A DNA stretch of 48,222 nucleotides, taken from contig JAGLSL010000008.1 of NCBI GenBank assembly GCA_023135785.1, positions 1 through 48,222 on the forward strand, written 5' to 3'. Made by a program: the position numbers and the translations under genes. This DNA comes from a bacterium. Its GTDB lineage: Bacteria; CAIJMQ01. The first letter of the stretch is position 1; each line of letters begins with the position of its first letter. The notes under the pieces were generated by a model, which ran no database searches, had not been told where the DNA came from, and saw only the letters and a program-made list of their open reading frames with translations. This document shows positions 1 through 48,222 of the stretch, piece after piece.

Positions 1-113
1 ATTGCAAGGCAATCTCAAGGACTTTAGTCCCGGAAATTCTACGAATTTCTCGGGGTGATATTTAATTTTTGCATTTTAAATTAATTATTATGTAATAAAG
101 GAGGGATAAAGAT

Positions 114-386
114 ATGAACGGACAAAGTGTGAACAAAGGCGTTCTATTTTTTATTGTGGCAATTCTTCTCGGAGCTATCTTAGGAGGCGTTCTCGGAGAA
201 ATACTGGGTTTAATAATTACAGGAGGAGTATTAAACAAGATATTGGTAACAGGACTATCTCTTTCCTTAAGCCCCGCCACTTTGGATTTGGCAGTCCTAA
301 ATTTTACGTTCGGAGTAGGCATGAAACTCAATCTGCTTTCAGTATTTGGAATTGCGGGAGCTATGTGGTTATTTTATAAAATGTAA
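114..386 (+). CDS. small hydrophobic membrane protein (DUF4321-like)
   Basis: 90-aa ORF with an AAAGGAGGG Shine-Dalgarno shortly upstream of the ATG. Gly/Leu/Ile-rich with two hydrophobic segments. Family name is from memory only. Confidence 0.5.
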   Translation: MNGQSVNKGVLFFIVAILLGAILGGVLGEILGLIITGGVLNKILVTGLSLSLSPATLDLAVLNFTFGVGMKLNLLSVFGIAGAMWLFYKM

Positions 387-439
387 TTTCTATCCCGATG
401 TAATGTCAGGACAATGTTAACTTCTATTAACTAAAAATT

Positions 440-1312
440 ATGAAGCTAAACGAAATAGTAAATAAAAAAGAATTGGCACAGAGCATTAAACTTTTTGATA
501 TATATGCGCCCAACATAGCAAAGAAATGCCTGCCCGGTAATTTCATAATATTGATGGTATCCGAATACGGAGAAAGAATTCCTCTTACAATAAATGACTG
601 TGATAGAGCGAAGGGAACGATAAGAATCATAGTCCAGGAAATAGGCAGAACAACACAAGAACTTGGCAAAATGAAAGTGGGAGAAATCATCCCCAATCTG
701 ATGGGTCCGCTCGGTCATGCCTCCCATATAGAAAAATTCGGTAAAGTAGTATGCATAGGAGGCGGAGTGGGAACCGCAGTAATGTATCCGATTGCAAAAG
801 CATTGAAAGAAAAAGGAAACGAAGTTATCACAATTATCGGCGCAAAAACAAAAGCACTTGTAATTCTTGAGAATGAGATGAAAAAAATAAGTTCACAATC
901 CTATATTACAACCGATGACGGAAGTTACGGCAGGAAGGGGTTTGTAACCGAACCATTAAACGATATTATTTCGTCACAAACCCCGAACCAGTCCGCCACT
1001 GCTTCAATGGCGGACGGTACAGGGCACGGGATAGGCAGAGTATTTGCAATCGGCCCACTTATAATGATGAAGATAATAAGCGAGATAACAAAAAAACATT
1101 CAATCCCCACAATAGTCAGTTTAAATCCCATAATGATAGACGGCACGGGAATGTGTGGCGGTTGTCGTGTAAGCGTGGGCAATGAAACAAAATTCGCCTG
1201 TGTTGACGGGCCCGAATTTGATGCGCATAAAGTTGATTTTGACGAACTCATCCAAAGAAACAATAGATTTCAAGTAGAAGAAAGACATGCCTGTAAACTT
1301 TTAGAAAAATGA
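440..1312 (+). CDS. nfnA: FAD/NAD(P)-binding oxidoreductase small subunit (NfnA / sulfide-dihydroorotate dehydrogenase-like, PyrK family)
   Basis: 290 aa. GGGVGTA nucleotide-binding motif and a C-terminal Cys cluster (GTGMCGGCRV...FAC) typical of a PyrK-like 2Fe-2S site. Stop overlaps the start of the GltD-like partner (ATGA at 1309-1312). Confidence 0.7.
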   Translation: MKLNEIVNKKELAQSIKLFDIYAPNIAKKCLPGNFIILMVSEYGERIPLTINDCDRAKGTIRIIVQEIGRTTQELGKMKVGEIIPNLMGPLGHASHIEKFGKVVCIGGGVGTAVMYPIAKALKEKGNEVITIIGAKTKALVILENEMKKISSQSYITTDDGSYGRKGFVTEPLNDIISSQTPNQSATASMADGTGHGIGRVFAIGPLIMMKIISEITKKHSIPTIVSLNPIMIDGTGMCGGCRVSVGNETKFACVDGPEFDAHKVDFDELIQRNNRFQVEERHACKLLEK

Positions 1313-2700
1313 AAAGAAGACCCGTAAAAGAAAGAATAAAAGATTTTGGGGAAGTTGCTCTCGGTTTTAGCAAAGAAGAAGCAATAGCCGAAGCAAAAAG
1401 ATGTCTGCAATGCAAAAAACCTCTTTGTATTAAAGGATGTCCCGTTCAGATAAATATTCCTAAATTCATAAAAGAAATTGCCGAAGAAAAATTCAGTGAT
1501 GCGATTAAAACATTAAAAGAAACTAACAGTCTGCCTGGAATATGCGGGAGAGTATGTCCGCAGGAAACTCAATGCGAAATGTTTTGTGTCTTGGGCAAAA
1601 AAGGAAAACCAATAGATATCGGCTCACTTGAAAGATTTGCATCGGACGAGGGAAAGAACGAGGGACGAGGGACGAGGGACGAAGGACGCAATAAATTCCT
1701 CAATCCGCAATCCTCAATCCGCAATGGTATTAAGACAACGGTCGTTGGTTCGGGACCTGCGGGACTTACTTGCGCGGGGGAACTTGCAAAAATGGGTTAT
1801 GAAGTAACAATATTTGAAAGTCTGCACAAGGCAGGCGGTGTATTAAGATACGGCATACCAGAATTTAGAATGCCCCGCGATGTTTTAGACAGTGAAATAC
1901 AATATGTAAAAGATTTGGGGGTAAAAATAGAGTGCGATGTTTTAATAGGAAAAACATTTTCCATAGACGAACTTTTTCAGGAAGGATATAAAGCAATATT
2001 CATCGCAAGCGGCGCAGGCTATCCGCAATTTTTGAATATAGAAGGAGAGAATGCAAACGGAGTTTATTCGGCAAACGAATTTCTTACCAGAGCGAACCTG
2101 ATGAAAGCATATGATAAACAATATCACACCCCTATAAAAGTCGGCAAAAAAGTAGGCGTGATAGGCGGAGGCAATGTCGCAATGGATGCGGCAAGAGTGG
2201 CTCTTAGATTAGGAGCGGATAATGTCTATTTAGTTTATCGCCGAACTGAAAAAGAAATGCCTGCAAGAGAAGAAGAAAGGGAGAACGCCAAAGAAGAAGG
2301 AGTAATTTTTAAAATCCTCACTCAACCCGTCAAAATAAAAACAGACGACAAGGGATGGGTGAAAGAACTTGAGTGTTTGCAAATGAAACTTGGCAAGCCG
2401 GATGATTCCGGAAGAAGAAGACCCCTTCCGATTAAAGATTCCAATTTTTCTATTCCTTTAGATACTATTGTTATCGCAATAGGACAAAATCCAAACCCCC
2501 TTATCCCCTCATCCACTCCGAACTTAAAAACAGGCAAAAAGGGAACAATAGAAGCAAATGAAGTCGGAGCAACATCCATCGAAGGAGTATTCGCAGGCGG
2601 CGATATAGTAACAGGCGCCGCAACGGTCATAGAAGCAATGGGCGCAGGAAGAAAAACGGCAAAGGCAATGGATGAGTATATACGCTCCGCTAAGACCTAA
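1309..2700 (+). CDS. nfnB: GltD-like NADPH oxidoreductase large subunit (NfnB / homotetrameric glutamate synthase type)
   Basis: 463 aa. N-terminal Fe-S Cys motifs (RCLQCKKPLCIKGCPV, CGRVCPQETQCE). Two dinucleotide folds (VVGSGPAGL, VIGGGNVAMD). C-terminal GGDIVTGAATVIEAMGAGR. Confidence 0.75.
   Translation: MKRRPVKERIKDFGEVALGFSKEEAIAEAKRCLQCKKPLCIKGCPVQINIPKFIKEIAEEKFSDAIKTLKETNSLPGICGRVCPQETQCEMFCVLGKKGKPIDIGSLERFASDEGKNEGRGTRDEGRNKFLNPQSSIRNGIKTTVVGSGPAGLTCAGELAKMGYEVTIFESLHKAGGVLRYGIPEFRMPRDVLDSEIQYVKDLGVKIECDVLIGKTFSIDELFQEGYKAIFIASGAGYPQFLNIEGENANGVYSANEFLTRANLMKAYDKQYHTPIKVGKKVGVIGGGNVAMDAARVALRLGADNVYLVYRRTEKEMPAREEERENAKEEGVIFKILTQPVKIKTDDKGWVKELECLQMKLGKPDDSGRRRPLPIKDSNFSIPLDTIVIAIGQNPNPLIPSSTPNLKTGKKGTIEANEVGATSIEGVFAGGDIVTGAATVIEAMGAGRKTAKAMDEYIRSAKT
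1658..1725 (+). repeat. in-frame microsatellite block inside nfnB: heptamer ACGAGGG x4 (1658-1685), then a perfect 14-mer CCTCAATCCGCAAT x2 (1698-1725)
   Basis: Read directly from the sequence. Encodes the low-complexity linker NEGRGTRDEGRNKFLNPQSSIRN just before the first GxGxxG fold. Confidence 0.85.
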
Positions 2701-2766
2701 GACTATAGACATTAGACCTTTGACTTTAGACTAAAAAACCACAGACATTAGACTTTAGACTAAAAA
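2692..2766. repeat. TAGAC-word low-complexity arm (left arm flanking the RM gene)
   Basis: taagacctaagactatagacattagacctttgactttagactaaaaaaccacagacattagactttagactaaaaa. The 13-nt tagactttagact (2749-2761) is the exact reverse complement of 5702-5714. The nfnB stop codon lies inside the arm. Confidence 0.8.
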
Positions 2767-2832
2767 CTCCCAACCTCTTATCAATTTACAATCCCTTTTT
2801 GTGATTTTTCTCATTGTGTTTCGTCTTATTAT

Positions 2833-5517
2833 TTATTTTATAATAACCCCATACTCAGACAATCTCTTATAAGCTTCTTTTAATTTTTTCTTAACCGTTT
2901 CAATGACTTCATATTTATTTGCTATTTCTTTTTGCTTGGCTAAATCAAATTTTCCAGTAGATGTTATGGGTATCTTTATATTTTTTACATCTTCTTCTAT
3001 GTGAGTTTTCTTTAATCTTTTGTTTCCTTGCCCCTGTATAAAATCTGGAAGATGGTTATTCAAAAGGTACAACAAATATTTATAGTCCAACTCTTTTTTG
3101 TGTTCTTCTTTAATTAAAAGCAATCCAGAATGACAAGTCATATTAAACTTACCCTTTCTATAAAAAACCATACCAGGATAAGAGCCATCTATAGACCAAG
3201 TTAAACCTTCAGCATCCCAATCATAATGATCTATTTTTCCTATCTCTCCATTATTTAGTGTTTGTGCAGAATAAACCGGATATTCACCTTGATGGTTGTT
3301 GATATACTCTTTGGTGTATTTTGCCTTGCCTAATTCTATATCAAATAATTCAGTGATCTTTTTATCTTTGAATTTTACCTTGCTGATTTCATCTTCGATT
3401 TTCTTAATCTTTTTTCTTGAAGAATTAATTTCTTTTTCTAAATCAGATAAAAACTCATTATAAGAACAAATGCCTAGTGTTTTCTTTTCTTCTTTTATTT
3501 TCAGATTAATAAGCTCTTTATCTTTCCAGAAATTCTCAATAATCCAGTATTTACTTTTATCAAAAACATTAAAATCTATTAGCTTGCATCTTGGATCATC
3601 AACTTTAAAAAAAGTTTTGCTTCCTTTAAATTGATTATAAAGATTCTTGGCTTGTTCTAAATCGTTATCTTCGATTTCAAACCTATCTGCGTCCAAGTTT
3701 TCCCCTATGCTCGAAACTAGATAACAAAAGATAGGGAAGTCCTGAATATCAACATTATTCTGTTTTTTCTCAACACATAAAATATAGGTTTTTTTATTTG
3801 TATTAAAAAAGGTTTTCATTGGTAAAGAAATTATAGCATTGATAAAACACTCTTTCTTAATTTCTTCCCTTAGTTTCTTATTAGCAAAATTATCCATAAT
3901 TCCATTAGGTATAACTACAAAAGCCCGCCCGTCTTTTCTTAAATTATTTAGTATCCATTTTAAAGCAAGCCCCTCAACACCAACACCTGAACACTTATAT
4001 TCTGATTCTAAACCTTCTTCTTTTATTTCGTTTCTTAAACTTCTTGAACCTTTTTTTACATAGGGTGGATTAGAAAGGATAAGGTCAGGTTTATCTCTTT
4101 CCTGTTTGAATTTTACTTTTAAAGTCCCCAGATTACTTTCGGAAAGTAGCTTGAATGTTCCATTAAAATATTCAGCATAATTCTTGGTTAAATTAGGTGC
4201 TTTTTGTACAATATCTGATAAATATATTAACATATTAGCTTTGGCCAATATTATAGTTCTATGTTCATCGTCGTCACTACCTTTATCATAACCAAGAAAT
4301 TTAACCCTCTTTGATGAGAAATTCGATCGAAACTGGCTCTTGAGTTTGGGATAAGTTTGTAAAGGCTCTAAAATAAAACCACCTACACCACAAAAAGGAT
4401 CACATATAAACTCTGCTGAATTTACATCGGCCATTTCTATAATAGCCCGCACAACTTTTCTAGGAGTAAAAAATTGCCCCAAACGGCTCTTGTCTTGGCT
4501 TTGCTTTAAAAAAGTCTCAAATAACTTTGTCTTAAATTCTTTCTTTATATTTCTTAGGGACTGGAATTCTGCGTATTTCTGTAACGAACTCTTGAATAGG
4601 TTGGCTTGACTGTAAACTGGCTTTCCTTTACCGTCAACAAAGATTGTTCCGTTTATTATTGTAGTCCCATCGTCTGCAATGGGAAACAGTTTTATTATCT
4701 CTACCCTTGAATTTCTTGCGTAAAACTCCAAAACCTCTTTGCTTGTTTTTTTATTTTTATACATATCCATCAAACTTTGAAAGTCATATGGAGTTTTTAG
4801 GACGTTGAGATCGCTTAAAAACTTAAAAATAAACAATTCGACAACATTATACAGACATTTTGTAGGATCTTTTCCTGTATTGACGTAAATATCCTGCCAA
4901 ACACTTTTAGCTAGATTTAATGGGTCAACTTCTTTTGTTTTCCTGAAAGTAGAGTTTTGTTCAGATATTTGATCTAATATCTTTTGAATTAAATCATAAG
5001 TCTCTTTAGTTGTTTCTTCTAATTTTTCATAGTTTAGCTGTTTTTGCTCCTTAATGAAAAAATTCGTCTGAACTTTTTGCTTATCTTCACTTAAAATAAA
5101 AGAATAACTCCTTTTTTCGTCTGTAGTTCTGTCTCTGTAATCATTCTTTGCATCATCTTGTCTTGGATTAATCCAGTAGGTTACAATTCCATCTGTAATA
5201 ACCCCAATACTTGCATCAAGTAGCTGGCACACATCATTACATTGTTCTATTGATTCTTTCTTTTGTTTGTCTGTTTGAAAGCCACTAGGTTTCTTCCACT
5301 CTATCACAAGTAAAACTTTTGGCTTTTTTTTGTCTCTCCTATCAACAAGAAGTCCGTCAGCCTTCCTCTTTTCATATTTACCATAGCTTCTTTTCTCAAT
5401 TATTCCACTATCCTTATATTGTTTTACTGTTGTGGAATGTAGAGGGAAGAACTCATAATCAACTATCAAAATACCCTTTTTGTCCAGCTCCCTTGAGATT
5501 TGTTCTTCACTAGCCAC
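2833..5517 (-). CDS. single-chain Type IIG restriction-modification enzyme (PD-ExK nuclease + gamma-class N6-adenine methyltransferase + HsdS-like target recognition domain)
   Basis: 894 aa. N-terminal ADGLLVD...VLLVIEWKKP fits D...ExK. FFTPRKVV and DPFCGVGGF form the AdoMet motif, and LILSNPPYVKKG is catalytic motif IV. A coiled-coil linker is followed by a C-terminal ~190 aa (ELGKAKYTKEY...EYPVYSAQTLNNGEIG...WSIDGSYPGMVFY) that resembles one Type I S-subunit TRD. The gene is visibly more AT-rich than its neighbours. Confidence 0.8.
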   Translation of the reverse strand: MASEEQISRELDKKGILIVDYEFFPLHSTTVKQYKDSGIIEKRSYGKYEKRKADGLLVDRRDKKKPKVLLVIEWKKPSGFQTDKQKKESIEQCNDVCQLLDASIGVITDGIVTYWINPRQDDAKNDYRDRTTDEKRSYSFILSEDKQKVQTNFFIKEQKQLNYEKLEETTKETYDLIQKILDQISEQNSTFRKTKEVDPLNLAKSVWQDIYVNTGKDPTKCLYNVVELFIFKFLSDLNVLKTPYDFQSLMDMYKNKKTSKEVLEFYARNSRVEIIKLFPIADDGTTIINGTIFVDGKGKPVYSQANLFKSSLQKYAEFQSLRNIKKEFKTKLFETFLKQSQDKSRLGQFFTPRKVVRAIIEMADVNSAEFICDPFCGVGGFILEPLQTYPKLKSQFRSNFSSKRVKFLGYDKGSDDDEHRTIILAKANMLIYLSDIVQKAPNLTKNYAEYFNGTFKLLSESNLGTLKVKFKQERDKPDLILSNPPYVKKGSRSLRNEIKEEGLESEYKCSGVGVEGLALKWILNNLRKDGRAFVVIPNGIMDNFANKKLREEIKKECFINAIISLPMKTFFNTNKKTYILCVEKKQNNVDIQDFPIFCYLVSSIGENLDADRFEIEDNDLEQAKNLYNQFKGSKTFFKVDDPRCKLIDFNVFDKSKYWIIENFWKDKELINLKIKEEKKTLGICSYNEFLSDLEKEINSSRKKIKKIEDEISKVKFKDKKITELFDIELGKAKYTKEYINNHQGEYPVYSAQTLNNGEIGKIDHYDWDAEGLTWSIDGSYPGMVFYRKGKFNMTCHSGLLLIKEEHKKELDYKYLLYLLNNHLPDFIQGQGNKRLKKTHIEEDVKNIKIPITSTGKFDLAKQKEIANKYEVIETVKKKLKEAYKRLSEYGVIIK

Positions 5518-5630
5518 TTTTTCCCCTTTGTTTATCTCATATATTATATAAACTCAAAGATAAAAAACAAGCATTATAAATTACATATTAGAATTCAAAT
5601 TCATTTAGAGAATTACAAATCAACTTATAA

Positions 5631-5801
5631 TACTTGCTAACTGCTAATTGCTAATTTTAACTTGTCTTTAGTCTTTTGTCTATTATCTGTTTTCTGTTTT
5701 CAGTCTAAAGTCTATAGTCTATGGTCTTTAGTCTAAGGTTTAATGTCTTTTTTCTTTGTTTTATTACTTGCTAATTGATAATTGATAGTTGCTAATTTTA
5801 A
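5631..5801. repeat. GCTAA-word direct repeats (5631-5660 and 5764-5801) bracketing the GTCTA-word arm (5663-5747)
   Basis: tacttgctaactgctaattgctaattttaa and ttacttgctaattgataattgatagttgctaattttaa have the same orientation. Between them lies gtctttagtc...cagtctaaagtctatagtctatggtctttagtctaagg. Confidence 0.8.
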
Positions 5802-5865
5802 ATTGTCTATAATCCCATCTTTTTCCTTTTCTCTCCTTCTGTTATATAATAAATCCTTAAAATAT

Positions 5866-5951
5866 GCGGACGTGGCGGAATTGGTATACGCGTATGGCTT
5901 AGGACCATATCCCTTCGTGGGTTGAGAGTTCAAGTCTCTCCGTCCGCACCA
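5866..5951 (+). tRNA. tRNA-Leu (anticodon TAG), CCA encoded
   Basis: Manual cloverleaf. Acceptor GCGGACG/CGTCCGC. Anticodon stem TATGG/CCATA with loop CTTAGGA. Long variable arm. T-arm GAGAG-TTCAAGT-CTCTC. Discriminator A followed by CCA. Confidence 0.9.
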
Positions 5952-5962
5952 CAATTAGGGAT

Positions 5963-5991
5963 TTGACAGTTTAGGATTTATGGTTTATAGT
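5963..5991 (+). promoter_or_regulatory. sigma-70-type promoter candidate for tRNA-Gly (TTGACA-N17-TATAGT)
   Basis: TTGACA at 5963-5968, a 17-nt spacer, TATAGT at 5986-5991, about 55 nt upstream of the tRNA-Gly 5' end. Confidence 0.4.
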
Positions 5992-6048
5992 TGTCGTTTC
6001 CAAATCGCATACAATAGACCATACACTATAGATTATTGGTTGGTTTTT

Positions 6049-6120
6049 GCGGGTGTAGCTCAGTGGTAGAGCGTCACGTTGCCAACGTGAGGGTCACGAG
6101 TCCGAATCTCGTCGCCCGCT
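6049..6120 (+). tRNA. tRNA-Gly (anticodon GCC), no encoded CCA, unusual T-loop TCCGAAT
   Basis: Manual cloverleaf. Acceptor GCGGGTG/CGCCCGC (one G-U pair). D-arm GCTC-AGTGGTA-GAGC. Anticodon arm TCACG-TTGCCAA-CGTGA. T-arm ACGAG-TCCGAAT-CTCGT. Confidence 0.85.
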
Positions 6121-6121
6121 C

Positions 6122-6155
6122 TAATAACAACACTGATATATCAGTGTTGTTATTA
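6122..6155. repeat. perfect 34-bp palindrome directly after tRNA-Gly
   Basis: taataacaacactgata|tatcagtgttgttatta is perfectly self-complementary. It could be a processing or termination hairpin, but there is no U-tract. Confidence 0.8.
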
Positions 6156-6404
6156 CCCCGAGAGTATCGGGAAAATGTCTGTTGGAGATTTTTTCGATGG
6201 TTTACGATACGGGGTTTGCAGTGGGATATCTGCGTGATAATCACCCCGAGAGTATCGGAAAATTTCCACGAGGAAATTTCTGTAAAAATGTCTGTTGGAG
6301 ATTTTTTCGATGGTTTACGATACGGGGTTTGCAGTGGGATATCTGTGTGAAAATTACCCCGCAGAGTATCCCGAAGGTTTTCGGGATGGCTTACGATACG
6401 GGGT
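6155..6404 (+). repeat. tandem array of three ACCCCG(C)AGAGTATCG...TTACGATACGGGGT palindromic units (6155-6215, 6243-6328, 6356-6404)
   Basis: The arms are conserved and the interiors differ in length (61, 86 and 49 bp). The inter-unit spacer TTGCAGTGGGATATCTG(C/T)GTGA is also repeated. Unit 2 is nearly identical to the unit at 10340-10426. Confidence 0.85.
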
Positions 6405-6415
6405 TTATATGGTAT

Positions 6416-6456
6416 AGAAGACAGTAAACAGACAACAGATGACAGAAAAACACAGA
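6416..6456 (+). repeat. GACAGA-word repeat (copy of 41126-41166)
   Basis: agaagacagtaaacagacaacagatgacagaaaa matches cagaagacagaaaacagacgacagatgacagaaaa at the carA 3' end with 2 mismatches. Confidence 0.8.
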
Positions 6457-6467
6457 ATGGATATGCA

Positions 6468-6556
6468 ATAGAAATACGGTAGAAATACAGTGGAAATACG
6501 TAGTATAAAAACAATATATTTCGAAATATTTCTATGTATTTCAATTTATTTCTGTC
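6468..6556. repeat. GAAATA/TATTTC word hairpin upstream of tig
   Basis: Left arm aatagaaatacggtagaaatacagtggaaatacg. Right arm tatttcgaaatatttctatgtatttcaatttatttct. The 20-mer atgtatttc(a/g)atttatttct is shared with 44584-44603. Confidence 0.8.
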
Positions 6557-6572
6557 CAATAAGGAAGAATAT

Positions 6573-7811
6573 ATGCAAATAGAAGTTAAAGATTTAAAAG
6601 AGAATAAAAAATCGTTATCTATCGAAATTCCTAAGGAAGAAGTAGATAAGAAACTGGCAAAAACATATGCGACGGTTTTAACCAGCGCCGCTATCCCTGG
6701 GTTTAGAAAAGGGAAAGCTTCCTTGAAAATATTAAAGCTTTATTACGGCAAGGATATTAAAAAACAGGTTTCGGAAGAACTTGTGGACGAATATTATCAG
6801 AAAGCAATTGATGAGAAAGATTTGAGGGTGGCTCCTTCACCGGAAATCAAGGAAGTAGAAGTGGAAGAAGGCAAACCTTTGAAGTTTGAAGCTATTGTTG
6901 AGACATTTGCCAAATTTAATATAGGAGAATATAAGGGAATAGAGATTGAAAGAGAGAAATCAGAAGTTGGCGACAAAGAGATAAACGCTGTACTTGAGAG
7001 AAAACGCGAAGAACTTGCAGAGCTTATCCCTGTTAATAACCGCCCGTCTATAAAGGGGGACCTTTTAACGGCTGATTATCATATAGAAATAGACGGGAAA
7101 GTCGCAAAAGAATTAAAAAACCAAAAATTAGTATTAGGCAAAACTCCTGTTCCCAAAGGATGGGAAAAAGAATTGACCGGAGTCAAGAAAGGTGATGTTA
7201 GAGAAATCCGCGAAAAAGCCAAATCGGAAAAATCTAAAGAGGTATTGTATAAATTTGTTGTCAAGGATGTTCAGGAAAGACGACTTTTAGCCCTTGATGA
7301 TGATTTCGCGAAAAAATTGGGCGATTTCGAAAGTTTGGCTAAGGCAAGAGAAAAGATAAAGGCAGAATTGGAGAAAATGGCTCGTTTTTACGAAGAAGAA
7401 AATCTAAGAAGAACTGTCATTGATAAAATCCTTAAAAATTCCGATATTGAAGCACCTGCTTCTTTAATTAAAAGGTTTACGGATTATTATAAATCTATGA
7501 ATAAGGATATGAGCGAAGAGGAAAGCAAAAAACTGGCGGAAGAAAATATTAAGAAAGAACTGATAGTGGACGAAATTGCTAAAAAAGAAGGGATAAAAGC
7601 AACTGACGAGGAAATAAGTAGAAGAAAAAGCCAGATTACAAGAAAAGAAATTTCGCAGGAAGATATCCGGGAAGACTTGAAAAAAGAAAAAGTTTTAAAA
7701 TTTCTTATTGACAACGCAAAAATAAAAGATAAAGCAAAAAAAGCGATTATTACCCCTGAAGAAGAGAATAAACTTTCTTCGGACAAAAAAGGAAGTATCA
7801 TAATTCCTTAA
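6573..7811 (+). CDS. tig: trigger factor
   Basis: 412 aa from MQIEVKDLKENKKSLSIEIP, with RBS AAGGAAG at 6561-6567. FRKGK ribosome-binding signature (GFRKGKAS). clpP follows. The ORF-track start at 6534 lies in a repeat arm and was not used. Confidence 0.9.
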   Translation: MQIEVKDLKENKKSLSIEIPKEEVDKKLAKTYATVLTSAAIPGFRKGKASLKILKLYYGKDIKKQVSEELVDEYYQKAIDEKDLRVAPSPEIKEVEVEEGKPLKFEAIVETFAKFNIGEYKGIEIEREKSEVGDKEINAVLERKREELAELIPVNNRPSIKGDLLTADYHIEIDGKVAKELKNQKLVLGKTPVPKGWEKELTGVKKGDVREIREKAKSEKSKEVLYKFVVKDVQERRLLALDDDFAKKLGDFESLAKAREKIKAELEKMARFYEEENLRRTVIDKILKNSDIEAPASLIKRFTDYYKSMNKDMSEEESKKLAEENIKKELIVDEIAKKEGIKATDEEISRRKSQITRKEISQEDIREDLKKEKVLKFLIDNAKIKDKAKKAIITPEEENKLSSDKKGSIIIP

Positions 7812-7820
7812 AAAACTAAA

Positions 7821-8453
7821 ATGGCTTTAATTCCTATAGTTATAGAACAAACAGGCAGGATGGAAAGAGCGTATGATATCTATTCGCGACTGTTGAAAGA
7901 CAGGATAATTATGTTGGGCGTTCCCATAGACGACCATATTGCCAATGTGGTAATTGCGCAACTGTTATATTTGGAATCCGAAGACCCCAAAAAAGACATA
8001 TTTCTGTATATAAATTCACCCGGCGGGTATGCAACCGCAGGATTGGCGATATATGATACTATGCAGTTTATAAAATGCGATGTGTCTACGATATGCCTAG
8101 GGCAAGCCTCTTCTGCCGCCGCATTATTGCTTCTTGCGGGGACTAAGGACAAGCGACTGTCCTTGCCGCATAGTAGAATACTTATTCATCAGCCTTCCGG
8201 CGCTGTTCAGGGACAAGCCACAGATATTGGAATCCACGCAAAGGAAATATTAACTCTAAAGGAAAAAATGAACGAACTTATTTCTCAACATACAGGTCAA
8301 TCATTAGAGAAAGTTCAAAAAGATACTGAAAGAGATTATTTTATGAATCCCGAAGAAGCTAAAAAATATGGTATCATAGACGAAATTATTTATTCTAAGA
8401 AACCCGCCTCTTCCGGCAAAAAAGATAAGGGCGAAGGAGTTAATAAAAAATGA
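7821..8453 (+). CDS. clpP: ATP-dependent Clp protease proteolytic subunit
   Basis: 210 aa. [16 protein letters not shown] and INSPGG motifs, catalytic Ser context [11 protein letters not shown], and HQP. Short Lys-rich C-terminal tail. Confidence 0.95.
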
Positions 8454-8914
8454 AAACATTTATACTCAAAAAAGAAGCAGTTGAAAGAAAATGGTATTTA
8501 GTAGACGCCAAAGATGAAATCCTGGGAAGATTAGCATCAAGAATAGCCCTTGTTTTGCAAGGCAAGAATAAGCCCTCATATACTCCCAACGTTGATATGA
8601 GTGATTTTGTAGTGGTTATAAATGCGGAAAAAATAAAAGTTACGGGCAAAAAATTGCAAACCAAACAATACGAAAGACATTCAACCTATCCGAGCGGTTT
8701 AAAAATCGAAAAATTTGAAACATTGCTTAATACAAAGCCCGCAGAAGTGATAAAGAAAGCAGTTAAAAGAATGTTGCCCGTAAACAAATTAAGAGATAAA
8801 AGAATGAAGAAATTGAAAATTTACAAAGGTTCTGAACATCCGCATAAAAGTGTAAAAATAGAACCTATAAATCTTACCAAGAAAAGAACTAGTTCGGTTC
8901 TTGGTAAACCCTGA
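8450..8914 (+). CDS. rplM: 50S ribosomal protein L13
   Basis: 154 aa. [17 protein letters not shown]...GKNKP.YTP..D.GD.VVVINA is the canonical L13 N-terminus. ATGA overlap with the clpP stop. Confidence 0.95.
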
Positions 8915-8959
8915 ATCGTCTAAACATTATATCGGGACTGGTTTGGGGCTTACAAAATA

Positions 8960-8996
8960 CCTGCCTCGCCGAAAACGGCGATTCAAGGCGGGGAGG
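8960..8996 (+). repeat. GC-rich mini-palindrome CCTGCCTCGCC...GGCGGGGAGG in the rplM-rpsI spacer
   Basis: Same arm design as 11518-11547 (in pdxA) and 39837-39872 (in the 874-aa gene). Inner hairpin TCGCCGaaaaCGGCGA. Confidence 0.6.
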
Positions 8997-9009
8997 AGAA
9001 TTTTGTTTT

Positions 9010-9399
9010 ATGGAAAATAAAGTTAATACTACAGGAAGAAGAAAAGAAGCAGTTGCAAAAGTTTTTCTTTCCTTGGGAACAGGCAATATCGTCATAAACG
9101 GCAAAAGATTGGACGAATATTTCCCACTATCGAACCTTCAGGCAAGAGTTCTTGCCCCACTTGAAGTTACTGAAAATCTAAAGCTATATGATGTAAAAAT
9201 TAAGGTGCTCGGTGGAGGTATTTCAGGACAAGCCGGTGCAGCTGCGCTTGGTATTGCCCGCGCCCTAGTTGAAACAGACGAAAAATTTAGAGCTACGCTT
9301 AAGAAAAAAGGCTTATTAAAAAGAGATCCTCGAATGGTAGAGAGAAAAAAATATGGCCGAAGAAAAGCTCGTAAAAGCCCCCAATACTCCAAACGATAA
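9010..9399 (+). CDS. rpsI: 30S ribosomal protein S9
   Basis: 129 aa. GRRKEAVA...GGG.SGQAGA...GIARAL, ending in RRKARKSPQYSKR. Confidence 0.95.
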   Translation: MENKVNTTGRRKEAVAKVFLSLGTGNIVINGKRLDEYFPLSNLQARVLAPLEVTENLKLYDVKIKVLGGGISGQAGAAALGIARALVETDEKFRATLKKKGLLKRDPRMVERKKYGRRKARKSPQYSKR

Positions 9400-9673
9400 A
9401 GGGGAAATTGTTGTTGTTAGTGTTCTCGGTAATGAAATTAGATTAAGAACACAAGCCGGTTCGGATTATATTCATAAGTTAACCGAAGATATTGAAAACA
9501 GAATAAAATGCTGTATGAGCGATTCGGGCATTATGTCTTCCCTGAAAGCGGTGATTTTAGTATGCCTTGACCTTGCGGACGAATTGGAAAAGCAAAAGAA
9601 ACAGCATTCCAAAAAAGACAAGTCTTGTGAAGAAAGAATAGATAAACTAATCAATAAAATTTCCGCAGTTTAA
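9353..9673 (+). CDS. zapA: cell division protein ZapA
   Basis: 106 aa. V.VLGNEIRLRT....DYIHKLTEDIENRI....S....KAVILVCLDLADEL fits the ZapA pattern. The only in-frame ATG overlaps rpsI by 47 nt. Confidence 0.6.
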   Translation: MAEEKLVKAPNTPNDKGEIVVVSVLGNEIRLRTQAGSDYIHKLTEDIENRIKCCMSDSGIMSSLKAVILVCLDLADELEKQKKQHSKKDKSCEERIDKLINKISAV

Positions 9674-9798
9674 TTCTAACGCATAGAAATGCGTTAGAAT
9701 TACCCCGCAGAGTATCGAAAAAATATCGAAGACCCAGGGTATTATTAACAATGGGGCGAGAGATTTTTTTGATGTTTTACGATACGGGGTTTCGTTGA
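9672..9798 (+). repeat. 127-bp direct repeat, copy A (30-bp palindrome AATTCTAACGCAtagaaaTGCGTTAGAATT plus an ACCCCG...CGGGGT unit at 9702-9790)
   Basis: Base-for-base identical to 10193-10319. Begins inside the zapA stop codon. Confidence 0.9.
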
Positions 9799-9818
9799 AA
9801 TAGAAATACGTTCCGTTT

Positions 9819-9973
9819 ACCCCGTTTAGAGATTTTACGTCGAATAGAACCCTTTACTTAAATAGAAGTATAAAAGGTAATTACGGAAGAAAATTTTTAC
9901 GAATAAGTTACACTCCGACAACGATACGCCGGAGTTATCCCCGCCTTGCCGTCGAGACAGGTCTAACAGGGGT
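9819..9973 (+). repeat. degenerate ACCCCGTTTAGAGAT...GTCTAACAGGGGT element
   Basis: Arms related to the 19881 and 22676 elements. An internal hairpin (CTCCGacaacgatacgcCGGAG) precedes the right arm. The right arm abuts the -35 box of the 6S-like RNA promoter. Confidence 0.5.
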
Positions 9974-10000
9974 TTACAATCCAATTTTGCGTGTTATAAT
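9973..10000 (+). promoter_or_regulatory. strong sigma-70-type promoter: TTTACA-N16-TGT-TATAAT (extended -10)
   Basis: TTTACA at 9973-9978, TG at 9992-9993, TATAAT at 9995-10000. A G at 10008 lies 7-8 nt downstream. Confidence 0.6.
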
Positions 10001-10007
10001 AAGTCAA

Positions 10008-10187
10008 GGCTCTGGGATATACGTGATGGAATAAATGGAATCTTGAGCCAAATAGTTAAAAAGGGAATTCTACTTTGGGTAAAGCGTGTACGTCCCGATG
10101 TAATGTCGGGAAAACACAAACTATTCAAGGGAATACCCACTTTGTAAAGCAGCTTTAAGATTCCTGTCCCACACGGTATCTTGGGGC
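10008..10187 (+). ncRNA. ssrS: candidate 6S RNA
   Basis: 180 nt starting 7-8 nt after a near-consensus promoter. The 5' end GCUCUGGGAUAUACGUG pairs with the 3' end CACACGGUAUCUUGGGGC, followed by UUUUU. A second helix forms between GGAAUCUU and AAGAUUCC. The centre is largely unpaired, and the apical hairpin is GUGU-acg-UCCCGAuguaaugUCGGGA-aa-ACAC. UGAGCC on the 5' side and UUCAAGGG on the 3' side resemble elements I recall in E. coli 6S RNA. Location downstream of zapA matches the E. coli zapA-ssrS arrangement. Confidence 0.55.
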
Positions 10188-10192
10188 TTTTT

Positions 10193-10319
10193 AATTCTAA
10201 CGCATAGAAATGCGTTAGAATTACCCCGCAGAGTATCGAAAAAATATCGAAGACCCAGGGTATTATTAACAATGGGGCGAGAGATTTTTTTGATGTTTTA
10301 CGATACGGGGTTTCGTTGA
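10193..10319 (+). repeat. 127-bp direct repeat, copy B
   Basis: Identical to 9672-9798. Followed at 10321-10339 by half of the TGCGTTAGAATT palindrome and then another unit. Confidence 0.9.
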
Positions 10320-10339
10320 TATAGAAATGCGTTAGAATT

Positions 10340-10426
10340 ACCCCGCAGAGTATCGGAAAATTTCCACGAGGAAATTTCTGTAAAAATGTCTGTTGGAGAT
10401 TTTTTCGATAGTTTACGATACGGGGT
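10340..10426 (+). repeat. ACCCCGCAGAGTATCGG...TTTACGATACGGGGT unit (near-copy of 6243-6328)
   Basis: Same interior as unit 2 of the array after tRNA-Gly, including the hairpin GAAATTTCCacgaGGAAATTTC, with 1-2 differences. Confidence 0.85.
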
Positions 10427-10536
10427 GATTAAATTCTTCATTCCTTTAAATACAATTTCAAAAATCAAATTATAAAGTGTAGAATAGTACGCTTACTAAT
10501 GAGAGCACTTTATACTTAACATTTCATACGTGAGCT

Positions 10537-10681
10537 GTCATTCCTGCATGTAGTAAGCAGGAATCCAGTCTTTCGTCATGAATAGATTCGTCCCCAAGTG
10601 TTTCTATTGGGGATAAAAATCCCCGATTACTGCATTCGGGGGCAGGCTATTCGGGAATGACAAAAGAGGGGCGGGAATGAC
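10537..10681. repeat. GTCATTCC...GGGAATGAC palindromic element with internal hairpins
   Basis: Left end GTCATTCCTGCatgtagtaaGCAGGAATCC. Right end CGGGAATGACA occurs twice (10653-10661 and 10673-10681). Internal hairpin TCCCCAagtgtttctaTTGGGGA. Confidence 0.7.
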
Positions 10682-10746
10682 ACACAATGTAAAGTACTTT
10701 CTGTCCTCCTTAGTAATATCAATAGTATTAACATATAAAAAAATAT

Positions 10747-11763
10747 ATGCTGCCAATTATTGGAATAACGATGGGCGACCCTGCCGGAATAGGCGGAGAA
10801 ATTATCATAAAATCTCTCAAACAAAAAGCCCTGCGCTCAAAGTATTGTCCCGTTATTATCGGTGATTTTTCCTATTTGAAACTCCTCATAAAAAAACTTT
10901 CTAGTCCCTTAAAAATAACCAGTATAAATAAAATTAAAGACAGAAAATCCTTACCCATTGACGCAGTCCCCATAATTGACCTGAAAAATTTGGAAAATAA
11001 AAAAATAAAGTTTGGAATATGTGACACTGGTTGCGGGAAAGCTTCTTACGAATATATAGCCAAAGCCATAGAATTAGCTTCTTACGGATTTATTGACGCG
11101 ATTGTTACAGCCCCCATAAACAAAGAAAGTTTTCATAAAGCACATATACCTTATACCGGACATACGGAAATGTTGGCTAAACTTACAAAAACGAAAAATT
11201 TCGCAATGATGCTCGTAGGCGGAAAATTAAGAGTCGTATTAGTGACAAGACATATCCCCATTAAAAATGTTTCAAAAAAATTAACTGAAGAAAAAGTTTT
11301 CACAGCTATAAAACTTGCCCACAATGCAGGTAAATATTTCAATATCACTAAACCAATAATAGGCATCTGTGGACTTAATCCTCATAGCGGCGAAGGTGGA
11401 ACTATAGGAGATGAAGAGATTAAAATAATTATACCCGCAATCAAGAAATCCAAAAAAACGGGAATAAACGCGATGGGACCATATGCTTCGGATACTATTT
11501 TTTATAAAGCTTTAAAACCTGCCCGCCAAAGTTTGTCAGGCGGGGGAAACTATGATTTTGTTGTTGCAATGTTCCACGACCAAGGACTTATACCTTTAAA
11601 AGCGCTTTATTTTGACGAAGGGGTAAACGTTACCTTGGGATTGCCTTTTATCCGAACCTCGCCCGACCACGGTACGGCTTATGATATTGCAGGAAAAGGC
11701 ATCGCAAATCCTAAAAGTATGCAGGAAGCGATAAAATTAGCTGTAAAAATGAGCCGTATTTAA
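10747..11763 (+). CDS. pdxA: 4-hydroxythreonine-4-phosphate dehydrogenase
   Basis: 338 aa. GITMGDPAGIGGEII, GHTEMLA, MFHDQGLIPLK and LPFIRTSPDHGTAYDIAGKG motifs. Confidence 0.9.
   Translation: MLPIIGITMGDPAGIGGEIIIKSLKQKALRSKYCPVIIGDFSYLKLLIKKLSSPLKITSINKIKDRKSLPIDAVPIIDLKNLENKKIKFGICDTGCGKASYEYIAKAIELASYGFIDAIVTAPINKESFHKAHIPYTGHTEMLAKLTKTKNFAMMLVGGKLRVVLVTRHIPIKNVSKKLTEEKVFTAIKLAHNAGKYFNITKPIIGICGLNPHSGEGGTIGDEEIKIIIPAIKKSKKTGINAMGPYASDTIFYKALKPARQSLSGGGNYDFVVAMFHDQGLIPLKALYFDEGVNVTLGLPFIRTSPDHGTAYDIAGKGIANPKSMQEAIKLAVKMSRI
11518..11547 (+). repeat. GC-rich mini-palindrome CCTGCCCGCCaaagtttgtcaGGCGGGGGA, in frame inside pdxA
   Basis: Encodes PARQSLSGGG in a loop that, from my memory of E. 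coli PdxA, is about 9 aa longer here (between DT.F and AM.HDQGL). Confidence 0.6.
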
Positions 11764-11789
11764 AATAAAATTTACAAATTTAACTTTTA

Positions 11790-12614
11790 TCAGAAAGACT
11801 GAATTTTCTTCCTGATTTTCTTAATCATCCAAGGCGGAGTAGATGCTCCTGCGGTTATTCCGACTTTTTGAAAATTTTTAAACCATTCTTTCTTAAGTTC
11901 AGATTCGTCTTCAACCTGACAAGCGCGTTTCTTATTTTTTATACATAGTTCCAGCAACTGTCGTGTATTGGCGCTATTATGTCCGCCTATTATTATCATT
12001 ATATCCACATCCTTTAAAAGTTTTAGCGTAGATGTTTGTCTTTTTCTGGTGGCGTCACAGATAGTATTTATTACCTTGATCTCTTTGGAGCATTTTGATG
12101 CTTTTAAAACAACCTGTTGAAAAATATTCTCACTCATTGTGGTTTGAGCTACTACTCCGCAGGAACCAATAGATTTGTTTTGTAATTCTGATTTATCTTT
12201 TACCACAATCACATTACCCTGCAAGAACGGTAATATACCTCTAATTTCAGGATGTTTCTTGTCCCCGACTATTATTAATTGTTCACACATCTTGCTAAGT
12301 TTGATAGCTTCATCCCGGGCTTTTTTTACGAAAGGACAAGTCGCATCAATAATTTTTTTTACTCTCGGTTTTATTTTCTTAAGCACTTCAGGAGAAATGC
12401 CATGTGAAGGAATAATTACTATTTCATTATCTATTTTTTCAAAATTCTCTATGACTACAATGCCTTTGTTTTCCATTTTTCGGACCATAGGAGGATTATG
12501 TATTAAAGCGCCCAGTGTGTAAACCTGTCCATTTTTAGCCGCATCTAAAGCTATTTTTACGGCTCTTTTTACACCGAAACAGAAGCCTGCATTCTTAGCA
12601 ACAATTATTTTCAT
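11790..12614 (-). CDS. ispH: 4-hydroxy-3-methylbut-2-enyl diphosphate reductase
   Basis: 274 aa. MKIIVAKNAGFCFGVKRAV, ATCPFV and the third Cys context TICDAT, then IIIGG.NS.NT. Confidence 0.9.
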   Translation of the reverse strand: MKIIVAKNAGFCFGVKRAVKIALDAAKNGQVYTLGALIHNPPMVRKMENKGIVVIENFEKIDNEIVIIPSHGISPEVLKKIKPRVKKIIDATCPFVKKARDEAIKLSKMCEQLIIVGDKKHPEIRGILPFLQGNVIVVKDKSELQNKSIGSCGVVAQTTMSENIFQQVVLKASKCSKEIKVINTICDATRKRQTSTLKLLKDVDIMIIIGGHNSANTRQLLELCIKNKKRACQVEDESELKKEWFKNFQKVGITAGASTPPWMIKKIRKKIQSF

Positions 12615-12627
12615 TTTATTAACTGAC

Positions 12628-12720
12628 TGTCATTGCGAGCCCAAACATAGTGAAGGCGTGGCAATCTAAAAATGAGATTGCTTCGTCGTCCCGCTTTCAG
12701 CGGAGCTTCTCGCAATGACA
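12628..12720. repeat. TGTCATTGCGAG...CTCGCAATGACA palindromic element
   Basis: 12-bp perfect terminal inverted repeats. Internal hairpins GCAATCTaaaaatgAGATTGC and CCGCTttcAGCGG. Confidence 0.8.
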
Positions 12721-12724
12721 AGCA

Positions 12725-13150
12725 TTAAGTGTTACTTTCATTTTTATTCTTTAAGATTCTCGAAATGGAAGGTAATGTATCTTTGTTTATCTGATTTAAT
12801 TTTTTCTCGTATACAAACAATGCATAGAAAGTTAAAACAAAAGTGATGCCCCCTGCTATGGCAGAGACAATTTCACTGCGGCTTATGCCCCATAGGATTA
12901 AATATCCGATTAAAAAAGTCATTATCGGTAAAATAAAAACAAGGAAACTCAATTTGGAAATCATACCCTCGGAAATAAATATTTCCACTTCGTTTCCAAT
13001 TTTGGCTCCAATATCATTGTCAGCAGTTAGCGTCCTTTGCCCTTCATCATCAAGCATACAAATTCTACATTTATCGCAATGTTCAGAAGCGCTTAAAAGC
13101 ACAACTGCCCTATTTTCTTCTATCTTTATAACTTTCCCTATTTCAATCAT
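12725..13150 (-). CDS. RseC/MucC-family (SoxR-reducing system) membrane protein
   Basis: 141 aa. N-terminal beta domain with CDKCRIC, followed by two TM helices, which is the typical RseC layout. Confidence 0.6.
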   Translation of the reverse strand: MIEIGKVIKIEENRAVVLLSASEHCDKCRICMLDDEGQRTLTADNDIGAKIGNEVEIFISEGMISKLSFLVFILPIMTFLIGYLILWGISRSEIVSAIAGGITFVLTFYALFVYEKKLNQINKDTLPSISRILKNKNESNT

Positions 13151-13331
13151 ATGACTATCATTTTAGGTAAAGCACACCGAGTTGGCAAATAAAAATTCAG
13201 AATTCTTCCCAAAGAAAATCTAATAGTGTATTATATACAATCTAATCGCATATAAGTGCGTTTAGATTATCCCGCTGAATGCGGGACTAAAGAAAACCAC
13301 AGCAGAAGAAAGAAGATTAAGGAAAGTTTAT

Positions 13332-13964
13332 ATGAGCGATTTAAATAAAATAGCGGAAAATGTAATTAGCGGCAAAGCCGAGGATGTGAAAAACTTAGTC
13401 CAGCAAGCGTTAGATGAAAATATCCCTCCAAAAAAAATATTGGATGAAGGATTGATTGCGGGGATGAATATCGTAGGACAAAAATTTAAAAATAACGATT
13501 TTTATATTCCGGAAGTGCTTATTGCGGCAAGAGCTATGCATAGCGGAATGGATGTGTTAAAACCAAGTCTTGTGAAATCAGGAGTAAAACCAATAGCAAA
13601 AATTGCAATCGGCACAGTAAAAGGCGACTTGCACGATATCGGAAAAAATCTCGTCACAATGATGCTTCAGGGCGCGGGTTTTGAAATAAATGATTTGGGT
13701 ATCGATGTCCCCCCGCAGAAATTTATTGAAGCAGTCAAACAAGGTATTCAAATTATAGGATTAAGCGCCCTTCTTACTACAACAATGCCGTCTATGAAAG
13801 AGATAGTTGATACTTTTAAAAAAGAGGGATTAAGAGATAAAGTTAAAATTATGGTGGGAGGAGCGCCCTTAACCCAGGAATATGCCGACGAGATAGGAGC
13901 TGATGGTTTCGCCTCCGATGCCGCATCTGCCGTAGATAAAGCAAAAGAATTGCTTAAGTTATAA
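13332..13964 (+). CDS. cobalamin-binding (corrinoid) protein, methyltransferase-cognate type
   Basis: 210 aa. Helical cap followed by a B12-binding Rossmann domain with the DxHxxG (DLHDIGKN), SxL (SALLTTT) and GG (VGGAP) motifs. Confidence 0.8.
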   Translation: MSDLNKIAENVISGKAEDVKNLVQQALDENIPPKKILDEGLIAGMNIVGQKFKNNDFYIPEVLIAARAMHSGMDVLKPSLVKSGVKPIAKIAIGTVKGDLHDIGKNLVTMMLQGAGFEINDLGIDVPPQKFIEAVKQGIQIIGLSALLTTTMPSMKEIVDTFKKEGLRDKVKIMVGGAPLTQEYADEIGADGFASDAASAVDKAKELLKL

Positions 13965-14023
13965 GTTATTTTATAATCCCGCAATCTGAATGATAATTTT
14001 TTCATCTTCAACGAAAAAATCAG

Positions 14024-14097
14024 CGTCCCCAGGAGGAGTCGAACCTCCAACCTACGGATCCGAAGTCCGTTGCTCTATCCAGTTGAGCTATGGGGAC
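14024..14097 (-). tRNA. tRNA-Arg (anticodon TCG)
   Basis: The reverse complement folds as GTCCCCA-TA-GCTC-AACTGGATA-GAGC-A-ACGGA-CTTCGGA-TCCGT-AGGTT-GGAGG-TTCGACT-CCTCC-TGGGGAC-G. Confidence 0.9.
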
Positions 14098-14142
14098 AAA
14101 AACATCACATACGTTAAGATAAAAAAGTTTTGGGTTTTGCAA

Positions 14143-15210
14143 CTATAACCATTTTTTACGCCTGAAGTAGAGCATCATTAAACCGGCAACACCAGCCATT
14201 ATTAACAAAACAAAAGGGTAGCCCAATTTCCACCCAAGCTCCGGCATAAACCGAAAATTCATTCCATAAACTCCCGCAATAAATGTCAACGGAATAAATA
14301 TGGTCGCAATGATTGTGAGCACTTTCATGACTTCGTTCATTCTATTGCTTATACTCGAAAGATAAATATCAAGCATTCCAGAAAGCATATCCCTAAATGT
14401 TTCTACGGAATCAATTACCTGAATGGTATGGTCGTAAACATCCCTCAAATATACCATTGTGGTTTTATAGATAAGCTTTGATTCTCCTCTTTGCATATTG
14501 CTTATTATTTCTCTTAACGGCCAAATAGATTTACGCAGTGACATCATCTCTCTTTTTAAGTTATGAATTTTCTGTGCGGTTTTTGTTGTCGGCTCCAGCA
14601 TAACCTCATCTTCTAAAGACTCGGTTTTTTCGCCCAATTTTTCAAGAATAAGAAAATATCCGTCAACTATGGCATCTATTAATGAATAGGCAAGATAGTC
14701 GGACTTCATTTTTCTTATTTTCCCTTTATTTGTTCTGATTCTTCCTCTGATTGAGTTAAAAATATCCCCTTCAGCTTCTTGAAACGAAATAACAAAATTA
14801 GAACCAAAAACAATGCTTACTTGTTCCTCTTTTATTCCGTTATTTTTTTCATTCTGATAAAGCATTTTCAAAACTATAAAAATATGTTCCGGGAAATCCT
14901 CTATTTTAGGGCGTTGAGATGTGTTAACAATATCTTCCAAAATTAAAGAATGAAGATTAAAGTGCTCCCCAACTTTTCGTATAAGGTCAAGATTATGTAT
15001 GCCGTCTATGTTTATCCAGGTTACAGTAGGCTTATCCCTGTATGGGAAAGCTTCCTCGATAGTTTTTACTTCCTTTTCTTCAAAAGTTTTTTCGTCATAA
15101 TCAAAAATCGTTATCCTTACCTTTGCATCCCTTTCTTCGCCTATGTGCACCAAAGTTCCCGGCGGCAGTCCAACCATTTCAGAACTTTTTTTAGTAGATT
15201 TCCAAAACAT
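14143..15210 (-). CDS. corA: magnesium/cobalt transporter CorA
   Basis: 355 aa from MFWKSTKK, with RBS AAGAGGTG upstream. YGMNF signature and two C-terminal TM helices. The longer ORF-track start at 15258 lacks an RBS. Confidence 0.9.
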   Translation of the reverse strand: MFWKSTKKSSEMVGLPPGTLVHIGEERDAKVRITIFDYDEKTFEEKEVKTIEEAFPYRDKPTVTWINIDGIHNLDLIRKVGEHFNLHSLILEDIVNTSQRPKIEDFPEHIFIVLKMLYQNEKNNGIKEEQVSIVFGSNFVISFQEAEGDIFNSIRGRIRTNKGKIRKMKSDYLAYSLIDAIVDGYFLILEKLGEKTESLEDEVMLEPTTKTAQKIHNLKREMMSLRKSIWPLREIISNMQRGESKLIYKTTMVYLRDVYDHTIQVIDSVETFRDMLSGMLDIYLSSISNRMNEVMKVLTIIATIFIPLTFIAGVYGMNFRFMPELGWKLGYPFVLLIMAGVAGLMMLYFRRKKWL

Positions 15211-15433
15211 TTTCACCTCTTTTCGTTTGCATTTATTACCAATCTTTATATACCTCAAAACTCGCTTTGGTTTTATTTATACTAAATCGCAGGCAAGCTG
15301 TCAAAATTGTCACCTTGAGCAAAATCTTGTAAAAAATATTTTAGAGGATATGCTAATAATTTATCAGCTGTAGATATATAGAATCCTAAGCAGATATGAT
15401 AAAATTCACCAGTAACACTTGAAAGGAGCTATT

Positions 15434-16069
15434 ATGAGCGTCGAAGTTGAAAAATTATGCGAGCGATATCCTGACTTAATTGCCTGCAGAAAAGATATCG
15501 AATCTGCAATAGACACAATAAAGGGATGTTATGAAAACAATAATAAAGTATTAACTTGCGGAAACGGCGGAAGCGCAGCCGATGCTGAACATATAGTAGG
15601 CGAATTAATGAAGGGGTCTCGTAAGAAAAGGAAGGTTTCAAGTGTTTTTTCTGAAAAAATAAAAGGATTTTATCCGCAAGAGTGTGAACAATTATGCGAC
15701 AACCTCCAAACTCCGCTGCCTGCGGTTGCGCTCACTTCTCATTTATCTTTTACAACAGCTTTTAACAATGATATGAATCCGGAGTTTACTTTTACACAGC
15801 AACTTTTTGGGCTTGGGAAAGAGGGAGATGTTTTAATAGCATTGTCCACTTCCGGAAATGCAAAAAATGTTATCAATGCTTGCAAACTGGCAAAAGTTCT
15901 GGGTATAAAAACTGTCGCTTTAACAGGAAGAGACGGGGGGAGGCTTAAAGATATATGCGATATTGTTATACGTGTTCCGGAGGATGAAACATTTCTTATT
16001 CAGGAATACCACCTACCTATTTATCACGCAATATGTTCTGCAATAGAGAATGAATTTTTCGAGGAATAG
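15434..16069 (+). CDS. SIS-domain sugar-phosphate isomerase (GmhA-like phosphoheptose isomerase)
   Basis: 211 aa from the ATG at 15434, preceded by AAAGGAG. CGNGGSAADAEH and STSGN motifs. Confidence 0.65.
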   Translation: MSVEVEKLCERYPDLIACRKDIESAIDTIKGCYENNNKVLTCGNGGSAADAEHIVGELMKGSRKKRKVSSVFSEKIKGFYPQECEQLCDNLQTPLPAVALTSHLSFTTAFNNDMNPEFTFTQQLFGLGKEGDVLIALSTSGNAKNVINACKLAKVLGIKTVALTGRDGGRLKDICDIVIRVPEDETFLIQEYHLPIYHAICSAIENEFFEE

Positions 16070-16071
16070 TT

Positions 16072-16911
16072 TTACAACTTAATTTGCATTCCCTCATAAA
16101 CAGCAAAACATTTCAAATTGCTCTTTTCTTTCTTAATTATCTGCTTACAATCTTTAACTATTTTGTCTAAATCCTTGTCTTCTCTCTCCTGATTATGATG
16201 GAATAGACCAAACTTTTTCACATTAGCTTCCATGGCTAATTTTAACGCATCTTTGTAAATGGAATGTCCCCAACCTTTTTTAGTTTTATAATCCTTTTGT
16301 GTATATTCGCAATCGTGTATAAGCAGGTCGGCTCCTGACGAAAAATCCACATAATCTTTATAATCAAGCCCTCCGGGGTGTTTAAAGGTTAATTCATTAT
16401 CTGTTAGAAAAACAAAAGATTTGTTATCTTCTATAAATTTATAACCTAATCCACCATTGGGGTGACTTAACGATATCGGGATAACCGTAACGGAATCTAT
16501 CCGAAACTTATCCTTACAAGCCTCATGATAAGAAATGTTGGCCTTGATATCTTCATAATTTACAGGGAAATAAGGAGGAGTCATTGATATTTTGAGAAGT
16601 TCCTTGATTGATTTTTGGGCAAACGGATAACCATACATTTTTATACGCGCTTTTTGGGTATATATGGGCTTAAAAAACGGAAACCCCAATAGATGATCCC
16701 AATGCGCATGTGTAAAAACGATATCATAACTATACTTTTTTTCTTCAAGAAGTTTAATCCCTAATTTTCTAATACCTGAACCCGCATCGATTATGATTAT
16801 TTCGCCATTCTTGCTCCTTACCTCCATGCAAGTGGTAGAACCTCCATATTTAATATATTCTTTGCCCGAAACCGGTATTGAGCCCCTTGCCCCCCAACAT
16901 TTAATAATCAT
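16072..16911 (-). CDS. MBL-fold metallo-hydrolase
   Basis: 279 aa. HAHWDH metal-binding motif, then further downstream His/Asp residues (DCEY, GHS, FHHN). Confidence 0.75.
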   Translation of the reverse strand: MIIKCWGARGSIPVSGKEYIKYGGSTTCMEVRSKNGEIIIIDAGSGIRKLGIKLLEEKKYSYDIVFTHAHWDHLLGFPFFKPIYTQKARIKMYGYPFAQKSIKELLKISMTPPYFPVNYEDIKANISYHEACKDKFRIDSVTVIPISLSHPNGGLGYKFIEDNKSFVFLTDNELTFKHPGGLDYKDYVDFSSGADLLIHDCEYTQKDYKTKKGWGHSIYKDALKLAMEANVKKFGLFHHNQEREDKDLDKIVKDCKQIIKKEKSNLKCFAVYEGMQIKL

Positions 16912-17025
16912 TTCAAATCCTCTTTTTTGGTAAAATTACTAACGTGATACAAATGATAGCATTACTGTGTAGTTATCTTCAAGTATTGTAACTTTTTAGG
17001 TGTTTTTAGAGTATTATATGTAGGA

Positions 17026-17523
17026 ATGGTAAATAAGATGATTTGCAAAGACTACGAAAAACAAATCTCAGGGATTTTGGATGGAGAAAAACTTCCCCGC
17101 CAAATTTTATCTCATATAGACGAATGCAAATCTTGTCTTAATTTTTATAGAGATACCATAGATTTACAAAGGGGTTTCAGCGAGATAGAAAAATTAGAAC
17201 CATCGCTGGATTTTGATGCAAAGATTCTTGAAAAACTAAAAATGCGACCTTCCTATTACAAGATTCTAATTTTAATCAGTCCCTTTATTATTTTTATTTC
17301 TTTTTTGCTTACCTCTCTTGTTGTTGGAAGATACTCCACTCAAATTACCGTGTTTTGCGCAAAAATATTAAAAATCTGGGAAGTTTTATCCGGATTGTTT
17401 TCATATAAATTTTACATCTCTGGAATTTTATTGTTTCTAAGTGCCGCATTTATTGTCATTACTTTTAGCGTATTTGATATCGTTTTACTTTCAAAACTTA
17501 TTAAAAATGGAGGAGAGTTATGA
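17026..17523 (+). CDS. putative zinc-finger (zf-HC2) anti-sigma factor, membrane anchored
   Basis: 165 aa. N-terminal C..........H...C..C pattern (CKDYEK...SHIDECKSC), followed by hydrophobic TM segments. Confidence 0.55.
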   Translation: MVNKMICKDYEKQISGILDGEKLPRQILSHIDECKSCLNFYRDTIDLQRGFSEIEKLEPSLDFDAKILEKLKMRPSYYKILILISPFIIFISFLLTSLVVGRYSTQITVFCAKILKIWEVLSGLFSYKFYISGILLFLSAAFIVITFSVFDIVLLSKLIKNGGEL

Positions 17524-18533
17524 AAAAAGTATTGATATTGTTTTGTTTTTTAATGTTATCTTCCGTATTATTGGCTAGTGAAGTTTTCCACATCGAGCAA
17601 TCCACAATTATAAAAGAGGACTTGGTTCTCATAGGCAAATCCTGCGTGATAGATGGAACCGTTAGAGGAGATGCCGTTATTATTAACGGAAACTTAGAAC
17701 TTAACGGAACGGTTGAGGGAGATGCCGTCGTTCTCGGCGGAGAAGCAATAGTCAACGGACAAAGCCACGTAAAAGGAGATTTGGTTATTGTAGGAGGAAA
17801 CCTTATAAAAGCAGAAGGTGCTTTTGTAGACGGCGAGGTCGTAATAATCTCCCTGGGACCCTTAAAAAATCTGTTTAAACTTATACCCTCGGTCGTGCAA
17901 TTCTCAACGGAAAACGGCAAAATCACAATTGAAGGAGACAGTATAATAAAGCCCTTCGGACAAGGGACAAGACAGACGCATACACGACATACATTTGGAT
18001 GGAAACCCAGCCCAATTTTGCCCTCTTGGATATTACTCGTAAAAGGGATTGCTCTATCAATGTTTATAATGATTTTCACTGCTATTTTCTCATCCGGGTC
18101 AGAAACAATGGCGCTTTATTTAGAGAAAAAACCGAGGCAAGCTTTCTTTGCCGGATTTTTAGCGCAGATTTTATTTGTTCCTGCGATTATCGTTCTTGTT
18201 TTTAGCATAATCGGAATTTTATTTATTCCTTTCTTAATGCTCGCTTATCCTATAGCATTGCTTGTAGCTCTTGTGCCTTGTTCGCTTTTTATAGGCAAAA
18301 AAATCGTTAAAGAATCCGCTTTTTTTAATGAAAAGAGATCTCTAATATCATTGATAGGACTTCTCATCCTTTTTATTATGCTTTTCCTGGGGCAACTGCT
18401 TCAAATAGGAAGCTCCGCATTAAATATTATTGGAGGAAGTATTTGCTTTTTAACACTTTTTGCATTTTATCTCTATTTTACTTTCGGGCTGGGCTGTCTT
18501 ATATTATCAAGAGTAGGCACGAGAAAACCCTGA
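17520..18533 (+). CDS. membrane protein with N-terminal bactofilin-like (polymer-forming, beta-helical) repeat domain
   Basis: 337 aa. Signal/anchor sequence, then G(D/T)V.GD.V...G.L...G repeats, then about 5 TM helices. ATGA overlap with the upstream gene. Confidence 0.6.
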   Translation: MKKVLILFCFLMLSSVLLASEVFHIEQSTIIKEDLVLIGKSCVIDGTVRGDAVIINGNLELNGTVEGDAVVLGGEAIVNGQSHVKGDLVIVGGNLIKAEGAFVDGEVVIISLGPLKNLFKLIPSVVQFSTENGKITIEGDSIIKPFGQGTRQTHTRHTFGWKPSPILPSWILLVKGIALSMFIMIFTAIFSSGSETMALYLEKKPRQAFFAGFLAQILFVPAIIVLVFSIIGILFIPFLMLAYPIALLVALVPCSLFIGKKIVKESAFFNEKRSLISLIGLLILFIMLFLGQLLQIGSSALNIIGGSICFLTLFAFYLYFTFGLGCLILSRVGTRKP

Positions 18534-18669
18534 ACCCTGCTCCACTGGTTTTACCTCCCCCCTGCACGCAGGGGTTGGTTTATAACCGTGGTCTCGGGGT
18601 CATTACCGTTCGGAAAATTCTAACATTTCTATCTTATGTAGCATCGGGGGTTTTGGGGGAGCGGGGTAA

Positions 18670-19185
18670 ATGGAACTGGATGCAAAATTCATAGAAAAGT
18701 TATATAAAAAGGACGAAGAAGCATTAGGAGTCTTTTTGGGCGAATTCAAAGTCCCGCTTTATAATTATATTTATAGAATAATTTATAACAGGCACGATGC
18801 GGAAGATATTCTGCAAGAAGTATTCTTAAAGATTTTCCGAAATATTTTCAAAATAGACTTTTCTAAAAATTACAAGTCTTTTATTTATAAAATAGCAAGA
18901 AATGCAACCCTGGACTTTCTTAAAAAAAGAAAAGAAGAATATAAGTTTAACAAGAAACCGATAGAAAAAGACGAAGAATCCTGCGAAAAATTAGAGATAA
19001 AAAACACTATAGAAATAGCGCTAAGGAGTCTAAATACAAAAGAAAGAGAGTTAATTGTTTTGAAGTATATCCAAGGTTTTAAAATTTCCGAGATCAGCGA
19101 AATTCTCAAAATACCCGAAAGTACAATTAAGATAAGGACATTTAGGATAATAAGAAAAATGAGAAATTATATGCAAGACAAATAA
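18670..19185 (+). CDS. ECF-type RNA polymerase sigma factor
   Basis: 171 aa. Region 2 (AEDILQEVFLKIF, IARNATLDFLKKR) and region 4 HTH (ISEISEILKIPESTIKIRTFR). Confidence 0.8.
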   Translation: MELDAKFIEKLYKKDEEALGVFLGEFKVPLYNYIYRIIYNRHDAEDILQEVFLKIFRNIFKIDFSKNYKSFIYKIARNATLDFLKKRKEEYKFNKKPIEKDEESCEKLEIKNTIEIALRSLNTKERELIVLKYIQGFKISEISEILKIPESTIKIRTFRIIRKMRNYMQDK

Positions 19186-19211
19186 GAAAATTTTGCCACT
19201 TTTGCTGAATA

Positions 19212-19451
19212 TCACTTTCTCAATTTCTTCACAACATATACTTTCAGAGGACACTTACATAGATAACAAGACTCAAAAAGAAATGAGTATTCACATAGCC
19301 AAGCATCTTTATTGGAACATTCTACAAACGATTCCATTGGAGTATCTTTTGTCATAGAAAGATTTTTAAAATCAGACCTGTAGCATGCAAAATCTTTTGG
19401 ACATTTCATTTCGCTCATTATTTTTTCTATTTGTTCTTTATGCTCTATCAT
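19212..19451 (-). CDS. small Cys-rich hypothetical protein (8 Cys in 79 aa)
   Basis: ORF only. Co-oriented 22 nt downstream of the 108-aa ORF. I recognise no family. Confidence 0.4.
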   Translation of the reverse strand: MIEHKEQIEKIMSEMKCPKDFACYRSDFKNLSMTKDTPMESFVECSNKDAWLCEYSFLFESCYLCKCPLKVYVVKKLRK

Positions 19452-19473
19452 TTTTTTTTCTTCCTGTTTTTAT

Positions 19474-19800
19474 TTAATCGGAAAAACTTATCCCAATCGG
19501 CAAATCTTTCCATTTTTCGCTAAGACAAGGAGGATTTTGGGGATTATTTTGTTTACAACAAGTTAACCTCCCCCAACCGAATTTTCTTAAGAGTTTACAA
19601 ATAACAAGCAAGTCTTTTCCACTAAAGTATTTATCTGCAAATTTTTTAATGGTCTCAGGTTTAAACTTTCCAGTCCCATTATTTTCTACGGCTACTACCA
19701 CTAATAAAAGAAGTGCTGTTAATTCTTTCCCTGATAATATATTGATTAGATAAGAATCAATTTTCTTAAGAATTTTAAACGATCTAAATATCTTCTCCAT
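19474..19800 (-). CDS. hypothetical protein (possible winged-helix fold, Cys-rich C-terminus)
   Basis: 108-aa ORF. AT-rich. First gene of a two-gene minus-strand unit, divergent from the XRE gene. Confidence 0.4.
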   Translation of the reverse strand: MEKIFRSFKILKKIDSYLINILSGKELTALLLLVVVAVENNGTGKFKPETIKKFADKYFSGKDLLVICKLLRKFGWGRLTCCKQNNPQNPPCLSEKWKDLPIGISFSD

Positions 19801-19880
19801 ACACTTGTAAAAAAGGAACTATTTCACTTATTTTTTATAATAAATATTATATATTATTCCTAAGTATAGAGTGTTTGTCA

Positions 19881-20006
19881 ACCCCGTTAGAGATTAAAGA
19901 GAAAAAAATATAATTCATCTCAATAATTAGGAGACAAAAAGAGAATGTATGTAAATATTAAACTGTGATTTACGGTAGCCTTATGGCTACCTATCTCTAA
20001 CGGGGT
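19881..20006. repeat. ACCCCGTTAGAGAT...ATCTCTAACGGGGT element (126 bp, perfect 14-bp terminal inverted repeats)
   Basis: Arms at 19881-19894 and 19993-20006. A-rich interior ends with the hairpin GGTAGCCttatGGCTACC just before the right arm. Confidence 0.85.
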
Positions 20007-20060
20007 CAAGGGTTTTAAAAACTTGTAGGTTAAAAATTATTATGATATTATTCCCCAGCC

Positions 20061-20561
20061 ATGAAACGACGAACTGAACAAACTATTTTGTTAGCAAAAG
20101 AGATTGGTCTAAAGCTAAGAAATATAAGGAAAAAACTGGAATTAACTCAAAAACAGCTTTCTCAAAAGATACCGGATAAATTAGATTATACATATATTGG
20201 AAAAATTGAACGGGGCGAAATACTACCTTCACTTAAAATGCTTAAAAGGATAAGTGAGGGATTGAAAGTTCCTGTAGATTTTTTCTTTCAAAAAGAAACA
20301 GTGACAGAGTTACTGAACATTCTGCCTCAAGAGATCAGAGATATTGCTCGGGACATTGATAAAGTTGCTTTTTTTAGAGCAATAAAAGAACTGGACAAAA
20401 AAGATATTCCTTTAGTAACTGAAATAATAAGAATACTGAACAAACATCGTATATCTTTGAATGAGGGCAAAGTTCACAGATATTTTCCTTCCGCAGAACA
20501 CACGGTTAGGTTGGTAGCCGAAAAGAAAACTTCTTATAAGCGCAAGAAATCTGACAAATAA
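20061..20561 (+). CDS. XRE-family helix-turn-helix transcriptional regulator with C-terminal extension
   Basis: 166 aa. LRNIRKKLELTQKQLSQKI....YIGKIERGE..PSL..L.RIS..L.V. Confidence 0.75.
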   Translation: MKRRTEQTILLAKEIGLKLRNIRKKLELTQKQLSQKIPDKLDYTYIGKIERGEILPSLKMLKRISEGLKVPVDFFFQKETVTELLNILPQEIRDIARDIDKVAFFRAIKELDKKDIPLVTEIIRILNKHRISLNEGKVHRYFPSAEHTVRLVAEKKTSYKRKKSDK

Positions 20562-20576
20562 GACATTTTTCTTGCG

Positions 20577-21608
20577 TTATTTATTTTTGGGGAAATACTT
20601 TTCTATAGCTGCCTGGATATAACCATCGTAAGCTATAACCAATTCAATAACGAAAGGAGTAAACTTACTTACTTGCATTCCTATCAAAGCAACTTGAGGC
20701 TGGGAGATGGCAACTACGAGTATATCGTCTTTTTTCTCTACTGGAATGACGCCCAACTCACGCACCGTTTTTTCCGGAAGGATGGTAGCTATTTCTTGCG
20801 GTATATTTAAACTTGACAGGTCTACCCAAGATAGATGAAATTGGCTGGCTAAAGCAACACATATATCAGTGGGAGTTATATGCTTAAGGTCTACTAATAT
20901 TTGCCCTAACTTTTTGTCTTTCTGTTCCTTTTGCTTGTTAAGGGCATCCTCCAATTGGTGAGAAGTAATATAACCCGCACCGAGAATAATTTCTCCCAAA
21001 GGTTTAATTTTTGTCTTTTCTATAAGTTTTTGTTCCGCTCTTCTTATTTCATCTTCAATTATAAAAAACCCTTCTGATTGCTGGGTAATAGTTTCTTTCT
21101 GTCCTCCGTCTTTCTTTTCTCTTTCCATCCTTTGTTGTTTAAATAATCGCTCCACTTCTTCCAGAGTAATGTTTTGTTGGTCTATTAATTTTTTACCCAA
21201 CAATCTTTTGCAATCAACGTTTTTAACCGTAGCAGCATTTATATAAATACGTTCGCTTTTATCCGCAGGATTTATAGGCACTATAAAAAAACCGGCATCT
21301 TTGAGATTATATTTGTTAGTAGAGCCGTCAACTATCTGTCCGTCCTTAAATTCCACCTTCAGCCTATAGGGAAGAACACCTGCATATATTGACTGGTCTA
21401 TGGTTTCTTTGTGCAGAATGTTTCCGCTGCTGTCTTTTTTCTTGAGAAAGATAATTTGTTTGATTAAATCTATCTTAATGGGGATGTTGTCTATTTCGCC
21501 TTTGTCGTTCTTGGATTGCAAATAAAACACGGGAAAGTTCATATTGAAACTGAACACTTCCCCTTCTTTTTCTTCTCCTTCTAAAAATTTAACTATAACA
21601 TGGTGCAT
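20577..21608 (-). CDS. protein with C-terminal T2SS-E N-terminal (MshEN-like) domain and duplicated N-terminal beta-rich modules
   Basis: 343 aa. C-terminal LGEIILGAGYITSHQLEDALNKQ....KLGQILVDLKHIT..D...ALA.QF.L..VDL....I........P....RE..V.PV is the GspE/MshE N-domain pattern. There is no ATPase domain. Confidence 0.6.
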   Translation of the reverse strand: MHHVIVKFLEGEEKEGEVFSFNMNFPVFYLQSKNDKGEIDNIPIKIDLIKQIIFLKKKDSSGNILHKETIDQSIYAGVLPYRLKVEFKDGQIVDGSTNKYNLKDAGFFIVPINPADKSERIYINAATVKNVDCKRLLGKKLIDQQNITLEEVERLFKQQRMEREKKDGGQKETITQQSEGFFIIEDEIRRAEQKLIEKTKIKPLGEIILGAGYITSHQLEDALNKQKEQKDKKLGQILVDLKHITPTDICVALASQFHLSWVDLSSLNIPQEIATILPEKTVRELGVIPVEKKDDILVVAISQPQVALIGMQVSKFTPFVIELVIAYDGYIQAAIEKYFPKNK

Positions 21609-21863
21609 TTAACTTGCATCCCTTCTGGTTTGGATAAGCAAGATTCAATTAGACATCGCAAACATCACAGCCTAAATTCCCTCACCGTTTGGTATCTTAG
21701 CATAGATATATATAAATTCAAAATGGAATTTTTCATAAAAATCTTATATTAAAACACCGGAGTTTACTCTTTATTTTTTATCTTTATAAGTGTTAGAATT
21801 AACCGTAAAATAAAATTAGTTTGTATGACATTATAATAACGGCTAAATTAGGAAATTTCTAAT

Positions 21864-22685
21864 ATGAATAATTTTGGGTTGGAATTTTTAAAGGTGTCCG
21901 GAACTGGTAACGACTTCATCATAGTTATAAATGTAGAAAATAAATATAACTATGAATGGTCCAGTCTGGCAAAAAATCTATGCAGGCGTCACCTATCTAT
22001 AGGAGCAGATGGGCTTATCGTATTGGAAACTTCTCTCAAAGCAAATGCCAGAATGAGAATATTTAATTCTGACGGGAGCGAAGCAGAGATGTGCGGTAAT
22101 GCAGCGCGCTGTTCTGCGCGGGTTCTTGTGCATAAAAAACTAACTATCCCAGGTGAAGTTAGTCTGGAAACACTCTCCGGAATTATCACGGCACAGGTAA
22201 AAGAGGATACAGTGAAAATAAAAATGACACCACCACATAGTTTCAAGGAAGAGATACATATAAAAATTGATGGCACGGATTATATCGGAAGTTTTATTAA
22301 TACAGGCGTCCCTCATGCTGTTTTTTTAACTGACGACATAAATAAAATAGACTTACTTGAGATTGCGCCTAAAATCAGAAATAATGAACAGTTTCAGCCG
22401 GAAGGAACAAATGTCAACTTTGTGCAAATCCTAGATAATAATTCAATGTCCATCCGCACATATGAAAGAGGAGTGGAAGACGAAACCTATGCATGCGGCA
22501 CAGGCGCCGTTGCTTCAAGTATCGTAAATTTTATAAAAGGCAACTTAAAAACAAACCTTATAAAAGTGCAAACAAAAGGCGGAGAATTAACTGTTTCCAT
22601 AGAAGGGACACCCGATAAAATAGAAAATATTTACCTTGCCAGTCCCGTTGAAATAATTTATTCAGCAAAAATTTCACCCCGTTAG
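21864..22685 (+). CDS. dapF: diaminopimelate epimerase
   Basis: 273 aa. SGTGNDFIIV and both catalytic Cys contexts (MCGNAARC, ACGTGAVAS). The last 3 codons and the stop lie in a repeat arm. Confidence 0.9.
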   Translation: MNNFGLEFLKVSGTGNDFIIVINVENKYNYEWSSLAKNLCRRHLSIGADGLIVLETSLKANARMRIFNSDGSEAEMCGNAARCSARVLVHKKLTIPGEVSLETLSGIITAQVKEDTVKIKMTPPHSFKEEIHIKIDGTDYIGSFINTGVPHAVFLTDDINKIDLLEIAPKIRNNEQFQPEGTNVNFVQILDNNSMSIRTYERGVEDETYACGTGAVASSIVNFIKGNLKTNLIKVQTKGGELTVSIEGTPDKIENIYLASPVEIIYSAKISPR

Positions 22686-22803
22686 AGATTAATTTAATAG
22701 AAAAAGTTTAGGCTTTACCAAAGTTTTAAAGCTAAAAACAGGGAAAGAAAACCTTGGGAGTATGACAGAAATGTCAAAAGACATTTCTTATCTCTAACGG
22801 GGT
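22676..22803. repeat. ACCCCGTTAGAGAT...ATCTCTAACGGGGT element (128 bp)
   Basis: Arms at 22676-22689 and 22790-22803 are identical to those of the 19881 element. The interior is unrelated but has the same layout, with the hairpin AGAAATGTCaaaaGACATTTCT before the right arm. The left arm supplies the dapF stop codon. Confidence 0.85.
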
Positions 22804-22820
22804 TTAGGAGAAGAAATAAA

Positions 22821-23993
22821 ATGATTGATGTTTCAAAAAAATTAAAAGCACTTGTTGAATACCCTTTTGCAGAACTTGACAGAAAAAAAGCAGAAGTTTT
22901 GAAAAAAGGTGGTGACGTTATATCCCTTGGAATTGGCGACCCCGATTTAGGACCGTTTCCGAGTGTAATAGAAAAACTAAAAGAATCAACATCAACGCTC
23001 AATGTAAATAAATACCCTTCATATAAAGGCAGCGAAGAATTACGCTACGCTGTTGCAAAATGGTATAAAGACAGATTCGGTGTAAAACTTGACCATGAAA
23101 CAGAAGTTCTAATTCTAATAGGCGCAAAAGAAGGCATAGGACATATACCATTGGCTTTTGTTGACCAAGGGGACAGCGTATTAGTACCAGACCCCGGATA
23201 TCCGGTATATAAGGCGGGCACTATTCTGGCTGGTGGTTCACCTTTAACTATGCCATTGCACGCAGAAAACGGATTTCTTCCGGATCTAAAAGACATTGAA
23301 AAAAAATATGGGCCTCAACTTATAAACTGTAAAATGATGTTCTTAAATTATCCAAATAACCCGACCAGCGCCATAGCTGACGAAGGCTTTTTTAAAGAAG
23401 TCGTCGATTTTGCGCAGCGACACAATATAATCATCTGCCACGATGCAACTTATTCGGAAATTACTTATGATAACTATAAAGCACAAAGCTTTCTGGAAAC
23501 AGAAGGAGCCAAAAATGTCGGAGTAGAATTCCATTCGCTTTCAAAATCCTGCAATATGACAGGTTGGAGAATTGGATTTGTAGTAGGCAATAGAGAAGTA
23601 ATTGTAGGATTGGGGAAAGTAAAAACAAACATGGATTCAGGTGCGCCAAACCATATGCAGATTGCAGGGATAGAAGCGATAAATACAATGCAGGAAAATT
23701 TGGGAAGGATTCTTCCGGTATATAAAGAGAGAAGAGACCTATTAGTGAAAGCAATGCAGGAAGCAGGCATCAATATGCAGTCTCCAAAAGCGACATTCTA
23801 CCTGTGGATTCCTGTCCCTGCTGGCATGAAGTCTGTAGACTTCTGCGGGAAAGTACTTGAAGAATGCGGCGTTCTGGTAACACCCGGCACAGGTTTTGGA
23901 GCTGAAGGTGAAGGTTATTTCAGGATAAGCTTAACCGCCTCCACAGAAAAAATAGAAGAAGCATATAAAAGAATTAAAAATTTGAAATTGTAA
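22821..23993 (+). CDS. dapL: class I/II PLP aminotransferase, probable LL-diaminopimelate aminotransferase
   Basis: 390 aa. N.PNNPT and SLSKS.NM.GWR (PLP lysine) motifs. Immediately downstream of dapF. The substrate assignment is an inference from synteny. Confidence 0.6.
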   Translation: MIDVSKKLKALVEYPFAELDRKKAEVLKKGGDVISLGIGDPDLGPFPSVIEKLKESTSTLNVNKYPSYKGSEELRYAVAKWYKDRFGVKLDHETEVLILIGAKEGIGHIPLAFVDQGDSVLVPDPGYPVYKAGTILAGGSPLTMPLHAENGFLPDLKDIEKKYGPQLINCKMMFLNYPNNPTSAIADEGFFKEVVDFAQRHNIIICHDATYSEITYDNYKAQSFLETEGAKNVGVEFHSLSKSCNMTGWRIGFVVGNREVIVGLGKVKTNMDSGAPNHMQIAGIEAINTMQENLGRILPVYKERRDLLVKAMQEAGINMQSPKATFYLWIPVPAGMKSVDFCGKVLEECGVLVTPGTGFGAEGEGYFRISLTASTEKIEEAYKRIKNLKL

Positions 23994-24047
23994 AATTGTC
24001 GGATTTTAAAAATTTTCTCCACTTTTAAAAAATTTAACTTATTTTTT

Positions 24048-24062
24048 GCACAATTTTTGTGC
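24048..24062. promoter_or_regulatory. palindromic operator candidate GCACAA-ttt-TTGTGC, abutting TGC-TATAAT (extended -10 at 24060-24068)
   Basis: Perfect 6+3+6 palindrome. The same motif occurs at 28948-28962 and, with one mismatch, at 31197-31211. Confidence 0.5.
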
Positions 24063-24093
24063 TATAATTTCATCTGTTGATTTAGTGAGATTT

Positions 24094-24129
24094 AACCACG
24101 ACGCCGTGGAAAGCGCCGTGGTTTTTTTA
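24094..24129 (+). terminator. intrinsic terminator or attenuator in the dapL-gdhA spacer
   Basis: AACCACG (24094-24100) pairs with CGTGGTT (24117-24123), followed by a T7 run. The direct repeat CGCCGTGG x2 offers an alternative, non-terminating partner at 24105-24109. Confidence 0.55.
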
Positions 24130-24131
24130 TT

Positions 24132-24158
24132 TTGTAATATTAGAAAAAGTGGTAAAAT
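24132..24158 (+). promoter_or_regulatory. second promoter candidate for gdhA (TTGTAA-N15-TGG-TAAAAT)
   Basis: Extended -10 TGGTAAAAT at 24150-24158. The spacer is short at 15 nt. Confidence 0.3.
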
Positions 24159-24216
24159 CCACAAAGCAGTGATAACGACAAAGGTGTCTAACAAGTTAAG
24201 TGAGGAGGTTAGTTCT

Positions 24217-25554
24217 ATGTCTAATAAGATTGAATCTTTTATGGAAAAAATCATCAAGAAAAATCCTGGTGAACAGGAATTCCATCAGGCGGTAAAAGAG
24301 GTAGCTGAATCTGTGATACCGTTTATTGAAAAGAACCCAAAATATAAAAAAGCTAAGATATTAGAAAGAATAGCAGAACCCGAGAGAGTAATAATGTTCC
24401 GCGTTCCTTGGCTTGACGATAAAGGTGAAGTCCAAATTAACCGCGGCTTCCGCGTTCAAATGAACAACGCTATCGGCCCGTACAAAGGGGGACTACGTTT
24501 TCATCCCACTGTTTATTTAGGACTTTTAAAGTTTCTTGCTTTTGAACAGGTTTTCAAAAATAGCCTAACAACCCTTCCTATGGGTGGAGGCAAAGGCGGT
24601 TCTGACTTTGACCCTAAAGGAAAATCAGATAACGAAGTAATGAAGTTCTGCCAAAGTTTCATGACAGAACTTTGCAGACATATAGGCCCTAACACCGACA
24701 TACCTGCAGGAGATATCGGCGTAGGAGGACGTGAAATCGGCTTCATGTTCGGTCAATACAAACGTCTCCGCAACGAATTCACTGGCATCCTCACAGGCAA
24801 AGGTCTCAACTGGGGCGGTAGCTTAATCAGACCTGAAGCCACAGGTTATGGTTGTGTTTATTTTGTGGAAGCAATGTTAAAACACAAAGGAGATACATTA
24901 AAAGGAAAAACTTGCGCAGTATCAGGTTCCGGTAATGTTGCACAATATACAGCAGAGAAAGTAAACCAGTTGGGAGGAAAATGTGTTACCCTTTCCGACT
25001 CAAACGGTACAATTTACGACCCTAAAGGCATAGACGAGAAAAAATTAGCATATGTCATGGAACTTAAAAACGTAAAACGCGGTCGTATCAAAGAATATGC
25101 TAAAAAATACGGATGCAAATATTCCGAAGGCAAACGTCCTTGGGGCGTAAAATGCGATATTGCTTTCCCATCTGCAACACAAAATGAGATAAGCAAATCA
25201 GATGCAAAAGAGCTGGTTAAAAACGGTTGTATAGCTGTGGGAGAAGGCGCAAACATGCCTACAACACCTGAAGCTATAACAGTCTTCCAGAAGGCTAAGA
25301 TTCTATACGGTCCCGGCAAAGCAGCTAACGCTGGCGGGGTTTCTACTTCAGGACTTGAAATGTCACAGAATAGCCAAAGGCTTCCTTGGTCAAGAAAAGA
25401 AGTTGACAACAAACTTCATGAAATTATGGTTAATATACATCAGACATGTGTTAAATATGGGACAGAAGGTAAATACGTCAACTATGTAAAAGGAGCAAAT
25501 ATCGGCGGATTTGTAAAAGTCGCCGATGCAATGTTAGATCAAGGTCTGGTATAA
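24217..25554 (+). CDS. gdhA: NADP-specific glutamate dehydrogenase
   Basis: 445 aa from MSNKIESFMEK, with RBS GAGGAGG at 24202-24208. GGGKGGSDFDPKGKSD active-site motif and GSGNVAQY dinucleotide fold. Confidence 0.95.
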   Translation: MSNKIESFMEKIIKKNPGEQEFHQAVKEVAESVIPFIEKNPKYKKAKILERIAEPERVIMFRVPWLDDKGEVQINRGFRVQMNNAIGPYKGGLRFHPTVYLGLLKFLAFEQVFKNSLTTLPMGGGKGGSDFDPKGKSDNEVMKFCQSFMTELCRHIGPNTDIPAGDIGVGGREIGFMFGQYKRLRNEFTGILTGKGLNWGGSLIRPEATGYGCVYFVEAMLKHKGDTLKGKTCAVSGSGNVAQYTAEKVNQLGGKCVTLSDSNGTIYDPKGIDEKKLAYVMELKNVKRGRIKEYAKKYGCKYSEGKRPWGVKCDIAFPSATQNEISKSDAKELVKNGCIAVGEGANMPTTPEAITVFQKAKILYGPGKAANAGGVSTSGLEMSQNSQRLPWSRKEVDNKLHEIMVNIHQTCVKYGTEGKYVNYVKGANIGGFVKVADAMLDQGLV

Positions 25555-25591
25555 AAATAAAAAGCGCAAAGTTTGCGCTTAACTCATAGAC

Positions 25592-25635
25592 AAAGGCGTT
25601 CCTATCTATAATTAAAGATAGGAACGCCTTTTTTG
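25592..25635 (+). terminator. intrinsic terminator after gdhA
   Basis: AAAGGCGTTCCTATCT-ataattaa-AGATAGGAACGCCTTT is a 16-bp stem followed by a T-run. It is preceded by a smaller hairpin, AAGCGCAAagtTTGCGCTT (25562-25580). Confidence 0.85.
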
Positions 25636-25654
25636 TCAAAATTAGGAAGAAACT

Positions 25655-26167
25655 ATGGACTTTAGAATATTACTGGAGAAAATAACGCCTGCACTGAAAC
25701 ATATTGCGCGAAAACATTTATTATATGGTTTTTATGATGAGAAAGACCTTTACCAAGAAATGTGTCTTTATCTGTGGCAGAATTACGCAAACGGACTACC
25801 GATAGGCATAAATGAAGCATATGTGATCAAGGGATGCGAATTCCATATACAGAATTTCTTAAGAAAAGGCAGACCCAAAACACCTCTTTCAAGCCTTGAT
25901 AAACTAATATCTCCCGAAGGATTAACTTTGGGCGATATTCTTGAAGATAAAAAAACAAACCTTGAATTAGATATAGATTGCAAACTTACAATTGATAAAA
26001 TAAAAAGCATAGGGTTAAACGACAAAGAACGAAAGGTATTCTATTCTTTGCTTAAAGGATATACTGTTCGAGAGATAGCAAAAGAAATAGGATGTTCACA
26101 TGTTATGGTTATTAAGCATAAAAAGAACATAACAAAAAAATGGCAAAAAAAAGGTTACCAAGAGTAG
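25655..26167 (+). CDS. small sigma-70-family (ECF-like) sigma factor
   Basis: 170 aa. Region 2-like DLYQEMCLYLWQNY and region 4 HTH LNDKERKVFYSLLKGYTVREIAKEIGCSHVMV. Confidence 0.6.
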   Translation: MDFRILLEKITPALKHIARKHLLYGFYDEKDLYQEMCLYLWQNYANGLPIGINEAYVIKGCEFHIQNFLRKGRPKTPLSSLDKLISPEGLTLGDILEDKKTNLELDIDCKLTIDKIKSIGLNDKERKVFYSLLKGYTVREIAKEIGCSHVMVIKHKKNITKKWQKKGYQE

Positions 26168-26236
26168 TATATTTTTACTTAATACCATTGAAACACTCAG
26201 AAGTGTAAAGAAAACAAATTTAGGTAGTTTAGACAT

Positions 26237-26280
26237 AGGCGTCTTATCAATTTAATAAAATTGGCAAGACGCCTTTTTAT
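26237..26280 (+). terminator. intrinsic terminator after the sigma-like gene
   Basis: AGGCGTCTT...AAGACGCCT stem followed by TTTTTATTTTT. Confidence 0.7.
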
Positions 26281-26308
26281 TTTTAAAAAATTAAAAAAGG
26301 AGGGGAAG

Positions 26309-27070
26309 ATGCTAAAGAAGTCAAGGGGAAGGTTTAATGTATTGTCAGTAGCGGTTCTATTTTTAACTGTATTTGTTTCTTCTAATTGTTATGCTCAGGA
26401 AGGATTATTAGAAAATACGGACATAGGGATAAGTTCTGATGTAGGGATCTATTCAAAATACATCTGGAGAGGATTTAAGCTTGACGATGACCCGGTAATG
26501 CAGTCGGGAATTTACACAAGCATTAAAGGACTTACTGTTAGCATATGGGGAAGTTTTGATGTCGGAACAGAAGACAGCTTGAATTCAGATGAAGTTGACT
26601 ATTCAATAGATTACACTTATGAATTCGAAGATTACCTTAGCTTGTCGGTGGGACATAATTATTATGATTTCCCGCCAGCAGATCTATTTACTAAAGAGTT
26701 TTATATCGGCATGGGTTCTAATGTGCTACTTTCCCCAACTCTGACTTGGTATAGAGATTATGGAGACGAAGACAAAGGTGGTGGCGACGGCAGTTACACG
26801 GTTTTAGGCCTAAGTCACAGCTTTCCTTTGGGGGATTCGCCTGTTAGTTTGGACTTGAGCGGACATGTAGGATATAACGATAAACTTTTCATACAGGGCG
26901 AAGGAGGCGATACGGCTTTTAGCATTGGTTTAACTGTTCCTTTAACTGAAAAGATAACATTTAGTCCAAATGCTAATTATTCTATGCCATTCGGAGACCT
27001 CAAAGATGAAGATGACGGGAATCAGGAAGAAGAATTTTATTATGGGTTCACTATGGCATTTGATTTTTAA
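26309..27070 (+). CDS. putative outer-membrane beta-barrel porin (TorF / TIGR02001-like)
   Basis: 253 aa from MLKKSRG, with RBS AAAGGAGGGG. Signal peptide ending in YAQE. Alternating beta-strand pattern, YSKYIWRGF, and a C-terminal F. Upstream of amt, as is common for this family (from memory). Confidence 0.6.
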   Translation: MLKKSRGRFNVLSVAVLFLTVFVSSNCYAQEGLLENTDIGISSDVGIYSKYIWRGFKLDDDPVMQSGIYTSIKGLTVSIWGSFDVGTEDSLNSDEVDYSIDYTYEFEDYLSLSVGHNYYDFPPADLFTKEFYIGMGSNVLLSPTLTWYRDYGDEDKGGGDGSYTVLGLSHSFPLGDSPVSLDLSGHVGYNDKLFIQGEGGDTAFSIGLTVPLTEKITFSPNANYSMPFGDLKDEDDGNQEEEFYYGFTMAFDF

Positions 27071-27091
27071 AAATAGAAAGGAGGATGAAAT

Positions 27092-28462
27092 ATGTTAAAA
27101 ATGTTACATAGAGTATTAAAAGTAATTCCACTAGCGCTATTATTTACTTTCGGATTGGCAATATACGCATTTGCCGATGAGCCTAGTGCAGCAAGTAATG
27201 CCGTAGCCATTAATACCGTCTGGACTCTGGTAGCGGCATTCTTAGTTTTCTTTATGCAGCCGGGTTTTGCTATGGTTGAGGTCGGTTTTACCAGGGCAAA
27301 AAATGCCTCAAATATTTTAATGAAAAATCTTATGGATTTTTCAGTGGGTTCAATTGCTTTCTGGCTGGTAGGTTTTGGGATTATGTTTGGTGCGGATAAA
27401 TTAGGTCTTTTTGGCACCAGCGGATTTTTCTTAAGTGCCGCTAATCCTGCAACAGGGGAAGGCTTATGGCAATTTGCTTACTGGATGTTTCAAATAGTAT
27501 TTGCCGCTACCGCTGCTACCATCGTTTCAGGAGCAATGGCGGAAAGGACAAAATTTCCGGCCTATCTAATTTACTCGGTTTTCATCTGTGCCTTAATCTA
27601 TCCTGTAGTGGGCCACTGGATTTGGGGCGGCGGCTGGCTTTCAAGTAAAGGAATAATTGATTTTGCCGGTTCAACAGTAGTTCATTCAGTGGGCGGTTGG
27701 GCGGCCTTGGCCGGAGCAATATTGCTAGGTCCGAGGCTGGGGAAATACAACAAGGATAAAACCTCTAATGCTATTCCCGGGCATAACATTCCCTTAGCTG
27801 CATTGGGCGTGTTTATCCTCTGGTTTGGCTGGTTTGGTTTTAACGCTGGAAGCACGACTGCCGGCACTAATTTAAGTATTGCCACTATTGCAGTAACCAC
27901 TAATTTAGCTGCTGCAGCCGCTGCGATTACAGCTATGTTTACTGCCTGGAAAAAATTCGGGAAGCCGGATACCAGTATGGCTTTTAACGGAGCATTAGCT
28001 GGTTTAGTAGCCATAACCGCTCCCTGTGCCAGTGTATCCCCTTTGAGCGCGATTATTATCGGGGCGATAGCCGGTATATTAGTAGTTCTTAGTGTTGAGT
28101 TTATAGATAAAGTTCTACATATTGACGACCCCGTAGGAGCAATATCGGTTCATGGCGTTTGCGGTGCTTGGGGTACTCTTTCAGTCGGGCTCTTTGCTCA
28201 AAGTGCTTATGGCCAGTCAAGCGGAATAGGCGCTGTAAACGGTTTTTTCTTCGGAGGAGGATTATCACAGTTTTTTACTCAATTATTAGGCGTGGGTTCA
28301 GTATTCATATGGGTATTTGGAACCGCCTCAATTCTCTTCTTTATTATTAAGAAAACTATAGGATTAAGAGTATCCAAAGAAGATGAGTTGAAAGGTCTGG
28401 ATATTACTGAACATGGCATGGAGTCTTATGCTGGGTTTCAGATATTTACTACAGAAAAATGA
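27092..28462 (+). CDS. amt: ammonium transporter
   Basis: 456 aa. Signal peptide and about 11 TM helices. FFMQPGFAMVE.G, D.AGS.VVH..GG and GVHG.CG motifs. Confidence 0.95.
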   Translation: MLKMLHRVLKVIPLALLFTFGLAIYAFADEPSAASNAVAINTVWTLVAAFLVFFMQPGFAMVEVGFTRAKNASNILMKNLMDFSVGSIAFWLVGFGIMFGADKLGLFGTSGFFLSAANPATGEGLWQFAYWMFQIVFAATAATIVSGAMAERTKFPAYLIYSVFICALIYPVVGHWIWGGGWLSSKGIIDFAGSTVVHSVGGWAALAGAILLGPRLGKYNKDKTSNAIPGHNIPLAALGVFILWFGWFGFNAGSTTAGTNLSIATIAVTTNLAAAAAAITAMFTAWKKFGKPDTSMAFNGALAGLVAITAPCASVSPLSAIIIGAIAGILVVLSVEFIDKVLHIDDPVGAISVHGVCGAWGTLSVGLFAQSAYGQSSGIGAVNGFFFGGGLSQFFTQLLGVGSVFIWVFGTASILFFIIKKTIGLRVSKEDELKGLDITEHGMESYAGFQIFTTEK

Positions 28463-28530
28463 AAAGTACTAGCAAGCGTCCCGGCATTATGTCGGGACTA
28501 CTTGCTACCTTATAATAGGAGGATATTAAT

Positions 28531-28872
28531 ATGAAACTTATAATTGCAATGATACAACCGCACAAATTACCGGATGTAAAAAAAGCGCTCTATGATGCGA
28601 AAGTTTATAAAATGACTGTCTCCAATGCATTAGGTTGCGGGCAACAAAAAGGATTTAGTGAAACTTACCGTGGCGTAATCCACGAAGTGAATTTATTGAA
28701 AAAAGTAAGACTGGAGATAGCAGTTAACAAAGATTTTGTTGAACCAACAATTAACGCAATCATTAAAGGAGCAAGAACCGGCAACATCGGAGACGGCAAG
28801 ATATTTGTTTTGGACTTACAGGAATGTATTAGAATAAGAACAGGGGAACGCGGATATGATGCTATAGGATAA
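28531..28872 (+). CDS. glnK: P-II nitrogen regulatory protein
   Basis: 113 aa. [16 protein letters not shown] and a T-loop with YRG; GDGKIFV...C.RIRTGE. Adjacent to amt. Confidence 0.9.
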
Positions 28873-28947
28873 ATTGTTTTTGAAGGTTACCAAAAGCTCT
28901 GTTTTTTTACTTGTTACAATGTCAAATGTACAAGTCTAAGCAATAGA

Positions 28948-28962
28948 GCACAAGGTTTGTGC
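28948..28962. promoter_or_regulatory. palindromic operator candidate GCACAA-ggt-TTGTGC upstream of glnA
   Basis: Perfect palindrome about 100 nt upstream of the glnA ATG. A second inverted repeat, CTTGTTACA-N8-TGTACAAG, lies at 28911-28934. Confidence 0.5.
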
Positions 28963-29060
28963 AAATGTATAGAAAATAATTTAAAACAAAGTTGTTTTAA
29001 TCCTGATGGGTTAGAACATTTTTTTATTTAGAATTAACAACTTAAAAATGGAGGTTTAAA

Positions 29061-30392
29061 ATGGCAAAGAAAACAAAACAGGACATTTTAAAATTGGTTA
29101 AGGAAAAAGATGTAAAGTTTATACGCTTGTGGTTTACCGATTTATTAGGGCAGGTGAAGAGTTTTTCAATCACAGACAAGGAATTAGAGAATGCGCTTGA
29201 TAATGGTATGGGATTTGATGGCTCTTCCGTTACAGGTTATCAGGACATAGAAGAATCAGACATGATTGCAATGCCTGACCCTGATACATTTGCGGTATTG
29301 CCGTGGAGGCCAACAGAGAAAGCTGTCGCCAGAATGATATGCGACGTATTAAACCCCGACAAGACTCCATATGAAGGGGATCCGCGTTATGTCTTAAAAA
29401 GAGCTCTAAAACGCGCAAGCAAAATGGGTTTTGACCATTTTTATTTAGGGCCGGAACTTGAGTTTTTCTATTTTAAAAACGATATAGGCACAGAGATACT
29501 TGATAAAGGCGGGTATTTCGACCTAACCACACTCGACGTAGCAAGCGATTTAAGGAGAGAAACAGTATTGGCTCTTGAAAAGATGGGTATAGACGTTGAA
29601 TATTCGCATCATGAAGTAGCCCCATCTCAACATGAAGTCGATATGAAATATAAAGATGCGCTCGAGATGGCAGACAACGTTATAACTTACAGGGTTGTCG
29701 TAAAAGAGATTGCAAGTAAATTCGGAGTATATGCCACCTTTATGCCAAAACCTATTTTTGGGCAAAACGGTTCAGGAATGCATGTACATCAATCGCTATT
29801 CAAAGGAAAGAAAAACGCGTTTTTTGACAAAAATACAAAAGATAATTTATCAGATACAGCTCAAAGCTACATAGCAGGTCTTTTAAAATACTCAAAAGAG
29901 ATATGTTCTATCTTTGCGCAAACTACCAATTCGTATAAAAGATTAGTCCCGGGTTTCGAAGCACCGGTATACATAGCATGGAGCCGCAGGAACCGAAGCG
30001 CGCTTGTAAGAGTGCCGCTTTATTATCCCGGCAAAGAAAACGCTACCAGATGCGAATTCCGGGCAGGTGATCCTGCGTGTAATCCTTACATTACCTTTGC
30101 CGCTATGCTTCACGCGGGATTAGAAGGCGTAGAAAAGAAATATAAAGCGCCTAAGCCTATGGACCAGAATTTGTATCATTTAACTGCTGCAGAAAGAAAA
30201 GCTAAAGCTATCGAAACGCTTCCCGATAATCTTGGGAATGCAATCGCTCTAACCGAAAACAGCGAACTTGTTAAAAAGGTTCTGGGAAATCATATCTTCC
30301 CTAGATTCATCGAGCTGAAGAAGAAAGAATGGGACGATTATAGAATTCAAGTTCCTCAACACGAACTTGATAAGTATCTTTCTATTCTATAG
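29061..30392 (+). CDS. glnA: glutamine synthetase, type I
   Basis: 443 aa. FTD..G......I, GPE.EFF, GSGMH.H.S, NSYKRLVPG.EAP and the R.PD...NPY region. Confidence 0.95.
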   Translation: MAKKTKQDILKLVKEKDVKFIRLWFTDLLGQVKSFSITDKELENALDNGMGFDGSSVTGYQDIEESDMIAMPDPDTFAVLPWRPTEKAVARMICDVLNPDKTPYEGDPRYVLKRALKRASKMGFDHFYLGPELEFFYFKNDIGTEILDKGGYFDLTTLDVASDLRRETVLALEKMGIDVEYSHHEVAPSQHEVDMKYKDALEMADNVITYRVVVKEIASKFGVYATFMPKPIFGQNGSGMHVHQSLFKGKKNAFFDKNTKDNLSDTAQSYIAGLLKYSKEICSIFAQTTNSYKRLVPGFEAPVYIAWSRRNRSALVRVPLYYPGKENATRCEFRAGDPACNPYITFAAMLHAGLEGVEKKYKAPKPMDQNLYHLTAAERKAKAIETLPDNLGNAIALTENSELVKKVLGNHIFPRFIELKKKEWDDYRIQVPQHELDKYLSIL

Positions 30393-30448
30393 CAAGCCGA
30401 AAGTTACTGTTATTACTATTATCATAAGCAAATATAATAGATTTTAAT

Positions 30449-31168
30449 ATGAGTTTATCGCAAGAAATCAGCAATTGGATAGAAAAGCAAGTTAAAAACG
30501 CCAATAAAAAAGGTATTGTTTTAGGACTGAGCGGGGGAATTGATTCTTCGGTAGTAGCGGTTTTATCGAAGAAAGCATTAGGCGATAATGTTCTCGGGTT
30601 ACTCCTTCCCTGTAATAGTTCCAACATAGACGAGAGGTTGGCAACGGAACTTGCAAACACATCCAACATAAAAACCAGGAAGATAGATTCGTCCGGCCTC
30701 TTTAATCAGCTAATTAATATAAATCCCAAAGCAAATGACCTGGCTAAAGCCAATTTGAAACCCAGGTTGAGAATGCTGATTTTGTATTATTTTGCTAACT
30801 CATTGGATTATTTAGTAGCAGGTACCGGAAACAAAAGCGAGATAATGACAGGTTACTTTACCAAACACGGTGATGGAGGCTGTGATGTTTTGCCTTTGGG
30901 AGGATTATTGAAAACAGAAGTGAAAAGTTTAGCAAGAGAGTTGAATCTTCCATCTGAAATTATAAAAAGACCGCCAACTGCGGGGCTTTGGGAAGGGCAA
31001 ACAGATGAATCCGAAATGGCTATAACTTATAAAGATTTAGATAAATGTCTTATAGCAATTGAAAGTAAAACTTTTAAAAATCTTAAAGAATCGGACTTAA
31101 AAAGAGTACGGTTGATGATTAAGAAATCACACCATAAAAGAAAAAGAATTCCAATGTTCTATTTTTAA
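30449..31168 (+). CDS. nadE: NH3-dependent NAD+ synthetase
   Basis: 239 aa. SGGIDSS PP-loop and GTGNKSE..TGYFTK.GDGG. There is no glutaminase (CN-hydrolase) domain. Confidence 0.9.
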   Translation: MSLSQEISNWIEKQVKNANKKGIVLGLSGGIDSSVVAVLSKKALGDNVLGLLLPCNSSNIDERLATELANTSNIKTRKIDSSGLFNQLININPKANDLAKANLKPRLRMLILYYFANSLDYLVAGTGNKSEIMTGYFTKHGDGGCDVLPLGGLLKTEVKSLARELNLPSEIIKRPPTAGLWEGQTDESEMAITYKDLDKCLIAIESKTFKNLKESDLKRVRLMIKKSHHKRKRIPMFYF

Positions 31169-31196
31169 AAAGAAATTGAAAAACTTGTTTAAAAAT

Positions 31197-31211
31197 GCAC
31201 AAGAATTGAGC
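31197..31211. promoter_or_regulatory. operator-like site GCACAA-gaa-TTGAGC, 8 nt upstream of the Fis-like gene
   Basis: One mismatch to the gdhA and glnA palindromes. Lies in the 50-nt nadE/Fis-like spacer. Confidence 0.4.
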
Positions 31212-31218
31212 GTTTTTT

Positions 31219-31446
31219 ATGATAGACAATATTTCTGATATATTGGATAAAGATTTTTATGATATAGACGCTGGCAAGATATATGCCAACATGGTCAACC
31301 GTGTTGAAAAAATAGTTATAACAAAAGCACTTGAGCGTTCATGCGGCAACCAGGTTGAGGCATCAAAGATACTCGGGCTACACCGCAATACTTTACATAG
31401 TAAGATAAAGAAGTTTAATATAGACATAATGAAATTTAAAAAATGA
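31219..31446 (+). CDS. stand-alone Fis-type (HTH_8) DNA-binding protein
   Basis: 75 aa. VEKIVITKALERSCGNQVEASKILGLHRNTLHSKIKKFNI matches the C-terminal HTH of the Fis and NtrC families. Stop overlaps the gltB start (ATGA at 31443). The RBS is weak. Confidence 0.6.
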   Translation: MIDNISDILDKDFYDIDAGKIYANMVNRVEKIVITKALERSCGNQVEASKILGLHRNTLHSKIKKFNIDIMKFKK

Positions 31447-34400
31447 ATTCCAGATCTTTTCCTGTTAAACAGGGATTATATGACCCGTGGTTTGAGCACG
31501 ACAGTTGTGGTGTGGGATTTGTCTGCAATATAAACGGGGAAAAATCGCATGATATTGTAAGTAAAGGCATCGAGGTTCTTGAAAGATTAAGTCACAGAGG
31601 CGCCGTTGGAGCTGATCCCGAAACGGGAGATGGCGCAGGCATATTGATACAAATACCCCATAAATTCTTACTGCAACAATGTAAAGAAAACGATATTCTA
31701 TTGCCCAAATTCGGACATTATGGAACAGGATTGGTTTTCCTACCTACCGATAATAAAGAAAAAAACTTCTGCATTAATCTATTCAAAAAAACTGTTAATG
31801 AAGAGGGGCAAAAATTTCTCGGCTGGCGTAATCTCCCTGTAGATAGTTCGGTGATAGGAGAAAGCGCAAAAAAAACCATGCCGTTTATTTCTCAAGTCTT
31901 TATTGGAAGAAATAAAAACTTAAAGACTCAGGCTACATTTGAGAGAAAACTCTATATCATTAGAAAACAAATTGAGAATATTATCCGCTCATCTTCCTTA
32001 AAGCAAAAATCCTGCTTTTATATTACAAATTTATCATCCAAAACCCTAAGTTATAAAGGATTATTAAAACCTTCCCAATTAAGAGATTTTTTCCCTGACC
32101 TAAAGAATAAAACTATAGAAAGTTCTTTATGTCTGGTTCATTCACGATACAGCACAAACACCTTCCCTACTTGGGATCTATCACAACCATTCAGGTTCTT
32201 AGCTCATAATGGAGAGATAAACACCTTGCGCGGAAACATAAATTGGATCAGAGCAAGAGAACGGCTTCTTGTAAACGAATTATTCGGCACGGATATAGAA
32301 AAATTAAAACCAGTTATTGTTGAAGGAGGCAGTGACTCGGCAGCTATTGATAACGTCTTTGAACTGCTAGCGTTGTCAGGCAGACCTCTTGAGCATGCAA
32401 TGATGATGCTTATTCCTGAAGCTTGGGAGCACAACGATTTTTTAAATAAAGAACTTGAAGATTTTTATAAATACCATGCCTGCTTTATGGAGCCATGGGA
32501 CGGTCCGGCTGCAATAGCGTTTACAGATGGAAAAAATATCGGAGCAATACTAGACAGAAACGGACTTAGACCTGCGCGTTATATTGTAACCAAGAATGAT
32601 TTTGTGGTAATGGCATCAGAGGTCGGAGTTCTCAATATAGACCCTGAAGATATTAAGACCTCAGGAAGACTTGAGCCGGGTAAAATATTCCTTATTGATA
32701 CCCAATCCGGACGCATAGTGCAAGATTGTGAAATTAAAAAGAAAGTCTCTATGTCTTCTCCTTATGGTAAGTGGAATACTGCGAATATGGTTAACCTCGA
32801 TAAACTTATTACCAGCGGCACAGGTAATAAAAAATCTGAAGATATCATGTCTCAACTAAAAGCCTTCGGTTATTCCAGAGAAGATTTAAAAATGATTATA
32901 AAACCTATGGCAGAAGACGGCAAAGAACCTACTGGTTCCATGGGGAATGATACTCCTCACGCATTTTTATCAAAAAAACCTCAAATCCTTTATAACTATT
33001 TCAAACAACTTTTCGCGCAAGTAACAAATCCTGCCATAGACTCAATAAGAGAAAAACTTGTTATGAGTCTGGAAAGTTTTGTTGGACCTGAGAAAAACAT
33101 CTTAGAGGAAACACCGGAACATAGCCATAAACTTACGGTAAAAAATCCAATACTAACAAACGACGAGTTTGAAAAGATTCGCGATATAAGCATAAACGGG
33201 TTCACATCAAAGACACTCTATACTTTCTTCAATGCGGCAGACGGTCAGGAGGGATTTAGGCTTACTTTAGAAAGGATTTGCTTTGAAGCAGAATATGCTA
33301 TTGAAAAGGGATATTCTTTTATCGTACTCAGTGACAGAGGAACAAACAAAGATAATATAGCTTTACCAATGCTTTTGGCTACAAGCACCATTCATCAACA
33401 CCTTGTAAGAAAAAATATACGTTCGCAGGTCGCAATTATAATCGAAAGCGCAGAACCACGGGAAGTACATCATTTTGCGCTCCTTTTCGGTTACGGCGCA
33501 GATTGTATAAACCCATACCTTGCATATGAAACAATAGAATATCTCATAGAACAAAAGGAGATTAACGTAGATATTAAAAAAGCGCTTGCAAATTACAACC
33601 AAGCACTAAGAAACGGCATATTAAAAATACTATCCAAGATGGGAATATCCACCTTAAGAAGTTATAGAGGCGCGCAGATATTTGAAGCATTGGGTTTGGA
33701 TAACGAGCTTATAGAAAAGTTTTTTACCGGGACAGTATCGAGAATAGGAGGGGTAGGACTTGAAGGCATAGCAGACGAAACCATAGAAAGACATAAATTC
33801 GCCTATCCTAAAAGAGGTATGACAGCCCCCTATCTGGCAAGCGGCGGAATATACCAATGGAAAAAAGATGGAGAATTTCACCTTTGGAACCCTGAGAGTA
33901 TCGCTGCGCTGCAGGATGCTACGTGCAATAATGACTATGCTCTATACAAAGAATTTGCAAATATGATCAATGACCAATCAAAAAACCCTACGACTTTGAG
34001 GGGACTGCTTAAATTTAAAAAAGGAAAACCAATTTCTATTGATAAAGTTGAACCTGCCCGAAAGATAATGAAACGTTTCGCAACAGGAGCAATGAGCTTC
34101 GGCTCAATCTCCAAAAAAGCGCATGAAACAATCGCAATTGCCATGAACAGAATTGGGGGGAAATCCAATACCGGTGAAGGCGGTGAAGACCCTAATAGAT
34201 TTATAAAATTACCAAATGGAGATTCCAAACGAAGCGCTATAAAGCAAGTTGCTTCCGGTAGATTCGGAGTTACTATTAATTATTTGGTAAATGCAGACGA
34301 GATTCAAATAAAAATTTCCCAAGGAGCAAAACCGGGTGAAGGCGGCCAACTTCCCGGACATAAAGTAAGTGAAATTATTGCAAGAACGCGCTATACAACT

Positions 34401-35975
34401 CCGGGCGTTACTTTAATATCACCACCTCCACATCATGATATATATTCAATTGAAGACCTTGCCCAACTAATATTTGATTTAAAAAACGCTAACCCCAAAG
34501 CGCGCGTGAGTGTAAAATTAGTTTCTGAAATAGGAATAGGGACTATTGCTGCAGGAGTTGCAAAAGGTCATGCAGATATGATTCTTATCTCCGGCGCTGA
34601 CGGAGGAACTGGAGCATCTCCTAAAAGCTCTATAAGATATGCAGGGCTTCCTTGGGAATTAGGACTTTCAGAAACACACCAGACCCTTTTACTTAACAAC
34701 CTGCGTTCCGGAGTTCGTCTGCAAACTGATGGGCAAATGCGAACAGGTCATGATGTTGCGATTGCAGCGCTTTTAGGCGCCGAGGAATACGGGTTTTGCA
34801 CAGCCGTACTCATTACATCAGGATGCGTTATGTTAAGGCACTGCCACTTAAATAATTGTTCCGTCGGAGTAGCCACACAGGATGATATTTTACAAAAAAG
34901 ATTTAGAGGAAAACCTGAATATATAGTTAACTATTTCAATTTTATAACACACGAGCTTCGCGAAATAATGGCAAATCTTGGCATAAAAACTATAAACGAA
35001 ATGATAGGCAGAACAGACCTTCTTGAAGTTAATAAAGATATAATTCCTGTTAAAGCAAAAGGGATAGATTATTCACAAATGCTTTATAAACCCGAGCTTC
35101 CCCCTAATGTAGGACGATACTGCACATCAAAACAGAAAAACGAGCTTGATTCTGTATTAGACAGAAAACTAATAAGGATGTGTAAAAACACTTTTGAGAA
35201 AAATGAACCGACAAATATTTCGCTTTTAATCAAAAATACAGACCGAACAACAGGCGCAATGTTAAGCGGAGAAATATGCAAAAGATGCGGTGATGGAACG
35301 CTTTTAGAGGATACTATTACCTGCAAGTTCAAAGGCACGGCAGGGCAAAGTTTCGGAGCATTCCTTGCAAAAGGCATTACATTTGAACTGGAAGGCATGA
35401 CTAACGACTATGTAGGTAAAGGCATTTCCGGCGGAAAAATTATCATCTATCCTGACAGAAAAGCAGACTACACTCCCGACGAGAATGTAATTGTAGGAAA
35501 TACCACCTTCTACGGGGCTATATCAGGCGAAGCATATATATGTGGCATTGCAGGGGAAAGATTCTGCGTAAGAAATTCCGGACTTTATGCTGTTGTAGAG
35601 GGCGTTGGCGACCATGGTTGCGAATATATGACAGGCGGAAGAATAATAGTTCTTGGAAAAACCGGAAGAAATTTTGCGGCAGGAATGTCAGGCGGGATAG
35701 CATATATATATGATGAAGATAAAACTTTCAAAAACAAATGCAACAAGAATATGGTCAAATTAGAAAAAATAGAAGAAAGCGATAAAGACACAATATGTAA
35801 ATTACTTAACAACCACTTTAAATATACGAAAAGCAAGAAAGCAAAAAGAATTATAAAAAATATAGACAATGAATTGAAAAAATTCGTTAAGGTCATGCCG
35901 ATGGAATATCGGCGTATCTTAGAAAAAGTAAAGATAGAAGAGAAACTAGAATTGACGGAGGAATTAGATGGGTGA
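31443..35975 (+). CDS. gltB: glutamate synthase large subunit
   Basis: 1510 aa. Ntn Cys in HDSCGVGF, an FMN/3Fe-4S central domain (GEGGE, ISPPPHHDIYSIEDL) and a C-terminal GXGXG beta-helix. Confidence 0.95.
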   Translation: MNSRSFPVKQGLYDPWFEHDSCGVGFVCNINGEKSHDIVSKGIEVLERLSHRGAVGADPETGDGAGILIQIPHKFLLQQCKENDILLPKFGHYGTGLVFLPTDNKEKNFCINLFKKTVNEEGQKFLGWRNLPVDSSVIGESAKKTMPFISQVFIGRNKNLKTQATFERKLYIIRKQIENIIRSSSLKQKSCFYITNLSSKTLSYKGLLKPSQLRDFFPDLKNKTIESSLCLVHSRYSTNTFPTWDLSQPFRFLAHNGEINTLRGNINWIRARERLLVNELFGTDIEKLKPVIVEGGSDSAAIDNVFELLALSGRPLEHAMMMLIPEAWEHNDFLNKELEDFYKYHACFMEPWDGPAAIAFTDGKNIGAILDRNGLRPARYIVTKNDFVVMASEVGVLNIDPEDIKTSGRLEPGKIFLIDTQSGRIVQDCEIKKKVSMSSPYGKWNTANMVNLDKLITSGTGNKKSEDIMSQLKAFGYSREDLKMIIKPMAEDGKEPTGSMGNDTPHAFLSKKPQILYNYFKQLFAQVTNPAIDSIREKLVMSLESFVGPEKNILEETPEHSHKLTVKNPILTNDEFEKIRDISINGFTSKTLYTFFNAADGQEGFRLTLERICFEAEYAIEKGYSFIVLSDRGTNKDNIALPMLLATSTIHQHLVRKNIRSQVAIIIESAEPREVHHFALLFGYGADCINPYLAYETIEYLIEQKEINVDIKKALANYNQALRNGILKILSKMGISTLRSYRGAQIFEALGLDNELIEKFFTGTVSRIGGVGLEGIADETIERHKFAYPKRGMTAPYLASGGIYQWKKDGEFHLWNPESIAALQDATCNNDYALYKEFANMINDQSKNPTTLRGLLKFKKGKPISIDKVEPARKIMKRFATGAMSFGSISKKAHETIAIAMNRIGGKSNTGEGGEDPNRFIKLPNGDSKRSAIKQVASGRFGVTINYLVNADEIQIKISQGAKPGEGGQLPGHKVSEIIARTRYTTPGVTLISPPPHHDIYSIEDLAQLIFDLKNANPKARVSVKLVSEIGIGTIAAGVAKGHADMILISGADGGTGASPKSSIRYAGLPWELGLSETHQTLLLNNLRSGVRLQTDGQMRTGHDVAIAALLGAEEYGFCTAVLITSGCVMLRHCHLNNCSVGVATQDDILQKRFRGKPEYIVNYFNFITHELREIMANLGIKTINEMIGRTDLLEVNKDIIPVKAKGIDYSQMLYKPELPPNVGRYCTSKQKNELDSVLDRKLIRMCKNTFEKNEPTNISLLIKNTDRTTGAMLSGEICKRCGDGTLLEDTITCKFKGTAGQSFGAFLAKGITFELEGMTNDYVGKGISGGKIIIYPDRKADYTPDENVIVGNTTFYGAISGEAYICGIAGERFCVRNSGLYAVVEGVGDHGCEYMTGGRIIVLGKTGRNFAAGMSGGIAYIYDEDKTFKNKCNKNMVKLEKIEESDKDTICKLLNNHFKYTKSKKAKRIIKNIDNELKKFVKVMPMEYRRILEKVKIEEKLELTEELDG

Positions 35976-37413
35976 TCCAAGAGGTTTCTTGAAAATATCC
36001 AGACAAACGGGAGAATACAGAGAAGTATCTAGGCGTCTCCAAGACTTTAAACATGTTGCAAAGTTGCGATCTGAAAAAAAGTCAAAAGAACAAGCTTCGC
36101 GATGCATGGACTGCGGAACTCCCTTTTGCCATTGGAATTGCCCAATAGGCAACTATATTCCTGAATGGAATGATTATATGTTCCATAGCAATTGGCAAGC
36201 TGCATTCGCTTTATTAAACTCGACAAATAATATGCCTGAGATAACAGGAAGGATTTGTCCCGCCATCTGCGAGTATGCGTGCGTATTAGGATTGAATGAT
36301 GAAGCTGTAACCATACGCGAAAATGAACTTGCTATTATAGAATTTGCGTTTAAAAACAAATTAATAAAACCCCATATCCCCAAAGAAAGAACCGGTAAAA
36401 AAATAGCCGTTATAGGTTCGGGTCCGGCAGGATTATCCTGCGCCGCGCAACTTAACAGCACAGGTCATAGTGTCATAGTTTTTGAAAAAGATAAGAAACC
36501 GGGAGGAATCCTACGCTACGGCATACCTGATTTTAAACTTGAAAAAAACCTTATAGACAGGCGTATTGATATATGGAAGAAAGAGGGCATTACTTTTAAA
36601 ACAGGGATAGATGTTGGTAAAGATTATTCTGTAAAAAAACTTCTAAAAGATTTTGATGCCATATGCCTGGCAGGCGGGTCAAGAATTCCCAACGACCTTA
36701 ACATTAAAGGAAGAAATCTAAAAGGTATATATTTTGCAATGGATTATCTAATCCAATCAAACAAGCTCGCATCAGGTGAAAAAATATCACCAAATGAGGT
36801 CATAAACACTAAAGGCAAAAAAGTAATTGTTCTAGGTGGAGGCGACACGGGGGCAGACTGTATCGGAATAGCGCATAGACAATCAGCTTCAAGTGTTGTA
36901 CAAATAGAAGTCATGCCAAAACCGCCAAAATGCCGCAACGAAGAACATCCCTGGCCCAACTATCCTTTAATCCTAAAGACCTCATCCAGCCACGAAGAAG
37001 GTGGCCAGCGCCATTGGGAAATACTCACGAAATATTTTATTGGAAATAAGGGGTTAGTAAAGAAGCTTGAATGCGTAAAGGTCGAATTTGCAAAAGAAAA
37101 AGGTAATAATTGTCCTGTTATGAAGGAAGTTGCAGGAAGTAATTTTGAAATTGAGGCAGACCTTGTTATTTTAGCTGTCGGATTTTCACACCCCCAACAT
37201 TCAGGTTTGCTCAGCGAACTAAAAGTAGAACTTGATAAGCGTGGGAATGTAAAAACTAGCGATAACTTTATGACTTCCGTTGACAAGATATTCTGCGCAG
37301 GTGACATGAGAAGAGGCCAGTCACTTGTAGTATGGGCTATATCTGAAGGACGACGTTGCGCCCATTCTATTGATAAAAATCTGATGGGAGAAAGCAATCT
37401 GGCTTCTATGTAA
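35968..37413 (+). CDS. gltD: glutamate synthase small subunit (NADPH)
   Basis: 481 aa. Fe-S Cys motifs (RCMDCGTPFCH, CPAICE.AC), VIGSGPAGL, GGGDTG.DC and GD..RGQSLVVWAI.EGR. 8-nt overlap with gltB. Confidence 0.95.
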   Translation: MGDPRGFLKISRQTGEYREVSRRLQDFKHVAKLRSEKKSKEQASRCMDCGTPFCHWNCPIGNYIPEWNDYMFHSNWQAAFALLNSTNNMPEITGRICPAICEYACVLGLNDEAVTIRENELAIIEFAFKNKLIKPHIPKERTGKKIAVIGSGPAGLSCAAQLNSTGHSVIVFEKDKKPGGILRYGIPDFKLEKNLIDRRIDIWKKEGITFKTGIDVGKDYSVKKLLKDFDAICLAGGSRIPNDLNIKGRNLKGIYFAMDYLIQSNKLASGEKISPNEVINTKGKKVIVLGGGDTGADCIGIAHRQSASSVVQIEVMPKPPKCRNEEHPWPNYPLILKTSSSHEEGGQRHWEILTKYFIGNKGLVKKLECVKVEFAKEKGNNCPVMKEVAGSNFEIEADLVILAVGFSHPQHSGLLSELKVELDKRGNVKTSDNFMTSVDKIFCAGDMRRGQSLVVWAISEGRRCAHSIDKNLMGESNLASM

Positions 37414-37433
37414 ACATATAAAGGGTTATTAAA

Positions 37434-40058
37434 ATGATAAGCACAGGTATAAATGGTTTAGATAATATAATTACAGGATTAAGAATTGGGGATAATACTG
37501 TTTGGCAAATAGATGACATAAAGGACTATGCCCAACTCGTTAAACCGTTTGTAGCGCAGGCACTTAAAGACAAGAAAAAAGTTGTATACATGAGGTTTGC
37601 TTCCCATAAAGAACTGCTTAAACCTTCACCAAAAATAAAACGCTATGAACTTAATGCATATGCGGGATTTGAATCTTTTGCCACAAAAGTCAACAACATA
37701 ATTACACGGGAAGGCGAAGGCGCATATTATGTATTTGACTGCCTTTCAGAACTTCTTTCAGCCTGGGCTACCGACCTTATGATAGGAAACTTTTTCATGG
37801 TCACTTGTCCTTATCTTTACGAACTTAAAACCGTCACATACTTCTCAATATTAAGATATAAACATTCCTTTAAGTCAATAGCCAGGATACGTGAGACAAC
37901 TCAATTATTGGTGGATGTATATCATTGCCAAGGTAGTTTTTACATACATCCTCTAAAAGTTTGGAATCGTTATTCTCCCACTATGTTTCTTCCTCACCAG
38001 AAAGAAAACGGTAAATTTACACCTATTACAGACAGTGTTAACGCTGTAAAGTTGCTTTCTTATATACACGAAAAGGGAGCGGAGAGCGCAAAAAGAAATC
38101 TGGATTATTGGGACCTTTTATTTATCAAGGCAGAGGAACTACTCAAGAATAATGCTTCGAAGAATAAAATAAAAAATATGGTAAAAAAACTTTGCGGCAT
38201 AATGTTAACAAAAAACGAAAAAATATTATCCCTGGGGATACAACACTTCTGTTTAGAAGAACTTATCGAGATAAAATCAAGATTGATAGGCACAGGATAT
38301 ATTGGCGGGAAAAGCACAGGAATGCTTCTTGCTCGAAAAATTCTTTCGGAGAACAAATTGCTTAATTGGGAGAAAATCTCAGAATCGCACGACTCATTTT
38401 ATATAGGTTCGGATATATTCTATTCATACATAGTGCAGAACCGATTATGGAAACTACGTATGCAACAGAAAACAGAGGGCGAATACTTCAAAGTAGCAAA
38501 AATCCTAAAAGAAAAGATACTTTATGGAACCTTTCCTGAAGAAATTATGGAACACTTTCAGCAGATTATAGAATATTTTGGCTCATCGCCTATCATAATA
38601 CGCTCAAGTTCACTTTTAGAAGACGGTTTTGGCAACGCATTTGCCGGAAAATATGAAAGCATATTTTTAGCCAATCAAGGAAGCCCCGAACAAAGATATA
38701 TTCAATTTGCAGAAGCTGTAAAGAAAGTATATTCAAGCACTATGAGCGAAGACGCCCTTGCATATAGAAAACAAAGAGGCCTGGATAAATTAGACGAACA
38801 AATGGCGCTGTTGGTGCAAAGAGTTTCGGGCGCCCCTCACCAAGAGTATTTCTTTCCTGACCTTGCGGGAGTTGGTCTATCTCACAATATATACATGTGG
38901 AATGAAAATATGAATCCAAAGGCAGGAATACTCAGATTAGTTTTTGGACTTGGAACAAGAGCAGTTAACCGCGTTGAAGGGGATTATCCTAGAATGGTTG
39001 TACTCGACAATCCTTTACAAAGACCATACGCAGAAAAAGATGACTTGAGAAAATTTTCACAACACGAAGTAGACCTTATAAACATAAAAGAAAATGCTTT
39101 TAAGACCATCCCTTTCGAAAATCTTATAAATGAAAAATCTTATGTAAATATAGACCGCGTCGCTGTAAAAGATTATGAGTCCATACACATGATGAGTAAG
39201 AACGACACCGAAGACAAAGAATATTGGATATTGACACTGGATAATGTATTTAACGGTAATACATTGATAAGTTTATTTAAAAAGATATTAAAATCACTTG
39301 AGAAAAGTTACGGCTATCCTGTCGAGATAGAATTTACGGTAAACTTTGTAAGGGATAATACCTTCAAAATAAATTTACTGCAATGCAGGCCACTACAGAC
39401 AACGGGGCGCGGACGTAGAGTTGGGATGCCAAATATTGTAAAGAGAGAAAATATATTCTTCCAGTCACAAGGATATTTTCTGGGAGGCAATATTTCGCAG
39501 GAAATACGAAGGATTGTATATATTGACCCACAGAAATATAGTAAACTTATATTATCTGATAAATATGAAATCGCCCGTATAGTAGGAAGATTAAACAGCT
39601 GCATAGAAAGCAGGGAAAAGTTACCCACTCTTCTTATGGGACCAGGAAGATGGGGCACCACAACACCATCCTTAGGTATACCGGTAAAATTTGCAGAAAT
39701 AAACAATGTGGCAATCCTTGCAGAAGTCGCCTTCTCGGAAGGTAACCTTATGCCTGAACTGTCTTTCGGAACACATTTTTTCCAGGACTTGGTTGAAACA
39801 AACATATTCTATGTTGCATTGTTTCCTGAGAAAAAATCTGCCCGCTTCGCCGAGAGGCAAGCAGGCGGAGATATTATATTCAACGATAAATTTTTCAAGA
39901 AAGATAAAAATTTACTCGCAAAACTTGTGCCTCAATCGGCTAAATATAAAGATGTTATCGGTGTATATGATATAAGTAGCGGAGATTTAAAAATAATGTC
40001 AGACATAGTCTCGCAGAAGATTATATGTTTTTCAGACTCAAAAAGGATACTTAAATGA
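37434..40058 (+). CDS. uncharacterised PEP/pyruvate-binding (PPDK_N, ATP-grasp-like) domain protein with a degenerate KaiC/RecA-like N-terminal domain
   Basis: 874 aa. The centre has IGGKSTGMLLARKIL and IIIRSSSLLEDGFGNAFAGKYESIFL, resembling the nucleotide-binding domain of PEP synthase/PPDK. I found no phosphohistidine swivel motif (G.TSH). The N-terminus GINGLDNIITGLRIGDNTVWQIDD resembles the KaiC/RadA entry motif but has no GxxGxGK(S/T). The stop overlaps the carA start (ATGA at 40055). Confidence 0.7.
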   Translation: MISTGINGLDNIITGLRIGDNTVWQIDDIKDYAQLVKPFVAQALKDKKKVVYMRFASHKELLKPSPKIKRYELNAYAGFESFATKVNNIITREGEGAYYVFDCLSELLSAWATDLMIGNFFMVTCPYLYELKTVTYFSILRYKHSFKSIARIRETTQLLVDVYHCQGSFYIHPLKVWNRYSPTMFLPHQKENGKFTPITDSVNAVKLLSYIHEKGAESAKRNLDYWDLLFIKAEELLKNNASKNKIKNMVKKLCGIMLTKNEKILSLGIQHFCLEELIEIKSRLIGTGYIGGKSTGMLLARKILSENKLLNWEKISESHDSFYIGSDIFYSYIVQNRLWKLRMQQKTEGEYFKVAKILKEKILYGTFPEEIMEHFQQIIEYFGSSPIIIRSSSLLEDGFGNAFAGKYESIFLANQGSPEQRYIQFAEAVKKVYSSTMSEDALAYRKQRGLDKLDEQMALLVQRVSGAPHQEYFFPDLAGVGLSHNIYMWNENMNPKAGILRLVFGLGTRAVNRVEGDYPRMVVLDNPLQRPYAEKDDLRKFSQHEVDLINIKENAFKTIPFENLINEKSYVNIDRVAVKDYESIHMMSKNDTEDKEYWILTLDNVFNGNTLISLFKKILKSLEKSYGYPVEIEFTVNFVRDNTFKINLLQCRPLQTTGRGRRVGMPNIVKRENIFFQSQGYFLGGNISQEIRRIVYIDPQKYSKLILSDKYEIARIVGRLNSCIESREKLPTLLMGPGRWGTTTPSLGIPVKFAEINNVAILAEVAFSEGNLMPELSFGTHFFQDLVETNIFYVALFPEKKSARFAERQAGGDIIFNDKFFKKDKNLLAKLVPQSAKYKDVIGVYDISSGDLKIMSDIVSQKIICFSDSKRILK
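39837..39872 (+). repeat. GC-rich mini-palindrome TCTGCCCGC...GGCGGAGA, in frame inside the 874-aa gene
   Basis: Encodes SARFAERQAGGD, in the same reading frame relative to the arm as the pdxA copy (PARQSLSGGG). Confidence 0.5.
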
Positions 40059-41155
40059 AGGCGAAACTTGCTCTTGAAGACGGGACGGTATGGGAAGGAT
40101 TAAATTTCGGCGCAAAAGGTGAAAGCTATGGTGAAATAGTTTTCAATACCAGCATGGCCGGCTATCAGGAAATACTTACCGACCCTTCCTACAAGGGTCA
40201 GATTGTTGCCATGACTTATCCCCTCATCGGAAATTACGGAATAAACAGCGAAGATGTGGAATCTATAAAACCCTTCTTAGAAGGTTTCGTAGTAAAAGAA
40301 TGCAGTCAAATCTCCAGTAGTTGGCGTTCAGAAAAAAGTCTGGATGAATACCTTAAAGAAAATAATATTATAGGCATAGAAGGCATAGATACGCGCGCTC
40401 TTACAAAACATATTAGATTGCAGGGAGCAATGAAAGCGGTAATCTCTACAAAAGATTTAGATAACAACTCATTAATCAAAAAAGCAAAAGCATCCGAGGG
40501 ATTGATAGGCAAAGATTTGGTCAAAGAGGTCACCTGTAAAAAAATACAAACTTGGAACGAGAGAGGTAAACACAAAGTTGTCGTATTGGATTGCGGGGTA
40601 AAATTCAATATCTTAAGAGAACTATCCAATAACAACTGTAAAGTGATTTTCCTGCCGGCTAAAACCGATGCAAAAACCATATTGGGTTTGAAACCTGACG
40701 GGCTACTACTCTCAAACGGCCCGGGCGACCCGGAAGGTGTTGCCTATGTTGTGGAAACCGTAAAAAAATTATTAGACAAGTTACCAATTTTCGGCATATG
40801 TTTCGGGCAACAAATGTTGGGGTTGGCTCTGGGCGGAAAAACATATAAATTAAAATTCGGACATCATGGAGCAAACCATCCCGTCAAAGATTTAAAAACA
40901 GGCAAAATTTACATAACCGCGCAGAATCACGGATTCTGTGTCGATATAAATTCTTTAAACAAAGAAGACATCGAAATTACACACGTAAACTTAAACGATA
41001 ATACTTTAGAGGGAATAAGACACAAAAAATTGCCCGTTTTTTCCGTGCAATTTCATCCTGAGGCAGGACCCGGTCCAAACGACGCAAAATACCTGTTCGG
41101 GGAATTTGTAGAGATGATGGATAAAGACAGAAGACAGAAAACAGACGACAGATGA
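40055..41155 (+). CDS. carA: carbamoyl-phosphate synthase small (glutaminase) subunit
   Basis: 366 aa. FGICFGQQ catalytic Cys and FSVQFHPEA. The last ~10 codons and the stop lie in the GACAGA word repeat. Confidence 0.95.
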   Translation: MKAKLALEDGTVWEGLNFGAKGESYGEIVFNTSMAGYQEILTDPSYKGQIVAMTYPLIGNYGINSEDVESIKPFLEGFVVKECSQISSSWRSEKSLDEYLKENNIIGIEGIDTRALTKHIRLQGAMKAVISTKDLDNNSLIKKAKASEGLIGKDLVKEVTCKKIQTWNERGKHKVVVLDCGVKFNILRELSNNNCKVIFLPAKTDAKTILGLKPDGLLLSNGPGDPEGVAYVVETVKKLLDKLPIFGICFGQQMLGLALGGKTYKLKFGHHGANHPVKDLKTGKIYITAQNHGFCVDINSLNKEDIEITHVNLNDNTLEGIRHKKLPVFSVQFHPEAGPGPNDAKYLFGEFVEMMDKDRRQKTDDR

Positions 41156-41222
41156 CAGAAAAGACAATAGGATTAATAATTTTTTAATTTCTGAGTTCTG
41201 TTTTCTGATATCTGACTTCTGA
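41126..41222. repeat. GACAGA/TCTGT word hairpin spanning the carA stop and the carA-carB spacer
   Basis: Left arm gacagaagacagaaaacagacgacagatgacagaaaagaca. Right arm tttctgagttctgttttctgatatctgacttctga is imperfectly complementary to it. Confidence 0.8.
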
Positions 41223-41229
41223 AAAAATT

Positions 41230-42951
41230 ATGCCTAAAAGAACGGATATAAAAAAGATATTAATAATCGGCGCAGGTCCTATCGTAATCGGACAGGCATG
41301 CGAATTTGATTATTCGGGAACACAGGCATGTAAAGTTCTCAAAGCCGAAGGATTTCATGTTATCCTGCTAAACAGCAATCCTGCAACGATTATGACAGAT
41401 CCGATAACAGCTGATAAAACATACATCGAGCCAATTACTCCCGAAATAGTTCAAAGAATTATTGAAAAAGAAAAACCCGACGCTATTCTGCCCACACTCG
41501 GCGGACAAACTGCGCTAAATGTTACCGTACAAGTTGCAGAAATGGGAATATTTGATAAATACAATGTGGAAGTCATAGGCGCAAATATACAAGCTATCAA
41601 AAAAGCCGAAAACAGAGAACTATTCAAAAAGGCAATGCATAAAATAGGGCTGGATTTACCCAGAAGCGACAAAGCGCACAGCTTAAAAGAAGCCTTAGAG
41701 GTGGTCGAAGAAATCGGAATTCCCGTAATTATAAGACCAAGTTTCACATTGGGAGGAACAGGCGGAGCAGTCGCATACAATATAGAAGAATTCAAACGAT
41801 TAGCTAAGACAGGTCTTGAATCGAGCATGATTAGCCAAATATTAATTGAAGAATCCGTCATCGGATGGAAAGAATTCGAATTGGAAGTTATGCGAGACGT
41901 AAAAGACAATGTTGTTATTATATGTTCTATAGAAAATTTTGACCCTATGGGGGTTCATACAGGTGATTCAATTACGGTTGCTCCCATACAAACTTTAACA
42001 GACAAAGAATATCAAAACATGCGTGATGCCTCAATTGCATGCATCAGAGAAATAGGTGTAGAAACAGGCGGTTCCAATGTTCAATTTGCGGTTAATCCGG
42101 ATAACGGACGAATGGTAGTTATTGAAATGAATCCCCGTGTATCAAGAAGTTCCGCATTGGCCTCCAAAGCAACAGGATTTCCCATTGCAAAAATAGCCGC
42201 AAAACTTGCCATAGGATATACGCTGGATGAAATTCCCAATGACATCACAAAAGAAACTCCCGCGTGTTTTGAACCAACAATCGATTATTGCGTAGTTAAG
42301 ATACCACGATTTACTTTCGAAAAATTCTCCGAAGCGAACGCTACTCTAACCGTATCCATGAAATCCGTAGGCGAGGCAATGGCAATCGGACGAACATTCA
42401 AAGAAGCGTTGCAAAAAGGATTAAGGTCTTTGGAAATAGGAGTAGACGGTCTTATGGATTTAAAATTTCAAGTTAGCGAAATTCAACTTTTCGAAAAGTT
42501 AAGAACTCCAAACGCCGAGAGAATTTTTTATATAAAATACGCATTAAAGAACGGTATGAATATAGACGATATTTATAAACATACTCAAATTGACAGATGG
42601 TTTTTACATAACATCCAAGAAATTGTAGAATTGGAAAAACAAATAACAGATTCCAGACAACAGATTTCAGACAACAGAAATCAGAAAATTAAAAATAAAA
42701 AACAAAAAGATATGTCATCTGATGTCCGTCCTCTGTCTTCTGATTTGTTATTGAAAGCTAAACAATTCGGGTTCAGCGACAAACAACTTGCAAGGATGCT
42801 AAAAACAGAGGAAGAAATTATTAGAAATTTACGTAATAAATTAAATATTAAAGCTGTATATAAATTGGTCGATACCTGCGGTGCAGAATTTGAAGCTTAC
42901 ACACCATATTACTATTCTACCTATGAAAAAGAAAACGAAAGCTGTAATTAA
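41230..42951 (+). CDS. carB: carbamoyl-phosphate synthase large subunit, N-terminal half only (first ATP-grasp plus oligomerisation domain)
   Basis: 573 aa. [30 protein letters not shown], then the ATP-grasp domain, ending at [27 protein letters not shown]. From memory this is where the second synthetase half of the ~1070-aa enzyme begins. Confidence 0.85.
42641..42752 (+). repeat. imperfect CAGA/TCTG word palindrome, in frame within carB
   Basis: aaataacagattccagacaacagatttcagacaacagaaatcagaa...tcatctgatgtccgtcctctgtcttctgatttgttatt. The ends AATAACA/TGTTATT are complementary. Encodes [34 protein letters not shown]. Confidence 0.75.
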
Positions 42952-44485
42952 AGAATATGTTGCGATTCTGGATTTTGGTTCGCAATACACGCAATTAATC
43001 GCTCGCAGAGTAAGAGAGTGTAAAATCTATTCCGAAATATTCCCATATACCGTCTCCCTTAAAAAAATTATCGCGGACAAACCCAAGGCTATCATTCTAT
43101 CCGGCGGGCCGGCAACAGTTACCTTGAGCAAGAGTCCGACTATATCAAAGCAGATATTCGAACTTGGGATTCCCGTATTAGGCATATGCTACGGCATGCA
43201 ACTTATGGCAAAATTATTTGACGGTAAAGTGAAGCGTTCTCCAAACCGCGAATATGGAAATGCAAAATTAAACATAGCAAAATCCGACAAAATTTTTAGC
43301 GGACTTAGCAAAAACTTCACCGTCTGGATGAGCCATGGGGACCAAGTACTGACTCTTCCCAAAGATTTCAAGGCAATCGCATACAGTTCAAACGCCAAAA
43401 TAGCAGCAATACAGAATAAAACAAAAAAATTATACGGCGTCCAGTTTCATCCTGAGGTAGTCCATACTCCTCAAGGTTTAAAAATAATAGATAATTTCTT
43501 AAAGAAAATATGCGGATGTTCTGCCAGCTGGACAATAAGTTCATTTATTAAAAATTCCGTAAAAGATATAAGAAAAGAAGTGGGAAACAACCGCGTTATT
43601 TGCGCTTTAAGCGGCGGAGTAGATTCTTCCGTATTGGCAATTCTTCTGCATAAAGCAATAGGGAAGAGACTTTCATGTGTTTTTGTTGATAACGGCTTAT
43701 TACGAAAAAATGAAGCGGCGCAAATTGTTAAAAAATTTAAACAGCAGTATAAACTAAATCTAATTCATGTCGATGCAAGTAAAAGATTTATAAAAGAATT
43801 AAAAGGTGTCATTGATCCTGAGGAAAAACGGCATATTATCGGTAAGGAATTCATAAAAGTATTTGAAGCCGAGGCAAAGAAATCAGGTAAAATAAAATTT
43901 TTGGCGCAAGGAACTCTTTATCCCGATGTAGTAGAATCTCAGTCCGTATTTGGAGGGCCTTCTGCCACAATAAAATCACACCATAATGTCGGAGGACTGC
44001 CCAAGAATATGCAATTTAAACTTATTGAACCATTCAGATCCTTATTCAAAGACGAAGTAAGAAAAGTCGGAGAAGAACTAAAACTTCCAGAAAACATAAT
44101 ATGGAGGCAACCTTTTCCCGGACCCGGATTGGCGGTAAGAATAATAGGAGAAATAACCGAAGAAAGAATAAATATCTTAAAAGAAGCTGATTCAAGAATT
44201 CAGGATGAAATAAAAGCCGCAGGTCTTTATAAAGAAATCTGGCAATCTTTCGGAGTCCTTCTTCCGATTAAAACAGTCGGGGTTATGGGGGACGAACGAA
44301 CTTATGAAAATGTTATTACTATAAGAGCCGTAACAAGTCAGGACGGCATGACTGCAGATTGGGTAAAATTGCCGTATGAATTACTGGGTAAAATTTCCAA
44401 CAGAATAATTAATGAAGTTAAAGGTGTAAACAGAGTGGTTTATGATATTTCAAGTAAACCGCCGGCAACAATTGAATGGGAATAA
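42923..44485 (+). CDS. guaA: GMP synthase (glutamine-hydrolysing)
   Basis: 520 aa from [39 protein letters not shown], the FHPE GATase triad, the SGGVDSS PP-loop and a C-terminal PPATIEWE. Overlaps the carB 3' end by 29 nt. Confidence 0.95.
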
Positions 44486-44492
44486 CAAACTA

Positions 44493-44606
44493 CAGAAAAT
44501 AGAAATACGGTAGATATACGATAGAAATATGGTAGAAATATATAACAAGATGCAGGTAGGCAATTTATTTCCATTATATTTCAATGTATTTCGATTTATT
44601 TCTTTC
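44493..44606. repeat. GAAATA/TATTTC word hairpin upstream of hisH
   Basis: Left arm acagaaaatagaaatacggtagatatacgatagaaatatggtagaaatat. Right arm aatttatttccattatatttcaatgtatttcgatttatttct. Homologous to 6468-6556. Confidence 0.8.
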
Positions 44607-44634
44607 TTATTTTATCGAACGAAGTGAGGTAAAT

Positions 44635-45261
44635 ATGATAGCAATAATTGACTACGGGATGGGAAATTTAAGAAGTGTTAGCAAAGCTCTGGAATCTGTC
44701 GGCGCAAAAACTATAGTCACAAATAAACCCGAAGACATAAAATCCGCCGATGCAGTAATCCTGCCAGGAGTTGGCGCATTTTACAGAGGCATGGAAAATC
44801 TAAAGGATAAAAAACTTTTGCCCGTTATATCCGAAGCTGTAAAAAGCAAAAAGCCCTTTTTGGGCATTTGCTTAGGATTACAACTCTTATTCACAGAAAG
44901 CGAAGAACACGGTATATCCAAAGGATTGGGGCTAATAAAAGGACGCGTTAAAAAATTCTCCTCCGGCTTAAAAATTCCACATATGGGATGGAACCAAATA
45001 AGACTAAAGACCGAAGACCAAAGACCAAAGACCATAAACTTATTTAAAGATATACCGGATGAAAGTTATTTTTACTTCGTGCATTCTTATTACGTAGAGC
45101 CTGAAGACAAAAACACTATTATTGCTACTACCAATTATGGCGAAAATTTTGTTTCGGCAATAAATAAAGATAATATATGGGGTGTCCAATTTCACCCCGA
45201 AAAAAGCTCGGATTTGGGATTAAAAATTTTAAAAAATTTCGTTGAATCAATAAAAAAATAA
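44635..45261 (+). CDS. hisH: imidazole glycerol phosphate synthase, glutaminase subunit
   Basis: 208 aa from MIAIIDYGMGNLRS. GICLGLQ catalytic Cys, HMGWN and QFHPEKS. The ORF-track start at 44584 lies in a repeat arm. Confidence 0.95.
   Translation: MIAIIDYGMGNLRSVSKALESVGAKTIVTNKPEDIKSADAVILPGVGAFYRGMENLKDKKLLPVISEAVKSKKPFLGICLGLQLLFTESEEHGISKGLGLIKGRVKKFSSGLKIPHMGWNQIRLKTEDQRPKTINLFKDIPDESYFYFVHSYYVEPEDKNTIIATTNYGENFVSAINKDNIWGVQFHPEKSSDLGLKILKNFVESIKK
45001..45035 (+). repeat. heptamer AGACC(A/G)A x4-5, in frame within hisH
   Basis: agactaa agaccga agaccaa agaccaa agaccat encodes LKTEDQRPKT, in a loop about 6 aa longer than I recall for E. coli HisH. Confidence 0.8.
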
Positions 45262-45267
45262 TGTTAG

Positions 45268-45291
45268 CCCCGTTAGAAATATTTTAACGGG
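45268..45291. repeat. minimal CCCCGTTAGAAAT...TTAACGGG hairpin (arms of the ACCCCGTTAGAGAT family without an interior)
   Basis: CCCGTTA/TAACGGG stem in the hisH-hisF spacer. The right arm runs into the hisF RBS GGGAGG. Confidence 0.55.
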
Positions 45292-45306
45292 AGGAAAAGA
45301 TAACAA

Positions 45307-46110
45307 ATGGAAAAAGAAACTAAATTTCTAACAGGGTTAGCAAAAAGAATAATACCCTGCTTAGACGTAAAAGGCGGACGTGTTGTAAAAGGCATTAAGT
45401 TCCGTGAACACCGTGACGCCGGCGATCCTGTAGAACTTGCCTTTTTTTATAATAAAGAGGGTGCTGATGAGCTGGTATTCTACGACATTACAGCATCCAG
45501 TGATGAGCGTTCCATAATGCTTGATGTGGTTCGGCGAACAGCTAACCAGCTTTTTATACCCCTTACCGTAGGTGGCGGTCTGCGTACTGTGGATGACATG
45601 AACCAAATGCTGAAAGCCGGAGCGGACAAAATATCTATTAATACCGCAGCAGTAATGAACCCCAAATTGATATCAGAGGGCGCGCAACGCTTCGGCAGTC
45701 AATGCATAGTGCTTGGAATGGATGCCAAGCGTATCCCCGATTCAAATCCAGTTCGCTGGATTATTCACACTCATACAGGCGCGGACGGAGGACATTCCGC
45801 AGGTCTGGATGCAATAGACTGGGCAAAACAGGCAGTGGAACTGGGAGCGGGCGAGATTGTGGTAAACAGTATTGATGCCGATGGCACTAAAAAGGGATAT
45901 GACCTGGAGTTGCTACGCGCTATTTCAGAAAATGTTTCAGTCCCTGTAGTTGCCAGCGGCGGAGCAGGTAATTTAGACCATCTTGCCGAAGCCCTGACTA
46001 AAGGCAAAGCCGATGCAGTCCTCGCCGCTTCAATCTTTCATTATGGCGAATATTCAATTAAAGAAGCAAAAGAATATCTTAAAAAGAAGGGAATTCTTGT
46101 AAGAATATAA
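45307..46110 (+). CDS. hisF: imidazole glycerol phosphate synthase, cyclase subunit
   Basis: 267 aa. [26 protein letters not shown] and ASGGAG...ASIFH. Confidence 0.95.
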
Positions 46111-46242
46111 TAGTAACCAGTAACCTGTGTACTGTAACCAGAAAAATATGAAAGAAAATTTCCAGTTCGATTTTGAAAAGTTGAGTGTATATCTATGTAG
46201 ATTTTTAACTGTGAACTGTAAACTGGTTACTGTTAACTAACC
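46111..46242. repeat. GTAAC/GTTAC word hairpin between hisF and purF
   Basis: Left arm tagtaaccagtaacctgtgtactgtaaccag. Right arm taactgtgaactgtaaactggttactgttaactaacc. Confidence 0.8.
46148..46240 (+). pseudogene. 30-codon ORF, possibly the N-terminal remnant of a four-helix-bundle (23S rRNA IVS-type) protein gene
   Basis: MKENFQFDFEKLSVYLCRFLTVNCKLVTVN*. The first 15 aa resemble the F.FE.L.VY(Q/K) N-terminus I recall for TIGR02436-type proteins. The remainder is read-through of the right repeat arm. Confidence 0.3.
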
Positions 46243-46261
46243 GAGCATAAGCGAGGTAAAC

Positions 46262-47638
46262 GTGTGCGGAATATTTGGAATATACGGTCATAAAGATGCA
46301 TCTCGGCTCACCTATCTGGGGCTTTATGCTCTCCAGCATCGCGGTGAAGAAAGCGCCGGCATAGTTTCCGCTAACGGTGGCGGCAAAGTAAAATCCCATA
46401 ATGGTATGGGGCTTGTATCCGATGTCTTCAAGGAAAAAACCATAAAATCTCTTCACGGAAATGTAGCAGTTGGTCATGTCCGTTATTCAACAACCGGTTC
46501 AAGCATTTCCAAAAACATACAGCCGTTTCTTGTAGCTCACCGAAAAGGTCATATAGCAATTGCTCATAACGGCAATCTCGTAAACACTAAACAATTGCGA
46601 CACGGGATGGAGAACAAGGGATCCATTTTCCAAACCTCAATGGATTCGGAGCTTGTAGTCCACCTAATTGCGAAATCGGATAAAAAAGATAAGAAACACA
46701 TTATTATAGAGGCCCTATCACAACTTGAAGGCGCTTATTCAATAATTCTAATGATGAACAATACATTAATCGGAGCAAGAGACCCTTACGGATTTAGACC
46801 CCTTTGCGTAGGCAAACTTGACGGGGCATATGTACTGGCAAGCGAAACCTGCGCATTAGATTTAATACAGGCAAAATATGTCCGCGATATAGAACCAGGC
46901 GAGATTGTGTTTATTGACAACCAAGGACTTCGCTCCATTAAACCTTTCCCGCCCCAAAAACACGCATCCTGTATATTTGAATACATATATTTCTCAAGAC
47001 CTGACAGTAATATATTCGAAAAAAACGTTTACTTGACAAGAAAGCGATTAGGCAAACAGCTTGCAAAAGAACATCCCGTCAAAGCCGATTTAATAATGCC
47101 TATCCCAGACTCAGGCAACTACGCAGCGCTCGGTTTCGCAGAAGCATCCAACATACCATACGAAATAGGAATGATACGAAATCATTATATCGGCAGAACA
47201 TTTATCCAGCCGTCACAGTTTATACGCGATTTCAAAGTAAAAATTAAGTTAAATCCCATAAAAGACGTGCTTAAAGGTAAGCGCATAGTAATAATAGAAG
47301 ATTCCATAGTAAGAGGCACAACAAGCCGCATAAGAGTAAAAACCCTAAGAGAAGCAGGCGCAAAAGAAGTCCATATGCGGGTAAGTTGTCCTCCGCTTAT
47401 ATCGCCCTGTTTCTACGGCATAGATTTCCCCACAAAAAAAGAACTCATTGCTTCAAACCGCACAATTGAAAGCATAAAAAATTTTATAGGATTAGACAGC
47501 CTAAAATATCTAAGTTTGGAAGGTATGCTCAAATCAATGTTATTGCCGAAAGAAGAATTTTGTACGGCATGTTTCACAGGCAATTATCCAATTAAGTTAT
47601 CTAAAAAAGTTTCTAAAAAAATGCTGGAGAAAAATTAA
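46262..47638 (+). CDS. purF: amidophosphoribosyltransferase
   Basis: 458 aa. GTG start followed by the Ntn Cys (MCGIFGI). The PRTase motif [12 protein letters not shown] and an Fe-S Cys context. Confidence 0.95.
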
Positions 47639-47639
47639 A

Positions 47640-48222
47640 ATGCCAAAATATATATTTATAACCGGTGGCGTAGTTTCAAGTCTGGGTAAAGGAATAGCTT
47701 CTGCTTCAATAGGTAAACTTCTAGAATCAATGGGCTTAAAAATAACCATTATAAAATGCGACCCGTATATAAATGTTGACCCCGGCACAATGAATCCGTT
47801 CCAGCACGGTGAAGTTTATGTCACTGACGACGGCGCCGAAACAGATTTGGACTTAGGTCATTATGAACGCTTCACAAACGCAATCGTCGGCAAAGCCAAT
47901 AATATAACCAGCGGCAAAGTATATTATTCGGTTATCTGTAAAGAAAGAAAAGGCGAATTCCTCGGCGGAACAGTTCAGGTAATTCCTCATATCACAGACG
48001 AGATAAAGTCACAGATAAAAAATGCTTCAAAAGGCAAAAATTTGGATATAGTAATAGTTGAAATCGGCGGAACTGTCGGTGATATAGAAAGCTTACCTTT
48101 TATGGAAGCAATCAGACAGATGACTTTGGAACTGGGCAGAAAAAATGCAATAAACATACACCTTACCCTTGTACCTTATATTAAAAGCGCGCAAGAAATA
48201 AAAACAAAACCTACACAGCATA
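47640..48222 (+). CDS. pyrG: CTP synthase (5' partial, runs off the window)
   Basis: My own translation gives [78 protein letters not shown], with no stop before the window end. Starts 1 nt after the purF stop. Not in the ORF track. Confidence 0.9.

Follow-up and report, generated by a model that had tools for sequence, protein, structure and literature searches.

Gene X (37434..40058, forward strand), an ATG-initiated open reading frame of 874 residues in the window, the 48,222-nucleotide stretch of DNA analysed here, is best explained, tentatively, as encoding an ATP-dependent, dikinase-like phosphotransferase that would act on the glutamate-forming node. The protein has a three-part layout, with a RecA/KaiC-fold N-terminal domain, a PPDK_N-type ATP-grasp domain, and a conserved C-terminal domain of ~200 residues. 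As X lies beside the genes leading from ammonium to glutamate and glutamine in several unrelated groups of anaerobes, X makes a good candidate for an undescribed nitrogen-assimilation regulator or enzyme powered by ATP. A first-pass annotation of this DNA had put X forward, on guilt by association, as a modifier or sensor of nitrogen assimilation, a proposal supported both by the recurrent linkage and by the non-canonical identity of the protein described below.

Gene X in the glutamine cluster

Upstream of X, on the same strand, lie gdhA (glutamate dehydrogenase, 24217..25554, with a likely ATG start at 24217 preceded by GAGGAGG), amt (ammonium transporter, 27092..28462), glnK (PII, 28531..28872), glnA (type I glutamine synthetase, 29061..30392), nadE (NAD synthase, 30449..31168), and gltB and gltD (the large and small subunits of GOGAT, 31443..35975 and 35968..37413). 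Downstream, and again on the forward strand, follow carA (40055..41155), carB (41230..42951), guaA (42923..44485, likely ATG start at 42923), and the further glutamine amidotransferase genes hisH, hisF, and purF (44584..47638), which belong to the same co-directional cluster. The “glutamine cluster” of the first-pass annotation is real, and is bigger than was described there. Only the N-terminal half of carB is present, with positions 1–545 of the 1058 of the model matched. The idea that X, like CarB an ATP-grasp enzyme, stands in for the absent C-terminal half was rejected, since both carB halves accompany X in most Omnitrophota loci and the linkage of X to gdhA is wider.

The gltD stop codon ends at 37413, leaving a spacer of 20 nt before X (37414..37433, forward strand; previously given as 21 nt) that carries a Shine-Dalgarno-like AAAGGG sequence and has no room for a terminator. 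At the other end, the TGA of X (40056–58) shares bases with the carA ATG (40055–57) in an ATGA overlap (40055..40058, forward strand), as had been noted before, and X may be translationally coupled to carA at this site. No terminator-like sites were found in a scan of the gltD-X-carA junctions, scans of the window for sigma54 promoters, sigma70 promoters, and terminators gave matches at chance level only, and an Rfam search found no riboswitch in the cluster. In this window X is probably co-transcribed with gltBD and carA.

The N-terminal pseudo-KaiC domain

An AF2 model of X built from an alignment of 33 sequences at 32–61% identity reached a pLDDT of 86.6; a model from a shallow alignment (30 Omnitrophota sequences, 74–87% identical) reached a pLDDT of 46 and was discarded. 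Residues 1 to ~215 (37434..38078, forward strand) adopt a RecA/KaiC/FlaH fold in the model, an assignment drawn from Foldseek, from the invariant columns of the alignment, and from a weak Pfam match to PAXNEB/Elp4. Foldseek matched KaiC (7s65_B, E = 3.3e-10, ~222 columns), with the RecA-like core fold present, together with FlaH (4yds, TMt 0.66) and RecA (1xp8), while a Pfam search of X found no KaiC match. The domain resembles the KaiC/FlaH/RadA ATPases and the Elp4 (PAXNEB) pseudo-ATPases in its fold and in its Walker-B-like hhhhD motif, kept in X as YYVFD with an invariant Asp102. Unlike KaiC, FlaH, and RadA, it lacks a Walker A motif and is present only once, joined to an ATP-grasp enzyme. 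Where GxxGxGK[ST] would be expected X has G19-D20-N21-T-V-W, and the P-loop is absent from all 33 diverse members of the family, whose consensus at this position, GDNVVWQ, contains neither Lys nor Thr. Nucleotide binding through a P-loop is impossible for this domain, and the earlier description of a KaiC/RadA-like domain devoid of the Walker A lysine is borne out. A helical linker spanning residues ~216–285 (38079..38288, forward strand) in the AF2 secondary structure joins it to the ATP-grasp domain.

The ATP-grasp domain

The PPDK_N-type ATP-grasp domain occupies residues 286–669 (38289..39440, forward strand), with a full-length match to PF01326 at residues 289–669 (profile positions 3–324 of 328, E = 8.5e-49). 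Inside this match, at residues 387–409 (38592..38660, forward strand), lies the central PEP synthase/PPDK-type nucleotide-binding signature IIIRSSSLLEDGFGNAFAGKYES, correctly identified in the first-pass annotation. The motifs GTGxIGGK (residues 286–293), RSSSxxED (390–397), FAGKYES, QRVSG, GLGTRAV, and E633...Q650-C651-R652-P653 are invariant or almost so across the family, with GGK, R390-S-S-S, E396-D397, E633, and Q650-x-R652 strictly invariant in the 33 sequences at 32–61% identity. The nucleotide and Mg signatures known from PEP synthase, PPDK, and rifampin phosphotransferase (RPH) are all retained in this domain. Part of our best, still tentative, explanation is the prediction from these signatures that members of the family are catalytically competent PPDK_N-type ATP-grasp proteins.

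The C-terminal domain

Residues 670–874 (39441..40055, forward strand) form a domain that matches neither Pfam nor PDB sequences; none of 33 C-domains of the family found a Pfam match even at E ≤ 1​0. It is specific to this family and nonetheless conserved, with G738, R739, G748, E764, S777, G779, and H781 invariant in the 33 sequences at 32–61% identity, the motifs GPGRWGT..P.LG.P and PELS.G(T/S)HFFQDLVE, and an overall G-R...E...S-x-G-x-H signature. The invariant His781 (codon 39774..39776, forward strand), which the AF2 model places at a helix N-terminus, is a candidate phospho-acceptor. The first-pass annotation found no swivel motif and no PEP-utiliser C-domain in X, but overlooked this conserved domain with its invariant histidine.

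The order of the secondary-structure elements prompted the idea of a divergent PEP-utilizer swivel domain, with the tryptophan of GPGRWG likened to that of TDPDW, and THFFQDLVE to SHAAIIARE. The C-domain was compared by hhalign with E. coli PpsA and PtsI, with a six-sequence swivel profile from PDB chains, and, using deeper profiles, as 145 C-domains against 22 non-redundant swivel domains. All comparisons, those with the deeper profiles included, were non-significant (probability ~1%), and the swivel assignment is kept as a conjecture only, there being no detectable homology to PF00391. Whole-model Foldseek searches of PDB and BFVD were dominated by KaiC/DnaB and ATP-grasp matches and did not inform the C-domain. 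A regex scan across all the loci retrieved turned up no true PEP-utilizer gene in the vicinity of X, which leaves no candidate for a trans-acting swivel or TIM-barrel partner. The C-domain may itself be a divergent phospho-acceptor, the two features that suggest a phosphohistidine relay being the invariant histidine and the order of the secondary-structure elements.

Comparison with the canonical dikinases

The whole family is named “phosphoenolpyruvate synthase” or “pyruvate, water dikinase” in public databases, and the top Foldseek match of the X model is RPH (E = 3e-12, ~400 columns), both of which would favour a canonical enzyme; the similarity to RPH is attributed to the ATP-grasp domain, the Foldseek output giving no alignment ranges. 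Membership tests point firmly the other way. Against the best PEP synthase model, NF004881 (NCBIfam), X scores 69.7 bits where the cut-off is 883, and it scores 43.4 bits against 739.75 for TIGR01418, 29 bits against 999 for NF041857 (RPH), where residues 336–464 alone matched, and 42.3 against 1300 and 31.1 against 1350 for the PigC/RedH prodigiosin ligase equivalogs. All curated-family matches are confined to residues ~320–465, and a PDB profile search with X matched the grasp segment alone. Furthermore, X ends ~200 residues past the grasp domain, and Pfam finds neither PF00391 nor the PEP/pyruvate-binding TIM barrel PF02896; together with the swivel comparisons above, these results refute a canonical identity, and it is extremely improbable that X is a canonical PEP synthase, PPDK, RPH, or PigC-type enzyme. 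The first-pass annotation had likewise not taken X for a canonical PEP synthase or rifampicin phosphotransferase.

X shares with RPH (PDB 5HV1/5HV3), PEP synthase, and PPDK the PPDK_N domain with its GGK, RSS..ED, FAG..E(S/T), and Q-x-R-P motifs, and with RPH an invariant histidine in a domain downstream of the grasp domain. It differs from all three in its curated scores, more than ten-fold under the cut-offs, in having no detectable PF00391 swivel, PF02896 TIM-barrel, or RIF-binding domain, in its extra pseudo-KaiC domain, and in its nitrogen-assimilation context, whereas the contexts of these enzymes are gluconeogenesis or antibiotic resistance. The nearest structural relatives found by Foldseek are the small-molecule dikinases RPH and HpeI (PDB 9GOJ). 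HpeI belongs to the split aryl/ketone dikinases (phenylphosphate synthase, HpeHI/AcvAB), in which an ATP-grasp module works with a separate partner module; X cores likewise occur in tandem or fused pairs, such as a 1472-residue fusion in Geobacter and the operon at locus L174. However, the partners of the split dikinases carry canonical PEP-utilizer His domains and their genes lie in aromatic catabolic clusters, and X has neither.

Family and gene neighbourhoods

The family comprises 865 clusters at 50% identity (E ≤ 1e-30), carried mostly by uncultured anaerobes, and a literature search found no paper on it. X is 74–87% identical among the best Omnitrophota database matches and down to 57% identical across 80 genome loci, with gltB at 72–80% in most of the same loci and down to 64%, such that the conservation of X is comparable to that of gltB and above that of gltD. 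Such very high conservation is equally compatible with a core metabolic enzyme. The N-terminal modules vary, with the pseudo-KaiC domain found here replaced elsewhere by other domains or by none, or joined by an added nucleotidyltransferase; some paralogues contain an NTP_transf_2 domain, of the fold family of GlnD and GlnE. Additions of modules at the N- and C-termini, like tandem or fused pairs of cores, are a usual trait of signalling and regulatory proteins.

Preferential linkage to nitrogen genes, anticipated in the first-pass annotation, spans several phyla and varied gene arrangements. The order gltB-gltD-X occurs in ~70 of the 80 Omnitrophota loci. At a locus of Sedimentisphaerales type, only 4 nt separate X from the end of an upstream gene for a GAF-sigma54 activator, itself divergent from PII-glnA-gltB-gltD-nadE, and this layout is repeated in three loci (L093, L099, and L110). 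X is convergent with glnA-gltB-gltD in Pelotomaculum propionicicum (WP_134213514.1), like Geobacter sp. OR-1 a cultured carrier, and is followed in Brevinematales by gdhA and then an Nfn-like pair. At 43 loci gdhA lies within 6 kb of X, and at 23 of them the distance is no more than 400 nt; in this closer set gdhA shares the strand of X and precedes it at 10 loci, shares the strand and follows it at 4, and is convergent with it at 9. Other repeated neighbours include amt (11 loci), PII (9), NrpR (8), GS-III (6), and archaeal-type GOGAT modules. The linkage extends to a distant paralogue operon, in which gdhA is followed by a core lacking the N-domain (583 residues) and then by one of 1064 residues that includes a nucleotidyltransferase domain, and a standalone form without the N-domain adjoins a GS/Amt-like gene. 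Of 24 X sequence clusters, 16 are predominantly nitrogen-linked. Homologues with no nitrogen link include that of Geobacter sp. OR-1, where X lies between an alpha-amylase-family gene and pgi, and others that adjoin pfk, pyrF, parAB, or CODH genes.

Possible functions of X

In the phosphotransferase reading that we favour, the family would serve the ammonium-assimilation and glutamate node specifically. ATP in the grasp cleft would phosphorylate, or pyrophosphorylate, His781 of the C-domain, as in dikinases and Enzyme I, and the C-domain would hand the phosphoryl group on to a target with a controlling or direct part in glutamate formation; a protein partner, for instance GDH, GOGAT, GS, or PII, is the likeliest. 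Oligomerisation, partner docking, or signal input could be the role of the variable N-terminal modules. A broader and more doubtful version holds that X represents a hitherto overlooked system of ATP-driven phosphotransfer by which many anaerobic phyla control ammonium assimilation, through a novel His-domain loaded from ATP; here X might modify GDH, GOGAT, GS, PII, or the sigma54/NrpR regulators, with the pseudo-KaiC domain acting as a sensor or docking module.

It is also conceivable, if somewhat unlikely, that X is a dikinase or kinase of a small molecule at the glutamate node, such as 2-oxoglutarate, glutamate, glutamine, or a cofactor shared by GDH and GOGAT. PEP synthase acts on pyruvate, RPH on rifampin, and enzymes of the phenylphosphate-synthase/HpeHI type on phenol or acetophenone, and that RPH and HpeI, the nearest relatives by structure, both act on small molecules would fit this reading, as would the intact ATP-grasp site, a level of sequence conservation expected of a core enzyme, and an operon that in Omnitrophota encodes enzymes only. 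GDH and GOGAT, the commonest neighbours of X, moreover share 2-oxoglutarate, glutamate, and NAD(P)H. However, X has no recognisable substrate-binding domain like PEP-utilizers_C or the RIF-binding domain, we know of no pathway that requires such a phosphorylated intermediate, and the variable, sensory-like N-termini, the co-transcription with a GAF-sigma54 activator, and the adjacency to PII and NrpR look more like regulation.

The carbohydrate-related neighbours raise the question of whether X is instead a general carbon or energy enzyme, for example a gluconeogenic or glycogen-related one, for which the nitrogen linkage would have little specific meaning. The amylase-family gene and pgi in Geobacter OR-1, an isoamylase near X in Pelotomaculum, the pfk and pyrF contexts, and the ~1/3 of X clusters with no nitrogen gene within 6 kb all fit such a role, but nitrogen association in at least four named lineages and at least five arrangements, the direct adjacency of gdhA in 23 loci (estimated chance ~0.5%, for a single-copy gene in a 2–4 Mb genome), and the presence of gdhA even beside 35%-identical paralogues make it improbable. 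More improbable still is that X is a non-catalytic sensor of ATP/AMP or another effector, or a scaffold such as an extra GOGAT or GDH subunit, whose grasp domain binds nucleotide only. The pseudo-ATPase N-domain, the possible coupling to carA, and a very high conservation, as expected of a protein with several interaction surfaces, would agree with this, yet the invariance of the catalytic and Mg residues of the ATP-grasp domain over 32–61% identity, together with the His, Arg, and Glu of the C-domain, argues for chemistry and not mere binding.

GlnE, GlnD, and the EI-Ntr (PtsP) component of PTS-Ntr transfer nucleotide or phosphoryl groups and either act on GS and PII or are encoded together with them, and the swivel histidine of EI-Ntr phosphorylates protein, with glutamine and 2-oxoglutarate sensed. 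The likeness of X to these proteins is one of functional analogy only; X has no homology to the catalytic domains of GlnE, GlnD, or Enzyme I, and its phosphoryl source would be ATP, through the ATP-grasp domain, and not PEP. Were the broader version true, X would fill the role of GlnE, GlnD, or PTS-Ntr while being made from wholly different parts.

The family is almost certainly misnamed as PEP synthase or pyruvate, water dikinase, and this distorts the metabolism reconstructed for the genomes that carry it, for example their inferred gluconeogenic capacity. How GS, GOGAT, and GDH are regulated in proteobacteria, cyanobacteria, and firmicutes is covered in textbooks, whereas to our knowledge their regulation is essentially unknown in Omnitrophota, anaerobic Planctomycetota, syntrophic Peptococcaceae, and many candidate phyla. 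Being about as conserved as gltB, and pairing an ATP-grasp domain that looks active with a new domain that bears a histidine, in an ammonium-assimilation setting, X offers a concrete and testable candidate for a regulatory or enzymatic step missing where carbon and nitrogen metabolism meet.

Gene context of X

The 874-aa ORF proposed in the first-pass annotation (37434-40058, + strand; hereafter X) is real, with its TGA stop overlapping the carA start codon in ATGA (40055-40058), as had been claimed. The gltD stop ends at 37413, leaving a spacer of 20 nt, rather than the 21 nt first reported, that contains a Shine-Dalgarno-like AAAGGG stretch, and a scan of the window showed no terminator-like site between gltD, X, and carA. 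Given these terminator-free junctions, the short spacer, and the ATGA overlap, it is reasonable to infer from the sequence that X is co-transcribed with gltD and carA, and is probably translationally coupled to carA.

All genes from gdhA through purF are co-directional, forming a cluster larger than that first described. gdhA (likely start 24217) is followed by a LuxR-type gene and a Gcw_chp gene, amt (27092-28462), glnK/PII (28531-28872), and then glnA, nadE, gltB, gltD, X, and carA. Next come the N-terminal half of carB (41230-42951; 573 aa, model positions 1-545 of 1058), guaA (42923-44485), which overlaps it by ~29 nt, and hisH, hisF, and purF. X was singled out earlier as the sole unknown of the glutamine cluster, and the run from amt to purF otherwise holds only known ammonium-assimilation or glutamine-amidotransferase genes. 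The C-terminal half of carB is absent from the window; the two halves adjoin each other in other Omnitrophota loci, with the split form present in some (e.g. L006, a collected locus carrying an X homologue). The ~23 kb co-directional region at 24217-47638 is an unusually complete ‘amide-nitrogen’ supercluster, uniting the majority of enzymes that handle glutamine or ammonium (gdhA, amt, glnK, glnA, nadE, gltBD, carAB', guaA, hisHF, and purF), and pyrG also belongs to it in related genomes. The mechanical gdhA ORF has a TTG start and 57 extra residues (24046-24216); read from the ATG at 24217, with GAGGAGG upstream, it gives a normal 445-aa GDH.

The window has a G+C content of ~37%, and its nearest relatives are Candidatus Omnitrophota MAGs. 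It also encodes a 6S RNA (RF00013; 10006-10191, + strand, 95.6 bits), tRNAs at 5866-5948, 6049-6120, and 14024-14097, and an 894-aa fusion of an N6 DNA methylase with a type I specificity (Methylase_S) domain (2833-5517, - strand), which by its domains looks like a single-chain restriction-modification-type methyltransferase.

Domain structure of X

PPDK_N (PF01326) is the sole Pfam domain in X, covering essentially the full profile at residues 289-669 (E = 8.5e-49), with a sub-threshold PAXNEB/Elp4 match at residues 2-67. In NCBIfam, the PEP synthase, PPDK, rifampin phosphotransferase, and PigC/RedH models align to residues ~320-465 only, and among PDB sequences a profile search likewise reaches no further than the PEP synthase grasp segment. 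An AF2 model built from 33 full-length homologues (32-61% identity) reached a pLDDT of 86.6 and a pTM of 0.84, compared with a pLDDT of 46 for an earlier model from a shallow alignment. Foldseek searches of the PDB with this model returned two groups of structures. Rifampin phosphotransferase (E = 3e-12, an alignment of ~400 columns) and HpeI, a dikinase subunit, probably reflect the ATP-grasp domain, and KaiC (E = 3e-10), FlaH (TMt 0.66), and RecA probably reflect the N-terminal ~215 residues. Across the 33 sequences the Walker A position of the N-domain reads GDN(V/T)VW, with no P-loop, and Asp102 of a Walker-B-like YYVFD is invariant; the earlier suggestion of a dead KaiC-like domain stands.

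The ATP-grasp domain looks catalytically competent from its sequence, as all its signatures are fully or almost fully invariant across the 33 sequences: GTGxIGGK, R390-SSS-xx-E396-D397, FAGKYES, QRVSG, GLGTRAV, and E633...Q650-C651-R652-P653. The invariant Cys651 (39384-39386) of the active-site Q-C-R-P, replaced by Ala in E. coli PpsA (QARP), could be a family-specific redox switch or catalytic residue.

The last ~200 residues form a conserved C-domain carrying the motifs GPGRWGT..P.LG.P and PELS.G[TS]HFFQDLVE, with Gly738, Arg739, Gly748, Glu764, Ser777, Gly779, and His781 invariant across the 33 sequences. No Pfam match was found in any of the 33 members, even at E ≤ 10, nor any match in a PDB sequence search, and profile-profile comparison with PEP-utilizer swivel domains showed no similarity (probability ~1%), in agreement with the initial failure to see a phosphohistidine swivel motif. 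In the AF2 model the C-domain runs through three strands, two helices, a strand, and the GPGRWG loop, then a strand, a loop, a helix that has the His at its N-terminus, another strand, and three more strands, an order that may resemble that of a swivelling β/β/α domain.

The X family

When 1.84 billion cluster representatives were searched exhaustively, 3827 matched at E ≤ 1e-3 and 865 of these also at E ≤ 1e-30. The ATP-grasp domain and C-domain are the constant core, found in proteins of ~860 aa with the pseudo-KaiC N-domain, ~600 aa without it, ~770 aa with a different N-terminus, ~1060 aa with an extra C-terminal NTP_transf_2 domain, and as double proteins of ~1470-1650 aa. In Geobacter sp. 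OR-1 (locus L081, 10001-14419) an N-less core is fused to an N-domain-bearing core (1472 aa), and in locus L174 (6256-11195) adjacent overlapping genes encode cores of 583 and 1064 aa, the latter with NTP_transf_2; such pairing suggests a dimer of cores as the functional unit. Named sources are nearly all MAGs, from Omnitrophota, Sedimentisphaerales, Deltaproteobacteria, Deferribacteraceae/Denitrovibrio, Brevinematales, Clostridiaceae, and Peptococcaceae, with two cultured carriers, Pelotomaculum propionicicum and Geobacter sp. OR-1. In databases the family carries generic or incorrect names (‘phosphoenolpyruvate synthase’, ‘pyruvate, water dikinase’), and full-text literature searching found no paper on the family.

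Gene neighbourhoods of X homologues

Linkage to nitrogen genes, on which the first-pass annotation made its proposal depend, proved strong and takes several arrangements. In 80 loci taken from GTDB genomes, almost all of them Omnitrophota, X shares 57-78% identity with the window protein. Every locus with upstream DNA (~70) has gltB-gltD-X in that order, and carA, or pyrG and then carA, lies on the 3' side; X is conserved about as well as gltB and better than gltD. A Sedimentisphaerales-type homologue (57% identity) has a GAF-sigma54 activator 4 nt upstream, the pair being divergent from PII-glnA-gltB-gltD-nadE, and the Pelotomaculum gene (52%) converges on glnA-gltB-gltD with 29 nt between 3' ends. 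In Brevinematales, gdhA and then an Nfn-like pair come after a homologue of 41% identity.

Searching metagenomes with a profile of diverse homologues gave a further 80 loci (X 42-75% identical); all ORFs lying up to 6 kb to either side were clustered, and key neighbour families were confirmed by Pfam. Outside the Omnitrophota genome loci gdhA is the commonest neighbour; of the 43 loci with gdhA near X, 32 belong to the set retrieved later, which is mostly non-Omnitrophota. In the 23 loci where the two genes lie within 400 nt of each other, gdhA precedes X on the same strand in 10, follows it on that strand in 4, and converges on it in 9. Also recurrent are the GAF-sigma54 activator (14 loci), amt (11), PII (9), NrpR (8), type III GS (6), and archaeal-type Glu_synthase modules. 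The linkage holds even for distant paralogues, with one operon combining gdhA, the 583-aa N-less core, and the 1064-aa nucleotidyltransferase-bearing core (36% identity), and a distant standalone N-less form adjoining a GS/Amt-like gene.

Homologues of NrpR, the archaeal 2-oxoglutarate-sensing nitrogen repressor, adjoin X and/or gdhA in metagenome loci L094, L105, L116, L127, L128, L145, L160, and L162 (PF01995, E = 1e-73). An NfnAB-like pair, a DHODB Fe-S subunit with a GltD-like Fer4_20/Pyr_redox_2 subunit, occurs in the window at 440-2700 (+ strand) and directly after X-gdhA in Brevinematales locus L175 (12736-15016), and may be linked to NADPH supply for GDH and GOGAT.

Possible function of X

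We tentatively propose that X is an ATP-dependent, dikinase-like phosphotransferase acting at the glutamate-forming node. ATP would be held in the grasp cleft, whose site is intact, and the phosphoryl group would pass to His781 of the C-domain and then to a target at this node, most likely a protein (GDH, GOGAT, GS, PII, or their regulators), with the pseudo-KaiC domain possibly serving in docking, oligomerisation, or sensing. A regulatory role is favoured by the modular and variable N- and C-terminal additions, co-transcription with the GAF-sigma54 activator, the adjoining PII and NrpR genes, and the paired cores. Somewhat less likely, though the main rival, is that X is a small-molecule dikinase whose substrate is a metabolite common to GDH and GOGAT; in its favour, the conservation of X is enzyme-like, the Omnitrophota operon consists entirely of enzymes, and the nearest structures are small-molecule dikinases.

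That synteny with nitrogen genes is meaningless seems unlikely. Some homologues are exceptions, with X flanked by an alpha-amylase-family gene and pgi in Geobacter sp. OR-1, and others adjoining pfk, pyrF, parAB, or CODH/ACS genes; 16 of 24 X clusters with usable flanks (single linkage at 65% identity) are mostly nitrogen-linked, and a gene present once in a genome of 2-4 Mb is roughly estimated to be adjacent by chance, within 6 kb, in ~0.5% of cases. The lack of a P-loop in the N-domain would fit a non-catalytic sensor or scaffold, but the conserved grasp signatures speak against that reading, which is slightly more improbable still. A canonical PEP synthase or rifampin phosphotransferase, despite shared grasp-domain matches, is scarcely credible, with NCBIfam scores of 23-70 bits against cut-offs of 456-1350.

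The PPDK_N ATP-grasp dikinase superfamily is already known; what appear to be undescribed are the combination of a pseudo-KaiC domain, a grasp domain, and a new His-bearing domain, a PPDK_N protein without the canonical swivel and TIM-barrel domains, and its cross-phylum embedding in ammonium-assimilation loci. As a possible missing component of nitrogen assimilation in anaerobes that have been little studied, X is a candidate that is well supported and open to test.

Follow-up and report, generated by a model that had tools for sequence, protein, structure and literature searches.

A heptanucleotide-repeat hairpin translated within carB of an uncultured Omnitrophota bacterium is probably a tolerated passenger

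The carB gene of an uncultured Omnitrophota bacterium contains an imperfect hairpin whose arms are arrays of 7-nt units. The element is probably a heptanucleotide-repeat hairpin of the STRR/LSSR type, which rides as a tolerated passenger in a permissive, length-variable loop of the enzyme. Arrays with a 7-nt period are dense and enriched in this lineage, and the element is one of them. On the best reading of the results, the element resembles a Rickettsia palindromic element (RPE) in its effect, and it changes in the manner of heptameric simple-sequence repeats.

The window, i.e., the whole stretch of DNA analyzed (48,222 nt), encodes the N-terminal half of a split carB. The open reading frame ends at the point where the second half of E. 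coli CarB would start. The guaA gene lies downstream, and the called guaA ORF overlaps the 3′ end of the carB half. A preliminary description of the window had reported a 112-base stretch with complementary ends inside the carB reading frame. The sequence was found as quoted and is read in frame (Table 1), and the outer segments AATAACAGAT and ATTTGTTATT are 90% complementary. The outermost stem is formed by native codons, which encode Q-I-T-D on the left and D-L-L-L on the right. In the right arm, the degenerate unit TATGTCA (42711-42717) is followed by four TCTG-type words (TCTG, TCCG, TCTG, and TCTG) at 42718-42745, and the final two units encode the conserved L-S-S-D. The apical loop possesses the motif AATAAARRACAAAA, which is common to all four insert-bearing lineages described below.

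Table 1. Positions of the carB hairpin, its host gene and the related arrays in the window
Feature	Position	Strand	Remarks
In-frame array pair, GAGGGAC x4 then CCTCAAT/CCGCAAT x4, in the linker of an NfnB/GltD-like gene	1651..1728	+	
Half copy (left arm only), non-coding, downstream of tRNA-Gly	6416..6452	+	35/38 bases match 41128-41166
Sibling CAGA/TCTG heptamer hairpin in the carA-carB spacer, five units per arm	41126..41222	+	z -5.07
Host gene: N-terminal half of split carB, 573 aa	41230..42951	+	Pfam CPSase_L_D1/D2/D3
Whole in-frame imperfect hairpin	42641..42752	+	Limits from the preliminary description; MFE -25.2 kcal/mol, z -4.09
Left arm, six heptamers CAGATTC CAGACAA CAGATTT CAGACAA CAGAAAT CAGAAAA	42647..42688	+	Exact 7-nt spacing
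Codons 475-498, without E. coli CarB counterpart	42652..42723	+	Alignment to 1bxr
A-rich apical loop, encodes K/N-rich residues	42689..42710	+	
Right arm, TATGTCA TCTGATG TCCGTCC TCTGTCT TCTGATT	42711..42745	+	
In-frame (AAGACCN)x5 array in a loop of hisH	44998..45042	+	

The carB stretch was folded into one long imperfect hairpin. The mean energy of shuffled sequences was -13.6 kcal/mol, and none of the 200 shuffles was as stable as the natural sequence. Across the four insert-bearing lineages, the z-scores of the hairpin ranged from -2.65 to -4.09. The pattern CAGA-N3-CAGA-N3-CAGA occurs 11 times in the window, versus 0.00 expected. Covariation in the carB hairpin was not supported in the comparison of four sequences, which is a weak test either way (term +1.38; compensatory change in 2 of 23 pairs); the base pairs were conserved rather than compensated.

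The preliminary description had given a shorter loop, by roughly 20 residues, for E. coli CarB. In the alignment to 1bxr, which agrees with this, the window protein is longer by a net 22 aa or so between residues 478 and 481 of E. coli, and the encoded peptide is hydrophilic as described. In the nearest insert-free relatives, the protein is 549-552 aa, and the loop at this site varies widely in length across the CarBs compared. In the AlphaFold2 model of the carB half, a helix continues to residue 487 and is followed by coil at residues 488-503. The pLDDT was 60 at residues 481-490 and 49 at residues 491-500, and the helices flanking the insert were retained. The insert is probably a floppy extra segment in a presumed surface loop of the CarB oligomerization domain.

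Homologous carB inserts were detected in four related Omnitrophota lineages (the window, L081, L089, and L084), where they align across the whole loop and the right arm. The sister lineages P0103, P0007, and P0016 possess the same split gene in the same operon, and their loop is short, with the length of that in E. coli. The comparison of CarB orthologues delimits an insertion of about 22 codons, gained relative to both E. coli CarB and these sister lineages. None of the relatives without the repeat showed a loop of matching length or sequence, and the insertion can be regarded as an in-frame and lineage-specific one, as had been proposed. The insert recurred across assemblies made independently in several studies and from several sources (L081, L082, L083, L084, L089, and runs X1-X5); L081, L082, and L083 are Logan, JGI, and Logan records, respectively, of one relative. 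A metagenome scan gave two close relatives only, L088 (the same contig as L082) and L089, and a scan of genome contigs gave no CarB relative closer than 70% identity.

In a tree constructed without the insert columns, the insert-bearing P0035 was grouped with the empty P0103 (SH-aLRT 99). In another clade (97), the empty P0016 branched outside a group (88) composed of the empty P0007 and the insert-bearing pair P0001 and P0002 (99). A second tree, in which L089 was placed, agreed with this result. Two independent gains were considered as an explanation of the patchy distribution; this possibility was weakened, since the inserts of the four lineages align as homologous sequence. The alignment points to a single origin of the carB insert, followed by losses or exchange.

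Between the window and L081, the nucleotide identity was 79% in the insert and 91% elsewhere, and the amino acid identity was 63% and 95%, respectively. At codon positions 1, 2, and 3, the identities were 0.80, 0.87, and 0.70 in the insert and 0.95, 0.98, and 0.80 elsewhere. By these values, the insert peptide evolves with relaxed constraint, almost without constraint at the protein level. Across the four lineages, the CAGA/TCTG cores are almost invariant, and the third codon positions there are 52-82% identical. Cores that are nearly invariant despite divergent third positions imply homogenization or a constraint at the DNA or RNA level, beyond slippage alone.

Length variants of the array were captured from near-identical cold-seep strains (runs X4 and X6). 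One X4 contig, with flanks 99% identical to the window, lacks 42711-42731, exactly three units (residues MSSDVRP; -21 nt), and an X6 contig carries insertions totalling +21 nt at the array. Thus, the length is polymorphic between strains by whole units, in three-unit steps only among the two natural variants captured. Because each step of 21 nt corresponds to three heptamers, the reading frame is kept. Contigs from X4 also break within the carB array. When the allele of the X4 strain was sought via an identical HisF protein, only window-like contigs were obtained.

The preliminary description had also noted that the words of the element recur at 41126-41222 and 6416-6456. This was borne out, and the likeness exceeds the words. 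The left arm of the spacer hairpin (41126-41155) forms the last 10 codons and the stop codon of carA; the right arm is composed of TTTCTGA GTTCTGT TTTCTGA TATCTGA CTTCTGA, and the left arm is its complement. The spacer hairpin was aligned over its full length with the carB insert in reverse complement (score 54; best shuffle, 30), and nhmmer recovered this match with E-values of 6e-5 to 6e-6. By eye, the arm identity was 92% between the copy at 6416 and the spacer copy and about 76-89% between the spacer arms and the reverse-complemented carB arms. Thus, three copies within 48 kb share sequence and not just the word. The inverted alignment includes part of the variable positions, which would fit an element that was copied after it had formed.

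Between the window and the distant L084, the spacer hairpin shows 92% identity, against 52% at the third positions of carB. In L081 and in a strain with about 97-99% identical flanks, an unrelated sequence stands in place of the hairpin, 107 nt being replaced by 87-90 other letters between strains that are about 97-99% identical. That the X4 strain carries the spacer of the L081 type was considered and rejected; its spacer is a third, unrelated sequence. The retention of the hairpin in the distant L084 and its replacement in near relatives suggest cassette exchange over gradual slippage.

The window contains 11-12 lag-7 arrays, compared with 0-2 arrays at lags 4-6 and 8-11; with the count of the CAGA pattern given above, period 7 is in excess over chance and over other periods. 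L081 and L085 contain 11 such arrays each, and 158 were counted in 1.19 Mb of diverse loci, versus about 5 at control lags. Most are array-loop-complement hairpins between genes, and they occur occasionally in loops or linkers of housekeeping genes. At the site orthologous to the hisH array, L081 has (AAGACAG)n, and the translation of L085 reads as (AAAATGC)n. Between strains about 97-99% identical, 42 nt of the hisH loop are replaced by 93 other letters. The linker of the NfnB/GltD-like gene is 4-8 aa longer than in the PDB homologues.

The idea that each spacer has a private word holds only partly. Several spacers of one genome reuse one word (TAAGCT/AGCTTA in L081 and TAAGTT/AACTTA in L085), and the similarity among the CAGA copies extends beyond the word. 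With so many words in use among the arrays, a specific CAGA-binding regulator is unlikely as a general explanation. The same CarB loop carries heptamer arrays with other words in L119, L122, L128, L092, L096, and L087, several of which fold as hairpins; such hairpins with other words were found in at least five other lineages. Six lineages were read by eye; in each, the right-arm word coincides with the codons used locally where the next helix begins with conserved residues, mostly L-S-x-D/E. These codons are CTG TCT TCT GAT in the window, CTG AGT GCT GAA in L087, CTT TCA GCT in L119, and CTG TCG ATT GAC in L122.

RPEs are reportedly selfish palindromic repeats located in frame in protein-coding genes. 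They have defined consensus sequences and are not known outside Rickettsia. Like an RPE, the carB element is a repeat-family palindrome about 100 nt long that is translated in frame and adds a hydrophilic segment, presumably on the surface, to a housekeeping enzyme. The family is also intergenic, with one palindrome in frame in carB and another in the spacer. However, the arms of the carB element are degenerate 7-nt tandem arrays, the element varies by 21-nt steps between strains, hairpins with other words occupy the same loop across lineages, and the outer units are host codons. The RPE-like reading of the preliminary description therefore stands in part: the element is in frame and tolerated in a variable loop modeled with low confidence, but these four features, the last including the right-arm word, speak against the transposition of a discrete element into the ORF. 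The REP/BIME and REPIN-RAYT systems, including REPs inside ORFs (Bertels & Rainey 2011, PMC3116915), resemble the element as short, hairpin-forming multicopy repeats in genome-specific families that lie in spacers between co-directional genes. In contrast, REPs are palindromes of about 20-40 nt with conserved sequence, moved by a cognate RAYT transposase, and the carB element possesses an internal 7-nt periodicity.

Heptanucleotide repeats have been described as cyanobacterial STRR, Xanthomonas GGGAATC, and Nostoc GGGGAYT (Rehm et al. 2015, PMC4692102) and as TAACTGA repeats in Beggiatoaceae, Cyanobacteria, and Bacteroidetes (MacGregor 2015, PMC4679880). As quoted in these two papers, Mrazek (2007) found heptanucleotides to be the commonest long simple-sequence repeats in most prokaryotes examined and proposed slippage as the cause of their abundance. 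The published repeats and the Omnitrophota arrays share the 7-nt unit, strongly over-represented relative to other unit lengths, a mostly intergenic location with some convergent inverted pairs and few cases inside ORFs, and wide variation in length and sequence between close relatives. The carB element, with tandem 7-nt units in three or more copies, accords with this type except in the identity of the units, which have in common the 4-nt core alone and differ at the three other positions. Published LSSR/STRR are mostly near-perfect direct repeats of one genome-wide word, whereas the Omnitrophota arrays consist of degenerate units arranged as array-loop-complement hairpins, use many words per genome, and occur in frame in internal loops of core enzymes. 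The reported in-ORF cases of TAACTGA are at protein termini (PMC4679880). In the literature searched, no description of this repeat type in Omnitrophota was found.

In Geobacter metallireducens, the "class 3 global regulator binding sites" comprise five tandem heptanucleotides with the consensus MTYCTGA, and a family of 49 GGACCGG x4 elements lies within and between genes (Aklujkar et al. 2009, PMC2700814). The five tandem heptamers with a CTGA/TCAG core and the presence of a second heptamer family inside genes are similar to our case. The right arm of the window spacer hairpin has five units, three of which contain TTCTGA. G. metallireducens belongs to another phylum. The class 3 alignment is drawn strand to strand like the paired classes 1 and 2, and we read it as opposite-strand sites; these were interpreted as regulator sites without experimental test (PMC2700814). 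That work does not describe translation through the repeats in frame, polymorphism between strains, or repeated use of one loop.

A discrete, non-autonomous mobile hairpin (RPE-, REPIN-, or MITE-like), inserted as a unit and persisting because it is in frame on the protein surface, is an unlikely but serious alternative. The CAGA family has at least three copies in 48 kb, the carB copy being inverted relative to the spacer copy, and the GACAGAN arm has matches in hundreds of contigs from the same cold-seep metagenomes. In X3, 276 records map over the whole stretch, and the summed depth reaches 2000-7600 versus about 4 in the flanks. A spacer copy that is 92% identical between lineages with 52% identical third positions, and absent or replaced in closer relatives, would also suit such an element, as would the several spacers with one word in L081 and L085. 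However, inspection by eye showed neither terminal inverted repeats distinct from the arrays nor a duplicated target site at either boundary, so the carB element does not show these two marks of a MITE. Conserved codons of the host make up the outermost units, the length changes in heptamer units, and unrelated words form hairpins in the same loop of other lineages. The nhmmer matches to carB inserts (21-27 bits) are partly generic, because a heptamer hairpin, being palindromic, scores 21 bits against its own reverse complement. A functional role of the hairpin or peptide, in which an mRNA structure tunes the translation, processing, or stability of carA-carB-guaA or a K/N/Q-rich loop modulates the assembly of split CarB, is highly improbable. 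It would fit the hairpin kept in four lineages, the word cores being more conserved than neutral third positions, and the sibling at the carA-carB junction of the same operon; on the other side stand the insert-free sister lineages with the same gene and operon, the length polymorphism in close strains, the near-neutral evolution of the peptide, the lack of covariation in four sequences, and arrays of the same kind in the unrelated genes nfnB and hisH. The region is AT-rich, repeats are hard to assemble, and X4 contigs break inside the array, but the recurrence of the insert in independent assemblies speaks against an assembly artefact, and chance low-complexity sequence is excluded by the shuffle and pattern statistics; together these two have almost no probability.

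We thus prefer a tolerated heptanucleotide-repeat hairpin. Its first copy may have arisen from the L-S-x-D/E codons at the site, or a sibling hairpin may have served as its template. The arrays would lengthen and shorten through replication slippage of 7-nt units, the inverted arm would be kept matched via template switching at quasi-palindromes or copying from sibling hairpins, and selection on CarB would merely remove frameshifts and fold-damaging changes. With these steps, the insert would be a passenger of a DNA-level repeat process and no functional addition, and indeed it looks tolerated rather than useful. Against slippage, the units share only the 4-nt core, and simple recent slippage should yield identical units. 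An undescribed process in Omnitrophota, and at lower density in other phyla, by which inverted heptamer arrays are written, copied, or exchanged at permissive loops and operon spacers, seems to us quite improbable as it stands. It fits the array word often being derived from, or homogenized with, local sequence, the turnover of loops and spacers far faster than point mutation, and one hairpin remaining 92% identical across lineages with saturated synonymous sites. The 7-nt period could correspond to the length covered by the replisome or by a protein that binds single-stranded nucleic acid; cold-shock domains reportedly contact about 7 nt. If such a process is true, the strain-variable loops of core enzymes would be a by-product of it, or a substrate for it.

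Our results show that an essential biosynthetic enzyme can hold a frame-sensitive repeat that varies between near-identical strains. As the gain or loss of one 7-nt unit would shift the frame of carB, the array is a natural gauge of the strength of selection against a very active repeat process at the DNA level. Why prokaryotic repeats favor a 7-nt unit is an old open question, and the dense, rapidly turning-over arrays of this lineage suit its study. CarB residues 478-481 (E. coli numbering) constitute a permissive insertion site, which may serve protein engineering. Since contigs break at heptamer hairpins, they need to be recognized in annotation and MAG assembly, and they could act as fine-scale strain markers.

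According to the preliminary description, a 112-bp palindrome of CAGA/TCTG words is inserted in frame in the oligomerisation domain of carB; the quoted sequence was confirmed on the window DNA at 42641-42752. The ORF at 41230-42951 has a 573-aa product in which the CPSase_L_D1, D2 and D3 (oligomerisation) domains were identified. This product aligned to residues 1-552 of E. coli CarB and ended where the second half of the E. coli protein would start. On this alignment, the ORF is the N-terminal half of a split carB. Downstream of carB lie guaA, hisH, hisF, a purF-like gene and pyrG, as judged by the ORF sizes in the window and by Pfam hits in L081, the orthologous locus. As listed, the guaA ORF (42881-44485) overlaps the 3′ end of carB. 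The GC content of the window is approximately 37%, and MAGs of Candidatus Omnitrophota are its best relatives in the databases. The carB split and the C-terminus ...YEKENESCN are common to all close relatives. The split, together with the order carA, carB-N, guaA, hisH, hisF, purF-like and pyrG, was also observed in L081 and L085, which are close relatives; the neighbors of carB differ in L087 and L089.

When the product was aligned to E. coli CarB (1bxr), residues 1-474 corresponded to E. coli residues 1-478 and residues 499-570 to 481-552. Residues 475-498 had no counterpart, and the net gain was approximately 22 aa. The close comparison set consisted of split CarBs that are 78-93% identical. 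Inserts similar to that of the window were found in P0002 (573 aa) and P0035 (577 aa), and a different insert in P0101 (569 aa). P0007, P0016, P0019, P0023 and P0103 (549-552 aa) possess a short loop of E. coli length. The unmatched residues and the short loop in P0007, P0016 and P0103 bear out the in-frame insertion. Among 37 CarBs, the extra residues at the site ranged from none to approximately 45; by this sequence comparison, the insertion site is a CarB loop of highly variable length. The structural placement of the insert is based on an AlphaFold2 model (mean pLDDT 78.6) and the alignment. In the model, the preceding helix is extended to residue 487 and is followed by coil at 488-503. 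The pLDDT was 60 at residues 481-490 and 49 at 491-500, and the flanking helices were well predicted.

Folded as a single strand, 42641-42752 gave a single long, imperfect hairpin (-25.2 kcal/mol, shuffle mean -13.6, z = -4.09, 0 of 200 shuffles equally stable). CAGA-N3-CAGA-N3-CAGA occurs 11 times in the window, versus 0.00 expected. The hairpin was kept in all four insert-bearing lineages (z -2.65 to -4.09), and the empty carB site of L085 gave no fold (z +0.3). Almost all of the 23 pairs in the consensus structure are invariant, and compensatory change was detected in only two of them among the four insert sequences (covariation term +1.38). Therefore, selection on the hairpin structure is neither shown nor excluded by these data.

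Features of the window and heptamer words in the CarB loops of comparison loci
Feature	Position	Description
carA	40055-41155	upstream of carB
carB hairpin, left arm	42647-42688	six heptamers: CAGATTC CAGACAA CAGATTT CAGACAA CAGAAAT CAGAAAA
carB hairpin, apical loop	between arms	A-rich
carB hairpin, right arm	42711-42745	TATGTCA TCTGATG TCCGTCC TCTGTCT TCTGATT; right-arm/native codons CTG TCT TCT GAT
In-ORF array	1651-1728	linker of NfnB/GltD-like gene, 4-8 aa longer than PDB homologues
In-ORF array	44998-45042	hisH
In-ORF array	41126-41155	last 10 codons and stop of carA
6S RNA and tRNA genes	10006-10191, 5866-5951, 6049-6121, 14023-14097	
L119 CarB loop		(AAGCTCA)x4, then GC-rich mini-hairpins, then (TTTCAGC)x4; right-arm/native codons CTT TCA GCT
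L122 CarB loop		(ACGGTCC)x4, A-rich loop, (TGTSGAC)x3; right-arm/native codons CTG TCG ATT GAC
L128 CarB loop		(AGGGGTC)x4, then C-rich complement; right-arm/native codons TTA CCC CTC ACC CTC CTG
L087 CarB loop		further words; right-arm/native codons CTG AGT GCT GAA
L092, L096 CarB loops		further words

Contigs of other cold-seep and sediment metagenomes were aligned to the region; the alleles of runs X4 and X6 were read from alignment tables, and such contigs may drop rare variants and break at repeats. An X4 contig (2 mismatches in 325 nt) lacked 21 nt at 42711. The deletion is exactly the three units TATGTCA TCTGATG TCCGTCC (MSSDVRP), leaving ...KQKD-LSSDLL. In a more divergent X6 contig, insertions after 42678 totaled +21 nt. 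Thus, both length variants captured, from one near-identical and one more divergent strain, were whole multiples of three heptamers, the outcome expected from frame-preserving selection on a slipping 7-nt repeat. A second X4 contig (2281 nt, depth 13.5) carried 33 unlike, GC-richer letters after 42678 (CGTCACCCCGAGAAATTCGAAGAATTTCCG...) and then ended. These letters may be a GC-rich mini-hairpin at the apex of the carB hairpin, as in L119, or may reflect an assembly break.

The CarB tree with the insert columns removed was ((P0035 insert, P0103 empty) 99, (P0016 empty, (P0007 empty, (P0001, P0002 insert) 99) 88) 97). In a second tree, with the insert columns kept, the insert-bearing L089 fell inside the second clade. 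DNA alignment showed the window, L081, L089 and L084 to have homologous inserts, which share the loop motif AATAAARRACAAAA together with the right arm. The simplest history would be one origin followed by several losses, or recombinational spread. Between the window and L081, the insert was 79% identical in nucleotides versus 91% for the rest of carB, and 63% versus 95% in amino acids. Outside the insert, identity was graded by codon position (0.95/0.98/0.80); inside it, the profile was flat (0.80/0.87/0.70). Therefore, the protein-level constraint on the insert is relaxed.

The same loop carries heptamer arrays in other lineages. The lag-7 threshold was reached in 15 of the 159 CarB loci with a locatable loop, a count that includes the window and repeated loci of close relatives (L081-L083 and L088 are one), versus 4 of 159 at control lags. 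In the cases read by eye, the right-arm word continues into, and equals, the lineage's own codons for the conserved start of the next helix, mostly L-S-x-D/E. Either local sequence served as the seed of the arrays, or the native unit was homogenized with the array. Both readings fit a repeat process acting in place, and neither is easily squared with a simple cut-and-paste element.

The main alternative is a discrete mobile hairpin element, of the RPE (Rickettsia palindromic element) or REPIN type. It draws on the CAGA family being multi-copy, on the inverted orientation in which the spacer and carB copies match, and on a carA-carB spacer that is conserved across distant lineages yet replaced in close ones. 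The non-coding 6416-6452, downstream of tRNA-Gly, equals the left arm of the spacer hairpin (41126-41222) at 35 of 38 bases. Over its whole length, the spacer hairpin could be aligned with the carB insert in reverse complement, and some of the variable positions matched as well (score 54; maximum of the shuffles, 30). The family link proposed earlier for these copies is thus upheld. With the spacer hairpin as query, nhmmer matched the inserts in carB of L081 (6e-6), the window (6e-5), L089 and L084, and the minus strand gave the best match in each; since the query matched its own reverse complement at 21 bits, this signal is partly generic. The spacer copies of the window and L084 are 92% identical over 61 nt, whereas identity at carB third positions is only 52%. 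The closer L081 has as its spacer a heptamer hairpin built on another word (TATAG/CTATA). In an X4 strain with flanks approximately 97-99% identical, the 107-nt spacer hairpin (41122-41230) is swapped for a third, unrelated stretch of 87-90 letters. P0103, P0007 and P0016 have almost no carA-carB spacer. Run X3 gave 276 records on 40900-41500, with a summed depth of 2000-7600 over the GACAGAN arm versus approximately 4 in the flanks. We consider a mobile element rather unlikely. The analogy with RPEs drawn in the preliminary description stands for the effect, and does not extend to RPE membership or to a demonstrated mechanism.

We consider it fairly probable that the insert is a heptanucleotide-repeat hairpin of the STRR/LSSR kind, which a permissive CarB loop tolerates as a passenger. 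The data show its anatomy, its phylogenetic pattern, the relaxed constraint on it and its polymorphism of 21 nt. As for the mechanism, the hairpin length would change by unit slippage filtered to 21-nt steps, and the inverted arm would be kept matched via template switching or copying from siblings. A functional RNA or peptide is improbable, and an artefact most improbable.

Heptamer arrays were abundant beyond carB. The window contains 11-12 arrays of 7-nt period versus 0-2 at periods 4-6 and 8-11, and L081 and L085 have 11 lag-7 arrays each. Across the 167 loci L001-L167 (1.19 Mb, many phyla), 158 lag-7 arrays were detected versus approximately 5 at control lags (periods 5, 8, 10 and 11); the density in the window's clade is several-fold higher than across these loci. 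This excess agrees with the published abundance: in the passages of PMC4679880 and PMC4692102 that refer to Mrazek 2007, heptanucleotides are the commonest long simple-sequence repeats in most prokaryotes examined. In Geobacter metallireducens, 'class 3' sites are five tandem heptanucleotides (consensus MTYCTGA), the alignment depicts them as looping from strand to strand, as it does the paired sites of classes 1 and 2, and a family of 49 GGACCGG x4 elements lies within and between genes (PMC2700814). The CTGA core and five-unit design of class 3 match the spacer hairpin of the window. L119 (GC 50%) has nine period-7 arrays in 8.4 kb.

Most arrays in the window are intergenic, with the layout array-loop-complementary array. 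The orthologous site in hisH is occupied by (AAGACAG)n in L081 and apparently by (AAAATGC)n in L085, the latter read from translation only. In the X4 strain, with flanks approximately 99% identical, the 42-nt hisH array (45004-45045, AAGACCN) is swapped for 93 other letters, +51 nt and in frame. L085 carries (AAGACCN)x5 in frame in hisF (10364-10414); thus, one word occurs in different genes of related genomes.

A small four-helix-bundle gene (Pfam 23S_rRNA_IVP/bAvd) separates hisF from the purF-like gene (L081 14814-15355; L085 10745-11262), flanked by heptamer arrays (TAAGCT/AGCTTA in L081) as if placed in the loop of a heptamer hairpin. L085 has a 48-aa remnant, and in the window the interval is just a 150-nt spacer that contains an AACTG array (46198-46238). 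Directly after the CAGA half copy, at 6457-6500, there are three units of approximately 11 nt (TAGAAATACGG, TAGAAATACAG and TGGAAATACG), upstream of an ORF at 6534-7811. TAGAC-word arrays and their complement (GTCTA/GTCTT words), at 2689-2770 and 5660-5739, flank a minus-strand 894-aa ORF (2833-5517), and the whole adjoins tRNA-Leu and tRNA-Gly. GTCTTTN is similar to a heptameric binding consensus of cold-shock proteins. Among the other genes of the window are one for 6S RNA (Rfam, 95.6 bits) and three for tRNAs (Leu, Gly and Arg).
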